A DNA stretch of 55,913 bases from a virus (lineage: Duplodnaviria > Caudoviricetes): positions 1-55,913 of the IMG/VR virus record IMGVR_UViG_3300020045_004009. The stretch is one strand, 5' to 3'. This document shows, one piece after another, positions 1 to 55,913 of the stretch; within the stretch, counting starts at the first letter, position 1, and every line of letters begins with the position of its first letter. Both the position numbers and the translations under genes were made by a program. The notes below the pieces were generated by a model. The model worked only from the letters and a program-made list of their open reading frames with translations, did not search any database and was not told where the DNA came from.

Positions 1-102
1 TCGGCTTTAACCGATACACCTTTTGTTTTAATATTTAATTTGGAGTCGGAACTATTTCCAGTATTTGATTGTGATTTACGATGTCCCCAGTGCATACCCA
101 TA
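1..102. repeat. Exact 102-bp inverted copy of 593..694 at the window edge (probable assembly chimera)
   Basis: 1..102 is the reverse complement of 593..694 (tatgggtatgcactgggg...ttaaagccga). Confidence 0.9.
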
Positions 103-211
103 TCTCAGGTGTGGTGATCCTGGGCTCCTTTCAAGCGTTCTCGCCACTTTTAAACAACCTCTGAAACTCGCTATAACTATCACTAAACTTTTAGAAAGGA
201 GGTCTTAACTC

Positions 212-550
212 TTGAAGACTTCCCCAAAACCAATTCAAAACCCTACACCTAAAAGACCTCCTGCTAAAACACCTCAAGGTAGAGAAAACCAATTATGCGC
301 ATTAGCTTATGATTTGGCCGAACAACAGCTTCGAGATGGGACCGCATCTTCTCAAGTCATTTCTCATCTATTAAAAGTTTCTTCCGCCAAAGAGAAGTTA
401 GAATTAGAAAGATTAAAACAAGCAAACGAACTTCTAAAAGCAAAGACTGAATCTATCCAGTCTGGTAAACGTGTTGAGGAGCTCTATCTTAACGCCCTTA
501 ATGCGATGCGCCATTATACTGGTAACGATAAGGAGGACGAGGATGATTAG
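212..550 (+). CDS. Conserved phage protein, possible terminase small subunit
   Basis: AAAGGAGG RBS upstream of TTG; basic N-terminus and helical C-terminus; first gene of the packaging module. Confidence 0.45.
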   Translation: MKTSPKPIQNPTPKRPPAKTPQGRENQLCALAYDLAEQQLRDGTASSQVISHLLKVSSAKEKLELERLKQANELLKAKTESIQSGKRVEELYLNALNAMRHYTGNDKEDEDD

Positions 551-1355
551 CTTAGAAAAACCTCCATTGGACGAGCTTGTTCATTTCGGAATTATGGGTA
601 TGCACTGGGGACATCGTAAATCACAATCAAATACTGGAAATAGTTCCGACTCCAAATTAAATATTAAAACAAAAGGTGTATCGGTTAAAGCCGATGGGTC
701 TATCACGGTTGAGGCAGGAGCCTCGCTTCAAAGACTTGTTCGAAGTAATGGCGAATCTATGCCTTTAAAAGGATTAACATATGCTTCCTTATCTGATTAC
801 GATAACGCAAAATATGTGAAATTTATAGGAGGTAAGGGGTTCTTTGGAGGTGGTAGAGATACAATTGTACAGCTAACAGCTACAGAACCGATCAAAGCAC
901 CGAGTGTAGACGAAGCTTCTAAAATTGTGTCAGATCTTTTTATCAACGATTCAAAATTTAGAAAGACTGTTACCAATATGAGCGGCGATAAGATTACAAA
1001 TAAAGAGTTAGCCATGATAAAAAAAGATCCTACTGGGACGAAAGCAAAAGAGTGGTACGAGGAGGTAAACACGGCTTTAACTTTTGGTGCAGATTTTGAT
1101 CCAACTGCACCATATGTACAAAAGACAATTAGAGAAACTTTTAAAAAGAATGGCTATAATGCGGTTCGAGACGAAAACGATTTTCAGACTGGCGTTTCTA
1201 AAGCCCCAATTATAATATTTTCTCCAGAGAAAACTCTTAAAGTGACAAAAGTTTCAGCTATAACAGATGATCTTCGAAGAGCCTCAAAAGAAAAATTAAA
1301 ACAGTATAATCGTCTTGGAAATGACTGGGTGCAACAACAATTTTATGACCAATAA
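543..1355 (+). CDS. Hypothetical protein with N-terminal LVHFGIMGMHWG motif (putative internal virion protein)
   Basis: ATG at 543 follows GGAGG and overlaps the upstream stop; motif shared with 2110 and 2751. Confidence 0.7.
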   Translation: MISLEKPPLDELVHFGIMGMHWGHRKSQSNTGNSSDSKLNIKTKGVSVKADGSITVEAGASLQRLVRSNGESMPLKGLTYASLSDYDNAKYVKFIGGKGFFGGGRDTIVQLTATEPIKAPSVDEASKIVSDLFINDSKFRKTVTNMSGDKITNKELAMIKKDPTGTKAKEWYEEVNTALTFGADFDPTAPYVQKTIRETFKKNGYNAVRDENDFQTGVSKAPIIIFSPEKTLKVTKVSAITDDLRRASKEKLKQYNRLGNDWVQQQFYDQ

Positions 1356-1370
1356 GAAGGTTGTGATATA

Positions 1371-1787
1371 ATGATTAAATCCTACAGAGATCTTCGTCAA
1401 CTTCGCTCTTTTGAAGATCGTTTTGATTATCTAAAACTCGGAGGAGCAGTCGGTAAAACAACATTCGGTTTCGAGCGTTACATAAACCAACTCCTATATA
1501 ATTCTACAGAATGGAAAAATACCCGCCGCCAAATAATTCTCAGAGATCAAAGTTGCGATCTTGGAATTGAGGGCCGAGAGATCTACTCTCGTTTAATCTC
1601 ACACCATATAAATCCTATAACGATTGAGGATATTGAGTTAGGACGTGATTGCGTATTTGACCCAGACAATCTTATTTGCGCAGTCCATAATACACATCTT
1701 GCTATTCATTATAGCGATAAGTCTTTACTTAATATCTTACCTAAAGAACGCCAGAAAGGAGACACGTGCTTATGGTCAGCATACTAA
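1371..1787 (+). CDS. HNH endonuclease (packaging-associated)
   Basis: RD..C, HHINP, NLI..HNTH pattern; near terminase. Confidence 0.8.
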   Translation: MIKSYRDLRQLRSFEDRFDYLKLGGAVGKTTFGFERYINQLLYNSTEWKNTRRQIILRDQSCDLGIEGREIYSRLISHHINPITIEDIELGRDCVFDPDNLICAVHNTHLAIHYSDKSLLNILPKERQKGDTCLWSAY

Positions 1788-2107
1788 CCTCAATCAAAAA
1801 ACTCCTTGGCCCAACAGAAGAAGACACAAGTTTTGATCAAGACATCATAATCTACATTAATTCGGCACTTATGGTTCTTATGCAACTTGGTGTAGGACCT
1901 TCGACCGGTTTTTCAATCCAAGATTCAAATGCTGTATGGTCGGATTTTATCGGTACTAGAACAGATATAGAATCTATTAAATCCTATATCTATCTCAAAG
2001 TACGTTTAATATTTGATCCCCCACAAACAAGTTTCCTTATCGAGGCTATAAAAGATCAGCTCAAAGAAATTGAGTGGAGGTTAAATGTACAAGTGGAAGG
2101 AGACTAA
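1772..2107 (+). CDS. Head-tail connector/adaptor-like protein
   Basis: SILTSIKKLLG...FDQDIIIYIN...YIYLKVRLIFDPP, a typical gp6-like adaptor pattern. Confidence 0.6.
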   Translation: MVSILTSIKKLLGPTEEDTSFDQDIIIYINSALMVLMQLGVGPSTGFSIQDSNAVWSDFIGTRTDIESIKSYIYLKVRLIFDPPQTSFLIEAIKDQLKEIEWRLNVQVEGD

Positions 2108-2109
2108 AA

Positions 2110-2730
2110 ATGGCTGATAAATCTATTTCAATTAAAAGCGCAACAGATAAAGAATTAGACGCTCTAATTTTGCGTCTAAGAAAAGAAAGCACAGTTCAAA
2201 ATCTTATAATGGATCTCAAGCGACAAAGCACGCCTTCCGATCCGCCAGATCCTCTCGACCCAATGGGTTATTCTAAACCTTTTGACCCTAATAAATACAA
2301 TGTTAGCACAGAAGCTCCTATCGAATCTTTATATCACGAAGAAGTCGAGGCGACGCTTGCACATTTTGGTATCATGGGCATGCATTGGGGACATAGACGA
2401 GGGAGTTCATCCAAACAAAGCAAATCCTCAACTAAAAAAGGACCCGCTTCAGCCGATTATACAACTGCCAGAGAACTCCGTTCAAAAGGCTCAAAACAAT
2501 TATCAAATAAAGAACTACAAGCAGTCGCACAAAGACTTCAACTTGAGAAGCAACTCCGTGATTTGAACACCAGCGATTATACAAAAGGTTTAGACATAGT
2601 TAAAGGTATTACTGGTGTAGGTATGACTGTAGCATCCCTGTACGCTCTTAGCACAACCCCTCTAGGTCAAGCAGTTACCAAAGGTATTAAGAATCGTCTA
2701 AACCCTTATCGCCAAATGAGCATGTTTTAA
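2110..2730 (+). CDS. Hypothetical protein with internal LAHFGIMGMHWG motif
   Basis: ATG at 2110 after GAAGGAG; motif about 85 aa into the protein. Confidence 0.7.
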   Translation: MADKSISIKSATDKELDALILRLRKESTVQNLIMDLKRQSTPSDPPDPLDPMGYSKPFDPNKYNVSTEAPIESLYHEEVEATLAHFGIMGMHWGHRRGSSSKQSKSSTKKGPASADYTTARELRSKGSKQLSNKELQAVAQRLQLEKQLRDLNTSDYTKGLDIVKGITGVGMTVASLYALSTTPLGQAVTKGIKNRLNPYRQMSMF

Positions 2731-2750
2731 AGGATTGGGAGGGTACGTGT

Positions 2751-3263
2751 ATGTCAGAAAAAGTCGATAATACTCTTGCCCATTTCGGAGTATTAGGGAT
2801 GAGGTGGGGGCGACATAATTCAAATGAACCGACGCGCAAAGCTATTCGTGAGAGAGTTAAAATCATTAAGAAAAATAAGATAGTTGAAGATATCGACGTG
2901 ATAATACGATCTCAAAAAAAAATGGAACGGTATCCTAAACTATCTCAAAAAACAGCCATTTCATTAGTTAAAGGTGAACAATTTACCAAAGGATTATTAA
3001 AAACTACAGCGCAAGGTCTTGTTCTTGGGACAATTGTAATTGGTGGAGCTGCTGCGCTTGGTAAAATGACTGGTAGCACCGCGCAAGTTCCATTTACACC
3101 GACCGGACTTGCGAAAACTGTTTTTACTGGACGTAATATAGCGTTACTAACACTTTCCGCGGTTGGTGCACAATCTATAAACTCTCTAATCTATAATGAC
3201 GCTACTAATACAGCGTTAAGGCAAGTGGCGAGAGCTGAGCTGATCAAAGAGACAAAGAACTAA
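2751..3263 (+). CDS. Hypothetical protein with N-terminal LAHFGVLGMRWG motif and hydrophobic segments
   Basis: GGGAGGG RBS; motif shared with 543 and 2110. Confidence 0.7.
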   Translation: MSEKVDNTLAHFGVLGMRWGRHNSNEPTRKAIRERVKIIKKNKIVEDIDVIIRSQKKMERYPKLSQKTAISLVKGEQFTKGLLKTTAQGLVLGTIVIGGAAALGKMTGSTAQVPFTPTGLAKTVFTGRNIALLTLSAVGAQSINSLIYNDATNTALRQVARAELIKETKN

Positions 3264-3275
3264 GAGGTGTAACTT

Positions 3276-5021
3276 ATGGCTCTATCAAACACTGCAACAC
3301 CTCGCTATTATGGGCAATTTCGAGATGATGTATTAAAAGGTAACATTCCTGTATGTAAAGAAATTTCGATGGAGATGAATCGTATAGACGGTCTCATCGC
3401 TAATCGAGGAATTTATTATGATGAGGACGCTGTTGAAGGATTTATTGCTTATTGTGAAGCGGAATTAACCCTTACTGATGGCGGCGATTTAGTACTTCTT
3501 GATAGTTTCAAATTATGGGGTGAGCAAGTCTTTGGGTGGTATTATTATGTCGAACGTAGCATCTATGTACCAAGTGCTGATAACCATGGTGGTAAGTACA
3601 TACGTAAGATGATTAAGAAGCGGTTGATTAATAAACAATATTTAGTCGTCGGCCGAGGTGCAGCAAAGTCAATATATGACTCTTGTGTCCAGGCATACTT
3701 CTTAAACGTTGACACTACGACAACCCATCAAATAACAACTGCCCCTACGATGAAACAAGCAGACGAAATCATGTCTCCAATCCGCACCGCCATTACTCGC
3801 GCGAGAGGACCGCTATTTAAATTTCTAACAGAGGGTTCTTTGCAAAATACAACTGGCTCAAAAGCAAATAGAATGAAGTTAACATCCACAAAAAAAGGTA
3901 TTGAGAATTTTCTTACCGGTTCCCTGTTAGAGATTCGCCCCATGAACATAGACAAGTTACAAGGTCTTAGACCGAAGATCGCCACAGTTGACGAATGGCT
4001 TTCTGGTGACATCCGAGAAGATGTCGTCGGTGCAATTGAGCAAGGTGCATCCAAACTCGATGATTATCTGATCATCGCTACAAGTTCCGAGGGGACAGTC
4101 CGTAATGGTAGTGGCGATACTATCAAAATGGAACTAATGAACATACTTAAGGGTGAGTACATAAACCAACATGTCTCGATCTGGTATTATCGATTAGACG
4201 ACGTGAAGGAAGTTAATGACCCGGCGATGTGGATTAAGGCTAATCCTAACCTTGGCAAGACTGTGACGTACGAAGCCTATCAACAAGACGTTGAGCGCGC
4301 TGAAAATGCCCCGGCAACAAGGAATGACATCCTAGCAAAACGCTTCGGAATTCCTATGGAAGGATACACATACTTCTTTACGTACGAAGAAACCTTACCA
4401 CACCGACGTAGAGACTTTTGGTCCATGGCGTGTGCATTAGGAGGAGATCTTTCACAAGGAGATGACTTCTGTGCCTTTACTTTTCTCTTCCCTTTACCTG
4501 GAAGTAAGTTTGGTGTTAAGACCAGGTGTTATATTTCCTCACTGACTCTTATGAAATTACCAGGTGCTATGCGAATTAAGTACGACCAGTTTATCAATGA
4601 AGGATCTTTAATGGTTCTGGATTGTACAGTCCTTGATATGATGGACGTGTATGAGGATCTTGATAAATTTATTATTGACTGCGAGTATGACGTTCGTTGT
4701 TTTGGTTTTGACCCATATAATGCTAAAGAATTTACCGACAGATGGAAGCAAGAAAATGGAGAGTTCAGTTTAGTCAAAGTTATTCAAGGAATCAAAACTG
4801 AGTCCGTACCCCTCGGAGAACTTAAAACTCTTTCAGAAGAACGGTTTCTCGTATTTGACCAAGAATTAATGACATTTGCTATGGGTAATGCTATAACTCT
4901 TGAGGACACAAATGGAAATCGCAAACTTTTAAAGAAGCGATATGATCAGAAGATCGATAGTGTGTCAGCTCTTATGGATGCGTGGATTGCCTATAAGTTA
5001 AATAAAGATGCTTTTGAATAA
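3276..5021 (+). CDS. terL: Terminase large subunit
   Basis: Walker A variant GRGAAKS, Walker B ATVDE, nuclease motifs GGDLSQGDD and KIDSVSALMDA. Confidence 0.92.
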   Translation: MALSNTATPRYYGQFRDDVLKGNIPVCKEISMEMNRIDGLIANRGIYYDEDAVEGFIAYCEAELTLTDGGDLVLLDSFKLWGEQVFGWYYYVERSIYVPSADNHGGKYIRKMIKKRLINKQYLVVGRGAAKSIYDSCVQAYFLNVDTTTTHQITTAPTMKQADEIMSPIRTAITRARGPLFKFLTEGSLQNTTGSKANRMKLTSTKKGIENFLTGSLLEIRPMNIDKLQGLRPKIATVDEWLSGDIREDVVGAIEQGASKLDDYLIIATSSEGTVRNGSGDTIKMELMNILKGEYINQHVSIWYYRLDDVKEVNDPAMWIKANPNLGKTVTYEAYQQDVERAENAPATRNDILAKRFGIPMEGYTYFFTYEETLPHRRRDFWSMACALGGDLSQGDDFCAFTFLFPLPGSKFGVKTRCYISSLTLMKLPGAMRIKYDQFINEGSLMVLDCTVLDMMDVYEDLDKFIIDCEYDVRCFGFDPYNAKEFTDRWKQENGEFSLVKVIQGIKTESVPLGELKTLSEERFLVFDQELMTFAMGNAITLEDTNGNRKLLKKRYDQKIDSVSALMDAWIAYKLNKDAFE

Positions 5022-5041
5022 TAATAAAAAGGAGATTGAAA

Positions 5042-6022
5042 ATGAATAATTTAACCTCTACAGAAAAGGTCGTGTTGAACAATTCATCACAAGCTCGAAA
5101 CGTCAACGTAAAACTTGGAGATAAAATCCAAGAAATCATTGAAACGGTAGGCGTAAGTGGTACCCCAGTGAACGCAGTTGCTGCAAAAGATACACTGACA
5201 ATTTCAGGTATCACAACTGATGGCGAAACGTTTACAATTAATAATCCGGCTGTCGCGGGGGTTGATACCTACGAGTTTTTAGCCGACGCCGCGCAATCCA
5301 AAACATCTCTTGGTAATATTCCTATCAACATTACATCTTACGCCGCCAAAGCTACAGGCGCATTAACGATGGCGACTCAACCTATAGCTGGAGATACGAT
5401 TACTATTGGCGCAAATACGTATATATTTGTCCCAGTTGGAACAGCTAATAGCGTAGGTGAAGTTTCAAAAGGTGCTGATGTAGCTGGGGCACAAGGCCAT
5501 CTTGTCGCCGCTATTAACGGTACAGATGGAGTTAATATCCCGCATCCACACGTTACTGCGTCAGCTTTTACAGCTAATGTGTGTACTATAACCGCTTTAA
5601 TTGGTGGTACTGATGGAAACACCATCGCTACAACTGAAACTTTAACAGCAGCCGGTAATGTCTTCGCCGCAGCAACTCTTGGTTCTGGTGGTAACTGTTC
5701 AGCCGCTAATACCGTAACTGCGATTATAGCCGCTATCACAGCTTCCGACACACAAGGAGTTGGAGCTACGGCTGGAGCCGGTACATCCGTTGTAATCACT
5801 GCGGATGTTGCAGGAATAGTAGGAAATAGTATTACTATATCGGATACAATGGACAATGGCGAATTTACAGCCGCTGCGACATCTTTGACTGGTGGTGTGG
5901 ATGGTACAGTTGCTGCTGGATTAGCATTAAAAGCTGATGGGTCCTATCTATATATTTGCCCACTTGGTAATACTACTGCGCAAGCTAACTGGCGTCGTAT
6001 TGCTCTTGGTAATGCATTTTAA
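5042..6022 (+). CDS. Thr/Ala/Gly-rich beta-structured virion protein (decoration/fibre-like)
   Basis: Composition and internally repeated segments; located between terL and portal. Confidence 0.55.
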   Translation: MNNLTSTEKVVLNNSSQARNVNVKLGDKIQEIIETVGVSGTPVNAVAAKDTLTISGITTDGETFTINNPAVAGVDTYEFLADAAQSKTSLGNIPINITSYAAKATGALTMATQPIAGDTITIGANTYIFVPVGTANSVGEVSKGADVAGAQGHLVAAINGTDGVNIPHPHVTASAFTANVCTITALIGGTDGNTIATTETLTAAGNVFAAATLGSGGNCSAANTVTAIIAAITASDTQGVGATAGAGTSVVITADVAGIVGNSITISDTMDNGEFTAAATSLTGGVDGTVAAGLALKADGSYLYICPLGNTTAQANWRRIALGNAF

Positions 6023-6040
6023 TTAAAGGAGGCGAAACGA

Positions 6041-7294
6041 TTGCCAGATACATTTGGAGGAAGACTAAAACACGCATGGAATGCGTTCCGAAATCGCGAC
6101 CCTACTGAGTCAGCGTCAGAGTATAGGGATATTGGTTATGCCTCCTATACAAGACAAGACCGAACAAGACTGCATATTACAAGTGAACGCTCTATAATAA
6201 TATCCGTTTATAATCGAATTGCGCTCGATGTCGCAGCAGTTAATATGCAACATGTTAGAACAGATCAAAATGGGAGGTTTATTGAAGGAATTGTGTCGGG
6301 CCTAAACACTATATTAACGCTCGAAGCAAACCTTGACCAGACAAGCCGTGCTTTTATACTCGACATTGTAATGTCAATGTTCGACGAAGGTGTCGTGGCC
6401 GTTGTTCCTGTTGAAACCACACTTAATCCTAAACTATCTAGTTCGTACGATCTTATATCTATGCGAACTGGTAGAATTATTGGATGGTATCCAAAACATG
6501 TACGAGTTCGTTTATATAATGATATAAGTGGAACACAAGAAGAGTTACTACTTCCAAAAAGTAGTGTAGCCATTATTGAAAATCCTTTATATGCAGTAAT
6601 GAACGAACCAAATAGTACATTAAAAAGACTATTAAAAAAGTTATCGATCCTTGATGCTATTGACGAGCAAAGTGGCGCTGGTAAATTAGATTTGATTATT
6701 CAACTCCCTTATGTTATTAAATCCGATGCTCGACGCGCACAGGCAGAAACCCGTCGTAAAGACATCGAAACCCAACTTGCAGGTTCGAAGTATGGGATCG
6801 CATATACCGACGGAACTGAAAAAGTTACTCAATTAAATCGTCCTGCTGAAAACAATCTCATGACACAAATTCAGTATCTAACGAGTATGCTTTATAGCCA
6901 GTTAGGTTTAACGGAAGAAGTGTTTAATGGGAAAGCCGATGAAGCGGCGATGTTAAATTACCAAAATCGAACCGTCATACCAATTATAATGACAATTATC
7001 GACGAGTTCAGAAGAAAATTCCTTACGAAAACGGCTAGGACACAAAATCAGACCATTATGTACTTCCGTGATGCCTTTAGTATTGTTCCCGCAACCGAAT
7101 TAGCAAATATTGCTGATAAATTTACGAGGAATGAAATCTTGTCGGCAAATGATGTACGCGCCATTATTGGATACAAACCATCGAATGATCCCGCAGCAGA
7201 CGAGCTCCGCAATAAGAATATAAGTAAATCTACTGTGGACATCCCGAGTGAAGCTGTCGATAATGGCAAAAATGGAAGTTCTGATGACCAATAA
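6041..7294 (+). CDS. Portal protein
   Basis: 417 aa, AAAGGAGG RBS, between terL and capsid; C-terminal NEILSANDVRAIIG typical of HK97-type portals. Confidence 0.88.
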   Translation: MPDTFGGRLKHAWNAFRNRDPTESASEYRDIGYASYTRQDRTRLHITSERSIIISVYNRIALDVAAVNMQHVRTDQNGRFIEGIVSGLNTILTLEANLDQTSRAFILDIVMSMFDEGVVAVVPVETTLNPKLSSSYDLISMRTGRIIGWYPKHVRVRLYNDISGTQEELLLPKSSVAIIENPLYAVMNEPNSTLKRLLKKLSILDAIDEQSGAGKLDLIIQLPYVIKSDARRAQAETRRKDIETQLAGSKYGIAYTDGTEKVTQLNRPAENNLMTQIQYLTSMLYSQLGLTEEVFNGKADEAAMLNYQNRTVIPIIMTIIDEFRRKFLTKTARTQNQTIMYFRDAFSIVPATELANIADKFTRNEILSANDVRAIIGYKPSNDPAADELRNKNISKSTVDIPSEAVDNGKNGSSDDQ

Positions 7295-7323
7295 TCAAAC
7301 CAATTGTTAGGAGGATCTTTATC

Positions 7324-9162
7324 ATGGCAAAGGGTACATATGACTTTAGTGGATATGCCACTAAAAATGGGCTTAAATGCACCGATGGACGTACAATCCT
7401 TAAAGATGCATTTAAACACCAGGATGGTCAGAAAGTCCCGCTAGTATGGCAACATCTCCATAATGATCCAGAAAATATACTTGGACACGCTATTCTTGAG
7501 AATAAAGAAGATGGTGTGTATTGTTATGGGACGTTCAACGATACAAAAGCAGGGAAAAATGCGAAAGCATTAGTTATTCATGGGGATATTTCCTCATTAT
7601 CAATCTATGCTAATCAATTAAAAGAGCAAGCTAAGAACGTCATGCATGGAGCAATTCGTGAAGTAAGTCTTGTCTTATCTGGAGCAAATCCTGGAGCAAC
7701 TATCGATAACCTAAGTTTTGCTCACGGAGATGGCACTTTTGACACCGACGAAACAGAAGCTATTATCTTTACGGGCCTCGAGTTTTCGCATGAAGACAAA
7801 GATGGTACGGATAAGACAGTATCTGATGTTTTTGAGACATTCACCGAAGAGCAAAAGAGTGTCGTTTACGCGATGATCGCACATGCCTCTGGTGAAAAAG
7901 ATGAGGCTGCCAACCCTGAAACGGACCTCGAGCATAAGGATAAAAAAGTTGCTACTGGAGACGATCGCACTGTCGAAGAAGTGTTTAACACCTTTGACGA
8001 AGACCAAAAGAAAATCGTATATTATATGATTGGCGCAGCGCTTGAAGAAGCAGCTGGCTCCGAAGAAACAAAACATTCTGATAGTGATGATGGAGGAGAT
8101 TCAATTATGAAAACAAATGTGTTTGACAAACAAACTGCCCCTACGGAAAATGTTCTTACCCACGACCAGTGCAACACGATCATTGGTGACGCTAAGCGTT
8201 ATGGCTCTCTGAAGGAAAGTTTCCTTGCTCACGCCACCGAGTATGGTATTGACCCCATCGCTTATTTATTCCCGGACGCGCAGAATGTTAATTCTGGTGG
8301 CCCCGAGTTCATCAAAAGAGACGACGCCTGGGTCGCTGGTGTTCTTTCCGAAACCACCCACACACCATTCTCTCGTATCAAAACTCTTGCTGCCGATATT
8401 ACAGCTGATGAAGCTAGAGCTAAGGGTTATGTTACAGGCTCTCTGAAGAAAGAAGAAGTAATTTCTCTTCTGAAGCGTATCACAACCCCAACCACCATTT
8501 ATAAGAAACAGAAACTTGACCGTGATGATATTGTCGACATCACAGATTTTGACGTTGTAGTTTGGTTAAAACAAGAAATGCGTCTGATGCTGAACGAAGA
8601 AATTGCAAGAGCAATTCTGCTTGGCGATGGTCGGGATGTTTCCTCAGAAGACAAAATCAATGAGCAAAACATTCGGCCTATCGCTCTTGATAATGATAGT
8701 GTCTTCGTTTACAGAACCCAAGTTGAAAATGACTCTACTGCCGACGAAATCATCGACGAATGTATCATCGCCAGGAAGAATTATAAAGGTTCTGGTGTTC
8801 CGACCTTGTATACCTCTACTGATCTTCTTACTGATATGCTGCTGATCAAAGATAGTATGGGCCATCGCATGTACAATAATGTACAAGAACTTGCGTCTGT
8901 ACTTCGCGTAAGTAAAATCGTTGAAGTTGAAGCTATGAATAGTGCCGTCCGTGTTTCTGGTGACGATACTTTCCAAATTCTTGGAATTATTGTTAATCTT
9001 AAAGACTACACTGTTGGTGCCGATAAGGGCGGAGCAATTGCGATGTTTGACGATTTCGACATTGACTACAATCAGCAAAAATATCTAATCGAAACCAGAA
9101 TCTCTGGAGCTTTAACCAAGCCAAAATCAGCGCTCATCATTGAAAGAGCTCCCAGACCGTAA
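7324..9162 (+). CDS. Prohead protease - scaffold linker - major capsid protein fusion
   Basis: N-terminal protease (FSGYA, PLVWQH, LSIYA, EVSLVLSGANPGA), acidic linker, HK97-like capsid C-terminus (EEIARAILLGDG, YLIETRISG). Confidence 0.88.
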   Translation: MAKGTYDFSGYATKNGLKCTDGRTILKDAFKHQDGQKVPLVWQHLHNDPENILGHAILENKEDGVYCYGTFNDTKAGKNAKALVIHGDISSLSIYANQLKEQAKNVMHGAIREVSLVLSGANPGATIDNLSFAHGDGTFDTDETEAIIFTGLEFSHEDKDGTDKTVSDVFETFTEEQKSVVYAMIAHASGEKDEAANPETDLEHKDKKVATGDDRTVEEVFNTFDEDQKKIVYYMIGAALEEAAGSEETKHSDSDDGGDSIMKTNVFDKQTAPTENVLTHDQCNTIIGDAKRYGSLKESFLAHATEYGIDPIAYLFPDAQNVNSGGPEFIKRDDAWVAGVLSETTHTPFSRIKTLAADITADEARAKGYVTGSLKKEEVISLLKRITTPTTIYKKQKLDRDDIVDITDFDVVVWLKQEMRLMLNEEIARAILLGDGRDVSSEDKINEQNIRPIALDNDSVFVYRTQVENDSTADEIIDECIIARKNYKGSGVPTLYTSTDLLTDMLLIKDSMGHRMYNNVQELASVLRVSKIVEVEAMNSAVRVSGDDTFQILGIIVNLKDYTVGADKGGAIAMFDDFDIDYNQQKYLIETRISGALTKPKSALIIERAPRP

Positions 9163-9201
9163 TGACTTTTAAACTCTAATAAGTTAGGAGAAGCTTCAAA
9201 G

Positions 9202-9525
9202 ATGGCAAAGTTTTTTGGACCTATCGGTTATGCCGAGACTACCGAAACTGCGCCTGGAGTGTGGCGCGAACATATCGCCGAACGTAATTATTATGGCGAC
9301 GTGATTCGTAACACAAGAAGATTAGAAGCTGGGGTAAGCATCAACGACAACGTCACTAGTAATAACCTTATAAGCGTTGTAGCCGATCCCTATGCCTATC
9401 AGAATTTTCATACAATGCGATACATAAGATGGATGGGGGCTTCTTGGAAAATTACTAACGTAGAAGTTCAAAGGCCCCGACTTCTTTTAACGATGGGGGG
9501 CATTTATAATGGAGAGACGTCTTGA
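9202..9525 (+). CDS. Head-closure (stopper) protein
   Basis: Synteny after capsid; short beta-rich protein. Confidence 0.6.
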   Translation: MAKFFGPIGYAETTETAPGVWREHIAERNYYGDVIRNTRRLEAGVSINDNVTSNNLISVVADPYAYQNFHTMRYIRWMGASWKITNVEVQRPRLLLTMGGIYNGETS

Positions 9526-9814
9526 ATTACAATCTCTATTAGAATTGCTTCTTGGCACAAGAAATGTGTATTATCAACCGCCTGAGTCAGTCAAAATGGC
9601 ATACCCATGCATTGTATATTCCCGTAGTTCTGGCGATTCTCAATTTGCTAACGATAAACCATACAAACATCAGGTGATGTATCAGGTAATCCTGATAGAA
9701 AAAAATCCTGATAGTGCGATGCTCGAACGCCTTGCAATGCTTCCAATGTCGCGGTTTATTAGACATTATACCGTTGATAATCTAAATCATGATGTCTACA
9801 ATATTTATTATTAA
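9509..9814 (+). CDS. Tail terminator/completion protein
   Basis: VYYQPP...YPCIVY pattern; directly upstream of MTP. Confidence 0.65.
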   Translation: MERRLELQSLLELLLGTRNVYYQPPESVKMAYPCIVYSRSSGDSQFANDKPYKHQVMYQVILIEKNPDSAMLERLAMLPMSRFIRHYTVDNLNHDVYNIYY

Positions 9815-9830
9815 AAAGGAGGACCTTCTA

Positions 9831-10784
9831 ATGAAAATTGTTTGGGACCAAGTTGGAGAAAGACTATATGAAACTGGTGTCAAAAACGGCGTCCTATACG
9901 TGCAAAATGCCTCAGGCTTATACCCAACAGGCGTTGCGTGGAATGGACTTGTTACAGTTACGGAAAGTCCATCTGGTGCAGAAGCCACACCTCTTTACGC
10001 CGATGATATACAATATCTTAATCTTATTTCGGCAGAAAAATTTAGTGCGTCGGTCGAAGCATATACATATCCTGATGAGTTCGCAGAATGTGATGGCTCT
10101 GCTGAATTATCCGCTGGAGTAATGATTGGGCAACAAAGTCGCAAAGGGTTTGGTCTAGTTTATAGAACGACTCTTGGTAATGATGTTAGTGGCGAAAGTT
10201 ATGGCTACAAGTTACATCTTATATATGGTGGTATAGCAGCCCCTTCCGAGAAAGCATATTCAACTATTAATGACTCACCAGAAGCTATTACTTTCTCTTG
10301 GGAAGTATCTACTACGCCTGTGGCCGTTACTGGAAAGAAACCAACAGCCTCTTTAACAATCGATTCCACAAAAGTTGATGCTAGTACTCTTGCCTCACTT
10401 GAGACCATCCTTTATGGTAACACTGGGGTGGACCCACGTCTTCCATTACCTGATGAAATCGCAGCCTTATTCGCTGCTGGCTCACCTTCCGCATTAGCGT
10501 TATCAACAATTGTTCCTGCTGACGCTGCTACCGGCGTTGTTGTTAGTGCGAACATCGTACTAACATTCAACAATAAAATCTCTGAAGAGGCAATCATCAT
10601 TACATCTGCTGCCGGCGTTATTGTTCCCGCGTCAAAAGCATGGGATACTGCGGGCAAAGTTCTCACGATTGACCCAACTTCAAACCTTTCAGCTTCTACT
10701 GTATATCTTGTTACTGTCGGTGGAGTATCTGATATTTACGGCCAGACCCTCGCACAGGCAGTCAAGAAATTTACAACTGCTTAA
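9831..10784 (+). CDS. Major tail protein with C-terminal Ig-like domain
   Basis: ATG 9831 after AAAAGGAGG; phi13-like MTP (WDQVGERLYETGV, YADDIQYL); C-terminal SbsA/Big_5-like segment (PADAATGV...LTFN...LTIDP...YLVTV). Confidence 0.85.
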   Translation: MKIVWDQVGERLYETGVKNGVLYVQNASGLYPTGVAWNGLVTVTESPSGAEATPLYADDIQYLNLISAEKFSASVEAYTYPDEFAECDGSAELSAGVMIGQQSRKGFGLVYRTTLGNDVSGESYGYKLHLIYGGIAAPSEKAYSTINDSPEAITFSWEVSTTPVAVTGKKPTASLTIDSTKVDASTLASLETILYGNTGVDPRLPLPDEIAALFAAGSPSALALSTIVPADAATGVVVSANIVLTFNNKISEEAIIITSAAGVIVPASKAWDTAGKVLTIDPTSNLSASTVYLVTVGGVSDIYGQTLAQAVKKFTTA

Positions 10785-10816
10785 TATTACGGTATTTACT
10801 GCTTAACGAAATACGC

Positions 10817-10854
10817 AAAAGAGCCCTCTTCTAAGTTGGATGAGGGCTCTTTTT
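10817..10854 (+). terminator. Rho-independent terminator (probably bidirectional)
   Basis: AAAAGAGCCCTC-loop-GAGGGCTCTTTTT. Confidence 0.85.
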
Positions 10855-10889
10855 AAATCTCACACAAACTTTTGAAAGGAGTTTAACCA

Positions 10890-11249
10890 ATGTTAAAGAA
10901 AACAATTTCATACGTCGATTTTGATGACAACAAGAAAACCGAGGATTTCTACTTCAACCTTACAAAGGCCGAAGTAGCTGAAATGGAAGTGTCTGTGAAT
11001 GGTGGTCTTTCTAAGATGATTCAACAAATCATAAAGACCGAAGATAAAAAAGAAATCGTAGCGATCTTAAAAGATGTAATTCTCAGAGCATATGGCGAGA
11101 AAACACTTGATGGTAAACGTTTTATGAAAACAAAGGAAATTCGCGAGTCGTTTGCCTCTACAGAAGCATATAGCGAGCTTTTTATATCGCTAGCGAATAA
11201 TTCCGAGATGGCCGCAGAATTTTTTAATGGAATAATACCTAATAATTAA
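10890..11249 (+). CDS. Tail assembly chaperone
   Basis: Position after MTP; size. Confidence 0.7.
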   Translation: MLKKTISYVDFDDNKKTEDFYFNLTKAEVAEMEVSVNGGLSKMIQQIIKTEDKKEIVAILKDVILRAYGEKTLDGKRFMKTKEIRESFASTEAYSELFISLANNSEMAAEFFNGIIPNN

Positions 11250-11272
11250 GAATGAATAGGGAGGTCAGATAC

Positions 11273-11812
11273 ATGCTAAAGATCACGATACCTGCTATCG
11301 AGCAATATGACGAAGTTAACAACGAGTTTATAACTTCTAAAGAACAAATATTGCATTTAGAGCACTCTCTGATCTCCCTTTCAAAATGGGAGTCAAAGTG
11401 GCATAAACCGTTTCTTACAAAAGACGAAAAATCTACTGAAGAAACTATTGACTACGTTAGATGTATGAATACGACGCAAAATGTCGAAGATAAAATATTT
11501 AATTTTGCAAGTAAAGATAATATACAACAAGTAAACGCTTATATTGAGGCCGAAATGACCGCCACAACTTTTTCAAAAGATAAAAAGACAATTAATAGAG
11601 AAATTATAACGGCGGAGATTATCTATTATTGGATGATCGCGATGAATATTCCATTTGAATGTCAGAAATGGCATCTTAATCGATTATTAACACTAATTAA
11701 TGTGTGTAATATAAAGAATACTCCTCCTAAGAAAATGAATAAAAAAGAGACCATGAGTCGAAATGCGGCACTAAATGCATCTCGTCGTCAGGCACTCAAT
11801 AGTGGAGGGTAA
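11273..11812 (+). CDS. Second tail assembly chaperone-like protein
   Basis: Own GGGAGG RBS; lies between chaperone and tape measure. Confidence 0.55.
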   Translation: MLKITIPAIEQYDEVNNEFITSKEQILHLEHSLISLSKWESKWHKPFLTKDEKSTEETIDYVRCMNTTQNVEDKIFNFASKDNIQQVNAYIEAEMTATTFSKDKKTINREIITAEIIYYWMIAMNIPFECQKWHLNRLLTLINVCNIKNTPPKKMNKKETMSRNAALNASRRQALNSGG

Positions 11813-11816
11813 CAAA

Positions 11817-12191
11817 ATGATAGTTATAAAACATAAAGGTAATTTTAAGAATACTGAAAAATTTCTTAATAATGCCGCGCTTTCTAATTATTTGAATATT
11901 TTAGAAAAATATGGTAGAGAAGGAGTATCAGCTCTTTCGGCCGCCACACCAATAGATTCCGGAAAAACAGCAAATTCTTGGGGGTTTGAGATTAAACGTT
12001 TTAATGGTGGTGCGTCAATTGCCTGGACAAATTCAAACGTAGTTAATGGTGTACCTATTGTAATCATTTTACAGTACGGCCATGGTACACGAAATGGCGG
12101 ATATGTTCAAGGACGTGATTTCATAAACCCAACTATACAACCCATATTTGATAAACTCGCAAATGATGTTTGGAAGGAGGTAATCCGATGA
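11817..12191 (+). CDS. HK97 gp10-like tail/neck protein
   Basis: TPIDSGKTANSW and QYGHGT motifs. Confidence 0.65.
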   Translation: MIVIKHKGNFKNTEKFLNNAALSNYLNILEKYGREGVSALSAATPIDSGKTANSWGFEIKRFNGGASIAWTNSNVVNGVPIVIILQYGHGTRNGGYVQGRDFINPTIQPIFDKLANDVWKEVIR

Positions 12192-15100
12192 GTAATGTAG
12201 ACAATCGCATTGTGCAAATGCAGTTTGATAACGGCCAGTTTGAGAGCGGTGTCCAAACGAGTATTAAATCGCTAGATAATCTTAAGAATGGACTTAATTT
12301 GGATGGAGCAACTAAAAGTCTATCTGGTTTAGAGAAGGTTGGCCGAACGTTTTCCCTTGGGGGAATAGCCGATGGTGTCCAAGCTATCTCTGATAAATTC
12401 TCAGCTCTTAGTCTTATTGGAATTACTGCCCTTCAAAATATCACAAATTCTGCTATAAACGCTGGAAAAACCCTTGTTAAGAGTTTGACGGTAGATCCTG
12501 TCAAAATGGGGTTTAATGAATACGAGACAAAAATGGGCGCAATCCAGACAATTCTTACTAACACTGCTAGTAAAGGTACAACGCTAGATGATGTTAATAA
12601 AACTCTAAATGAATTAAACGAATATTCAGATAAGACCATTTATAACTTTTCAGAGATGGCAAAAAATATAGGAACATTTACAGCTGCTGGTATTGGTCTC
12701 GAAACATCAGCAACTTCAATTAAAGGTATTGCTAATTTAGCCGCTGGTTCAGGATCAAATGCCCAACAAGCAGCCACTGCAATGTATCAGTTATCTCAAG
12801 CATTAGCCGCTGGTTCGGTTAAACTTATGGATTGGAATTCTGTCGTTAATGCTGGTATGGGAGGAGAGCTTTTCCAAAATGCCTTAAAAACAACTGCAAA
12901 ACAAATGGGGATCGTAGTTAATGAATCTGTGCCATTTAGAGAATCACTGCAAGATGGTTGGATCACAGCCGAAGTCTTAACAAAAACCTTATCTAAATTT
13001 GCAGAAGATGAAGCTCTAGTTAAAGCCGCGACACAGGTCAAATCATTTACACAATTATTTGACACAATGAAAGAATCTGTTCAATCTGGATGGGCTCAAT
13101 CGTGGGAAAACATAATTGGTAATAAAGATGAAGCCTCCGCAACGCTTACTGCTATTAATAATGCTTTTGGCTCCATTGTTGGATCAGCTGCAAATGCTAG
13201 AAATGAAATGCTTTCATTTTGGAAGGTCAATGGGGGAAGAGATGCGCTCATCGAAGCCATTACAAATTCTTTTAAAGGTCTCCAAGCAATTATAAAACCG
13301 ATAACTGATGGTTTTAGAGAAATTTTCCCAGCAATGAGCGGCGAAAGGCTTGTTAAGTTATCTAAAGGAATCCTGGATTTAACGGAAAACTTCAAAATAG
13401 GAGAAACTACCGTCACAAACATAAAAAATACTTTTAAAGGGTTATTTGCTATTCTTGATATTGGAAAACAAGCCTTTTTAGCAATAGCGGATGTGGTAGG
13501 GCCTTTTTTAAAAAAAATACTCCCAATTGGCGATGGTATATTAGGAGTTACGGGTTCGATCGGCGAGTATCTCGTATCCATCGATGAGATGATCAAGAAA
13601 ACAGACGCCTTTACTGGTATATTCTCTAAAATTGGGACCTTCTTAAAACCAATTGCCGAAAAAATACAATTAGCATTCAGTGTTATTAAAGATGCGTTTC
13701 AATCATTCGTTAATATTGATTTAACAGGGGTTGATGCATTTTCAGAGAGAGTAAAGATTAGACTCGAACCATTCTCTAAAATCGGAGAAGGTGTGAGTAA
13801 AGCGTTTGATAAAATAAGTGACGCCTTTAAAAAAGCAGCTCCTATATTTTCGAAACTTGGAACTATCATAGGAGACGCTTTTGCCAAATTACGAGAGAGT
13901 GTATCAAATGGTCTAGATGCCGCCGATTTCAACAGTCTATTAGATCTATTCAATGGCGGCGTATTTGCTTTGATTTTAGTAGGTATCAAAAAATTTATCG
14001 ATAATCTCGGAAGCATCTCGAAAGATGGAAAGGGTGTTTTTGGCGGAATTAAAGATATTCTTAATGGGGTAAAAGGGAGCCTGCAAGCATACCAGACCGA
14101 TTTGAAAGCCGGCGCATTACTAAAAATAGCTAGCGCTATCGCGATTCTTGCCGCCGCATTACTTGTGTTATCCGTCATTGACTCAGATAAACTAGCGCTG
14201 GCGTTGACTGCTGTTACCGTCATGTTTGCGGATCTTGTAGGGTCTATGATAGTACTAAATAAAACTCTTGGCGCTAAAGGACTATTGACCTTACAAAGCG
14301 CCACTGCGGCTATGATAACCTTATCAACAGCAATTCTTATTTTAGCTGTAGCAATGACAAAAATTGCCAAATTAGATTGGAACGAAATCGCAAAAGGTCT
14401 TGTCGCTGTAGGTGTGTTATCGGCTACAATGGTGGCGACTGCAAAAGTCCTATCTAGCAACACTGGTAAATTAATGAAGGGCGCTCTTGGTATGATCGCG
14501 TTTGCTGGCGCATTAACAATTCTTGTTGGCGTCGTCAAAGAACTCGGGGAGCTTGACCCGGCATCTTTAGCTAAAGGCCTAGTTGGTGTTGGCGTACTTG
14601 TTACCGAATTAGCGCTCTTTACGAAACTTACCGAAACAAATAAAGCTGGTATTGGTAAAGGTTTAGGCCTGATAGCTCTTGCTGGCGCAATTTCAATACT
14701 CGCAACCGCAGTGCAAACCTTTGCCGTCATGGACCCGGTACAGTTACTGCAAGGAATAGGCGCCATTGCCCTTATTTTATCAGAACTTACAGCGTTCATT
14801 AAACTTACTGGCGATGCATCAAAGGTTATTTCAACGGCTATCGGCCTAACAATCTTAGCCTCTGCGATGCTCATACTGTCACAAGCATTAGGCGACATGG
14901 GAAAATTACCTATTGAAGAGATAGGAAAAGGACTATTAGCTATGGCGGGAGTTCTAGGAGCTATTACTCTTGCCCTTAATCTGATGCCAAAGGATGTGGC
15001 GTTAAAAGCAGTTGGGTTAGTTATTGTGGCAGCAGCATTAGTTATATTGGCAGATGCATTAAAAAGTATGAGTGAAATGTCATGGGACGAAATAGGTAGA

Positions 15101-16603
15101 GGGTTAGTTGTCCTTGCTGGGGCATTAGGTATAATAGCAGTAGCAATGATGTTAATGAAAACGGCCCTACCTGGAGCAGCGGCATTAGTACTTATTGCAG
15201 CAGCACTCGCTATCTTAGCACCAGTGTTGGTTACTCTAGGAGAAATGTCATGGGCAGAGATCGGAAAAGGTTTACTCGCTTTAGCTGGTATATTTGTCAT
15301 TCTTGGGGTAGCAGGTTTACTCTTAGCCCCACTAACCCCTGTTATTATAGCTTTAGCTGGTAGTATTGCTCTGCTTGGATTAGGTTGTATACTGGTTGGC
15401 GCAGGATTATTATTATTTTCAGCGGGTCTAGCTGCATTAGCCGTCTCCGGGACAGCAGGCGCCGCCGCTTTAGTAGTGATTGTAACGGCCCTTATAGGTT
15501 TAATACCTTTCATAATACAAAAAATGGCAGAAGGTCTTATAGCGCTAGCTAAAGTTATCATTGAGGGTGCCCCAATAATCGCAGAAGCAATTACAGCAGT
15601 TGTGGTAGCTCTTATCGACGCATTAGTAGTCATTATACCAGCAGTTGTAGAAGGCGTAATGAAACTTGTTACCGCATTACTCGACACATTGATACAATAC
15701 CTGCCAAACATAATTGATGCTGGTTTTCAATTGATAATGGGGTTACTTAAGGGTCTCTCCGCAAACATTCAAGATATTGTAGAAGTCGGTATTGATATTG
15801 TATTAGGGTTCCTAGCAGGCGTAACGTCAAAACTCCCAGCTATTGTTGATGCCGCATTTAAATTAATCATTAGTTTTATCAATGGATTAGCAGATGCTAT
15901 TCGCAACAATTCTGCTGCTATATTTGACGCTTGTGAAAATCTTGTTGATGCTATTATCGATGGTATTAAAGTGGTTATTCCTAAATTAGTCAGTATTGGT
16001 AAAAACATCATCGAAGGTCTCATCGAAGGTATTAAGAGTATGGCTACTTCTGTCTTTAATGCCGCCATTACGGTCGTTAGTGATGCAGTAGATGGTGTTA
16101 AAAACTTCTTAGGTATCCACTCTCCGTCAACAGTATTTGAGGAAATAGGTAAGAACTCTGATAAAGGCCTTGCTGGTGGTTTAAAGAAATTCGCAGGCCT
16201 GGTTGGAACCGCGGCTACGAATGTTGGACGTACAGCCGTAGACTCGTTAACCAGTGCGGTGTCAAATATTGCAGATGCGATTAGTGGCGACTTTGACATG
16301 GCGCCTGTTATTCGTCCGGTTCTTGACTTATCCAATGTGGAAGCTGGTGGCCTAAGAATCAACAGTCTGTTCTCACAAAAACAAAGTCTTAACGTTGGAT
16401 CTATAACCAGTAAGATACCCGTTATTGGTCAAACAACTTCTACGAACGACGCTATTAACACCCCCCAAAGCCAGACCGCGCAAGGAGCTTCGGTATCGTT
16501 CGTTCAGAATAACTATTCTCCTGCGGCGTTGTCGAGACTTGATATTTATCGACAGACAAAGAACCAAATCTCGGCGATGAAAGGAATGGTGAGCACCGCA
16601 TGA
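12188..16603 (+). CDS. Tape measure protein
   Basis: About 1470 aa, Ala/Leu/Ile-rich amphipathic repeats, tape-measure N-terminal domain, GIHSPS motif. Confidence 0.92.
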   Translation: MSNVDNRIVQMQFDNGQFESGVQTSIKSLDNLKNGLNLDGATKSLSGLEKVGRTFSLGGIADGVQAISDKFSALSLIGITALQNITNSAINAGKTLVKSLTVDPVKMGFNEYETKMGAIQTILTNTASKGTTLDDVNKTLNELNEYSDKTIYNFSEMAKNIGTFTAAGIGLETSATSIKGIANLAAGSGSNAQQAATAMYQLSQALAAGSVKLMDWNSVVNAGMGGELFQNALKTTAKQMGIVVNESVPFRESLQDGWITAEVLTKTLSKFAEDEALVKAATQVKSFTQLFDTMKESVQSGWAQSWENIIGNKDEASATLTAINNAFGSIVGSAANARNEMLSFWKVNGGRDALIEAITNSFKGLQAIIKPITDGFREIFPAMSGERLVKLSKGILDLTENFKIGETTVTNIKNTFKGLFAILDIGKQAFLAIADVVGPFLKKILPIGDGILGVTGSIGEYLVSIDEMIKKTDAFTGIFSKIGTFLKPIAEKIQLAFSVIKDAFQSFVNIDLTGVDAFSERVKIRLEPFSKIGEGVSKAFDKISDAFKKAAPIFSKLGTIIGDAFAKLRESVSNGLDAADFNSLLDLFNGGVFALILVGIKKFIDNLGSISKDGKGVFGGIKDILNGVKGSLQAYQTDLKAGALLKIASAIAILAAALLVLSVIDSDKLALALTAVTVMFADLVGSMIVLNKTLGAKGLLTLQSATAAMITLSTAILILAVAMTKIAKLDWNEIAKGLVAVGVLSATMVATAKVLSSNTGKLMKGALGMIAFAGALTILVGVVKELGELDPASLAKGLVGVGVLVTELALFTKLTETNKAGIGKGLGLIALAGAISILATAVQTFAVMDPVQLLQGIGAIALILSELTAFIKLTGDASKVISTAIGLTILASAMLILSQALGDMGKLPIEEIGKGLLAMAGVLGAITLALNLMPKDVALKAVGLVIVAAALVILADALKSMSEMSWDEIGRGLVVLAGALGIIAVAMMLMKTALPGAAALVLIAAALAILAPVLVTLGEMSWAEIGKGLLALAGIFVILGVAGLLLAPLTPVIIALAGSIALLGLGCILVGAGLLLFSAGLAALAVSGTAGAAALVVIVTALIGLIPFIIQKMAEGLIALAKVIIEGAPIIAEAITAVVVALIDALVVIIPAVVEGVMKLVTALLDTLIQYLPNIIDAGFQLIMGLLKGLSANIQDIVEVGIDIVLGFLAGVTSKLPAIVDAAFKLIISFINGLADAIRNNSAAIFDACENLVDAIIDGIKVVIPKLVSIGKNIIEGLIEGIKSMATSVFNAAITVVSDAVDGVKNFLGIHSPSTVFEEIGKNSDKGLAGGLKKFAGLVGTAATNVGRTAVDSLTSAVSNIADAISGDFDMAPVIRPVLDLSNVEAGGLRINSLFSQKQSLNVGSITSKIPVIGQTTSTNDAINTPQSQTAQGASVSFVQNNYSPAALSRLDIYRQTKNQISAMKGMVSTA

Positions 16604-17598
16604 TTAACTCGGTAACGGTGACAAATTATCTAGGTGAATCGCTCAAAATGGAAATGAGGTTCCCGGAGAAATCTGGGTTCCTTATTCAAGACATAACCGG
16701 ACTCGGACCAAGTAAAGCCAATATCAACTCAACAGAACTATCGACCTCTGACGGCTCGCTGTATAACTCGGCAAGGGTTACATCAAGGAATATAGTACTC
16801 AGTTTAAAACTGCTTTGGAATCCAACAATAGAGACAACTCGTCAAAAGTCATACAAATATTTTCCGATTAAGAAACGCGTTCGTCTCCTGATCGAAACAG
16901 ATAATCGTACGTGCGAGACTTATGGTTACGTCGAGTCGAACGAACCAAACATCTTCAGTAGTCAAGAAACAACACAGATCTCTATTATATGCCCCGATCC
17001 ATATTTATATTCTACTGGAGAAGATGGTAATAATGTAACCATATTCTCTGGAATCGAGTCGCTGTTTGAGTTCCCGTTTTCTAACGAATTAGATATATCT
17101 ACGGAAGATGGAGAAGTTTTCTTTGTAAGCCCAACTACATTAATTGGTCCAACTACATTAATGCTCATGGGTGCAACCTTACTCAATCAAATAGAATTTG
17201 GTGAAGTCGTGCTTAATCAAGAGCAGACGATATATTATACTGGTGATGCCGAGATAGGCGTAATGATTTATATTCATGCGCTAGGAGATGTTACGAATCT
17301 AACGATCTATAATTCTGGAACACGTGAATCTATGAAAATTGACACAACTCGGTTAACAACTATGACTGGTTTTGGGATTATAGAGGGCGACGATATTATT
17401 ATATCCACAATTAAAGGAAACAAATACATAAAATTACTAAGAAGTGGCATATATAGTAATATTCTTAACTGTCTAGATAAGGACGCTGACTGGTTTCAGT
17501 TAACAAAAGGCGACAACGTATTTGCGTTCACAGCTGACACAGGAATTACAAGTCTCCAGTTTAGAATAGAAAATCAGACAGTTTACGAAGGAGTTTAA
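16600..17598 (+). CDS. Distal tail protein (Dit)
   Basis: Follows TMP; ICPDPY and WFQLTKGDN motifs. Confidence 0.8.
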   Translation: MINSVTVTNYLGESLKMEMRFPEKSGFLIQDITGLGPSKANINSTELSTSDGSLYNSARVTSRNIVLSLKLLWNPTIETTRQKSYKYFPIKKRVRLLIETDNRTCETYGYVESNEPNIFSSQETTQISIICPDPYLYSTGEDGNNVTIFSGIESLFEFPFSNELDISTEDGEVFFVSPTTLIGPTTLMLMGATLLNQIEFGEVVLNQEQTIYYTGDAEIGVMIYIHALGDVTNLTIYNSGTRESMKIDTTRLTTMTGFGIIEGDDIIISTIKGNKYIKLLRSGIYSNILNCLDKDADWFQLTKGDNVFAFTADTGITSLQFRIENQTVYEGV

Positions 17599-17599
17599 G

Positions 17600-18658
17600 A
17601 TGGATTTACTAGTTTTAAACACCGATTTAGAAGTCATTGCTGTGTTGGATACGTTCGAGTCACTTATTTGGACAGAAAGATATTGTGGATATGGCGATTT
17701 CGAGATCTATACAAAGGCGTCCGAAGAATTATTGAACATTCTCAGGGAAGATTATTACCTTTGGTTGCGTGATTCGAAGTATGTCATGGTCATTGAGGAC
17801 TTGAACATAAAATTTGACGTTGATATCGGAAATAACATAGTGATTACGGGCCGATCGGCAGAATCAATTTTAGATCGTCGTATTATCTGGGTACAAACGG
17901 TTCTTAGTGGAAGCCTTCAAAATGGAATTCAAAAACTACTTGATGAGAATTTTATTTCTCCAACACTACCAGACCGAGTAATCCCCAATTTTATATTTGA
18001 GGCATCGGACGATCCTATTGTTACAGCATTGACCGTTGATGCCCAATTCACGCGTACGAACCTGTACGATTCAACGAAGAAGCTTTGCGTGGCAAATAAT
18101 CTCGGATTCAAAGTGACGCTATCTGACGATAATCATCTCGTATTTAAATTATATTCCGGAACAGATAGATCTTATGATCAAATTCTAAACACCTACGTTG
18201 TATTCTCTCAAAAATTTGAAAATATCATAAATAGTAATTATTTCGAATCCAAAAAGACTTTGAAGACTATTACGGTGGTCGCTGGCGAAGGGGAGGGCGC
18301 TGACCGTAAAACGACTATTGTTGGAGGCGGAACAGCTCTTTCTAGACGTGAGTTGTATACGGACGCGAGAGATCTTTCTCAGACAGTCGATGAGGTGCTA
18401 ATACCCGAAGCCGATTATCTAGCTCAACTAGCTCAACGAGGAATTGAAGATCTCTCCGAGCATGTTTTCGAGAAGTCTTTTGACGGCCAGGTGGATACAA
18501 CTCGTATGTTTGAATATGGGGTAGACTTCTTCCTAGGTGATATTGTGCAGATTGTTAGTGAGTATGGAATTGCGTCGAAAGCTCAAATCACAGAGATTAT
18601 CCGATCACAAAGCACTACTGGTATAGAAGTCTATCCTACATTTATTATGATTGAATAA
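17600..18658 (+). CDS. Minor tail protein (ReqiPepy6 gp37-like / Tal)
   Basis: SLIWTERY..GDFEIY, VAGEGEG, DFFLGDIV motifs. Confidence 0.8.
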   Translation: MDLLVLNTDLEVIAVLDTFESLIWTERYCGYGDFEIYTKASEELLNILREDYYLWLRDSKYVMVIEDLNIKFDVDIGNNIVITGRSAESILDRRIIWVQTVLSGSLQNGIQKLLDENFISPTLPDRVIPNFIFEASDDPIVTALTVDAQFTRTNLYDSTKKLCVANNLGFKVTLSDDNHLVFKLYSGTDRSYDQILNTYVVFSQKFENIINSNYFESKKTLKTITVVAGEGEGADRKTTIVGGGTALSRRELYTDARDLSQTVDEVLIPEADYLAQLAQRGIEDLSEHVFEKSFDGQVDTTRMFEYGVDFFLGDIVQIVSEYGIASKAQITEIIRSQSTTGIEVYPTFIMIE

Positions 18659-18670
18659 AAGGAGGTTCGC

Positions 18671-19507
18671 ATGAGCGTAACGTATGGGTTTTATAACTCA
18701 ATAGGCGGAGATCGCCGATATAATGCAGATCAAATGTCGATGTTATTTGACGGGCTCATTAACGATGGTGTTTTTATGTCTATCGGCGACGCGTTAATGG
18801 TTACTGCGGCGTCCGGAATGAATATTAATATTGGCGAAGGACGAGCATGGTTCAACCGCACATGGACAAATAATGACGCCCAACTTCAATTAACTGTCGA
18901 CCTATCAGAGGTAGTTCTTCATAGAATTGATACGGTTGTGTTAGAGATTAATTCTGAGAATGCCACACGAGCAAATGTTATAAAGATTATAAAAGGCACG
19001 CCTGCAAGTTCGCCAGTAGCACCAACACTGACAGAAACCGAGTTTATCCATCAACACCCCATATGCCATATTTATGTTGAGGCTGGTGTTAATGAGATTA
19101 TTCAAGCTAATATCACAAACACTGTTGGTACTTCAGTATGTCCTTTTGTTACTGGCATCTTAGAAACAGTAAATATCAACTCATTACTTGCACAATGGGA
19201 ATCTGAATTTCAGGTTTGGTTTGCGACTTTAGAAGATATTTTAGACGAGAACACGGCTGCAAATTTGTTGAATCTGATAAACGATAAGATGTATCCAGTG
19301 GCTGGTGGCGCAAACACCTTCGCTGGAAATGGCTCTGAAAAAACAATCCCTCATGGTCTATCTATTACCCCAACTTTAGCGAGTGTTACGCCATTGTCTA
19401 ACCCCGAAGGTTATTTAGGTGAAATATGGACTAGAATCGATGCGACAAATTTATATGTTGGTAACTCCGGAAGCCACACAGGAAGTTTTTCTTGGGTTTT
19501 GTTTTAA
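18671..19507 (+). CDS. Baseplate / tail fibre base protein
   Basis: YGFYNS..GDRRYNA N-terminus typical of this tail position; short C-terminal domain. Confidence 0.65.
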   Translation: MSVTYGFYNSIGGDRRYNADQMSMLFDGLINDGVFMSIGDALMVTAASGMNINIGEGRAWFNRTWTNNDAQLQLTVDLSEVVLHRIDTVVLEINSENATRANVIKIIKGTPASSPVAPTLTETEFIHQHPICHIYVEAGVNEIIQANITNTVGTSVCPFVTGILETVNINSLLAQWESEFQVWFATLEDILDENTAANLLNLINDKMYPVAGGANTFAGNGSEKTIPHGLSITPTLASVTPLSNPEGYLGEIWTRIDATNLYVGNSGSHTGSFSWVLF

Positions 19508-19534
19508 TTGTTATACTTGAAAGGAGTCTCTACA

Positions 19535-20869
19535 ATGAATTCACCAACCTCCGCAAGTCTACTACTAGATCATGACTGCAATTTAAGATGTACTTATTGT
19601 TTTGAGAAGCATAATAAACTTAACATGACAAAGGAAATTGCAAGAAAATCGTTAGATTATTTATCCAACAACGCCATCAAAGATAAAACTGGAGAATTTT
19701 CAGTAATTTTCTTTGGCGGCGAACCTTTTCTACAACCGGCTATAATGCAAGAGCTTTTCGAGTATGGGAATAAGATCGCAGAAGAAAAGAAACTTCATTT
19801 TTCAGTTACGATAATTACAAACGCAACTATCTTAACCGAAAGAATTGACATGCTATTACGAACTTATATGAAAAAATGTAATATCCATTTACAACTTTCG
19901 GTTGATGGTGTTCAAGACGTGCACGATGAGTATAGAGTAACCAGAGATGGTAACGGATCTTTTCATATGGTTGAGAAAAACATACCAAAATTTCTTGATA
20001 TATTTAAAGATAATCATAGTCAACTCAATATTCACGGATGCATCAATAAAAAAACCATGTCTAGACTTTACGAGAACTATAAGTTCTTTAGAGAGACATT
20101 AGGGTTCGAACGTGTATGGTTTAAAACGGTAACGACTGAGGAATGGGACACCAATGATGTTACCATCTATCATGAACAAATGTCGTTAATCTATAATGAT
20201 ATTGTTGCTAAAATTAAAAAAGATAATAATAGTAAAGAAGTATACGGGTATGCACCTCTTGATCGGTGTTTGAACACTGGTAAAAGACCCAACAAACCAT
20301 GTGGTTGCGGCGATAATTTTGTAACTATAACCGGGGATGGTGAAATTTATCCTTGTCATCAATTCTATTTTAATGACCCAGAAAAATCAACCAAAATAGG
20401 AGATATTTGGACAGGGATAGATGAAGGTAAGCGTAAGATATTCTTAAATTTTGACTCGGACGATCTATGTGATCCTTCCTGCAAAAACACCCAATGCTAC
20501 AAATGTATTGCTGAGAATTGGCAACACAACGGTAGCATTCTAAGTCAAGTTAAAGGGATATATTGTAAGCTTTCTTCTGTAGAAAAACACTTTCAAAATA
20601 AACTAATAAAAGAGGTTGAACATATGGGTTTATTAAATAAGCAAGATCAGAATAATTGCGCAAGAGGTAATAATCCAAATAATCCAGCTTGTCTTTGTGA
20701 TTCTCGTGGAGGAGATAATCCGTTGGAACGTCTTATAAAAGATCCTTGCGAGGATGGTAACACACAAGAGGATAAAGACGAGATCATTGCAATGTCATTA
20801 CACGAAATTTTAAAAAGGCTTTCTGATATAGAAAAGGTTCAATCAGTTATTTTAAACAAAGTTATTTAA
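19535..20869 (+). CDS. Radical SAM/SPASM-domain peptide maturase
   Basis: CNLRCTYC, FFGGEP, SVDG; SPASM cysteines CGCG...IYPCHQF...CDPSC...CYKC...YC; ATG 19535 after GAAAGGAG. Confidence 0.92.
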   Translation: MNSPTSASLLLDHDCNLRCTYCFEKHNKLNMTKEIARKSLDYLSNNAIKDKTGEFSVIFFGGEPFLQPAIMQELFEYGNKIAEEKKLHFSVTIITNATILTERIDMLLRTYMKKCNIHLQLSVDGVQDVHDEYRVTRDGNGSFHMVEKNIPKFLDIFKDNHSQLNIHGCINKKTMSRLYENYKFFRETLGFERVWFKTVTTEEWDTNDVTIYHEQMSLIYNDIVAKIKKDNNSKEVYGYAPLDRCLNTGKRPNKPCGCGDNFVTITGDGEIYPCHQFYFNDPEKSTKIGDIWTGIDEGKRKIFLNFDSDDLCDPSCKNTQCYKCIAENWQHNGSILSQVKGIYCKLSSVEKHFQNKLIKEVEHMGLLNKQDQNNCARGNNPNNPACLCDSRGGDNPLERLIKDPCEDGNTQEDKDEIIAMSLHEILKRLSDIEKVQSVILNKVI

Positions 20870-20901
20870 TTTATAACTTTCTCGGAGAGCGAGGTGGCAT
20901 A

Positions 20902-21669
20902 ATGGGATTAAGTTTAAGAGAGTTAAAAGAAGCTATGATCGCAAAACAAGGATATACTATAACGCCAAATCATAGTTCTTTTGACGATTTAAGATTGTTA
21001 TTAAACGATATGTATGCGGTTAGAAATGCTGCCGGATCGACTTGCACCGGGCACTCTGGGTCTACATATTCTAGTGAAAAATCACTAGCCGGTTTCAATA
21101 CGGCAGTTACAGGTTTAAAAGCTTGTACGTGTAATAGTAGGACTGGTGCAAGTTGCGATTGTGTTGGAAGAACTAGTGGTGTTGGTTGCAATTGTAATGC
21201 TAGAACCGCAACATGTGATTGTGTTAGCCGAACTGCCAGTTATGGTTGTACCTGTAATACATATGATTATTGTGATTGCCAATCGAGAACTTATGCGGAT
21301 ACATGTACCGGTTATACGGCACAATCATGTAATTGTTTTTCTAGGGTAACATGTGAGGGTAATTATTCATGCACTTGTGTTGGAAGAACAACGGTATGTG
21401 ACTGTGTTACAAATAGTGGATGTGTATGCGTTTCAAGACTGACCTGTGACACTCTAACCCCAGGAATTTGCACATGTAACTCTAGAACTTCGGCGCCAAC
21501 ATGTTACTGTAACACTAGGACGGGCGGTTGTAGTTGTGTTTCGGTTGAAACTACCCCTCCTTGTAGTTGTAATATTTATGGATCTTGCGATTGTGTATCA
21601 AGAACCGGTACAGAAGCCTGCACGTGTAACGGAAGATGCTCATGTGATTCTGAAAAAGTATTCTCATAG
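20902..21669 (+). CDS. Cys-rich repeat protein (putative rSAM substrate/precursor)
   Basis: 38 Cys, 17 CxC units (12 as CxCxxR) after a ~74-aa Cys-poor leader; flanked by two rSAM genes. Confidence 0.8.
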   Translation: MGLSLRELKEAMIAKQGYTITPNHSSFDDLRLLLNDMYAVRNAAGSTCTGHSGSTYSSEKSLAGFNTAVTGLKACTCNSRTGASCDCVGRTSGVGCNCNARTATCDCVSRTASYGCTCNTYDYCDCQSRTYADTCTGYTAQSCNCFSRVTCEGNYSCTCVGRTTVCDCVTNSGCVCVSRLTCDTLTPGICTCNSRTSAPTCYCNTRTGGCSCVSVETTPPCSCNIYGSCDCVSRTGTEACTCNGRCSCDSEKVFS

Positions 21670-21674
21670 GAGAA

Positions 21675-22538
21675 ATGATGGAAAGATATGTAATTCATGT
21701 AACAAAAGAGTGTAATTGCGATTGTTTGTATTGTTATGAAAAAGATAAGACAAGCGTATATACATGGCCAGAAATCAAAAAATTGCTCGACGACATCGTG
21801 CTATACAACAAAGAATTTAGTATTGAGTTTTTAGGAGGAGAGCCACTTCTTGCGTTCGATTTAATAAAACAATCTTACTACTATCTTGAGTCTTTGACGG
21901 ACGTTTTAGTACACGATTATGCGATTACGTCAAACGGAACGATCCTAACACCTGAGATTATTGAGTTTCTACAAAAGAATAAAAAAGTCTCTATTTGTTT
22001 TAGTATGGACGGGCATTCACACGCTAATCAATTGCGAGTACTCAAAGACTCAAGAAAAAATACATATCATAATGTAATGGAAAATGTTAAAAAAATGCAA
22101 GAAAATGGCCTTACCCCATCTATTCATATGGTTTCTCACCTATATAATGTCTCTATGATCGCTGATAGCATCAGCCATCTATACGCATTGGGAATTAGAC
22201 ATGTTGACGTTGGTACGATTGAGAACACCATGGTTATCGATGCGGAATATTGCGACAGATTTATCAAAGAGATGAAAATTGTATCTGACAAAATACATTC
22301 GGGCATCTATAACAGTTTAAATGTGGGGATACTTCAATGGTTAAAACCTAAGGATGATGTCCGGACATATCTTAGAGACAAAGATGGAAAATTACTTGGA
22401 GAGAGCTACGGACGAGCTACGGACGATTTAACACAAAACGATAATCAATATGCAGTCCTTAAATGCGATTCTTCTTTAGGCGACACCATTTATAACATTC
22501 GTAAAACTGTCTATGATTATCATAACAAACCTATTTAA
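21675..22538 (+). CDS. Second radical SAM protein (no evident SPASM domain)
   Basis: CNCDCLYC, FLGGEP, TSNG, SMDG; only 287 aa. Confidence 0.88.
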   Translation: MMERYVIHVTKECNCDCLYCYEKDKTSVYTWPEIKKLLDDIVLYNKEFSIEFLGGEPLLAFDLIKQSYYYLESLTDVLVHDYAITSNGTILTPEIIEFLQKNKKVSICFSMDGHSHANQLRVLKDSRKNTYHNVMENVKKMQENGLTPSIHMVSHLYNVSMIADSISHLYALGIRHVDVGTIENTMVIDAEYCDRFIKEMKIVSDKIHSGIYNSLNVGILQWLKPKDDVRTYLRDKDGKLLGESYGRATDDLTQNDNQYAVLKCDSSLGDTIYNIRKTVYDYHNKPI

Positions 22539-22551
22539 GGAGGTAGCCATC

Positions 22552-24072
22552 ATGCCATTACAAGACTTACCTGACGAAACGGTTCCATGGCAGGAAATAA
22601 ATGAAATAATCACTGCTAACTTCAACAATATTGTAGGGGAAGGCCGTAGTACGGAGACTGTTATGGGGGCTTATGCGGCAATTGCAGCTATATCCCCAAC
22701 TGGTAATGCCTTGTCGGACGAGATTGATATTTTCAATCCTCCTGCTGGGCTGACCGCGTGCGTTCCTGGCGCTAACAGTGGAGCTGCCTTTGCCGCTATC
22801 TTAGCATATGCAAAAACAAACGGTAAAGGTATTTATGTACCAAATGCTTCTGCCCCACCGTTGGTTAATGCTATTGATCTTTCTGGTTGTAAAGGGGTCA
22901 CTATCAGAAGCAGATCCCAAAAATGTAGTGGTTTAAAACTCAATTCCGGACAAAATAACGACTTTATAACCTTGTTTGGGACTAGCAATGATGCCGATGG
23001 GTGCGGCGTTCACGATATAAAACTGGATTGTAACGGAGCACAAGTCGGAAACAATGCAGCGATCCGAATCAATGGAATTCATATTGGAACAAAATTTGAA
23101 AATCTATATTTGTATAATGGATACACAGGCATCGCCATAAACGGTGATGAAGGAACAAATACTTATCGTTGGATATACCAGTTTGACAACGTTTGTATCA
23201 CTGGCATGGCTGGGTATGGCATTGATGGTATCGGGTCAGACAATTCATTCGAAAGATTTGTCGTCGGACCAACTAAACTACACAATGTTAAAGCCAACGG
23301 AGCTAATGTCCGTATGGGTAACTTCAAATGTATGGGTAGCAAGGAGGAGTCTGGTTTCTATGTATCTGGCTCACGGCTACAGATGGTCAATATAGACTGT
23401 CAAGAATCGTTTATGCATGGTATGGAGATTAATGGTAGTTACGATCTTACTATTAATAATCTGAACTGTGATAATAACGGTCTTGATTGGCCTGCTTATA
23501 TCATTTCAGGTGATGCAACAACCTCAATAAAAGCAGTACGCGATAGTTATGGATTACATATGACGAACGTCGAAAACTCAACCATTCAGGGGTATAATTT
23601 TAGTAATCGAAATACTTTGTATCGTTACGGTCTTGGCGCCTACTATGCAAATAGTGGATCAAAAGGATTAAAAGTACAAGTCAATCATGAAACAAATCCT
23701 TATGCCTACTCGATTGACGATTCAAATGGTGGCATCGACTTTATGGAACAAAAAAACTCGACTTTGTGGTTGACCGCAGATTACACCCTTACTAGTGCCG
23801 ACATAGGTAAGATGATTGTTGTCAATTCAACAAATCCAGTTGTCGTCACTGTACCAACAGTTGCGATTGACCCGTCTATTAAAAATGGAAAGCCTGTGTC
23901 GACAAGAATTATTCGTCGAGGTACGGGTACCGTATCGATTGCTAGTGCGGCGTCAATTAGCAGCATCAGTGGGCATAAGTTTATCAGCACTCAGTATGGA
24001 ATGATGGAACTATCGAGAGATACGTCAGCGAATGACAAATGGTTTTTAAATGGGAACTTAGCAATATCGTAA
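22552..24072 (+). CDS. Right-handed beta-helix (pectin lyase-like) tailspike/depolymerase
   Basis: NSGAAFAAILA..GIYVP start and Asn/Gly ladder repeats; C-terminal fibre-like domain; ATG after AAGGAGG. Confidence 0.7.
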   Translation: MPLQDLPDETVPWQEINEIITANFNNIVGEGRSTETVMGAYAAIAAISPTGNALSDEIDIFNPPAGLTACVPGANSGAAFAAILAYAKTNGKGIYVPNASAPPLVNAIDLSGCKGVTIRSRSQKCSGLKLNSGQNNDFITLFGTSNDADGCGVHDIKLDCNGAQVGNNAAIRINGIHIGTKFENLYLYNGYTGIAINGDEGTNTYRWIYQFDNVCITGMAGYGIDGIGSDNSFERFVVGPTKLHNVKANGANVRMGNFKCMGSKEESGFYVSGSRLQMVNIDCQESFMHGMEINGSYDLTINNLNCDNNGLDWPAYIISGDATTSIKAVRDSYGLHMTNVENSTIQGYNFSNRNTLYRYGLGAYYANSGSKGLKVQVNHETNPYAYSIDDSNGGIDFMEQKNSTLWLTADYTLTSADIGKMIVVNSTNPVVVTVPTVAIDPSIKNGKPVSTRIIRRGTGTVSIASAASISSISGHKFISTQYGMMELSRDTSANDKWFLNGNLAIS

Positions 24073-24135
24073 TGGTAATAGGGAGGGTTAAATCCCCCTT
24101 CATATTAGGTTTATTAGACGAAAGTTGGTGAAGGT

Positions 24136-26199
24136 ATGATATTTGCACTTGGGTTACATCTCATGGGGATGATGAATCGGGTGGTTAATCAAGTTGCTTC
24201 GTTTATTCTCGGTAATTTTGATCTTTACGATCCTCCAACAGCTCCATCGGAATATGTAACAGATGCGACAGGTAAAGTTTTAAATATAACCGATGCACAG
24301 TTTTTGTCTACGTTTTATGATGGGTTTGTCGGAACTCAAACCGATGGCATGGTGGTAACAAAGACAAGCCTTGGTATGGATGAAAGCAATACATACCATA
24401 TTTATGAGTATGATTTTTGCCCAGAAAATTACACAAAAACTATCTTGCTATCAAGTGGGATGCATCCGTATGAATTGTCTGCATCTTTTGGTTTAGCGCA
24501 ATTTATAAATCACATGATGGCAACCCCGTATCAACACAATGGATTCCGTTATCTTCGTGAAAATGTGCGTGTGAAAGTTATTCCAATCATCAATCCGTGG
24601 GGATGGAACCAAAACCCCAAAAAATACGGGAATGTGAATGGTGTCAATATAAATCGTAATTTTGATTACGGTGGATTATGGGCTGCCTATCCTGTTTATA
24701 CTGATGAATGGAATAAAAAAGGAGAGTCCGCTTTTTCAGAAGCCGAAACGGTTGTCGTAAGAGATTGGATTCTTGCAAATAGTACGGCAGAATTTTATAT
24801 CGATATGCATACTGGGATTGGTATTGGACCGTGGGATAATTTTATCTATTACCAGACAGCCGACCCGCAGTTAACACGCATTACATATTCATTGTCACGA
24901 TTAGACGCAAGAATAACCAGCAAGTACAGCAAAGCAAACCCTAGCGAGGAAATAAGAGTAAGCTATGCAGGGGATCATAAAGGTGCATACCTTGTCGGTC
25001 AAATGGGTTGGACAGGATTAAGTATTGAGCAGACACCAAATAACTTATTGTGGGGAACGAGTTTAAATAATGAAAGTGGTGACATTTCTGAGTTTGAAGC
25101 AACTATATGTGCGTATGTGTTCACATTTTTATCAGCCACCCCGATTTTGGTAAAGGTAGATAACCCGACTTCTGGAAATACAGAAACGGTGTTTAGCATA
25201 CAATACAAACTGGATGACAATGAGGGTGGAATATTTACAGTAACGCGCACTATTGATGGTGTATCGACAACAGAAAATGTTTCTGGGGCAGGTACAAAAA
25301 CATGGGATGTTGGCACTTTGGGGTCAGGCACAAAAGCATTGTCTGTGAAAGTTACCGACAATACCGGCTATGAATCCAATACATTAACTTATTCTATTCT
25401 TGTTTCTGCTCCTGTGGCGGTTACAGGGGTATCGCTTAATAAATCAACTACATCTATAAATATTGGTTCCGCTGAACAATTAACAGAAACGGTGGCTCCT
25501 TCCGATGCTGCAAACAAAGATGTTACATGGTCATCCAGCAATACAAATTATGCTACGGTTTCAAGTTCTGGTTTAGTGACAGCGGTGGCGGCTGGTTCTG
25601 CGACGATCACAGTGACAACCATGGACGGGAATTTTACATCCACTTGTTCTGTTACAGTAATAGCGGCTTCAACTGTTATAGCTGATACATACACACGTTC
25701 TAATAACACAAATATTGGTAACACAGAAGTTGGAAATAAAACATATGTTCAACAAGTTTCTGATGGGTGGGAAATCGTAAGCGGTAAATTAAAATCAAGA
25801 AGTACCGATTCAAACAATGCAATAACAGTATTAGCCGATTCCGGTAACTATGATATTTCTGTTGACGTAACATGGAGAGTTTATGCTGGTATTACATTTA
25901 GGTATTCTGCTCAAAATAATCATATTGTTGCAAGAATTAATTCGACATCGTTGAATCTGTTTAAAAATATTGATGGGACAGTAACTAGCCTTGGAACGCC
26001 TTATAGCTTTACTCCTGTATCGGGTACTACTTATAAATTAAGGGTTGTTGCAAATGGATCAAATATCAAGGTATTCATCGATGGAACCGAAACACATAAT
26101 GTAACCGAAACATTCAACCAAACTTATGCCAATATCGGATTTAGAACGGCAAACGACACAACAACAGAGTTTGATAACTTGGAAGTTTATAATGTTTAA
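24136..26199 (+). CDS. M14 zinc carboxypeptidase + Ig-like (Big_2) + lectin-like domain protein
   Basis: HxxE (GMHPYE), NINRNF, IDMHTG; VAVTGVSLNK...VTWSSSN Big_2 repeat. Confidence 0.82.
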   Translation: MIFALGLHLMGMMNRVVNQVASFILGNFDLYDPPTAPSEYVTDATGKVLNITDAQFLSTFYDGFVGTQTDGMVVTKTSLGMDESNTYHIYEYDFCPENYTKTILLSSGMHPYELSASFGLAQFINHMMATPYQHNGFRYLRENVRVKVIPIINPWGWNQNPKKYGNVNGVNINRNFDYGGLWAAYPVYTDEWNKKGESAFSEAETVVVRDWILANSTAEFYIDMHTGIGIGPWDNFIYYQTADPQLTRITYSLSRLDARITSKYSKANPSEEIRVSYAGDHKGAYLVGQMGWTGLSIEQTPNNLLWGTSLNNESGDISEFEATICAYVFTFLSATPILVKVDNPTSGNTETVFSIQYKLDDNEGGIFTVTRTIDGVSTTENVSGAGTKTWDVGTLGSGTKALSVKVTDNTGYESNTLTYSILVSAPVAVTGVSLNKSTTSINIGSAEQLTETVAPSDAANKDVTWSSSNTNYATVSSSGLVTAVAAGSATITVTTMDGNFTSTCSVTVIAASTVIADTYTRSNNTNIGNTEVGNKTYVQQVSDGWEIVSGKLKSRSTDSNNAITVLADSGNYDISVDVTWRVYAGITFRYSAQNNHIVARINSTSLNLFKNIDGTVTSLGTPYSFTPVSGTTYKLRVVANGSNIKVFIDGTETHNVTETFNQTYANIGFRTANDTTTEFDNLEVYNV

Positions 26200-26476
26200 T
26201 CACGGACTATAGTAGTGTAAAATTAAGTATATTATTGGAGGTGTGTTATGGAACGTATCATTACTTTAGAAGTGAACTGTCCTTTCTGCAACAAAGGTTA
26301 TACAACTATTAATTATTTTAAAGATAGTGTTTGGTACAGATGATGTTTAAAGTTAAAAAGAGCATAGCACGATAAAACACAACTAAGACCGATTATATGA
26401 ACACTGAAAATATATAATAACACCTCAAGAAAGTCAGTCTACGATGATGTGTTTTAGTATTAGAAAGGAGAATTAT

Positions 26477-26797
26477 ATGAAAAATATAAACGAGTATTCC
26501 CCCCAATCGGGGAGAAAATTGAGGGAAAATAACACTACTGTTAACGATGCTGATTTTTGGGCAGGCATGTCGGGAAGTGACGGAGGTAAATACATAACCA
26601 GTGCATCTGGAGAAGTTGTTCCGGATGCGGGTTATGTATTTACTTGTGTTTGCCCGTTAGAGGAGATTACTATTACTACCCTTACAGGTAATATCTCTGG
26701 AAACATGGCGGGTGTAACAACTAACCGTGATATACCTGGTCGATTTACCGCTGCACGTATTTCCGCTGGTAAAGCAATTGCATATCAAGGGATATAG
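26477..26797 (+). CDS. Hypothetical protein (possibly virion-associated)
   Basis: GAAAGGAG RBS before ATG. Confidence 0.5.
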   Translation: MKNINEYSPQSGRKLRENNTTVNDADFWAGMSGSDGGKYITSASGEVVPDAGYVFTCVCPLEEITITTLTGNISGNMAGVTTNRDIPGRFTAARISAGKAIAYQGI

Positions 26798-26867
26798 TTA
26801 GGACAAACAATAAAAGATATGACGATGGGCGAAAATGCCTAAACTGACATTAAACGGAGGATAAACG

Positions 26868-27209
26868 ATGGCACAGGCGGTGGAATTAACCAAAACAAGC
26901 GACAGCACAATCCTTATATCAATTGTAGTCATAGCCATGGTTTTATTAGCTATGATACCTGTTATTCGAACGATTGACACCATCCGAAAAAACAGGAGTA
27001 AAGTGGTTAATGACCGTGAAGGGTTATTAATCGGGGTAATAGAAAGGAACACAGAGGTTAATTCTGCTCTTAAAACACTAATTGAAAATGATCAGAAACA
27101 TTGTACTGACTGTAGAAAAGAGCAGAAGGGAATGTTTCAACAACTGCAAGATAATCAAGATATAGCTAATATGAAATTAGTAGAGATCCATACAATACTT
27201 AAAAAATAG
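26868..27209 (+). CDS. Holin-like membrane protein
   Basis: One N-terminal TM helix plus coiled coil; in lysis module. Confidence 0.55.
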   Translation: MAQAVELTKTSDSTILISIVVIAMVLLAMIPVIRTIDTIRKNRSKVVNDREGLLIGVIERNTEVNSALKTLIENDQKHCTDCRKEQKGMFQQLQDNQDIANMKLVEIHTILKK

Positions 27210-27225
27210 AAAGGAAAAAAATAAT

Positions 27226-27558
27226 ATGAGTGAGTTTTTGAATTGGTTCGGTACTAACTGGGAATTATATTCGGCCATATTAATCGGGATAATATTTTGT
27301 ATTGTCCTTGTGTTTATGGGGCGGTGGGCAGTTCTACGAGGCATAATTTATAAAATGATGTTGGCCGCAGAAATGCTTTTCCAATCTGGAGAAGGAACCG
27401 CGCGGTTTGAGGCGGTCTTAAACGCACTATACATAAAATATCCAATACTAATCCTGCTCATTTCCGAAGATAAATTGCGCGCCACTATACAAGAATACTT
27501 TGATAAAGCCCAAGATTGGGCGGATGACGGTATGATAAACGGGTCGCAATGTAAGTAA
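27226..27558 (+). CDS. Holin (LL-H-like)
   Basis: N-terminal TM; AAE..F.SGEG..RFE.V pattern. Confidence 0.6.
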   Translation: MSEFLNWFGTNWELYSAILIGIIFCIVLVFMGRWAVLRGIIYKMMLAAEMLFQSGEGTARFEAVLNALYIKYPILILLISEDKLRATIQEYFDKAQDWADDGMINGSQCK

Positions 27559-27641
27559 CAGGGAGGCGATCCCTATCTAGGGCGGGTAGTTACACCTATT
27601 CCGCCTTTCTATTTCTTATTTTTAAGGAGGAGGAAATAGTA

Positions 27642-28790
27642 ATGGAACAAGTAGTACAACCTCTTATATCTTGTGTCGCGTCGGCTCCTAGTACTACCTA
27701 TACGCAAGATGACCTTGCTCTGTTAAACTTCTCTGGGCGAAAGATATACCACACGCAGGGCTATAAAGGGCAGAACGTTATAGTGGCGGTTATTGATACA
27801 GGTGTCAGTGATCATCCAGAATTATCCGGACGGTTATTACCAGGGATAAACACTCATAGAGGGTATGTTACACCAGCCTCAACTAAAGATGATTTCAATC
27901 ATGGAACATGGTGTGCAGCGGCCATTGCTGGTAAAAATGTTGGTATAGCGCCAGAAGCAAAAATCGTACCAATAAAATGCCTTGATGGTGTTGGATGTGG
28001 AACGCCAGAATACGTTATTGCAGCGCTTAATTATGTTCTTAATTGGCGAGATCCAAGTGGTAATCGCGTTGACATTGTTAGTATGTCGTTAGCTTTTGGT
28101 CTTATTTCCTTCCCAAATCCAAATCTTCTAATGGAATTTGAAGCCGCGATTGATAGATTAATCAATACTGGCATAATTGTTATTGCTGCCGCAGGAAATA
28201 CAGGAATAGAAACCATCCTTTACCCAGCTTATTTTAATGGCCCCATTACTGTTGGTGCGGTCGATCGGTTGCGTAAGGCAGCTTACTTTACAACCAAAAG
28301 TAAACAAGTGGATGTATGCCAAATTGGAGTCGATATAATTGGCGCAAATAATACTGGTGGGTATATTAAAATGAGTGGAACTAGTATGGCAACGCCGGTT
28401 GTCGCTGGAATAACAGCTTTACTTGTTAGTAAATATAAAGCGTTAAATAGCGACTATATGCCAGAAAAAGAGCTTTACACCATGCTCAAAATGTCAACTG
28501 TCGATCTTGATATTCTGGGTGTCGATATCACGACTGGTGCTGGTTTCTGTACGCTTCAACCAATGACTGGTAAGTTTAAGATTGGGTTGCATTCAGTCTA
28601 CAACTTCCCAAATACTAATATTTCATATAAACCTGGATGTTTTACTCTTAATGGGGTCGATGTCATTCCAAATATTCCTCCTTGTGCTGTAAATGGAAGG
28701 ATCTTAGCTGGGGGTCGAGATATACTGGATCAAATTGGTGGAGTAACTTCGTACGACGCAGCGACGAATACTGGGTATTTTGAGATATAG
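27642..28790 (+). CDS. S8 subtilisin-like serine protease
   Basis: Catalytic motifs IDTG, NHGT, AAAGN, GTSMATP. Confidence 0.92.
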   Translation: MEQVVQPLISCVASAPSTTYTQDDLALLNFSGRKIYHTQGYKGQNVIVAVIDTGVSDHPELSGRLLPGINTHRGYVTPASTKDDFNHGTWCAAAIAGKNVGIAPEAKIVPIKCLDGVGCGTPEYVIAALNYVLNWRDPSGNRVDIVSMSLAFGLISFPNPNLLMEFEAAIDRLINTGIIVIAAAGNTGIETILYPAYFNGPITVGAVDRLRKAAYFTTKSKQVDVCQIGVDIIGANNTGGYIKMSGTSMATPVVAGITALLVSKYKALNSDYMPEKELYTMLKMSTVDLDILGVDITTGAGFCTLQPMTGKFKIGLHSVYNFPNTNISYKPGCFTLNGVDVIPNIPPCAVNGRILAGGRDILDQIGGVTSYDAATNTGYFEI

Positions 28791-28799
28791 GAGATACAT

Positions 28800-29540
28800 A
28801 TGAAATCAAAATTATCATCATCTTATCCTATGGCTCCTCCAGAGGACTGGTTATATTTTGTTAAGTCTTACCAAGCAGGTATTGATCCGATCTTTGCTGG
28901 ACGATTAGCAGCCCTTGCAAGGTCTGAAGGAAAAATGTTGAATATAATCCGAGGGTATAGTTCATATGACGAGCAAGTAAGATTGTATAAATTATCTGGT
29001 GGACTACAGAACGAGGATGGAACATGGTCTGGGGGCAGTGGATATGCGGCTGTACCGAATACAAGTTGGCATGAGTATAGACTTGCAGCCGATATTACAA
29101 ATTCGTGGGCTAAGGAATTAGATAAAGATGCCGCTACAAAAAAACAAATTACTTTAATAAGGTTTGGATTATTTAAACCATTAACTCGTGGTAATGGTAA
29201 AATTATATTAGAGGATTGGCATATTCAACCAATTGAGACAGCGGGGCAATGGGATAAGCAAAAATATACACCGGAGGCAAATGGAGAGATGGATATATGT
29301 GAATTTCAAAAGCTTACAGGAATTGATGCAGATGGTAAGAACGGCCCAGACACCAAAGCTAAGGCTAAAGAAGTGCTTGAGACCATCCATCATATTCTTG
29401 GTATTCCTCATTATAAGAATACACAAGAGGTTATTACGAGCGTCACTAAAAGTCCAAGTTATTGGTTGAGTAAACTTTATCAAGAACCTTATTTGGACGC
29501 ATATACTATGGCTATTGTCAAAAAAATGCGCGGCGAGTAA
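28800..29540 (+). CDS. Endolysin, M15-type Zn peptidase with PG-binding-like segment
   Basis: SxHxxxxAxD (SWHEYRLAAD), ExWH (EDWH), FQK..GIDADGKNGPDT. Confidence 0.8.
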   Translation: MKSKLSSSYPMAPPEDWLYFVKSYQAGIDPIFAGRLAALARSEGKMLNIIRGYSSYDEQVRLYKLSGGLQNEDGTWSGGSGYAAVPNTSWHEYRLAADITNSWAKELDKDAATKKQITLIRFGLFKPLTRGNGKIILEDWHIQPIETAGQWDKQKYTPEANGEMDICEFQKLTGIDADGKNGPDTKAKAKEVLETIHHILGIPHYKNTQEVITSVTKSPSYWLSKLYQEPYLDAYTMAIVKKMRGE

Positions 29541-29621
29541 TTTTCAAAAAATGTTTTATAATCTCGCATAAAAAACACGGCCTCTTATGAAAGAATAACA
29601 TCAATCGAAAGGGGAAGGCAT

Positions 29622-29906
29622 ATGAAATTGTTCACCAAGAAAAAAAAGCAAAGTGTAAATAAGGAGATTGCTCGTGTCTTAACAGAAATGAGCAAATTAG
29701 AGCCGAACTCAAAAGAATATACTATGATGGCTAATAATCTCGAACTACTAATGAGCGCTATTTCAAAAAAGAAAGCAGCAATTAGTTTCGATACGGTTAT
29801 GACTGTCGTGGGTAGCTTAGGAGGGATTGCGCTAATAGTATTTAGCGAAGAGACAAGAGTAATCACCTCAAAAGCACTTAGTTTTGTAGTCAAGGGGCGT
29901 GTATAA
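29622..29906 (+). CDS. Small membrane protein
   Basis: Own motif promoter, RBS and terminator; C-terminal hydrophobic helix. Confidence 0.7.
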   Translation: MKLFTKKKKQSVNKEIARVLTEMSKLEPNSKEYTMMANNLELLMSAISKKKAAISFDTVMTVVGSLGGIALIVFSEETRVITSKALSFVVKGRV

Positions 29907-29925
29907 CACATGCCCTTCTCTTTTT
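29892..29925 (+). terminator. Rho-independent terminator
   Basis: AAGGGGCGTGT-ATAAC-ACATGCCCTT followed by T-rich tract. Confidence 0.7.
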
Positions 29926-29950
29926 AACTTTGAGGATATGAAAGGATATA

Positions 29951-30160
29951 ATGATGGGTACAGAAAGAGCAGTAACAGACGATCAAGTGTTAGACGCGTT
30001 AGCCACTGGAGCTAGTCTTCTAGATGTTGCTTACAACTTATATGTCGATCGAACAACTATTTCAAATTATATTAGAAGACTTCGTGCTGACGGAATAAAT
30101 ATACCAAATACTGCAAAACATCGTAAGGGCGTTCTTGGGTATCGACTTTCGCACAAATAA
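29951..30160 (+). CDS. Small helix-turn-helix protein
   Basis: SLLDVAYNLYVDRTTISNYIRRL HTH pattern. Confidence 0.65.
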   Translation: MMGTERAVTDDQVLDALATGASLLDVAYNLYVDRTTISNYIRRLRADGINIPNTAKHRKGVLGYRLSHK

Positions 30161-30206
30161 CATACCCTCTAATAAGAAGTATTATATTTGTGAAAGGAAA
30201 CATATT

Positions 30207-30311
30207 ATGAGACAAAGACCGGTTTATATATTATTTGACGTAATAATGACTGTATTAACTGGAGGTTTGTGGCTTATATGGGTACTCATCAGGTATTTAA
30301 GAACACATTAA
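30207..30311 (+). CDS. 34-aa membrane peptide (paralog of 45462..45569)
   Basis: MRQRPVYILFDVIMTVLTGGLWLIWVLIRYLRTH; GAAAGGA RBS; motif promoter at 30149. Confidence 0.75.
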   Translation: MRQRPVYILFDVIMTVLTGGLWLIWVLIRYLRTH

Positions 30312-30435
30312 AAGAGAAGGCTTAGCCTATCTCTTTTTATTCGTCTATTTACCAAAGGCTCTTAATTTTTATCTCGCACAAATAACAGATACTCTAATGA
30401 AGGGGATTAAATAAAAATAATTTTAAGGAGTGTGT

Positions 30436-30627
30436 ATGAGAAACATGCAAGAAATCCGTGAAAACAAAACCGTACAATCAATCACTAAAATTGGACCATG
30501 GGTACTATTACTAGCATTGCTAGGATGGTATACATACAAAAGTAAAAGTGTAAATAAGGGTTTTGTTGAGGAGTTCTACATGCGGACATCTATGCGAGCT
30601 ACAAATTGTGGACAGATAGTTCAATAA
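30436..30627 (+). CDS. Small membrane protein
   Basis: AAGGAG RBS; one TM; promoter at 30374 and terminator at about 30634. Confidence 0.6.
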   Translation: MRNMQEIRENKTVQSITKIGPWVLLLALLGWYTYKSKSVNKGFVEEFYMRTSMRATNCGQIVQ

Positions 30628-30705
30628 AGGGTCGAGGCGTAAAGCCTCTTCTTTTTTCGCTAAATTAACACCGGCTCTAATAGAAGAATAGAAAGGAGAA
30701 TTATT

Positions 30706-30948
30706 ATGAAAAAAATTGGAGAAAAAGCGAAAATAGTCGGAACAATTATTTGTGATGCTTTTGCACAGGAATTGACAAACGAGGGAACAGTAGGTTTATC
30801 GGCAGCAATCGGTTTATATCAAGGACTCAAATACGGAGGTAATTTGAAGAGAGGTATAACTGGTGGTATGGCGGTCTACGTGACATTCTCCGCAATCAGA
30901 GCAGTGCGAAATATTATGGACAATAAGGATTATATCCGCAATCTCTAG
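30706..30948 (+). CDS. Small Gly-rich hydrophobic protein
   Basis: GAAAGGAG RBS; promoter at 30657. Confidence 0.65.
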   Translation: MKKIGEKAKIVGTIICDAFAQELTNEGTVGLSAAIGLYQGLKYGGNLKRGITGGMAVYVTFSAIRAVRNIMDNKDYIRNL

Positions 30949-31000
30949 GAGGGCGTAAAGCGCTCCTTTCTTTTTTCGCAGAAATTACATTTACTCTAAT

Positions 31001-31067
31001 GAAAGAGAAGTGACAGCAACTTAAGGGCTTAATATAAAGCGTAGACACGCTGGAGCCCTCTTTTTTT
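31001..31067 (+). ncRNA. Putative small structured RNA
   Basis: Follows promoter 30976; AGGGCT..AGCCCT stem encloses AGCGT-AGAC-ACGCT hairpin; ends in T7; no ORF. Confidence 0.45.
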
Positions 31068-31091
31068 GGCTCATATTTGAAAGGGTTTAAT

Positions 31092-31604
31092 ATGAAGAAA
31101 ATTATTTTAATTAATGGTTCTGGTGGGGTTGGAAAAGATACATTCATAGATCTTTGTGGGCATTACACTCTGACTAAAAATATATCAACCGTAGATAAAA
31201 TTAAAAAAGCGGCTATGATATTAGGTTGGGATGGTACTAAATCAGAGATAAATAGATTATTCTTATCAAATTTAAAATTACTATCGGTAAAATATTTAAA
31301 TCATTCGTACAACTATGTAAAAGAGCAAATTGAATTATTCGAAAATGAATTTTCGCCGTATAATGTTCTTTTTATACACGTACGAGAACCAGATGAACTA
31401 CATAGATTTTCACATGAATTTAATGCTCACACGTTACTGATACGTAATAAAAATATACCGATTATTACGACAAATATGGCAGATAAAAATGTTGATAATT
31501 ATTTATATGACTTTATTATTGATAATGATGAAGGCCTTCATGAGTTTAAAGTGAAAGCTAAGAATTTTGTTGAGCTTTTAAAGAAATACCCATCGCAAGA
31601 TTAA
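31092..31604 (+). CDS. P-loop nucleotide (dNMP-like) kinase
   Basis: INGSGGVGKDT Walker A; HVREPDE; YDFIIDND. Confidence 0.7.
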   Translation: MKKIILINGSGGVGKDTFIDLCGHYTLTKNISTVDKIKKAAMILGWDGTKSEINRLFLSNLKLLSVKYLNHSYNYVKEQIELFENEFSPYNVLFIHVREPDELHRFSHEFNAHTLLIRNKNIPIITTNMADKNVDNYLYDFIIDNDEGLHEFKVKAKNFVELLKKYPSQD

Positions 31605-31646
31605 CATAGCCTCTAATAGAATAATCACTTGAAAGGGGAGATTGCC

Positions 31647-31823
31647 ATGAAGATTAGTGAAATGATAATATCAGCAGTACTTAAAAAGGGTATACTGTAC
31701 GAGGCACGTGACTGCGATTTGGAATTTGAGGTTCCATTTGCAGAAACGCCAGAAGAAGGCCCAAAAGCAGTGTTGATAAGATGTAAAATCGATCATATGA
31801 CAATCAAAATAGAAAAGGATTAA
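31647..31823 (+). CDS. Hypothetical small protein
   Basis: Promoter at 31593, GGGGAG RBS, terminator 31833-31863. Confidence 0.55.
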   Translation: MKISEMIISAVLKKGILYEARDCDLEFEVPFAETPEEGPKAVLIRCKIDHMTIKIEKD

Positions 31824-31916
31824 ATGAAATAAAAGGCGTTAAGAAAACTTAGCGTCTTTTTTTCGCAGGGAATAAGTATTATTCATAACAAATGAAAGTT
31901 TGAGAGGAGTATATAA

Positions 31917-32183
31917 ATGAAAGATATTAATACTAACACTATTGGTTTATTTTGTAATACCTTAAATGCAAAAGAAGGACAATACCGACATTTAAAAAAT
32001 AGAACGCAACAAGATGAGGATATGGAACTAATACTTAGATTAACTCAAGAAAAGATATGGTCTCTATGGTGGGCGTTAAAAGAAAGTGGTAATATTAAAA
32101 CTTGTGACGGTTGTGGTTTTGAGTATTATGATATACATAATATATTATGTCCAATATGTGCAAGATCGAATTCGCCAGAATAA
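31917..32183 (+). CDS. Zn-ribbon protein
   Basis: CDGC...CPIC. Confidence 0.55.
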   Translation: MKDINTNTIGLFCNTLNAKEGQYRHLKNRTQQDEDMELILRLTQEKIWSLWWALKESGNIKTCDGCGFEYYDIHNILCPICARSNSPE

Positions 32184-32219
32184 CAACCCCTCTAATAGAA
32201 TAAATCTTAGGAGGGTATT

Positions 32220-32396
32220 ATGGATAACGATAAAAAGTGTGTCATATTATTTGAAGATTTCTATTCAAAAAATAAGAAAGGCCGAAGTATACATAACAAT
32301 ATTATAACTTGTACATACGAAGAAGCTCTTGCAATCTATAAGGAATTAAAGATGGATATTTGCTACTTCAACGTACAGCTTAGAAAGTTATGTTAG
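32220..32396 (+). CDS. 58-aa hypothetical protein
   Basis: Promoter 32172, AGGAGG RBS, followed by a UUCG-loop terminator. Confidence 0.55.
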   Translation: MDNDKKCVILFEDFYSKNKKGRSIHNNIITCTYEEALAIYKELKMDICYFNVQLRKLC

Positions 32397-32417
32397 AAGC
32401 TTCGGCTTCTTTCTTTT
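32395..32417 (+). terminator. Terminator with C(UUCG)G tetraloop
   Basis: AGAAGC-TTCG-GCTTCT-TTCTTTT. Confidence 0.8.
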
Positions 32418-32445
32418 GTCTCGCAGAAATTACATGGGCTTTAAT

Positions 32446-32575
32446 GAAAGATAAAATCTGGTTAAAGCAAGCTGTTGAACCGCTTGACGCATAATGCGGA
32501 TTGAATATTGGGTTGGGTTAGTACTGAGGGAAAACCACGTAAGTCGTTCGACGCGACAACAATTTCTTTTTTATT
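32446..32575 (+). ncRNA. Putative structured small RNA with T-loop-like hairpin
   Basis: Promoter 32421; CGCA-TAA-TGCG and GTCG-TTCGACG-CGAC hairpins; T-tract end; no ORF. Confidence 0.5.
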
Positions 32576-32608
32576 TTCTCCTCGCAGAAATTACAAGGAC
32601 TATAATGA

Positions 32609-32683
32609 AGAGTAAGCTAGTTTAAAAAAGTAAAACACCTTTCCATGGCGGAGAGGAGAAATCGGTTCGAATCCGTGGGCTCT
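32609..32683 (+). ncRNA. tRNA-like small RNA (non-canonical anticodon arm)
   Basis: 75 nt; D-arm-like TAGTTTAA..GTAAAAC, 7-bp stem CCTTTCC-ATGGC-GGAGAGG, GGTTCGAATCC T-loop, AGAGT/GCTCT end pairing. Confidence 0.65.
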
Positions 32684-32719
32684 TTTTATTTACCTCGCAG
32701 AAATTACAAGGACTATAAT

Positions 32720-32818
32720 GAAGGAGAATGACAGAAATGTTTGGCGAGATGCAGATTAAAAAACCGTAAAGTCGGGGCTGTAGAGAGAAGTTCGATGGGA
32801 ACTTTATTCTTCTTTTTT
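32720..32818 (+). ncRNA. Putative structured small RNA
   Basis: Promoter 32695; ends pair (GAAGGAGAAT/ATTCTTCTTT); ACA-GAAA-TGT and AAGTTC-GATGG-GAACTT hairpins. Confidence 0.5.
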
Positions 32819-32875
32819 ATTTCGCCAAATTAACATAGACCTAAAAATATATTTTTATGAAAGGAGAGATTTAGA

Positions 32876-34111
32876 ATGGACGTCCTTACAGCCGAAAAGA
32901 GACTGCACGAACTAATCAACCTATTAAATGATGCATCTAAAAATTATTACGATAGTCCGCACGACCCCGTAATGAGCGACCTACAATATGATAAATATCT
33001 TAAAGAACTAATCCAGTTAGAAAAAGAAACTGGTATTTGTTTACCACATTCTCCAACTGCAAAAGTTGGTTCGGACGATGAGAATAATAAACTACAACAT
33101 CGCCATCCGGTTCTATCACTAAAATCAACTAAAGAAGAAACCGAGATGATGCATTTTCTTGGAGAGGAAGAAGGTGTACTATCATGGAAAGTAGATGGCG
33201 TTGGGCTAGTATTATATTACGATGATGGTATACTTATCAAAGGCCTAACACGAGGCGATGGCCACTATGGTAAAGATGTAACTAAAAATGTCAGGTTAAT
33301 GCGTGGCGTGCCTAAGACTATTCCTGTAAAAGAACTTACCTTAGTACGAGGAGAAGGCGCTATGTCGCTTAAAGACTTCGAGCAGATTAACAAAACAAAA
33401 GAGGGTGAGAAATTTAGCAATCCTCGTAATCTTGCTAGTGGTCTTATTAATAGCTCAAAAACTACACCATTACTATTAAAACATATGACCTTCATTGCTC
33501 ATACGCCGATATTATTAGATAGTTGGGGATCTCAACTTATTACTCGATATGACCAATTACGATATCTTGACACTTTAGGCTTCATTGTTGTTCCGCATAC
33601 TAGAGTTCTGAATTTTGAGCTACAACATGAGATTGAGAAATATACTAGTCAGATTGATACGTACGAATTTCCTGTGGATGGTCTTGTGTTGGCGTTAGAT
33701 GACATCGGACGTGGTGAGATTTTAGGTACGACAGCTAAGTATCCTAAGCATAGTCTTGCCTTCAAATGGCAGGATATATCGGTCTTGACAACTGTAACGG
33801 GCGTACGATGGAGCGTTAGTAATACTGGGTTAATTACACCAATCGTAACATTCAAACCAGTTACCATCGAGGGCACTATAGTTAAACAAGCTAATCTGCA
33901 TAATCTAAAAGGATTTGAGGAATTAAAGGTTGGTATTGGCGATACTCTCAAGATATATAAGGCTAACAAAATAATACCAGAAGTTGAGGAGAACCTTACC
34001 AGGAGCGGAACTTTAGAATATCCTCAGAGATGTCCAGTGTGTCAAGGCGCGACGACATTAACTATTACACCCAAGACTAAGAAGTTATATTGCTATAATT
34101 GTAGGAGGTAA
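32876..34111 (+). CDS. ligA: NAD+-dependent DNA ligase (compact: adenylation + OB + Zn finger; no HhH/BRCT)
   Basis: YY...P.MSD..YD domain Ia, KxDG (WKVDG), TRGDG, VRGE, NPRN, DGLV, AFK, CPVC. Confidence 0.9.
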   Translation: MDVLTAEKRLHELINLLNDASKNYYDSPHDPVMSDLQYDKYLKELIQLEKETGICLPHSPTAKVGSDDENNKLQHRHPVLSLKSTKEETEMMHFLGEEEGVLSWKVDGVGLVLYYDDGILIKGLTRGDGHYGKDVTKNVRLMRGVPKTIPVKELTLVRGEGAMSLKDFEQINKTKEGEKFSNPRNLASGLINSSKTTPLLLKHMTFIAHTPILLDSWGSQLITRYDQLRYLDTLGFIVVPHTRVLNFELQHEIEKYTSQIDTYEFPVDGLVLALDDIGRGEILGTTAKYPKHSLAFKWQDISVLTTVTGVRWSVSNTGLITPIVTFKPVTIEGTIVKQANLHNLKGFEELKVGIGDTLKIYKANKIIPEVEENLTRSGTLEYPQRCPVCQGATTLTITPKTKKLYCYNCRR

Positions 34112-34278
34112 ATATGAAAGGAATTACAAAAAGCGAGTTACTTGAGTTGGTTTCTACACGAAAAGATGATGTTATTTTGAGTATAGAAATGGAAAAGATA
34201 TTTGAGACACACGGTAAAGATTATTACTTTAATCGCGAAACAAATCAATTTGAATCCTCAGAATCTTAGGAGGTAAAT

Positions 34279-34536
34279 ATGAAAGTAACATTACTTGATG
34301 CAACAAACGATATAATTAATGATAGTCGATACGAGGTCGCTTACGAGTTTTCGCATGATATTTATGAGGAATGTTTAATCGTTACAATTATATTTGAAAA
34401 ATGCGATTTTTATTACCGCCGCCGCATCGAAGAAGTTGAACTGTATAATATTCACATAGATAATCCATTAGATTATTTTATTATTATGTGTATGGGAGAA
34501 ATGGATAGACTTGTGGCGGAGAAGTTCGCAGTTTAA
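34279..34536 (+). CDS. Hypothetical protein
   Basis: AGGAGG RBS. Confidence 0.5.
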   Translation: MKVTLLDATNDIINDSRYEVAYEFSHDIYEECLIVTIIFEKCDFYYRRRIEEVELYNIHIDNPLDYFIIMCMGEMDRLVAEKFAV

Positions 34537-34577
34537 ACAGAGACTATAATAGAATAAAATTTGAGAGGAGATCTATT

Positions 34578-34688
34578 ATGAAAATTAGTAAAAGTGACAG
34601 TATTATGATTGCAGGATATGTATTATTTATGGCAGGAGCAATTACAGTTACGACTATACAGTATTTAATTAATAATATAAAATCTTAA
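34578..34688 (+). CDS. 36-aa membrane peptide
   Basis: MKISKSDSIMIAGYVLFMAGAITVTTIQYLINNIKS; promoter 34526; GAGGAG RBS. Confidence 0.6.
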   Translation: MKISKSDSIMIAGYVLFMAGAITVTTIQYLINNIKS

Positions 34689-34762
34689 ATTTATGAGAAA
34701 TAGGGAGGAAGCTGAATAGGCTTCTTTCTTTATCTCGCAGAAATAACAAGGGCTATAATGAA

Positions 34763-34834
34763 AGAGATGGACTGCTATCTAAAGAAAAATAGTCGAAAGA
34801 TTATGAGTAGTGGGTTCAAGCCCCACACATCTCT
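34763..34834 (+). ncRNA. tRNA-like small RNA with a GAAA tetraloop replacing the anticodon loop
   Basis: 72 nt; 7-bp AGAGATG/CATCTCT acceptor-like stem; T-arm GTGGG-TTCAAGC-CCCAC; central ATAGTC-GAAA-GATTAT hairpin; promoter 34735; T-tract. Confidence 0.7.
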
Positions 34835-34869
34835 TTTTTTATTTCTAAATTTGAAAGGAGAAATCACCA

Positions 34870-35025
34870 ATGAAAAAAGAAACACTGAAAAATAAACTTG
34901 CAGGTTTAGTCTTATTGTTATTAGGAATCGGCTCTATTTTTATCGACGGGGACGCTACGATCTTTGTGATTTTAGCGATCATCTCCGTGTACTTATTTAT
35001 CGCACCATACAATATGATTGAATAG
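34870..35025 (+). CDS. 51-aa two-TM membrane protein
   Basis: GAAAGGAG RBS; two hydrophobic helices. Confidence 0.6.
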   Translation: MKKETLKNKLAGLVLLLLGIGSIFIDGDATIFVILAIISVYLFIAPYNMIE

Positions 35026-35474
35026 TTGAGAGGAGAAATCACTATGACTAAGAAGGAGTTTGATAATCTTAAATTTGGCGATCCAGTTTATATGCAAGTG
35101 GATTCGTGGGGCAATAAAGGTGCATGTGGACTTGTGGTGAAACATATAAAACAGTTCCAGCCGTACGTACGATCTTCGAGGGGCAAGAACCATGCGAGTA
35201 TCATTATAAGCATTTAGCAGTAGCGACAAAAACAAATAAAAGTAGGCTTCGACGTACAGTTCTATATGTCTTTGTATTTTTAATTGATGTAGATACCCAC
35301 GACATCTCGACGCCTATGGAAAAACGTTTTGTTATTGCTGAGAATAGCGAAAAAGCGACACATAAACTTTTATCTTTATATAAAACTCGCTATTCTCAAA
35401 AACATATGTCAATCGTGTGTACTCAAACACTTAACATACTCGATGGTATAATCTTATAAAAGGAGAAAATCACT

Positions 35475-35789
35475 ATGAGTGAGTTTGTAGTAATAAAAGA
35501 AAATTGTTATCTATATTCGTTATGGCGTGGGCAATGTAGCGTCCAGAAAGGTGATGTTAAACAAAATTGTCTTAGTGGTATCGTTATATTTTCTTTTAAT
35601 CCTCATTATTTATGGTGTGCGGAAGAACCGAAAATTGTATATAACGCTACTGTATGGCTGGAAGCGCGTGACGACGAATTAGCTAAATCTATTCTCATAG
35701 AATATGAAGAACGACAAATTTTAAAGTTAGAAAAAAAGTTAGAAAATCATCATAAAAAAATAAAAATATTAGAAGGCGGTGTTGGTTAA
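35475..35789 (+). CDS. Hypothetical protein
   Basis: AAGGAG RBS; coupled to the next gene. Confidence 0.55.
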   Translation: MSEFVVIKENCYLYSLWRGQCSVQKGDVKQNCLSGIVIFSFNPHYLWCAEEPKIVYNATVWLEARDDELAKSILIEYEERQILKLEKKLENHHKKIKILEGGVG

Positions 35790-36556
35790 TGGATTTACAA
35801 GAAATCTGGAAAACACTAAAATGGACAGCCTCAAAAAATAGTCCAACCATTCTTACTGGGATGGCGGTAGCTGGACTAATAACGACTACGATTCTAGCGG
35901 TAAAGGCTACCCCAAAAGCCTTAACATTAATGTATCAAGAAGAAGAAATAAGAAGAGAGGAATCAGACGATGGAGATTTTGATAATCTCACAAAAATTGA
36001 TGTCATTAGGCTTACCTGGAGATGTTATATCCCAGCTCTTGCAGTCGGTGGAGCAACTATTCTCTGCGTCATTGGCTCCAATTCTATCAGCCTTCGACGA
36101 AATGCTGCACTTGCTAGCGTCTATTCCATCACCGAAACCGCCTTCAAAGAATATAAATCAAAAGTGGTCGAGACAATTGGAAAAAATAAAGAATTGTCAA
36201 TACGCGATGAGGTCACGTCAGACCGTATTAAGAAGCACCCATCGGCCACAAGCGAGGTAATTTTTACTGGTAAGGGTGACGTACTATGCTATGATCCCTT
36301 GTCCGGACGATATTTTAAGAACGACATCGAGAAAATCAGACGAGCTATCAATGACATTAACCATAATCTTCGGTCTGAGATGTTTCTCACAGTCAATGAT
36401 TTGTATGATGCTATCGGCCTGACCAACACCAAACTCGGATACGACCTTGGTTGGGATGTAGATACTGGTCTTGACGTGACATTCAGCTCGCAGTTGACCG
36501 AAGACGGTACGCCATGTCTAGTTCTTAATTATGACGTAATGCCTAAGTTTTCGTAA
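35789..36556 (+). CDS. Conserved phage protein (DUF6353-like), paralog of 43103
   Basis: SPTILTG..G...T.ILA.KAT, RRNAALAS.Y, LGWD pattern. Confidence 0.7.
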   Translation: MDLQEIWKTLKWTASKNSPTILTGMAVAGLITTTILAVKATPKALTLMYQEEEIRREESDDGDFDNLTKIDVIRLTWRCYIPALAVGGATILCVIGSNSISLRRNAALASVYSITETAFKEYKSKVVETIGKNKELSIRDEVTSDRIKKHPSATSEVIFTGKGDVLCYDPLSGRYFKNDIEKIRRAINDINHNLRSEMFLTVNDLYDAIGLTNTKLGYDLGWDVDTGLDVTFSSQLTEDGTPCLVLNYDVMPKFS

Positions 36557-36776
36557 GGTACGATATTATCAATCTTAGATGGAGGGAAATTACGATGAGT
36601 TTTTGGGATGATTATAATTTTGAACGTAATAAATTAACAATACTACCCGATGCAGATGCGGATTTTGAAGCATTGGCAAAAACATATGAGAAGAATCCAA
36701 GCGGTTATAATAAAACGATTATAAACTATAAACCAGAGAAAGTAAGTGATGACTAAATTTTATTGGAGGTATATTT

Positions 36777-37016
36777 ATGTTTATAATCGTTGAGGGCGGA
36801 CGTAAAGCTATCAATATTGATCTGGTTAACGAATTAGAGATTGTAGATCATTCCGGGATGTATTCTCTCGAGATGACATTGAAGGGTGATCCAAAAAAAT
36901 CGGAAGTATTATGTTTTGGATATGATTTAGAAAATCTAAAGAAATTATTAGAAGCAATAATCACAACCTCCGAACATGCTTTTATCTTAAAGAAAGGAAT
37001 AGAGGTATATTTATGA
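36777..37016 (+). CDS. Hypothetical protein
   Basis: GGAGG RBS. Confidence 0.5.
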   Translation: MFIIVEGGRKAINIDLVNELEIVDHSGMYSLEMTLKGDPKKSEVLCFGYDLENLKKLLEAIITTSEHAFILKKGIEVYL

Positions 37017-37551
37017 GAGAACCACTACCAGAAGCGATCGTTAATACAGCTACATTTAAAGATATAATGGGCCCTTGGTTTAATGCGGATCTATGTGAGT
37101 GGTTATGGGAAAACGGATTTTTTACTGCCCCCCCGCTAGTAAAAGTCACCATGGAAATGATCTTGGCGGATTATTTGCGCATAGTTTAAAAGTCACAGAA
37201 ACACTGGTTACGTTTACTAAAGATAATAAGCTTGTCTGGCAGAAGAGGGAATCTCCATATATTGTTGGAATGTTTCATGACCTATGTAAAATCGATATGT
37301 ATAGGTTTGAAGGAGATACGATAGTATATAACGAGTCACCCCAATTTCCTGGTCATGGTGACGCCTCCATTATGATATTAGCCGGAAAAATGTGTCTTAC
37401 ACATGAAGAAATAGCCTGTATCAGATGGCATATGGGAGCTTTTGACGATAAGGCTAACTGGAAATATTATTCTGCGGCTGTAAAAAATTACCCAAATGTG
37501 TTATGGACTCATACGGCCGATATGTATGCATCAAATGTATTAGATATTTAA
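37013..37551 (+). pseudogene. HD-domain phosphohydrolase split by a frameshift in a C7 run
   Basis: Frame 1 from ATG 37013 ends ..GFFTAP; frame 2 continues ASKSHHG..GGL..HS..FHDLCK..GHG..RWHMG..HTAD. Confidence 0.75.
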
Positions 37552-37720
37552 TAACAAAACTTAATATGAAAGGGAATAAATGTTATGCCTTATTCTTATA
37601 GTGCACCTAGTTTTAAATATATGGATAACTTCTCAAGTAAAATTAATCTCAGATCCACCCAGAAAAAACGTCGCAAATTCCAGCGAAAATCTGGTAGATG
37701 AAAGGAATAGAGGTATATTT

Positions 37721-38062
37721 ATGAGAGATCGTTGCGACCGCAAATTACAGGAAAATAAAAGTATTATTGTGCGTACACGTAAAGGTAATACAGTAGGATG
37801 TTATCATTTTATTACTTATGGCCGAAATGCAAATAATTTACCTAAGGCATGCCAACATTATGCTTCATTTGATAAAGCTGCTGAAAGGATCGAAATTGGC
37901 TGGAATGTTGGAGGCGATGTCTTTGTGAATCTTTACGAGGTTCATCCTAACGGGTTTACCATTTGTGAGAGTGTGATATTTGACAAAAAATATGTGACCG
38001 CCATTGAAATTGAGACCGACTTTGATAATTTACGAGAGAAAGGAGATCGTCTATGCGAATAA
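37721..38062 (+). CDS. Hypothetical protein
   Basis: ATG 37721 lies within the duplicated RBS block. Confidence 0.5.
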   Translation: MRDRCDRKLQENKSIIVRTRKGNTVGCYHFITYGRNANNLPKACQHYASFDKAAERIEIGWNVGGDVFVNLYEVHPNGFTICESVIFDKKYVTAIEIETDFDNLREKGDRLCE

Positions 38063-38222
38063 TCACATTAACCGAGGCATTAGATAAAGAAAATATGACT
38101 GGTATATTTGTCTGTGATGATGCGACCCGAACCGTTAAAGCCGTAAGTGCTGCGTCAATCTCAGACTTATCGAAACAAAACATAACAATCATTGAATTAG
38201 GGATGCATACAAGGAGAATGTT

Positions 38223-38507
38223 ATGAATCTTGATGAGTTGAAAGCAACATTAGATACGGAAGCACAAAAACGTAATCGTACGCAAGAAAATACTATAAAA
38301 GAATTACAGGCGCAGATCTCAAATTTACACACCCAGTTACATGTGAAGAGAGAAAAAGAAGAACAACACGCCAACATAATCAGAGCTCTTCAAAATCGTT
38401 GTTGGATGCAGTCGAGAGGACAAATATGTGATTTTTGTGTAATTGGACATTCTGATTGCGGAATAGGATGTGCACAAAAAATAGTTAATTCAATTACAGG
38501 ATTTTAA
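38223..38507 (+). CDS. Coiled-coil protein with Cys-rich C-terminus
   Basis: AAGGAG RBS; heptad pattern; C..CDFC..C..C. Confidence 0.55.
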   Translation: MNLDELKATLDTEAQKRNRTQENTIKELQAQISNLHTQLHVKREKEEQHANIIRALQNRCWMQSRGQICDFCVIGHSDCGIGCAQKIVNSITGF

Positions 38508-38573
38508 TCTCGCAGAAAAAACACGGTCTCTAATAGAAGACTAACAAAATTATTTTTGAAAGGGGATTTTAAA

Positions 38574-38780
38574 ATGAAGGAATTTTTAAAGACAAATAAG
38601 AAAAAGATTATTAAAGGGGTTATCATCGTTGGAGGAGTAGCTGTTGGCGCAGGAATTATATACCTGATAGCAAAAGGCAACACCACTACCGAGAAAATCT
38701 TGGAAATAGTTGAATCACCAGTTGATGCAATTATTGACATGGCAGAAGCCACCGACGGAATAACAGCAGTAGAATTCTAA
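38574..38780 (+). CDS. Small membrane-anchored protein
   Basis: Promoter 38510; one TM; terminator 38787-38822. Confidence 0.6.
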   Translation: MKEFLKTNKKKIIKGVIIVGGVAVGAGIIYLIAKGNTTTEKILEIVESPVDAIIDMAEATDGITAVEF

Positions 38781-38786
38781 AAAGGA

Positions 38787-38822
38787 AAGGGTATTAAGGA
38801 AACTTAGTGCCCTTATTTTTTG
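38787..38822 (+). terminator. Rho-independent terminator
   Basis: AAGGGTATTAAG-GAAA-CTTAGTGCCCTT-ATTTTTT. Confidence 0.8.
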
Positions 38823-38838
38823 CGCGAAGGAGAAAATA

Positions 38839-39402
38839 ATGAGTCTTTACCTAATAAAGAAAAGATTCTATATTATAACATTTCTTACAGTTGTAATGAT
38901 GATGGTGTATATTAATGTGAACTTTGATGATGTACCAATTGAGGTCATCGAGCCTGTGTATATAGTCACATATTTACCAGCGCCTATTATTGTGGAGGAC
39001 GAATATGAAGTGCCCCCTCGTTATGGCTTCACTGAGGATGAGGTGTATTTACTAGCCCAGTTATTGTGTGGCGATAAGGAGCGGGATGGTGATGGTGAAT
39101 ACGATATTGACTATCAAAAGGATACAAATTATTATGAGGTAAGTAAAGTATTGAATGTCGTCATGAATAGAGTCGAGTCTTGCCACTTTCCTAACACCGT
39201 GACGGAAGTAGTTATGCAAGAAAGACAATTTGTGGTTATGCCATGCAACGCAAATAAGATACCATCTGAGAAAGCATTAAAGATTGTCCAAGACTGGTGT
39301 GACGCTTACGATGAGTCAAATTTATGGACTCAAAGTATACCCCCAACTCATTTATTTTATCATGGAGATGGTGAGACGAATATTACTAGGGAAGCGTTTT
39401 AA
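38839..39402 (+). CDS. SleB/Hydrolase_2-like cell wall hydrolase with N-terminal TM
   Basis: LLAQLL..., VLNVVMNRVES..FPNTVTEVVMQ..QF, LFY. Confidence 0.75.
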   Translation: MSLYLIKKRFYIITFLTVVMMMVYINVNFDDVPIEVIEPVYIVTYLPAPIIVEDEYEVPPRYGFTEDEVYLLAQLLCGDKERDGDGEYDIDYQKDTNYYEVSKVLNVVMNRVESCHFPNTVTEVVMQERQFVVMPCNANKIPSEKALKIVQDWCDAYDESNLWTQSIPPTHLFYHGDGETNITREAF

Positions 39403-39435
39403 GAATACATATATATTGAAAGGGGCCACTAAAAT

Positions 39436-39723
39436 ATGAGCACAGTTGATGTTATATCTATTGTAATGAAGATAAGAAGGGAGTTTGAACAGCAACTGAA
39501 AATATCATATGATGTTGTTGTGACGCCTGCTGAACAGAAAAAGTTCTCATTATTAGCACTTCAAAACGCATTAATACGAGGAAGAATAGACACTATTTAC
39601 CGATTTATACACGCCACTGATAAGGATATACTATCATTAAGATGTGTCGGTAAGGTAAAAGCGGAAATTCTTATTAGAATACGCGATCATATGGCTTTTA
39701 ATAAAGCACTTGGACATCTTTAA
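39436..39723 (+). CDS. RNA polymerase alpha-CTD-like (HhH) protein
   Basis: NALIRGRIDTIYRFIHATDKDILSLRCVGKVKAEIL resembles the alpha-CTD consensus. Confidence 0.5.
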   Translation: MSTVDVISIVMKIRREFEQQLKISYDVVVTPAEQKKFSLLALQNALIRGRIDTIYRFIHATDKDILSLRCVGKVKAEILIRIRDHMAFNKALGHL

Positions 39724-39779
39724 AACTCGCCAAAAAAACAGTCACTCTAATAGAATAAATCGTTGGAAGGAGACTAAAA

Positions 39780-40136
39780 ATGGTAATTTTAATTGTAGGA
39801 AAAGCAATCGCATCTAGTATAATAAGTATTGGAGTAGGTTCAGTAGCTACAAACATTGTTAAGACGGTTATGCCTGTCGCTACAAAACCGCTTATGAAAG
39901 CGGCGATGTGGGTAGGTACGGCCGCAATGGCAAGTGTAGCAGCTAAATCAGCAGGAGATATCTTTGATAAAAAGGTAGATGCAGTGCTAGGAATCAAGGA
40001 AATGGTCAAAAAAGAGATTCAAAAGATTAATTCTAAAGTAGAGGAAAAGAAAAGTAAAAAACTTAAACCGGAAAATGTAGTAATTGAAGTCGGAAACGAC
40101 AACCAAGTATGCAGTAACGAGGTAAAGGAAAACTAA
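39780..40136 (+). CDS. Hydrophobic N-terminal, Lys-rich hypothetical protein
   Basis: Promoter 39727; GAAGGAG RBS; terminator overlaps the stop. Confidence 0.6.
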   Translation: MVILIVGKAIASSIISIGVGSVATNIVKTVMPVATKPLMKAAMWVGTAAMASVAAKSAGDIFDKKVDAVLGIKEMVKKEIQKINSKVEEKKSKKLKPENVVIEVGNDNQVCSNEVKEN

Positions 40137-40176
40137 TCCTTTCCTCTTTTGTCTTTCTCTTGAAAGGAGAATCACT

Positions 40177-40668
40177 ATGATTAAACTTATTAATACCGAT
40201 TCTAAAGAAGTACTACAAAAGTTAGACGACGATGATGTGATTTTTGTACCCAGCATTGGCGAAAAAGTAATAAACCTCGGCGAGACATTCATTGTAGAGG
40301 ATATTATCCACGATTTTACATTCGAAGATACTATTTATATCCACATTAGAACACAGGGAGTTATAGCTCCTGAAAATGGATGTCGGACCCGTCATACAGT
40401 TACAAAACCTAAACGCACCTATGACTTTATTGGAGAATTAGTCTTTGTTAAGTTAGGTGATGCTGAAGATGTTGTATCTGCGATGCACGATATGTTATTA
40501 ACTTATAATAATTTATCCGTCGCTGACGTTAAAAATATATGTGGCCTTAGTCCTAATTTTTCAGATCATAAAATAGGTTGGACGTATCCGCAACCAAGTA
40601 TTTGTATATTTAGGTGCGGAGAAGGGTATCGTATTGCTATGCCATTGGCTGAAGAGTTCGGAAGTTGA
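40177..40668 (+). CDS. Hypothetical protein, C-terminal domain paralogous to 40682 and 41172
   Basis: SVAD...G......D..IGW...GY.I.MP. Confidence 0.6.
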   Translation: MIKLINTDSKEVLQKLDDDDVIFVPSIGEKVINLGETFIVEDIIHDFTFEDTIYIHIRTQGVIAPENGCRTRHTVTKPKRTYDFIGELVFVKLGDAEDVVSAMHDMLLTYNNLSVADVKNICGLSPNFSDHKIGWTYPQPSICIFRCGEGYRIAMPLAEEFGS

Positions 40669-40681
40669 AAGGAGAAATTAT

Positions 40682-41170
40682 ATGAATGTTACGATAAGAT
40701 TAGAAGACGAGCAAAAACCAAAAGATATCGATGTGGATTATACTATTATTATAAAAGAGTCAATAGTAGAAAATACACAAATGCGAGCTATGGCGCATGA
40801 AGCTGTAGATTCTTTCTTCGATGCGCTACCTAAACCTTCTGACGTTAAAAAAATGTATGGCGATGCACTACTGACGATGACAACTAAACCTCCTGACGCA
40901 CTTAATAACCATATGGAGAGGCCAATGGAATATATGCTGCAATTTCCCTCAAAATTCGAAGCGAATAGAACGTTAGAGTTTCTTCAGACGTGTATTTCAA
41001 AATATAGTGTAGCAACTATCACCGATCTATATGCATATCGAGGCGAAATAAGCGAACGAGAAGATTCTATGTACGGATGGAGTGATCTTACTGGCGCGGA
41101 CATTGTTAATGATGGATGTGGTTACGCGTTATTGTTGCCGTCAATACAGAATATAAAAGGAGAAAAATAA
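40682..41170 (+). CDS. Hypothetical protein, shared C-terminal domain
   Basis: ATITDLY...G.....D..YGWSDL...GYALLLP. Confidence 0.6.
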   Translation: MNVTIRLEDEQKPKDIDVDYTIIIKESIVENTQMRAMAHEAVDSFFDALPKPSDVKKMYGDALLTMTTKPPDALNNHMERPMEYMLQFPSKFEANRTLEFLQTCISKYSVATITDLYAYRGEISEREDSMYGWSDLTGADIVNDGCGYALLLPSIQNIKGEK

Positions 41171-41171
41171 A

Positions 41172-41828
41172 ATGAACGACGGATTAACGAGGGATAGTTA
41201 TCCCTCAAATTCTAAGCTAGTCAAAAAAGAAGAAGTAAAAGTTGAGGATAAGAAGGTCGAGAAGGTTATCTCAGGAATAGCGAGGAAGAAAAAGCGGTCG
41301 TTCGGAAAGAAGTTGGCTGAGACCTTTCTCGAGGATGACACAAAGACGGTTGGTAGTTATGTGGTGCACGATGTACTTATTCCGGCTGCTAAATCGATGA
41401 TTTGTGATATTGTTGGGTGGGGCGGATTTGCCGAGATGATGCTCTTTGGTGGCAAAAAAGGTAGCCGCACTACCAGAGATCGTGGAAAATCAATCACTAA
41501 TTATAGCAATGTATCTTACCGCCAGTCCGAAAGCAGAGATAGAGACACGCCTAGGAGTCGAGAAGTCTCTAAAACAAGTAGAGCTAGACATGACTTTGAC
41601 GAGATTATTCTTGAAACCCGTGGTGAGGCAGAGCAAGTCTTATCTCATCTTGTAGATCTAGTGGTGGATTATGATGAGGCCACTGTAGCTGACTTCTATG
41701 ACTTAGTCGGTATTACAACCGAGTTTACTGACAATAAATATGGTTGGACGGATCTACGCAATGTCGCTGTCAGTAGAGTACGTGGGGGATATGTGATAAA
41801 TCTTCCGAGGACACAACCGTTAGACTGA
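41172..41828 (+). CDS. Conserved phage protein, shared C-terminal domain
   Basis: ATVADFYDLVG....TDNKYGWTDL...GYVINLP. Confidence 0.7.
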   Translation: MNDGLTRDSYPSNSKLVKKEEVKVEDKKVEKVISGIARKKKRSFGKKLAETFLEDDTKTVGSYVVHDVLIPAAKSMICDIVGWGGFAEMMLFGGKKGSRTTRDRGKSITNYSNVSYRQSESRDRDTPRSREVSKTSRARHDFDEIILETRGEAEQVLSHLVDLVVDYDEATVADFYDLVGITTEFTDNKYGWTDLRNVAVSRVRGGYVINLPRTQPLD

Positions 41829-41872
41829 TTCGTAGGAAAAACACCGTCTATAATGAAAGGCGGTGTACGCAT

Positions 41873-42061
41873 ATGAATAATAAACTAACGATCGGGTTAA
41901 TAGCTCTCGGATGTATTATAACTGGAATAACTCTCAACATTTTTAGAATGGGGAGAGAAGAAAAAGAAAGGAAAGATATTGAAGAGCATGCCGAACTGAT
42001 AAAAAGCGTTATTACAGTAATGACACCAGACTTTAACATAATAGAAGAGGAAGCTAAATAA
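41873..42061 (+). CDS. Small membrane protein
   Basis: Promoter variant at 41830; N-terminal TM. Confidence 0.55.
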   Translation: MNNKLTIGLIALGCIITGITLNIFRMGREEKERKDIEEHAELIKSVITVMTPDFNIIEEEAK

Positions 42062-42099
42062 ACTTCTTTCTTTTGTTTCAATTTGTAGTGGGAGGTCAT

Positions 42100-42285
42100 A
42101 TGAAAAAATGTTTTATTAGAATGCCGAGACATCATGGCCGCACAGCCGCAAAGGAGAGTTTTAATAATTATCTACACGCAATGGGCCGAACGGACAAATG
42201 TATCATGTGTAGTGGGTACATTCCTGAAGGTGTACAAATCTGTAGAAATTGTAATGAAAGGACGGGTATTAAATATGATAGATAA
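42100..42285 (+). CDS. Small Zn-ribbon protein
   Basis: GGGAGG RBS; CIMC...CRNC. Confidence 0.5.
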   Translation: MKKCFIRMPRHHGRTAAKESFNNYLHAMGRTDKCIMCSGYIPEGVQICRNCNERTGIKYDR

Positions 42286-42461
42286 ACCCCCCGAATGCCA
42301 GGACGACGTCAAGCATAAGACTGATGACACCACTGGTAGAGTTATCACAAAATATCGAATGAACGGATTTGATTTCTTGGATGTCCGTGGCTCGAACGAT
42401 AAGATATACTACATGACTCCCTCTGAAAACTGGGAGGTTGTAAATACGGAGGAGGAGCGGG

Positions 42462-42686
42462 ATGAGTAAATATTATACGCCTTGCCCTTCCTGCGGAGCT
42501 AATCTTGATCCCGAAGAAAAATGTGAGTGTCTTACTAAAGACGCTTTACTTGACCCAATTGAGGAATACGCATCCACCTTCGCTAAGAATCATGGTATCA
42601 CCTTATCAGAAGCGTTCGACCGTCCGATGGTAAAGGCTTATGCGGAAGTTTATACTTATAACCGGACACAAGGAAGGAGATTATAA
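42462..42686 (+). CDS. Small Zn-finger protein
   Basis: CPSCGANLDPEEKCEC. Confidence 0.55.
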   Translation: MSKYYTPCPSCGANLDPEEKCECLTKDALLDPIEEYASTFAKNHGITLSEAFDRPMVKAYAEVYTYNRTQGRRL

Positions 42687-42688
42687 AA

Positions 42689-42988
42689 ATGAGCGATCAT
42701 GAACCGCCAAAGGTAATATATCTCTGTGACCAGCGGGCCTGTGATCCTTGTTCTCACATGGAATGTCATCATACTTTTGATATTAGACACGCTGTAAATT
42801 TCAAGAATAATGGCGCCAATGAATTTATTGAGCAGGAGCGGTTTGAGATAAGAAATCCTCATCTCTATAAAGAAATACTAAACAACCTTTTGATCGGAAT
42901 AGATCTTAGTAAAAGCAAAGACATGTCGGCCACAAAAAGAATATTAAATCAAAAATTTAGAAAATGGAAAAGGGGATTTATAAAATGA
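42689..42988 (+). CDS. Hypothetical Cys/His protein
   Basis: YLCD..AC..C....C.HT..I.HA.NF. Confidence 0.5.
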   Translation: MSDHEPPKVIYLCDQRACDPCSHMECHHTFDIRHAVNFKNNGANEFIEQERFEIRNPHLYKEILNNLLIGIDLSKSKDMSATKRILNQKFRKWKRGFIK

Positions 42989-43102
42989 ATAAACCTGATG
43001 TTATTTAACTTTGAGTTTTATGGTAAACCGTCAAGTATTTTAATGTAACAACGATAACCCAAGTAATATTAAATCAAAAAATTGGAAAGGAAACGATTAA
43101 AA

Positions 43103-44035
43103 ATGAGTAAAATATTGAATGGTCTTATGAAAATGTCCGGACGTACGGGGTTGGTGTTATCAAAGCATAGCCCTGAGATTCTATTGGTGACTGGTATAGC
43201 TAGTGCTATTGCTGGAACCATATTGGCTTGCCGCGCTACGCTAAAGGTAGACGAGGTTATGGACGCCCATAATATGAAAATTGATAAAATCCATAGTACT
43301 TGGCAGAAGGTGCAAGATGGAGAATTGGAACTTGCCAAATACTCGGAGACAGACAAGCAGAAGGATATTACTGTTACTTACGTGCAAACTGCTTGGGAAT
43401 TCATTAAGATTTATGGCCCCGCTGTGTCTTTAGGAGCGGCGTCAATTGTGTGTATACTCAGCAGTCACGGTATTATGCGGAAGCGCTCTGTGGCCCTTAT
43501 AGCGGCCTACAATGCCCTTGAGGAAGGCTTCAGTGCATACCGCAAAAGAGTTAAGGATGAGTTCGGCGAGGAAAAGGAATATATGCTCCGCCATGGGATT
43601 AAGAAACAGCAGGTTGTGGAGTCTGAAGTAGATAAGGACGGTATATCTCACAGCGTTGTAAAAGACCGTTTTACTACCGAACCAGGTTATACGCCTAGTA
43701 TCTATGCTCGAGTCTTCGATGAAACCTGCTTTGAGTGGACTAAAGATGCGCAATACAATATGCTGTTCTTACAACAACAACAGAATTTCTTTAATGAGAT
43801 GCTTATTGTTAAAGGCCATGTTTTCTTGAATGAGGTATATGACGCGTTGGGAATTCCAAGGTCAACTCCAGGTTCTATCGTCGGTTGGGTTATTAGTAAA
43901 GGCCATGGTGACAATTATATTGACTTTGGTATCTTTAATGGTGAGAATCCTCGGGCAGCTGCGTTTATTAATGGTTACGAGCGCAGTGTATTGCTTGACT
44001 TCAATGTTGATGGCGTTATTTACGACAAGATCTGA
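43103..44035 (+). CDS. Conserved phage protein (DUF6353-like)
   Basis: HSPEILL..G, GHVFLNEVYD.LG, VGW, LDFNVDG. Confidence 0.75.
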   Translation: MSKILNGLMKMSGRTGLVLSKHSPEILLVTGIASAIAGTILACRATLKVDEVMDAHNMKIDKIHSTWQKVQDGELELAKYSETDKQKDITVTYVQTAWEFIKIYGPAVSLGAASIVCILSSHGIMRKRSVALIAAYNALEEGFSAYRKRVKDEFGEEKEYMLRHGIKKQQVVESEVDKDGISHSVVKDRFTTEPGYTPSIYARVFDETCFEWTKDAQYNMLFLQQQQNFFNEMLIVKGHVFLNEVYDALGIPRSTPGSIVGWVISKGHGDNYIDFGIFNGENPRAAAFINGYERSVLLDFNVDGVIYDKI

Positions 44036-44698
44036 GAGCGTGACGGTTTAAACGCAGTCGGTTGTGGCAACTTTTATCAAGATGTGATAGATTATCCTAA
44101 TTTATATTTGTATGACCATGGGAGCGTAGACACTTCTGACGAGGGGTGTTTTCTAGACGTGTACCCATGGTTGCATGAGGAGGAGTGAGTATGGGTAGTA
44201 GTATTCCTGACTTTATGATCCTGTATTATGAAGATGAGAACATTTTCAGAGATGCAGATATGGGGCATATTATCTATAATATTTACGAGATACTTACTCC
44301 TTCTCAAATCTTCCTTTTTCGCCACAGCTTAGAACATAATTGTTTTCCTACCAGATACGATCGCAATGTCTGGTGCGAGATAATAGTGATTCCAGATGAG
44401 ACTTGTGGCGCCCAATATGAGGAAGAGTGGCCTATAGATGACGACATGGTAGAAGATTGGGGAGATGACTACGAACGCGTTGGCCGATATCACAGATCGA
44501 AGCAAGGAGGAGTGTTTAGATGATAGAAATTAAATTTAAGGAATGTTGCAACGAATGCGAGAATCGTAACACATACATTGAGGAGGATGTGATAAGTTTA
44601 TATAGTGGCGGTGGATTAGCATCTATACTTAAAAACCAAACAACCATCGGCTGCAAGCATGAAAAAGTTTGCCAAAAATATATTGAGACGAAGGTGGA

Positions 44699-45166
44699 AT
44701 GATAATATTGAAGACGCGTGGATTTACAAGATATGAGATTTTCAACTGTGTTAATACGAACGGATATATTCATTCAAAATTACAAGAAGCGGGTTTTGAT
44801 TTATCTAAGCCTATAACGAGTCATGTAAATGAGGAATCCGACACTGTCATATACACCCAAGAAGACGAACCATCTACCGATCGCATTGTGTTTGCGCAAT
44901 TAGGAGTTGAGGTGGCTTCGCAAAACTCCGTAGGTAATACTGAGACTTGTGTTATCGAGGAAATGTCAGAGTTGACTAAGGCTATATGTAAAAATCAACG
45001 TGGCCGAGGAGACCATCAACATACCATTGAGGAGATTAGTCATGTACTCTTGATGTGTTATGCGCTAATGACACAATACTCTATAGATGAGTCTGAAGTA
45101 CTTGCCTATGCAAAGAAAGCTGTCAAAAAAATGTATGACGAAAATAAGACTGGAGGAAATATATAA
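44699..45166 (+). CDS. MazG-like nucleotide pyrophosphohydrolase
   Basis: IEEMSELTKAICK...IEEISHV (second acidic motif has H in place of the usual D). Confidence 0.6.
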   Translation: MIILKTRGFTRYEIFNCVNTNGYIHSKLQEAGFDLSKPITSHVNEESDTVIYTQEDEPSTDRIVFAQLGVEVASQNSVGNTETCVIEEMSELTKAICKNQRGRGDHQHTIEEISHVLLMCYALMTQYSIDESEVLAYAKKAVKKMYDENKTGGNI

Positions 45167-45461
45167 TGTGTGAATGCACTCCCACCATAAAAACACCATG
45201 GTGTAAGAATTGTAGGCCAGAGAAACAATCGGAGACATTAATAAAAGGAAATACATTATCGCACATGGTCTATCAAGGAAGTTCGGTCGAAGTAACCGAG
45301 CGCTTAACTTACCAAATGCAAGAACATTGTAGAGAAGGTGTGTCAATACCACTTAAAGGTAGTGATTGTCGGCTTCTTATATCAAACGTGATTAGTTCTT
45401 GTAGCAGTGACCTCGGTGGAGCCCTTGATCAATATGAAATTAGAGTGGAAGGACAAATAGT

Positions 45462-45569
45462 ATGAAAAGATACACTCTAGGTAAAGCTTTGTTTGACTTA
45501 ATTATGATTTGCCTGACTGGTGGATTATGGCTTATCTGGATTCTTGTCAGATTCTTGAGGACGCATTAA
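45462..45569 (+). CDS. 35-aa membrane peptide (paralog of 30207..30311)
   Basis: MKRYTLGKALFDLIMICLTGGLWLIWILVRFLRTH. Confidence 0.75.
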   Translation: MKRYTLGKALFDLIMICLTGGLWLIWILVRFLRTH

Positions 45570-45839
45570 TATGAATAAATGGATGAGTATACTCAAAGGT
45601 GGTCGTAAGAAGGTTAGAAAAGGGGATAAGATCTCATTTATCGTATATTCTGGACCCGATTTATCTGATGCTGTTAAATTATATGAGACTGTACGTACGG
45701 CTAAAGAACATAATTGGCCTATTGAAATTCAAGGGACAACTTTACGTATGTCCGTACATGAGGTCGCTTTAGCCACCGAACCAAAACACAATGATGATTT
45801 AGAGATTCACACCGTAATAATGAGGGGAGAAATTGTATT

Positions 45840-46577
45840 ATGATGCTCAAAACAATAGTTATTAATATTGCCTGTTTTGTAATAGGTGTTGGTGGCGGAA
45901 TGCTACTATCAAGAAAATATTATAATAATCTTGTCGAGGAAGAACTTGTTAGTATTCGTGAGGCTTTTAGACCAAAGGACGTTATTGAGAAGATTCAGAC
46001 GGTAGAAGAAGTTGTTGAGCCTATAAATGACGTACCAGTGATTAACATTCAGTCATTCCGCTCGCGCTCATCTATCATCACTAATCCATACGAGCAAGTT
46101 AAACGGAATTATAATTTACAGAGGGCCACTCCTGAAGAGGAGGAAGCTGCGTCTGATGAAGAAGAAAATGAGGAGGACAATAATGATTTCGATGATGATA
46201 GTGGGTCTACTTTTGATATTACGAAGGTGGATCGGACAGCTCCGTATGTTATAGATGAAGGCGAATTTAGTACGGAATTTGACCATCATGACAAGTCCTC
46301 GCTGATATTCTATCGTCTTGATGGGTTATTAGTCGATGAGGATAAAACGATTATTGATAACGCTGAGGAAATTATTGGGGATGATGCCTTGGTGGAGTTA
46401 GAGCAGCAGTCTACTGTGTTGGTACGTAACGAGCCGCTTTGTATTGATTATGAGATTATGGTTATTACTAACAGCACTTTTGATCAGGCTATGTTGGGAA
46501 TAAACGCTCGTACGAATATGAGCCCTCGAGAACTCCATATCGCTAGACAGAAACGGAAGGATAGTAATGGAAAATAA
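45840..46577 (+). CDS. Acidic protein with N-terminal membrane anchor
   Basis: N-terminal TM; D/E-rich linker; PYVI...F...VRNE....DYEI. Confidence 0.65.
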   Translation: MMLKTIVINIACFVIGVGGGMLLSRKYYNNLVEEELVSIREAFRPKDVIEKIQTVEEVVEPINDVPVINIQSFRSRSSIITNPYEQVKRNYNLQRATPEEEEAASDEEENEEDNNDFDDDSGSTFDITKVDRTAPYVIDEGEFSTEFDHHDKSSLIFYRLDGLLVDEDKTIIDNAEEIIGDDALVELEQQSTVLVRNEPLCIDYEIMVITNSTFDQAMLGINARTNMSPRELHIARQKRKDSNGK

Positions 46578-47112
46578 ATACTTTGATTTCCTTTGTCGTT
46601 TCGTTAAGAGGAATGAGGATTATAGTTTCTTATTGGAAGAATTATATGATATTAGATATATATCCTTAATTCCTAATGACGACAACAGAGGGGTTGATGG
46701 CGAGCAGTTACGAGAGAATTTTATTGATGAGGTGGGGCAACAAGCCCTCTCTCTTTGTCCCATTGGGCCTTGTAATGTTCTCGAAATGCTTATCGGACTA
46801 TCGATTAGACTTGAATTTGAGACCTCACAGAGCCGCTGGGAGAAGTCGGTTAGTGAGTGGTTTTGGATACTTATTGATAACTTAGGACTTACTGGGTTTG
46901 GTAATTCTGTCAGATTTTGTGATGAAAGACGTTCGGTAAAGGGTAAGTACGCTAAGGGAATCGAGGATAAAGTACAAAATATGCTCGAACGTAAGTATGA
47001 TACTGATGGAAATGGTGGTTTATTTCCTCTTAAAAATCCTAAAAAGGACCAACGAAGAGTCGAAATATGGTACCAAATGAGCGAATATATGGCTGAAAAT
47101 TATCCATTTTAG
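46567..47112 (+). CDS. Conserved phage hypothetical protein
   Basis: NDDNRGVDG..LR, LEMLIGL, GNGGLFPL, EIWYQM. Confidence 0.65.
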   Translation: MENKYFDFLCRFVKRNEDYSFLLEELYDIRYISLIPNDDNRGVDGEQLRENFIDEVGQQALSLCPIGPCNVLEMLIGLSIRLEFETSQSRWEKSVSEWFWILIDNLGLTGFGNSVRFCDERRSVKGKYAKGIEDKVQNMLERKYDTDGNGGLFPLKNPKKDQRRVEIWYQMSEYMAENYPF

Positions 47113-47124
47113 TGTTGAAAAAAT

Positions 47125-47455
47125 GCGAAAAAGTGTTACACTTATTTTTTGAAAGTGTAACAAAACGTAACAAAAGTGTAACAAAATTTGAAAATTATTT
47201 TAGAAAAAATTAAAAATGTAAAAAAATGGAAATAAAAAAATGTGAAAAAAACGATTTTGTTACACTTTACTGTAACAATGTTACACTTTCAAAAAAAAGT
47301 GTAACACCCTCTAGGCCTTGGTATGACTGGGTTTGCGGGGTTATGTTACACTTGTTACACTATATTTACTATTTGTTGTGGAAAATGAGTTTAAATATAT
47401 ATACGCAAAAATAAAAAGTTTTATGAAAAAAAAGTGTAACATTGTAACAAACTCT
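47125..47455. repeat. AT-rich region with about 12 direct and inverted (T)GTAACA/TGTTAC(AC) repeats; putative replication origin
   Basis: Copies near 47135, 47155, 47166, 47176, 47258, 47270, 47279, 47299, 47344, 47353, 47434, 47443; directly upstream of the replicase. Confidence 0.7.
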
Positions 47456-47500
47456 AAAAACGGGTTAAAAATCACTAAAAACACAGAAAGGAGGAGGGTT

Positions 47501-50500
47501 GTGGATTTCTATAAAATTACAGAATCTGAAGATACGAAAGGACGAGGAGAGACTAAGAAAAGTACACTTAAGATATGGCCAGATTTCCAAGTCTGTCGTT
47601 CGAAAGATTTAATGATTCGTGGGCGTTCATTTTATGCTATATGGGATGAAGAGAAACAAACTTGGTCGACTGATGAGTATGATGTTCAAAGATTAGTTGA
47701 TCAAGAGTTAAGTGAATATGTGAAGGCTCGTAGAAAAACTTATGTTGGAGATATTGATGTAAAGTATATGTTAATGTCATCATCTAATATATGGAAAAAC
47801 TATCGAGCTTTTGTAAAAGAGATTTCTGATAATGCACATCAGTTAGATAATGATATTGTATTTTCTAATACAGAAGTTAAGAAGAACGATTATGTTAGTC
47901 GACGTTTACCATATCCACTCGAGGAAGGGTCGATCGGGGCTTATGACGAATTGATAAGTACTTTATATGAGCCTGATGAGAGAGTTAAACTTGAGTGGGC
48001 TATTGGAGCTATTGTAAATGGTGATGCAAAAAATATTCAGAAGTTCATTGTATTGTATGGTGATGCTGGTAGTGGTAAATCTACGTTTTTAAATATTGTA
48101 TTAAAACTCTTTGATGGTTATTATACAACATTTGAAGCTAAAGCATTAACTAGTGCTAATAATCTATTCTCAACTGAGGCCTTTAGAAATAATCCGTTGG
48201 TTGCAGTACAACACGATGGGGATCTGTCGCGCATTGAGGATAACACGAAGCTTAATTCAATTATATCCCATGAAGAAATGACTATGAACGAAAAACATAA
48301 ACCTTCATACACTGCTCGCTCGAATGCATTCTTATTTATGGGTACAAATAAACCTGTAAAGATTACGGATGCAAAATCAGGAATTATAAGAAGACTTATT
48401 GATGTGAGACCTACTGGATTAAAAGTTCCAAACAAAAGGTATCATATTTTAATGAGTCAGATTGAATTTGAGCTGGGCGCAATTGCTTGGCATTGTTTAC
48501 GGGTATACCAATCGATGGGTAAGAATTATTATTCAAATTATAGACCTGTCGAAATGATGTATCAGACCGATGTATTCTTCAATTTTATCGAGTCAAACTT
48601 TCACATATTCAAAGAGCAGGATGGGGTTAGTCTTTCTCAAGCTTACGAGATATACAAAACGTATTGTGATGAGGCCTTGGTCGATTTTAAATTACCACGA
48701 CATAAATTTCGTGAAGAGTTAAAATCATATTTTGAGCATTTTGACGATATGACTCGTATTGATGGTAAGCAAATTCGAAGTTATTACTCTGGTTTCCTAA
48801 CAAGTAAGTTTACTGTACATGAGAAGAACAAAGAAGATCCGCCATATTCATTAGTATTAGATGAGACTAATTCTATATTAGATGATAAGTTAGCGGATTG
48901 TTTAGCGCAGTATGCTACTGTTGAGGAAAAACCAGAGAAGAAGTGGGCCGATGTTAAAACTAAACTGTCCGACATTAATACTCGAGAGATTCATTATGTA
49001 CAACCACCTTTAGAACATATTGTTATTGATTTTGATTTAAAGGATGATAGTGGTAATAAATCGATGGAGTTGAATCTTTCGGCGGCTAGTAAATGGCCCC
49101 CTACATATGCTGAATTTAGTAAGAGTGGAGAAGGCGTACATCTACATTATATTTATGACGGAGATGTTAAAAAGTTAAATCCACTTTACGCTGAAAATAT
49201 TGAGGTCAAAGTGTTTACCGGAAACTCTGCTCTTCGACGAAAATTAACAAGATGTAATAACTCACCAATTGCATCTATCAATTCCGGATTACCATTGAAA
49301 GGAGAAAAAATGATTAATTTTGATGCTGTGCAAAGCGAGAAAGGCTTAAGAGATCTAATAATTCGCAATCTTAAAAAAGAGATTCATCCAGGGACAAAAC
49401 CAAGTATTGATTTTATCTTCAAGATATTAGATGATGCATATAAGTCTGGGATGAAGTATGACGTGGTAGATCTTAGACCTAAAATTCTAGCCTTTGCAAA
49501 TAACTCATCACACCAAGCAGATGCGTGTATTAAAATTGTCTGTAAAATGCAATTCGCATCAGACGAACCAAGCACTGTATCAGACTCACCTGAAGAGTAT
49601 CAAAGTGATGAATTGATATTTTATGATGTTGAGGTATTTCCAAATCTATTTGTGATTGTCTGGAAAGCTGAGAATAAATCTCCAGTTAAAATGATTAATC
49701 CTAGCGCAAAAGATGTGGAAATGTTACTTAAATTCAAACTTATTGGTTATAATAATCGTAGATACGACAATCATATTATGTATGCTAGGTATATTGGTTA
49801 TGATAACTATCAATTATATCAGCTTAGTCAAAAAATTGTTGGGGAAAGTCGTAATTGTTTGTTTGGAGAAGCTTATAATTTATCGTACACAGATGTCTAT
49901 GACTTCTCTTCCAAAAAACAAAGTTTAAAAAAGTTTCAGATCGAACTTGGTATTCATCACCAGGAGTTAGGATTACCATGGGATAAACCAGTGCCAAAGG
50001 AGTTATGGGGTAAGGTTGCTGACTACTGTGCTAATGATGTCATATCTCTACAAGCAGTATTTGAGGATCGTAAACAAGACTTCATTGCGCGACTTATTCT
50101 TGCAGATTTAAGTAAACTAACACCTAACGATACTACTCAGATGCACACTGCTAAGATTATCTTTGGAGATGATAAACGACCACGAGATAAATTCATTTAT
50201 ACAGATCTTAGTAAAGACTTTCCAGGGTATGTATTTGATGGAGGAAAGAGTACGTATCGTGGAGAAGAAGTTGGAGAAGGAGGAAAAGTTGATGCGGAAC
50301 CTGGGATGTACACAAACACGCCGGTATTAGATGTAGAGTCTATGCACCCTACGAGTTTAGTCGAGATGAACATGTTTGGCCCATATACACAAAAATTTAA
50401 GGAATTATTAGATGCTCGCTTAGCAATCAAACATAAAGACTATGATGCTGCTCGAAAAATGCTTGGTGGAATCTTATCTAATTACCTCACCAATGATGGC

Positions 50501-51577
50501 GATTCAGGGGCATTGTCATATGCTTTGAAAATTGTTATTAATATTGTGTATGGATTAACCTCGGCAAAATTCGAAAACAAATTCAAAGATCCACGCAATA
50601 AAGATAACATTGTGGCTAAGCGTGGCGCGCTATTTATGATTGATTTGAAACATGCTGTGCAAGACCAGGGGTTTACCGTTGCTCATATAAAGACCGACTC
50701 TATTAAAATACCAGGAGCTACTCCTGAGATGATTGAGTTTGTGCATGAGTTTGGTAAAAGATATGGGTATACTTTTGAGCATGAAGCCACATATTCAAAA
50801 TTCTGCTTAGTGAACGATGCTGTGTATATTGCACAATATGATGATAAAGGTATTCGTTCAAAAGGTGGAAAAATGGCAAATGAATGGACGGCCACTGGCA
50901 CACAGTTTGCACAATCCTATGTATTCAAAACTTTATTCTCACATGAGCCGATTGGGTTTAATGATCTGTATGAGACTAAGACCGTTACTTCGGCCTTATA
51001 TCTTGATATGAATGAAGGGTTGCCAGATGTTGAAATCTATGAGGAAGTACTCGCTGAACGGATAAAACATGATGACATGGTGAGTCATAAGAAATGGCAT
51101 CAAGAATTTAGTGCTGTTCCAAACAATGAGTTAACTGACCGAATTACAGAAGGGCATGATTACCATTTTGTAGGTAAAGCTGGAGCATTCTGCCCAATCA
51201 AACCTGGATGTGGTGGAGGAATACTACTTCGAGAAAAAGATGGTAAGTATTATGCGGCAACTGGCTCAAAAGGATATCGTTGGTTAGAAGCTGAGATGGT
51301 TAAACATTTAAATCGTGAGAATGACATTGATCGTACTTACTATGATGGGCTGGTCGACGCTGCTATTAAGAACATTTCTGAATATGGAGATTTCAACTGG
51401 TTCATTTCTAACGAGTTACAGCAACCCCAATATGAAGATGTTATAGGATTTGATGATGCTCCACCTTGGTACACGCCGTGTGGAAAAGATGAAGAGTGTA
51501 CCGAATGTCAGAATTATATACCGGACAAAGATAAACCGAGATGTAAACAAGGATATGATGTTTCAGTCCCATTTTGA
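47501..51577 (+). CDS. Fused SF3 helicase - primase (AEP-like) - 3'-5' exonuclease - family B-like DNA polymerase
   Basis: GTG 47501 after GAAAGGAGG; GDAGSGKST; IDFD..SKSGEGVHLHY; FYDVE, GYNNRRYD, YCANDV; DVESMHP, KIVINIVYG, KTDS. Confidence 0.88.
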   Translation: MDFYKITESEDTKGRGETKKSTLKIWPDFQVCRSKDLMIRGRSFYAIWDEEKQTWSTDEYDVQRLVDQELSEYVKARRKTYVGDIDVKYMLMSSSNIWKNYRAFVKEISDNAHQLDNDIVFSNTEVKKNDYVSRRLPYPLEEGSIGAYDELISTLYEPDERVKLEWAIGAIVNGDAKNIQKFIVLYGDAGSGKSTFLNIVLKLFDGYYTTFEAKALTSANNLFSTEAFRNNPLVAVQHDGDLSRIEDNTKLNSIISHEEMTMNEKHKPSYTARSNAFLFMGTNKPVKITDAKSGIIRRLIDVRPTGLKVPNKRYHILMSQIEFELGAIAWHCLRVYQSMGKNYYSNYRPVEMMYQTDVFFNFIESNFHIFKEQDGVSLSQAYEIYKTYCDEALVDFKLPRHKFREELKSYFEHFDDMTRIDGKQIRSYYSGFLTSKFTVHEKNKEDPPYSLVLDETNSILDDKLADCLAQYATVEEKPEKKWADVKTKLSDINTREIHYVQPPLEHIVIDFDLKDDSGNKSMELNLSAASKWPPTYAEFSKSGEGVHLHYIYDGDVKKLNPLYAENIEVKVFTGNSALRRKLTRCNNSPIASINSGLPLKGEKMINFDAVQSEKGLRDLIIRNLKKEIHPGTKPSIDFIFKILDDAYKSGMKYDVVDLRPKILAFANNSSHQADACIKIVCKMQFASDEPSTVSDSPEEYQSDELIFYDVEVFPNLFVIVWKAENKSPVKMINPSAKDVEMLLKFKLIGYNNRRYDNHIMYARYIGYDNYQLYQLSQKIVGESRNCLFGEAYNLSYTDVYDFSSKKQSLKKFQIELGIHHQELGLPWDKPVPKELWGKVADYCANDVISLQAVFEDRKQDFIARLILADLSKLTPNDTTQMHTAKIIFGDDKRPRDKFIYTDLSKDFPGYVFDGGKSTYRGEEVGEGGKVDAEPGMYTNTPVLDVESMHPTSLVEMNMFGPYTQKFKELLDARLAIKHKDYDAARKMLGGILSNYLTNDGDSGALSYALKIVINIVYGLTSAKFENKFKDPRNKDNIVAKRGALFMIDLKHAVQDQGFTVAHIKTDSIKIPGATPEMIEFVHEFGKRYGYTFEHEATYSKFCLVNDAVYIAQYDDKGIRSKGGKMANEWTATGTQFAQSYVFKTLFSHEPIGFNDLYETKTVTSALYLDMNEGLPDVEIYEEVLAERIKHDDMVSHKKWHQEFSAVPNNELTDRITEGHDYHFVGKAGAFCPIKPGCGGGILLREKDGKYYAATGSKGYRWLEAEMVKHLNRENDIDRTYYDGLVDAAIKNISEYGDFNWFISNELQQPQYEDVIGFDDAPPWYTPCGKDEECTECQNYIPDKDKPRCKQGYDVSVPF

Positions 51578-51591
51578 AAGGAGAAATAACA

Positions 51592-52089
51592 ATGGTTAAG
51601 AGCACAATTTCAGTCGAGGACGCAAGAATTGGTTTTAGGAACTTTAGTGGAAAACCTGGTAAGTATAATAATGAAGGACGTAGAAATTTCTGCGTCTTCC
51701 TCGATCACGAGAAGGCTAAACTCTTAGAGGAAGATGGTTGGAATGTTCGCTGGCTCCAGCCTCGGGATGATCAAGAAGCAGAGCAAGGATATCTGCAAGT
51801 CTCGCTTAGTTTTGATAAGATCCCACCAAAGATTGTTATGATTACTAGTCGTGGAAAAACTAACATTACAGAAGAAACTATATCTAGTTTAGATTGGGCA
51901 GAAATTAAAGAGTTAGATATAATAATCCGTCCATACAATTGGGTGCTCCAAGAAGGTACAAAGAATGAGAAGCGTGGTGTAAAAGCTTACGTTAAGTCTA
52001 TGTATATTACAATTGCCGAAGATGAGTTTGAAGCTAAATATTTTGATGTGCCAACGGAAGGAATTAGAGAAGAACCAGATGGCGATTAG
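51592..52089 (+). CDS. Single-stranded DNA-binding protein (phage type)
   Basis: FRNFSG...RNF, IIRPYNW, VKAY; acidic tail; follows the polymerase. Confidence 0.65.
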   Translation: MVKSTISVEDARIGFRNFSGKPGKYNNEGRRNFCVFLDHEKAKLLEEDGWNVRWLQPRDDQEAEQGYLQVSLSFDKIPPKIVMITSRGKTNITEETISSLDWAEIKELDIIIRPYNWVLQEGTKNEKRGVKAYVKSMYITIAEDEFEAKYFDVPTEGIREEPDGD

Positions 52090-53302
52090 TTTATACAACC
52101 ATCAATTAGATGCTGTAAACAAATTAAAAACCGGCTCCATTCTTGTGGGTGGGGTCGGTTCCGGTAAATCTAGGACTGCGCTCGCGTACTATTTTACAAA
52201 AGAATGTGATGGTAAAATCAAGACCAATGATGCGGGCGGATATTCTCCAATGAAGAAGCCTAAAGATTTATATATTATAACTACAGCTCGCAAAAGAGAC
52301 ACATTAGAATGGGACCAAGAATGTATTCCTTTTCTATTGTCAACAAAAAAAGAGCTATGTGTTGCTAGTGTGTCCGTCGTTATTGATTCATGGAATAATA
52401 TTCATAAGTACTCGCATATTAAAAATTCTTTTGTAATATTTGATGAGCAGCGTCTTGTTGGTAATGGCACATGGGTAAAATCCTTTTTAAAAATAGCCAA
52501 AAATAATAATTGGATTTTACTTAGCGCCACTCCAGGAGATACGTGGTCGGACTATGTTCCAGTGTTTATAGCTAATGGATTTTATAAAAATAGAACAGAG
52601 TTCTTTCGGCAACACGTAGTATATAATAACTTTTCAAAGTTTCCGAAAATTGATCATTATGTAGAAATAGGTAAATTGATTAAACTTCGCGATTCTGTGA
52701 TCACCACAATGCGATATAATAAACGAACAGTCTCGCATGATAAAACCATTAACGTGGAGTTTGATAAAGAGTTGATGGATCTTGTTGTAGCTAAACGTTG
52801 GCATGTATATGAGGACCGCCCAATAAAAGATGTTGGTGAATTATGTTATGTTATGCGGAAAGTTGCGAATAGCGATCCTAGTCGCCCAAAAGCAATAGAA
52901 GACTTAATTATTAAACATCCAAAAGTAATAATCTTTTATAGTTTTAATTATGAGCGCGATATCTTATTAGCGATGGGAGAGAGGTTAGAAATACCAATAA
53001 CACAATGGAATGGTCATAAACATGAGGAAATACCAAAGACTGATTCGTGGATCTATATAGTCCAATATGCGGCAGGTGCTGAAGGATGGAATTGTATAGA
53101 AACAAATGCTATTATATTTTTCTCACAGAATTATTCATATAAAGCAACAATACAAGCTGCTGGGCGAATAGATCGTATTAACACGTCCTATACCGATTTG
53201 TTTTATTACTATCTTAGATCGACATCATATATAGATCTTGCTATTCAAAAAGCATTTAATAGTAAAAAAGATTTTAATGAGTGTCGATTTATGAGCGTTT
53301 AA
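52079..53302 (+). CDS. SF2 helicase
   Basis: GGVGSGKS, IFDEQ, LSATP, GAEGWN, QAAGRIDR. Confidence 0.88.
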   Translation: MAISLYNHQLDAVNKLKTGSILVGGVGSGKSRTALAYYFTKECDGKIKTNDAGGYSPMKKPKDLYIITTARKRDTLEWDQECIPFLLSTKKELCVASVSVVIDSWNNIHKYSHIKNSFVIFDEQRLVGNGTWVKSFLKIAKNNNWILLSATPGDTWSDYVPVFIANGFYKNRTEFFRQHVVYNNFSKFPKIDHYVEIGKLIKLRDSVITTMRYNKRTVSHDKTINVEFDKELMDLVVAKRWHVYEDRPIKDVGELCYVMRKVANSDPSRPKAIEDLIIKHPKVIIFYSFNYERDILLAMGERLEIPITQWNGHKHEEIPKTDSWIYIVQYAAGAEGWNCIETNAIIFFSQNYSYKATIQAAGRIDRINTSYTDLFYYYLRSTSYIDLAIQKAFNSKKDFNECRFMSV

Positions 53303-53388
53303 GGTAACTCGCAGAAAAAACATAGACTCTAATAGAAGAGAAGGAAATACGTCTCTTTTATTTTGTGTCTAAAAGGAGGCGTGCTCAC

Positions 53389-53700
53389 ATGAGAGAAAAT
53401 AATTTTCAGGCTAATTTAATTCTAGCGTTAAAAGAATTATTTCCTAACTGTATTATCCTTAAAAATGATGCTAACTATATTCAAGGATTTCCTGATTTAA
53501 CAATTCTCTATAAAAATATGTGGGCCGTCTTAGAATGTAAGAAAAGTTTAAAAGAACCATATCGGCCAAACCAAGAATATTATATTGAGGAGTTAGACGA
53601 TATGTCTTTTGCATCTATGATTTGCCCAGAAAATAAAGAGGCGGTATTATATGAACTTCAACAAACATTTTCGACTCGAAGGGCAACACGCCTTTCTTAG
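53389..53700 (+). CDS. VRR-NUC / Holliday junction resolvase-like nuclease
   Basis: QGFPDL...LECK...RPNQ PD-(D/E)XK motif. Confidence 0.75.
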   Translation: MRENNFQANLILALKELFPNCIILKNDANYIQGFPDLTILYKNMWAVLECKKSLKEPYRPNQEYYIEELDDMSFASMICPENKEAVLYELQQTFSTRRATRLS

Positions 53701-54205
53701 TGCTAGCAAATATCATTGGATTAACTATGATGAAGAAAAACTCGTCTCAACCTATACCAAATTTAAAGCAACACAAAGAGGCACGGAGCTTCATGAATTT
53801 GCGTCAAGGTGTATTGACCTTGGTATCAAACTACCAAAGAGTAACAAAACATTAAACTTATATGTTAATGATGCCATTGGTTTTAAAATGGAGACTGAGC
53901 AAATTTTATATTACTCAGATAATTGTTTTGGAACTGTGGACACTATTTGTTTTCGTAAAAATATGTTAAGAATTCATGATTATAAAAGTGGCGAAACACC
54001 TGCTTCTATTAAACAATTATTAGTCTATACTGCTTTATTTTGTTTGGAGTATAATATTAAACCAACCGATATTGAGACCGAGCTTCGCTTATATCAATCT
54101 GATGAAGTCATTATACATATTCCAGAACAAGAAGCGATTTTTAATATTATGGATAAAATTGTAAGCTTTGATAAAAGGATTGATGAACTAAAAATTGGAG
54201 GATAA
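53651..54205 (+). CDS. PD-(D/E)XK (Cas4-like) exonuclease
   Basis: HAFLSAS, GTELH, FGTVD, IHDYKSG, QL..Y. Confidence 0.75.
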   Translation: MNFNKHFRLEGQHAFLSASKYHWINYDEEKLVSTYTKFKATQRGTELHEFASRCIDLGIKLPKSNKTLNLYVNDAIGFKMETEQILYYSDNCFGTVDTICFRKNMLRIHDYKSGETPASIKQLLVYTALFCLEYNIKPTDIETELRLYQSDEVIIHIPEQEAIFNIMDKIVSFDKRIDELKIGG

Positions 54206-54209
54206 TATC

Positions 54210-55913
54210 GTGAATGACGAGTTAAAACACTATGGTATGCCACGCCGTTCCGGGAGATATCCTTGGGGCAGTGGACAAGACTCCTACCAAAGGGCTATTA
54301 GTTTTCGCGGTCATATTCAAAATCTTCGTAAAGAAGGTTTGTCATACACACAAATCGCCGAGCGAGAAGGTATTAAAACTCAACAACTTCGAGCCAGAAT
54401 ATCATTAGCTAAGAATGAACAGAAAAGTACTGACTCAGCCAATGTAATTAAACTTAAAGATAAGGGTTTATCAAATATGGCAATTAGTCGCCAGACTGGT
54501 ATACCAGAGCCGACTGTTAGATCGTATTTAGATCCCATTATCGCTGAGCGAAATTCTATAAATAGAGCCACTGTTAACATGTTAAAAGAAAATGTTGAAA
54601 AGCATAGATATGTTGATATTGGAGCTGGAATAGAAAATCATTTAGGAGTTAGCCGAACAAAACTTAATACCGCTCTTGTCGAACTTGAAGAAGAAGGCTA
54701 TAAGTTACACACTGTAAGAGTCACACAAGTTGGTATCCCTGGTCAATTTACAATTATGAAAGCTTTAGGCGCGCCTGATACTGAGTGGAAAGAACTTCGC
54801 GATAATCCTGATTTAATGAAAAACATCTATTCAAAAACTGAAGATTATGGGAGAACCTTTACTTCTGATTTTGGGTTAAAACCTATTCAATATGTCGACT
54901 CAAAACGTATTAAGATTCGATATGCCGAAGATGGTGGTAGAGACAAAGACGGAGTAATCGAGCTTCGTCGTGGAGCTGAGGATTTAAATCTTGGTGCGAA
55001 ACCTTATGCGCAAGTTCGTATTGGTGTTGATGGCAGCCACTTCTTAAAAGGTATGGCAATTTATAGCGATTCGCTTCCAGATGGTGTGGATATAATGTTT
55101 AATACTAATAAGAGTAATACCGTGTCAAAGTTAGATGCTATGAAGAAGCTAAAGCGAGATGCTGATGGAAACGTTGATAAAGATAATCCCTTTGGCGCAA
55201 CTATTAAAAGAGAAGAAGATGCAGAAGGGCATTCTATTTCAATTCAGAGAGGCGCAATTAATGTTGTAAATGAGGGCGGTGATTGGGATAAATGGTCAAA
55301 AGCTATTTCGTCTCAAGTCCTTTCAAAACAAACTCCTGTACTTGCGAAGAAACAATTAGATTTATCTTTAAAAATTAAACAGGAAGAGTATGATGAAATA
55401 ATGGCATACACAAATCCTGTAGTTAAGAAACAATTACTTCTAAGTTTTGCCGATGATTGTGATTCTTCTTCCGTTCATCTAAAAGCCGCTGCCCTACCAA
55501 GACAAGCTTCAAAAGTTATTCTTCCAATTCCAGAATTAAAAGAGACTGAAGTTTATGCACCAACCTATAATGATGGCGAAATGGTTGTTCTTATACGACA
55601 TCCTCATGGCGGAAGATTTGAGATTCCAGAACTAAGAGTTAATAATAAATCAAAAGCTGCAAGAAGTGTTATGGGAAATGCCGAAGATGCTATTGGTATT
55701 CATCCTAAAGTTGCTCAAAAATTATCAGGAGCAGATTTTGATGGCGATACAGTTATAGTTATTCCTAATAATCATGGGTTTATTAAAACTGCGCCTAATT
55801 TAAAAGCTCTTGAAAAATTTGATCCAGTCGAGGCGTTTAAACCATATGATGGCATGAAGACGATCGATGGAGGTATTTATAACGCCAAAACAAAAGAAGT
55901 AGAGCTCATCAAT
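54210..55913 (+). CDS. Single-subunit double-psi-beta-barrel RNA polymerase (YonO-like), truncated by the window end
   Basis: GTG 54210 after GGAGG; open to the end; LKHYG..RRSGRYPWG N-terminus, two HTH-like segments, IRHPHG, in-frame LSGADFDGDTV (DFDGD at 55734-55748). Confidence 0.8.
   Translation, partial: MNDELKHYGMPRRSGRYPWGSGQDSYQRAISFRGHIQNLRKEGLSYTQIAEREGIKTQQLRARISLAKNEQKSTDSANVIKLKDKGLSNMAISRQTGIPEPTVRSYLDPIIAERNSINRATVNMLKENVEKHRYVDIGAGIENHLGVSRTKLNTALVELEEEGYKLHTVRVTQVGIPGQFTIMKALGAPDTEWKELRDNPDLMKNIYSKTEDYGRTFTSDFGLKPIQYVDSKRIKIRYAEDGGRDKDGVIELRRGAEDLNLGAKPYAQVRIGVDGSHFLKGMAIYSDSLPDGVDIMFNTNKSNTVSKLDAMKKLKRDADGNVDKDNPFGATIKREEDAEGHSISIQRGAINVVNEGGDWDKWSKAISSQVLSKQTPVLAKKQLDLSLKIKQEEYDEIMAYTNPVVKKQLLLSFADDCDSSSVHLKAAALPRQASKVILPIPELKETEVYAPTYNDGEMVVLIRHPHGGRFEIPELRVNNKSKAARSVMGNAEDAIGIHPKVAQKLSGADFDGDTVIVIPNNHGFIKTAPNLKALEKFDPVEAFKPYDGMKTIDGGIYNAKTKEVELIN

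What the first reader, a model, noticed from the sequence alone, without database searches (positions are those of the whole stretch)
19535..22538. Phage-encoded double radical-SAM cluster with a 38-Cys CxCxxR-repeat substrate, embedded in the tail module
Seen: three tightly spaced genes (rSAM-SPASM, a 255-aa Cys-rich protein, a short rSAM) lie between the baseplate gene and the tailspike. The middle protein has a ~74-aa Cys-poor leader followed by 17 CxC units, 12 of them CxCxxR(T). Established: rSAM-SPASM enzymes next to Cys-rich peptides install thioether crosslinks (sactipeptides, ranthipeptides such as SCIFF), but those precursors are usually short and come with transporter or peptidase genes. 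Inference: this one is far longer, has no transporter beside it and sits among virion genes. It may therefore be a post-translationally crosslinked or metal-loaded virion fibre or receptor-binding element, or a multi-core RiPP released at lysis. I know of no characterised system of this kind.
Basis: partly seen in the sequence, partly recalled or inferred. Interest (0 to 1): 0.93.

Follow-up and report, generated by a model that had tools for sequence, protein, structure and literature searches.

The report
Phage tail-fibre radical-SAM cysteine-repeat cassette
A phage carries, right behind a tail-fibre gene, two radical-SAM enzymes and a 255-residue protein built of CxCxxR repeats; the same set recurs in about 25 phage and prophage lineages and may be a chemically stapled tail-fibre part, a kind of virion protein not described before.

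Summary
Window 19535-22538 encodes three genes. The first is a radical-SAM/SPASM enzyme that lacks the N-terminal peptide-recognition domain (RRE); its nearest matches are PapB and CteB, below family cut-offs. The second is a 255-aa protein with 38 Cys, 17 CxC and 12 CxCxxR, far beyond shuffles. The third is a 287-aa radical-SAM enzyme without SPASM.

The Cys protein matches no Pfam, NCBIfam or PHROG model. It belongs to a rare family: 125 cluster representatives among 1.84 billion.

I found the cassette in 25 lineages of phages, prophages and metagenome contigs. The triad is complete in 19, cut by contig ends in 5, and incomplete in one short contig.

New here: the gene in front always ends in the same ~70-aa "HGL" domain, although the rest of these proteins is unrelated (79-1036 aa; nine of 17 tested hit tail or tail-fibre PHROGs). 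Where gene order differs, the HGL gene sits directly before the Cys-repeat gene.

Best reading: a protein-scale, ranthipeptide-like crosslinked protein that works at the tail-fibre tip, as adhesins and chaperones encoded after fibre genes do. The chemistry and the virion location are inferred, not shown.

The closest precedent is CrpA/CrpC (2026), which is cellular. I found no paper on a phage system.

The parts
18671..19507 (+). Short fibre-like tail protein (278 aa). The N-terminal ~205 aa match phrog_1220. The C-terminal ~70 aa (about nt 19298-19504) form the 'HGL' domain shared by every evaluable cassette locus.
   Evidence: PHROG hit. C-terminal all-vs-all BLAST and a local HMM of the HGL domain. 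The gene follows the tape measure, Dit and the Sipho_Gp37 tail protein.
19535..20869 (+). rSAM1, a radical-SAM/SPASM enzyme of 444 aa. CxxxCxxC lies at residues 15/19/22, so there is no N-terminal RRE. SPASM-type Cys lie at 256/258, 274, 312, 316, 321, 324 and 344. A C-terminal extension follows.
   Evidence: Pfam Radical_SAM 3.8e-13. NCBIfam best hit PapB at 1.1e-61, 208.9 bits against a cut-off of 340. Matches CteB (5WGG) at 5.6e-25, aligned from CteB residue 101. Cys positions; conserved columns.
20690..20707 (+). Substrate-like CLCDSR motif inside the C-terminal extension of rSAM1, within a conserved GNNPxxPxCLCD block.
   Evidence: Invariant columns in alignment A2; translation checked. 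Most rSAM1 homologs carry one CxCxxR. The L008 enzyme carries three such motifs.
20902..21123 (+). N-terminal folded domain (aa 1-74) of the Cys-repeat protein. It probably docks to the enzymes and/or the fibre. It contains the nearly invariant Cys48 followed by His51.
   Evidence: AlphaFold2 pLDDT 87-97 over residues 1-80. Conserved across the family. A local HMM finds this domain only in CxCxxR proteins: 43 of 43 hits.
21124..21669 (+). Cys-repeat region (aa 75-255): 17 CxC units spaced 6-11 residues apart, 12 of them CxCxxR. It ends in the conserved CxCNGRCxCxxxxxF tail. This is the presumed target of crosslinking.
   Evidence: Counts. AlphaFold2 pLDDT is below 50 across the repeats but 84 for the last strand, residues 250-254.
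21675..22538 (+). rSAM2, a 287-aa radical-SAM enzyme with the core fold only, no SPASM, and a conserved ~90-aa C-terminal domain.
   Evidence: Pfam Radical_SAM 2.7e-15; NCBIfam best hit PapB at 9.4e-29 over the core only. AlphaFold2 pLDDT 89.5. Foldseek top hits are CteB, anSME, SkfB and ChlB. It is 29% identical to rSAM1 over 141 aa.
22552..24072 (+). Downstream tailspike-like protein of 506 aa (context gene). It shows that the cassette lies inside the tail module of this phage.
   Evidence: AAGGAGG ribosome-binding site before the start at 22552. Atlas hit of 0.95 with 189 shared features to a viral pectate-lyase-like cluster carrying PF12708. PHROG virion-structural hit at the C-terminus, 3.9e-7.

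Best explanation
This is a four-part phage module: (i) a ~70-aa 'HGL' domain at the C-terminus of a tail-fibre-type protein, (ii) rSAM1 with SPASM, (iii) a Cys-repeat protein, and (iv) rSAM2.

Proposed mechanism. Late in infection the Cys-repeat protein is made in the cytoplasm. Its folded N-terminal domain serves as the docking handle, because rSAM1 has no RRE of its own.

rSAM1 is a CteB/PapB-type enzyme with auxiliary clusters. I propose that it converts many of the CxC cysteines into intramolecular thioether (ranthionine- or sactionine-type) bridges to nearby residues. The recurrent Cys-x3-Thr spacing inside CxCxxRT parallels PapB's Cys-x3-Asp.

rSAM2 would add a second radical modification, either a second set of links or an epimerisation, or it would help to hold the substrate.

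The repeat region has almost no hydrophobic core. Crosslinking would turn it into a redox-insensitive, protease-resistant stapled rod of about 25 kDa. That rod would act at the tip of the tail fibre, bound to the HGL domain, as a distal extension or adhesin.

Shown here: the gene content, the family relations, the conservation of the module and its linkage to the HGL fibre end.

Inferred: that the Cys protein is the substrate (about 0.8), that the links are thioethers (about 0.6), and that the product is part of or acts on the tail fibre (about 0.5).
For: Enzymes.
- rSAM1 and rSAM2 are nearest to thioether-forming peptide maturases.
- rSAM1 keeps SPASM-type cysteines.

Substrate.
- In 71 family proteins, 865 CxC units hold 1829 of 2215 Cys. 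Arg follows at +5 in 637 units (74%), and Thr follows that Arg in 350 of the 637.
- The window protein has 14 C-x3-T against 2 C-x3-D/E.
- The repeat region is 15% hydrophobic against 28% for the N-domain.

Linkage of the three genes.
- 47 sources collapse to 24 lineages at 90% identity. 18 have the complete triad, 5 are cut by contig ends, and one short contig (L126) has both enzymes but no Cys gene.
- A 25th lineage with a complete cassette (L146) was found independently, through the HGL domain.

Fibre link.
- The HGL HMM hit 45 sources, all of them cassette loci or the window. It hit none of the 90 unrelated loci in the same ORF set.
- 22 of 24 lineages carry the domain; the other two are cut upstream.
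- In L006 and L139, and at the second Cys gene of L098, a small HGL gene sits directly before the Cys-repeat gene.
- Of 17 HGL-bearing proteins tested, 9 hit PHROG 'tail' families of different kinds.
- In the window the cassette lies between this protein and a beta-helix tailspike-like protein. No promoter or terminator signal above chance flanks it.

Protein-scale product.
- Some family members carry extra domains: P0023 has about 200 aa with a weak cadherin/Ig match before the N-domain, P0084 has about 335 non-Cys residues after the repeats, P0042 has an internal ~140-aa insert, and P0139 is 1067 aa long.

Precedent.
- CrpC crosslinks the 28.8-kDa CrpA (PMC13692751; abstract and sections 8 and 14 read).
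Against: - No biochemical or proteomic datum exists. No cultured phage in the INPHARED set has a close rSAM2 (best 28% identity), so no virion proteome can be consulted.
- In several prophages the cassette sits between the last tail gene and the lysis genes. That is also where cargo genes ('morons') are commonly inserted.
- In the large-phage lineages (L002, L127, L131, L133, L134) the HGL-bearing proteins and their neighbours have no PHROG tail annotation.
- The HGL domain can occur without the cassette. L145 is a 1638-aa protein ending in HGL with no rSAM or Cys-repeat gene within 6 kb. L147 is a weaker internal match.
- The window phage already has a separate tailspike-like candidate receptor-binding protein.
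- The repeat motif has no Asp or Glu acceptor as in PapB substrates. All enzyme family scores are far below the curated cut-offs, so the chemistry could differ.
- AlphaFold2 gives no confident fold for the repeats, and Foldseek found no match.
Confidence: 0.5

Rival explanations
1. Cargo (moron) RiPP-like product. The crosslinked Cys-repeat protein, or peptides cut from it, is released at lysis and acts outside the virion as a bacteriocin-like or signalling agent. Its position by the tail genes is incidental.
For: - The enzymes belong to RiPP maturase clades.
- In prophages L010, L011, L012 and L016 the cassette lies at the junction of tail-fibre and lysis genes.
- Some lineages add further tailoring-type rSAMs, HemN-like or B12-type, as RiPP clusters do.
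- The window has an M14 peptidase-domain protein and a protease-like protein downstream.
- A preprint reports that nearly all phage-borne biosynthetic clusters encode bacteriocins (10.1101/2020.10.01.322628; passages read).
Against: - No protease or transporter is a conserved part of the cassette, judged by ORF inspection; this was not tested family by family.
- The repeats have no conserved spacers or cleavage sites.
- Fused multi-domain members exist.
- The tight linkage to the HGL fibre end holds even when gene order changes.
- The window phage has its own DNA polymerase and ligase and no integrase or resolvase. It therefore has no lysogen that could profit from a bacteriocin.
Confidence: 0.15
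2. Assembly factor. The modified Cys-repeat protein binds the HGL tip only during fibre folding or attachment, like T4 gp38 or Tfa-type chaperones, and is not carried in the virion.
For: - It has the same gene position as known fibre chaperones, directly after the fibre gene (recalled knowledge of T4 gp38 and P2/Mu Tfa).
- It co-occurs with the HGL domain.
- Both ends of the protein are conserved while the middle is variable.
Against: - A chaperone would hardly need two dedicated radical-SAM enzymes or 16-81 cysteines.
- The repeat number varies widely, which fits an exposed, fast-evolving part better.
- Members with large C-terminal extra domains exist.
Confidence: 0.12
3. Same module, different chemistry. 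The enzymes do not make thioethers. They might oxidise Cys to formylglycine as anSME does, form C-C or other crosslinks, or epimerise residues. Alternatively the protein is mainly a metal or Fe-S binding, metallothionein-like protein.
For: - All curated family scores are far below cut-off; rSAM1 also hits the sulfatase maturase model at 5.7e-23 and cyclophane-forming families.
- anSME is among the top structural matches of rSAM2.
- CxC motifs are typical of metallothioneins (recalled).
- Arg, not an acid, is the best-conserved non-Cys residue.
Against: - The sulfatase motif C/S-x-P/A-x-R is absent: 0 matches.
- The best hits for both enzymes are the ranthipeptide enzymes PapB and CteB.
- Known Cys-rich substrates of this clade all receive thioethers (PMC13692751 and the PapB papers, abstracts seen).
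- Metal binding alone would not need two rSAM enzymes.
Confidence: 0.15

Closest known systems
CrpA/CrpC of Methanococcus voltae (TIGR04463-type rSAM/SPASM; PMC13692751, 2026)
   Same: An rSAM/SPASM enzyme acts on a protein-sized (28.8 kDa) substrate. That substrate has a conserved N-terminal region and a C-terminal array of Cys repeats, with no obvious protease or transporter. Ranthionine links were shown there. AlphaFold was uncertain on those repeats too.
   Different: CrpC has an RRE; rSAM1 has none. rSAM1 scores only 62.6 bits against TIGR04463, whose cut-off is 525. The Crp repeat is a 17-residue unit with C-x-x-Q/D, not CxCxxR(T). The Crp system has no second SPASM-less rSAM. It is cellular and archaeal, with a suggested metal link, and is not in a phage tail module.
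PapB/freyrasin and CteB/thermocellin (SCIFF) ranthipeptide systems
   Same: These are the best sequence and structure matches for both enzymes. They show repeated Cys-x3-acceptor logic (PapB) and Thr as acceptor (CteB; recalled).
   Different: Their precursors are short peptides with cleaved leaders. Both enzymes carry an N-terminal RRE: PapB residues 1-85 (PMC12715619, passages read) and the first ~100 residues of CteB, which have no counterpart in the alignment. The acceptors are Asp or Glu in PapA. Scores here are 208.9 against 340 and 141.6 against 425.
CXXX-repeat peptide system (TIGR04114 target, TIGR04115/TIGR04119 maturase, TIGR04116 partner)
   Same: An rSAM maturase is paired with a long Cys-periodic repeat protein. 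rSAM1 hits TIGR04115 (5.5e-35) and TIGR04119 (1.9e-20). A CQxxC-type repeat protein with its own PapB-like rSAM lies in the same fibre region of L006. The nearest Atlas clusters are viral and carry the CXXX target family in 53% of members; at a score of 0.84 this is a lead only.
   Different: The periodicity differs: CxC pairs every 6-11 residues rather than every fourth residue. The window has no match to TIGR04114 or TIGR04116. The maturase scores are below cut-off.
QhpD/QhpC (quinohemoprotein amine dehydrogenase gamma subunit)
   Same: An rSAM/SPASM enzyme installs several Cys thioethers in a polypeptide that stays a structural subunit of a protein complex (recalled). The TIGR03906 hit is 1.5e-40.
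   Different: QhpC is small, with 4 Cys linked to Asp or Glu. It belongs to a periplasmic enzyme, not a virion. The score is 139 bits against a cut-off of 453.
Tail-fibre tip partners encoded after the fibre gene (T2/S16 gp38 adhesin, T4 gp38 and P2/Mu Tfa chaperones)
   Same: In this module a non-enzymatic protein gene travels with the exchangeable C-terminal tip domain of the fibre, while the fibre's N-terminal anchor differs from phage to phage. That is the pattern seen here for HGL plus the Cys-repeat protein. The known examples are recalled, not tested.
   Different: There is no sequence relation. None of the known partners is Cys-rich or comes with modifying enzymes.

Membership tests
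Radical SAM superfamily (PF04055) | CxxxCxxC cluster motif and a Pfam score above the gathering cut-off | tested here: met
   rSAM1 scores 50.4 bits and rSAM2 57.4 bits against a cut-off of 29.5. The motif lies at residues 15/19/22 in rSAM1 and 13/17/20 in rSAM2.
SPASM-domain rSAM maturases | C-terminal domain with about 7 Cys for two auxiliary [4Fe-4S] clusters | tested here: met
   This holds for rSAM1 only. Cys lie at 256/258, 274, 312, 316, 321, 324 and 344; most are invariant in A2, and they align to the SPASM region of CteB. The spacing departs from the canonical Cx2Cx5Cx3C. rSAM2 has no such Cys, so the feature is not met for rSAM2.
PapB family ranthipeptide maturase (NF047865) | Score at or above the curated cut-off of 340 bits | tested here: not met
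   rSAM1 scores 208.9 bits and rSAM2 100.7 bits.
PapB family ranthipeptide maturase (NF047865) | N-terminal RRE (PapB residues 1-85) and a Cys-x3-Asp/Glu substrate motif | tested here: not met
   Only 14 residues precede the cluster motif. The window substrate has 2 C-x3-D/E against 14 C-x3-T. The RRE boundary is taken from PMC12715619.
SCIFF maturase / CteB (TIGR03974) | Score at or above 425 bits; an RRE; a six-Cys-in-forty-five peptide partner | tested here: not met
   The score is 141.6 bits, matching profile positions 101-437 only. The partner is a 255-aa repeat protein.
TIGR04463 (CrpC-type, Cys-rich protein maturase) | Score at or above 525 bits | tested here: not met
   The score is 62.6 bits over the N-terminal core only.
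CXXX-repeat system (TIGR04114/04115/04116/04119) | Target repeat model, partner protein and maturase all above their cut-offs | tested here: not met
   TIGR04115 scores 121.5 against 350 and TIGR04119 73.2 against 150. TIGR04114 and TIGR04116 have no match in the window at E<=1. Pfam PF27846 is not in the local library, so it could not be tested.
Anaerobic sulfatase maturase (TIGR03942) | Score at or above 349 bits and the substrate motif C/S-x-P/A-x-R | tested here: not met
   The score is 81.6 bits. The motif has no match in the Cys-repeat protein. The motif itself is recalled.
Ranthipeptide/sactipeptide-type product (thioether crosslinks) | Cys sulfur to carbon bridges shown by mass spectrometry | not testable with these tools
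   This needs anaerobic co-expression and mass spectrometry.
Phage virion tail-fibre component | Presence in purified virions, or binding to a fibre protein | not testable with these tools
   Only gene linkage to the HGL fibre end is available. No cultured relative exists in the phage collection.

The most novel reading that the evidence does not exclude
Phages use radical-SAM enzymes to staple one of their own virion proteins. The CxCxxR-repeat protein becomes a thioether-laced rod or adhesin that docks on, or is even covalently linked to, the conserved HGL tip of the tail fibre. This would give a redox- and protease-proof receptor-binding appendage whose length evolves by changes in repeat number. 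It would be the first RiPP-type modification of a phage structural protein and a new class of fibre architecture, exchanged between sipho-, myo- and large phages as one module.
Probability: 0.4. Interest if true: 0.92.

Novelty: new variant of a known kind. Interest (0 to 1): 0.8.

Why it matters
Enzymatic thioether stapling is known for small antibiotic peptides. It has only just been shown for one cellular protein.

If phages apply it to a tail-fibre part, three things follow. A new post-translational chemistry joins virion biology. It would explain how a core-less, Cys-rich repeat can form a stable extracellular structure when made in a reducing cytoplasm. And it would mark a new, portable host-range module.

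The two compact enzymes lack an RRE and act on tandem CxCxxR units. That could also interest peptide and protein engineers, as PapB does now.

The claim is directly testable, because isolates with the prophage exist, for example the Dethiothermospora halolimnae SD1 contig behind L016.

Tried and rejected
- Nucleotide and tblastn searches of the cultured-phage collection with the locus and with the Cys protein gave no match. The low-complexity filter may mask the repeats. rSAM2 found only 24-40% partial matches.
- Foldseek of the Cys-repeat model against the PDB gave nothing at E<=0.001. The model is low-confidence outside residues 1-80.
- A homo-trimer prediction of the Cys-repeat protein returned 'no answer', score 0.00. 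It counts neither for nor against.
- A search for long proteins carrying the N-domain found none. This is weak evidence, as the tool itself states.
- The sulfatase-type motif is absent.
- The Atlas structure rows all had TM below 0.4.
- The promoter and terminator scan found nothing above shuffles around the triad.
- PDB sequence searches of the two flanking tail proteins gave no hits.
- Pfam on 18 HGL domains gave only two weak DUF7483 hits and one weak Mtd_N hit.
- Sequencing runs: none was listed and no RNA holder was listed.
- Literature. The searches for phage, tail fibre and radical SAM listed no paper whose title or abstract concerns this system. Two of them returned no paper at all. 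I opened two papers. PMC12801897 concerns an unrelated cyanophage rSAM. The preprint 10.1101/2020.10.01.322628 does not mention sacti- or ranthipeptides.
- The supplementary data of PMC13692751 list further rSAM-associated Cys-rich proteins. I could not see them, and they might include relatives of this family.

Full report
What is there. The window is a 55.9-kb IMG/VR virus record, 94% complete, with all long genes on the + strand. Its gene order is large terminase, portal, a protease/head fusion, major tail protein, tape measure (12170-16603), Dit (16600-17598), a Sipho_Gp37 tail protein (17600-18658) and a 278-aa protein (18671-19507). The three genes of the finding follow. After them come a 506-aa protein (22552-24072) and a 687-aa M14 + Big_2 + lectin-like protein, then replication genes that include a 1414-aa polymerase and a ligase. 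No integrase or resolvase was found, so the phage looks non-temperate.

The three genes are tightly packed and each has a ribosome-binding site. No promoter-like or terminator-like signal above shuffled expectation flanks them. They therefore read as part of the late tail operon.

The observation. The middle protein has 38 Cys in 255 residues, with 17 CxC, 12 CxCxxR and 9 CxCxxRT. Shuffles of its repeat region gave means of 7.3 and 0.48, and none of 20,000 reached the observed numbers. At DNA level the repeats are only 65-90% alike over 20-51 nt, and no tandem array is called. Selection on the protein keeps the motif.

The enzymes. rSAM1 (444 aa) and rSAM2 (287 aa) both pass Pfam Radical_SAM. 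For both, the best NCBIfam model is the PapB ranthipeptide maturase (208.9 and 100.7 bits against a cut-off of 340). The SCIFF, QhpD, nif11 and CXXX-repeat families follow, all far below their cut-offs.

The only solved relative by sequence at high significance is CteB. The rSAM1 alignment starts at CteB residue 101, after CteB's recognition domain. rSAM1 has its cluster motif at residue 15, so it has no RRE. It keeps a SPASM-type set of cysteines.

rSAM2 is the core barrel plus a conserved ~90-residue C-terminal domain, with no auxiliary-cluster cysteines. Its AlphaFold2 model (pLDDT 89.5) matches CteB, anSME, SkfB and ChlB best. The two enzymes are distant paralogues, 29% identical over 141 residues.

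The Cys-repeat family. The protein hits nothing in Pfam, NCBIfam or PHROGs. A profile search of 1.84 billion cluster representatives found 125 proteins at E<=0.001, 85 at E<=1e-10 and 16 at E<=1e-30. A word-indexed search found 41, of which only three carry any name from a source, in each case 'hypothetical protein'. The family is real but rare. In a sample of its bacterial class, 2 of 399 scored genomes have it, one being the centre genome itself.

In 71 aligned members the repeat consensus is C-[STDN]-C-[NVDQ]-[STGA]-R-T. The statistics are:
- 865 CxC units, with Arg at +5 in 74%.
- Thr follows that Arg in 350 of 637 units.
- 1829 of 2215 Cys lie in CxC.
- Unit spacings are mostly 6 and 8-11 residues.
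- Members are 168-332 aa long with 16-51 Cys. Members outside this alignment reach 494 aa and 81 Cys and 1067 aa.

The first ~75 residues form a conserved domain that AlphaFold2 folds with pLDDT 87-97. The repeats stay below 50, and the conserved last strand reaches 84. A local HMM of the N-domain hit only CxCxxR proteins among 13,067 ORFs of all fetched loci, 43 of 43.

Several members are multi-domain:
- P0023 (Lysinibacillus) has about 200 extra residues before the N-domain, with a weak cadherin/Ig-like match below the Pfam cut-offs.
- P0084 has about 335 non-Cys residues after the repeats.
- P0042 has an internal ~140-residue insert.
- P0139 is 1067 residues long.

These architectures fit a modular structural protein better than a leader-plus-core peptide.

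Conservation of the set. I scanned with rSAM1 or rSAM2 through viral contigs, one genome per prokaryote species and metagenome contigs. With the window this gave 47 sources carrying close relatives. I dropped the weaker, partial rSAM hits of those scans (L017-L089, L100-L115, L141) and used them as controls.

The 47 sources collapse to 24 lineages at 90% identity:
- 18 have rSAM1, the Cys-repeat protein and rSAM2.
- 5 are cut by a contig end (L013, L097, L123, L135, L137).
- One 3.9-kb contig (L126) has both enzymes side by side, with no Cys gene before the contig ends.

Some lineages have two Cys-repeat genes (L016, L098). Others add a HemN-like rSAM and further rSAMs or a B12-rSAM (L002, L013, L127-L136).

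The bacterial hits are mostly Clostridia-type genomes: Thermoanaerobacterales, Tissierella, Peptostreptococcaceae and Dethiothermospora. Each of the five genomes searched whole (G001-G005) has a single locus. Where enough of the contig is held, the locus lies in a prophage. The order there is tape measure, baseplate-J-like, a short fibre gene, the cassette, then amidase or holin.

The link to the fibre. I compared the last 90 residues of the proteins encoded just upstream. They share a ~70-residue C-terminal domain, consensus F.G.G.E..I.HGL...P...NP.GYLGE.W.R.D.TN.YVGN.GS.TG.F.W, although the rest of these proteins is unrelated and they range from 79 to 1036 residues.

An HMM of this 'HGL' domain hit 45 sources. 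All are cassette loci or the window, and none is among the 90 unrelated loci in the same ORF set. By lineage the count is 22 of 24; the other two are cut upstream.

Where the gene order differs, the HGL gene stays next to the Cys-repeat gene:
- In L006 a 257-aa HGL protein lies between rSAM2 and the Cys gene.
- In L139 a 79-aa HGL-only ORF directly precedes the Cys gene.
- In L098 the second Cys gene has its own 85-aa HGL ORF.

I tested 17 HGL-bearing proteins against PHROGs:
- 9 hit 'tail' families of different kinds: tail-collar fibre, tail fibre and minor tail.
- The window's protein hits phrog_1220, which is labelled head protein, but the gene sits after Dit and the tail protein.
- 7 have no hit or only hits of unknown function; several of these are from contigs of 100 kb or more.

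A pattern scan of viral contigs with the HGL domain found six loci. Three were already known, and one is a new complete cassette (L146). Two lack the cassette. L145 is a 1638-aa protein ending in a good HGL domain. L147 is a weaker, internal match. The domain can therefore stand alone, but in the data at hand the cassette is never seen without it. A word-indexed search for the domain found only 8 proteins, one named 'phage tail protein' with the tail-collar fibre Pfam domain. HGL has no Pfam family.

Interpretation. The pattern has two parts. The N-terminal anchor differs from phage to phage. The C-terminal tip domain travels together with the downstream genes. This is the known layout of exchangeable fibre-tip modules, in which the next gene encodes a tip-binding adhesin or chaperone (recalled: T2/S16 gp38, T4 gp38, P2/Mu Tfa). 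The only non-enzyme in the cassette is the Cys-repeat protein.

Its repeat region has few hydrophobic residues (15%) and cannot form a normal core. Two dedicated enzymes of the thioether-forming clade lie beside it. I therefore read it as a protein-scale, ranthipeptide-like product that works at the fibre tip.

The Cys-x3-Thr register inside CxCxxRT (14 in the window protein against 2 Cys-x3-Asp/Glu) parallels PapB's Cys-x3-Asp. Thr is the acceptor in the CteB product (recalled). The acceptor assignment is an inference. The role of rSAM2 is open: a second link type, epimerisation or substrate holding. A thioether staple would give what a disulfide cannot, namely stability when made in a reducing cytoplasm and used in reducing habitats. 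That is a rationale, not evidence.

What speaks against. There is no experimental datum. The tail/lysis junction is also a cargo-gene site. The contigs of 100 kb or more lack tail annotation around the cassette. HGL occurs without the cassette in L145. The window phage has a separate beta-helix tailspike-like protein. The enzyme scores are far below all family cut-offs, so other chemistry is possible. The repeats could not be modelled. These points keep my overall confidence near 0.5.

Comparison with the known. The closest system in kind is CrpA/CrpC (PMC13692751; abstract and sections 8 and 14 read). There an rSAM/SPASM enzyme puts ranthionine links into a 28.8-kDa Cys-repeat protein that has a conserved N-terminal region. 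This cassette differs in five ways: the enzyme family, the missing RRE, the repeat motif, the second rSAM, and the phage and fibre context.

The PapB, CteB, QhpD and CXXX-repeat systems are related by enzyme clade, but every membership test failed on score or on a defining feature (see the table). My six full-text searches and the two papers I opened turned up no paper on an rSAM and Cys-repeat cassette in phage tail modules. The supplements of the Crp paper were not visible to me.

Verdict. It is a new variant of a known kind, rSAM-matured Cys-repeat proteins. The fibre link is unreported in the literature I could search and is testable. If that link is borne out, it would be a new kind of virion protein modification.

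Noticed in passing
window 20690-20707 (rSAM1 residues 386-391); L008:7980-9476: The C-terminal extension of rSAM1 carries a conserved substrate-like CxCxxR motif within GNNPxxPxCLCD. Most homologs have one copy. The L008 enzyme has three C[LY]CDLR[ST]G copies. It could be a pseudo-substrate, a self-modification site or a cluster ligand.
   Followed up: partly
L008:7980-9476 and L008:10968-11906 (same as L122): In this ~128-kb viral contig rSAM1 has two in-frame TGA codons. Both read as Trp under table 4. One stands where all four aligned homologs have Trp; at the other, two of the four have Trp. rSAM2 has one in-frame stop at a Trp position of homologs; I did not check which codon it is. This suggests a TGA=Trp recoded phage. 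Its Cys-repeat protein is the largest seen in a cassette locus: 494 aa with 81 Cys.
   Followed up: partly
L006:3365-5343: A second, different pair lies in the same fibre-gene region of a 187-230-kb viral contig. It is a PapB-like rSAM/SPASM (NF047865, 1.9e-67) followed by a 241-aa protein with 27 Cys in CQxxC-type (every fourth residue) repeats. The repeat protein has no NCBIfam hit at 1e-5.
   Followed up: partly
L127-L136, L002, L013, L146: Lineages from larger contigs (up to about 235 kb; several are only 11-60 kb) extend the cassette with a HemN-like rSAM. In L131, L132 and L136 two more rSAM genes follow, and in L013 a B12-binding rSAM. Paralogous 400-440-aa proteins starting with ...RGVRKVSE... 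flank the cassette. Their function is unknown.
   Followed up: no
window 24136-26199 and 27642-28790: A 687-aa protein combines an M14 zinc-carboxypeptidase domain, a Big_2 domain and a 3-keto-disaccharide-hydrolase-like (lectin-fold) domain. A 382-aa protein matches a PHROG 'protease' family. Both lie downstream of the tail genes and could be virion-associated wall hydrolases or processing enzymes.
   Followed up: no
window 7324-9162 and 47333-51577: A 612-aa ORF matches a head maturation protease family over residues 190-609 and also a major head protein family. A 1414-aa ORF joins primase-like and DNA polymerase regions.
   Followed up: no
L145:1312-6228: A 1638-aa protein in a 99-kb viral contig ends in a good HGL domain, yet no rSAM or Cys-repeat gene lies within 6 kb downstream. 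This is the one clear case of HGL without the cassette.
   Followed up: partly
window 20902-21123 (Cys-repeat protein residues 48-51): The otherwise Cys-free N-terminal domain has a nearly invariant Cys48, usually followed two residues later by His (C-x-x-H). It could be a metal ligand or the first crosslink site.
   Followed up: no
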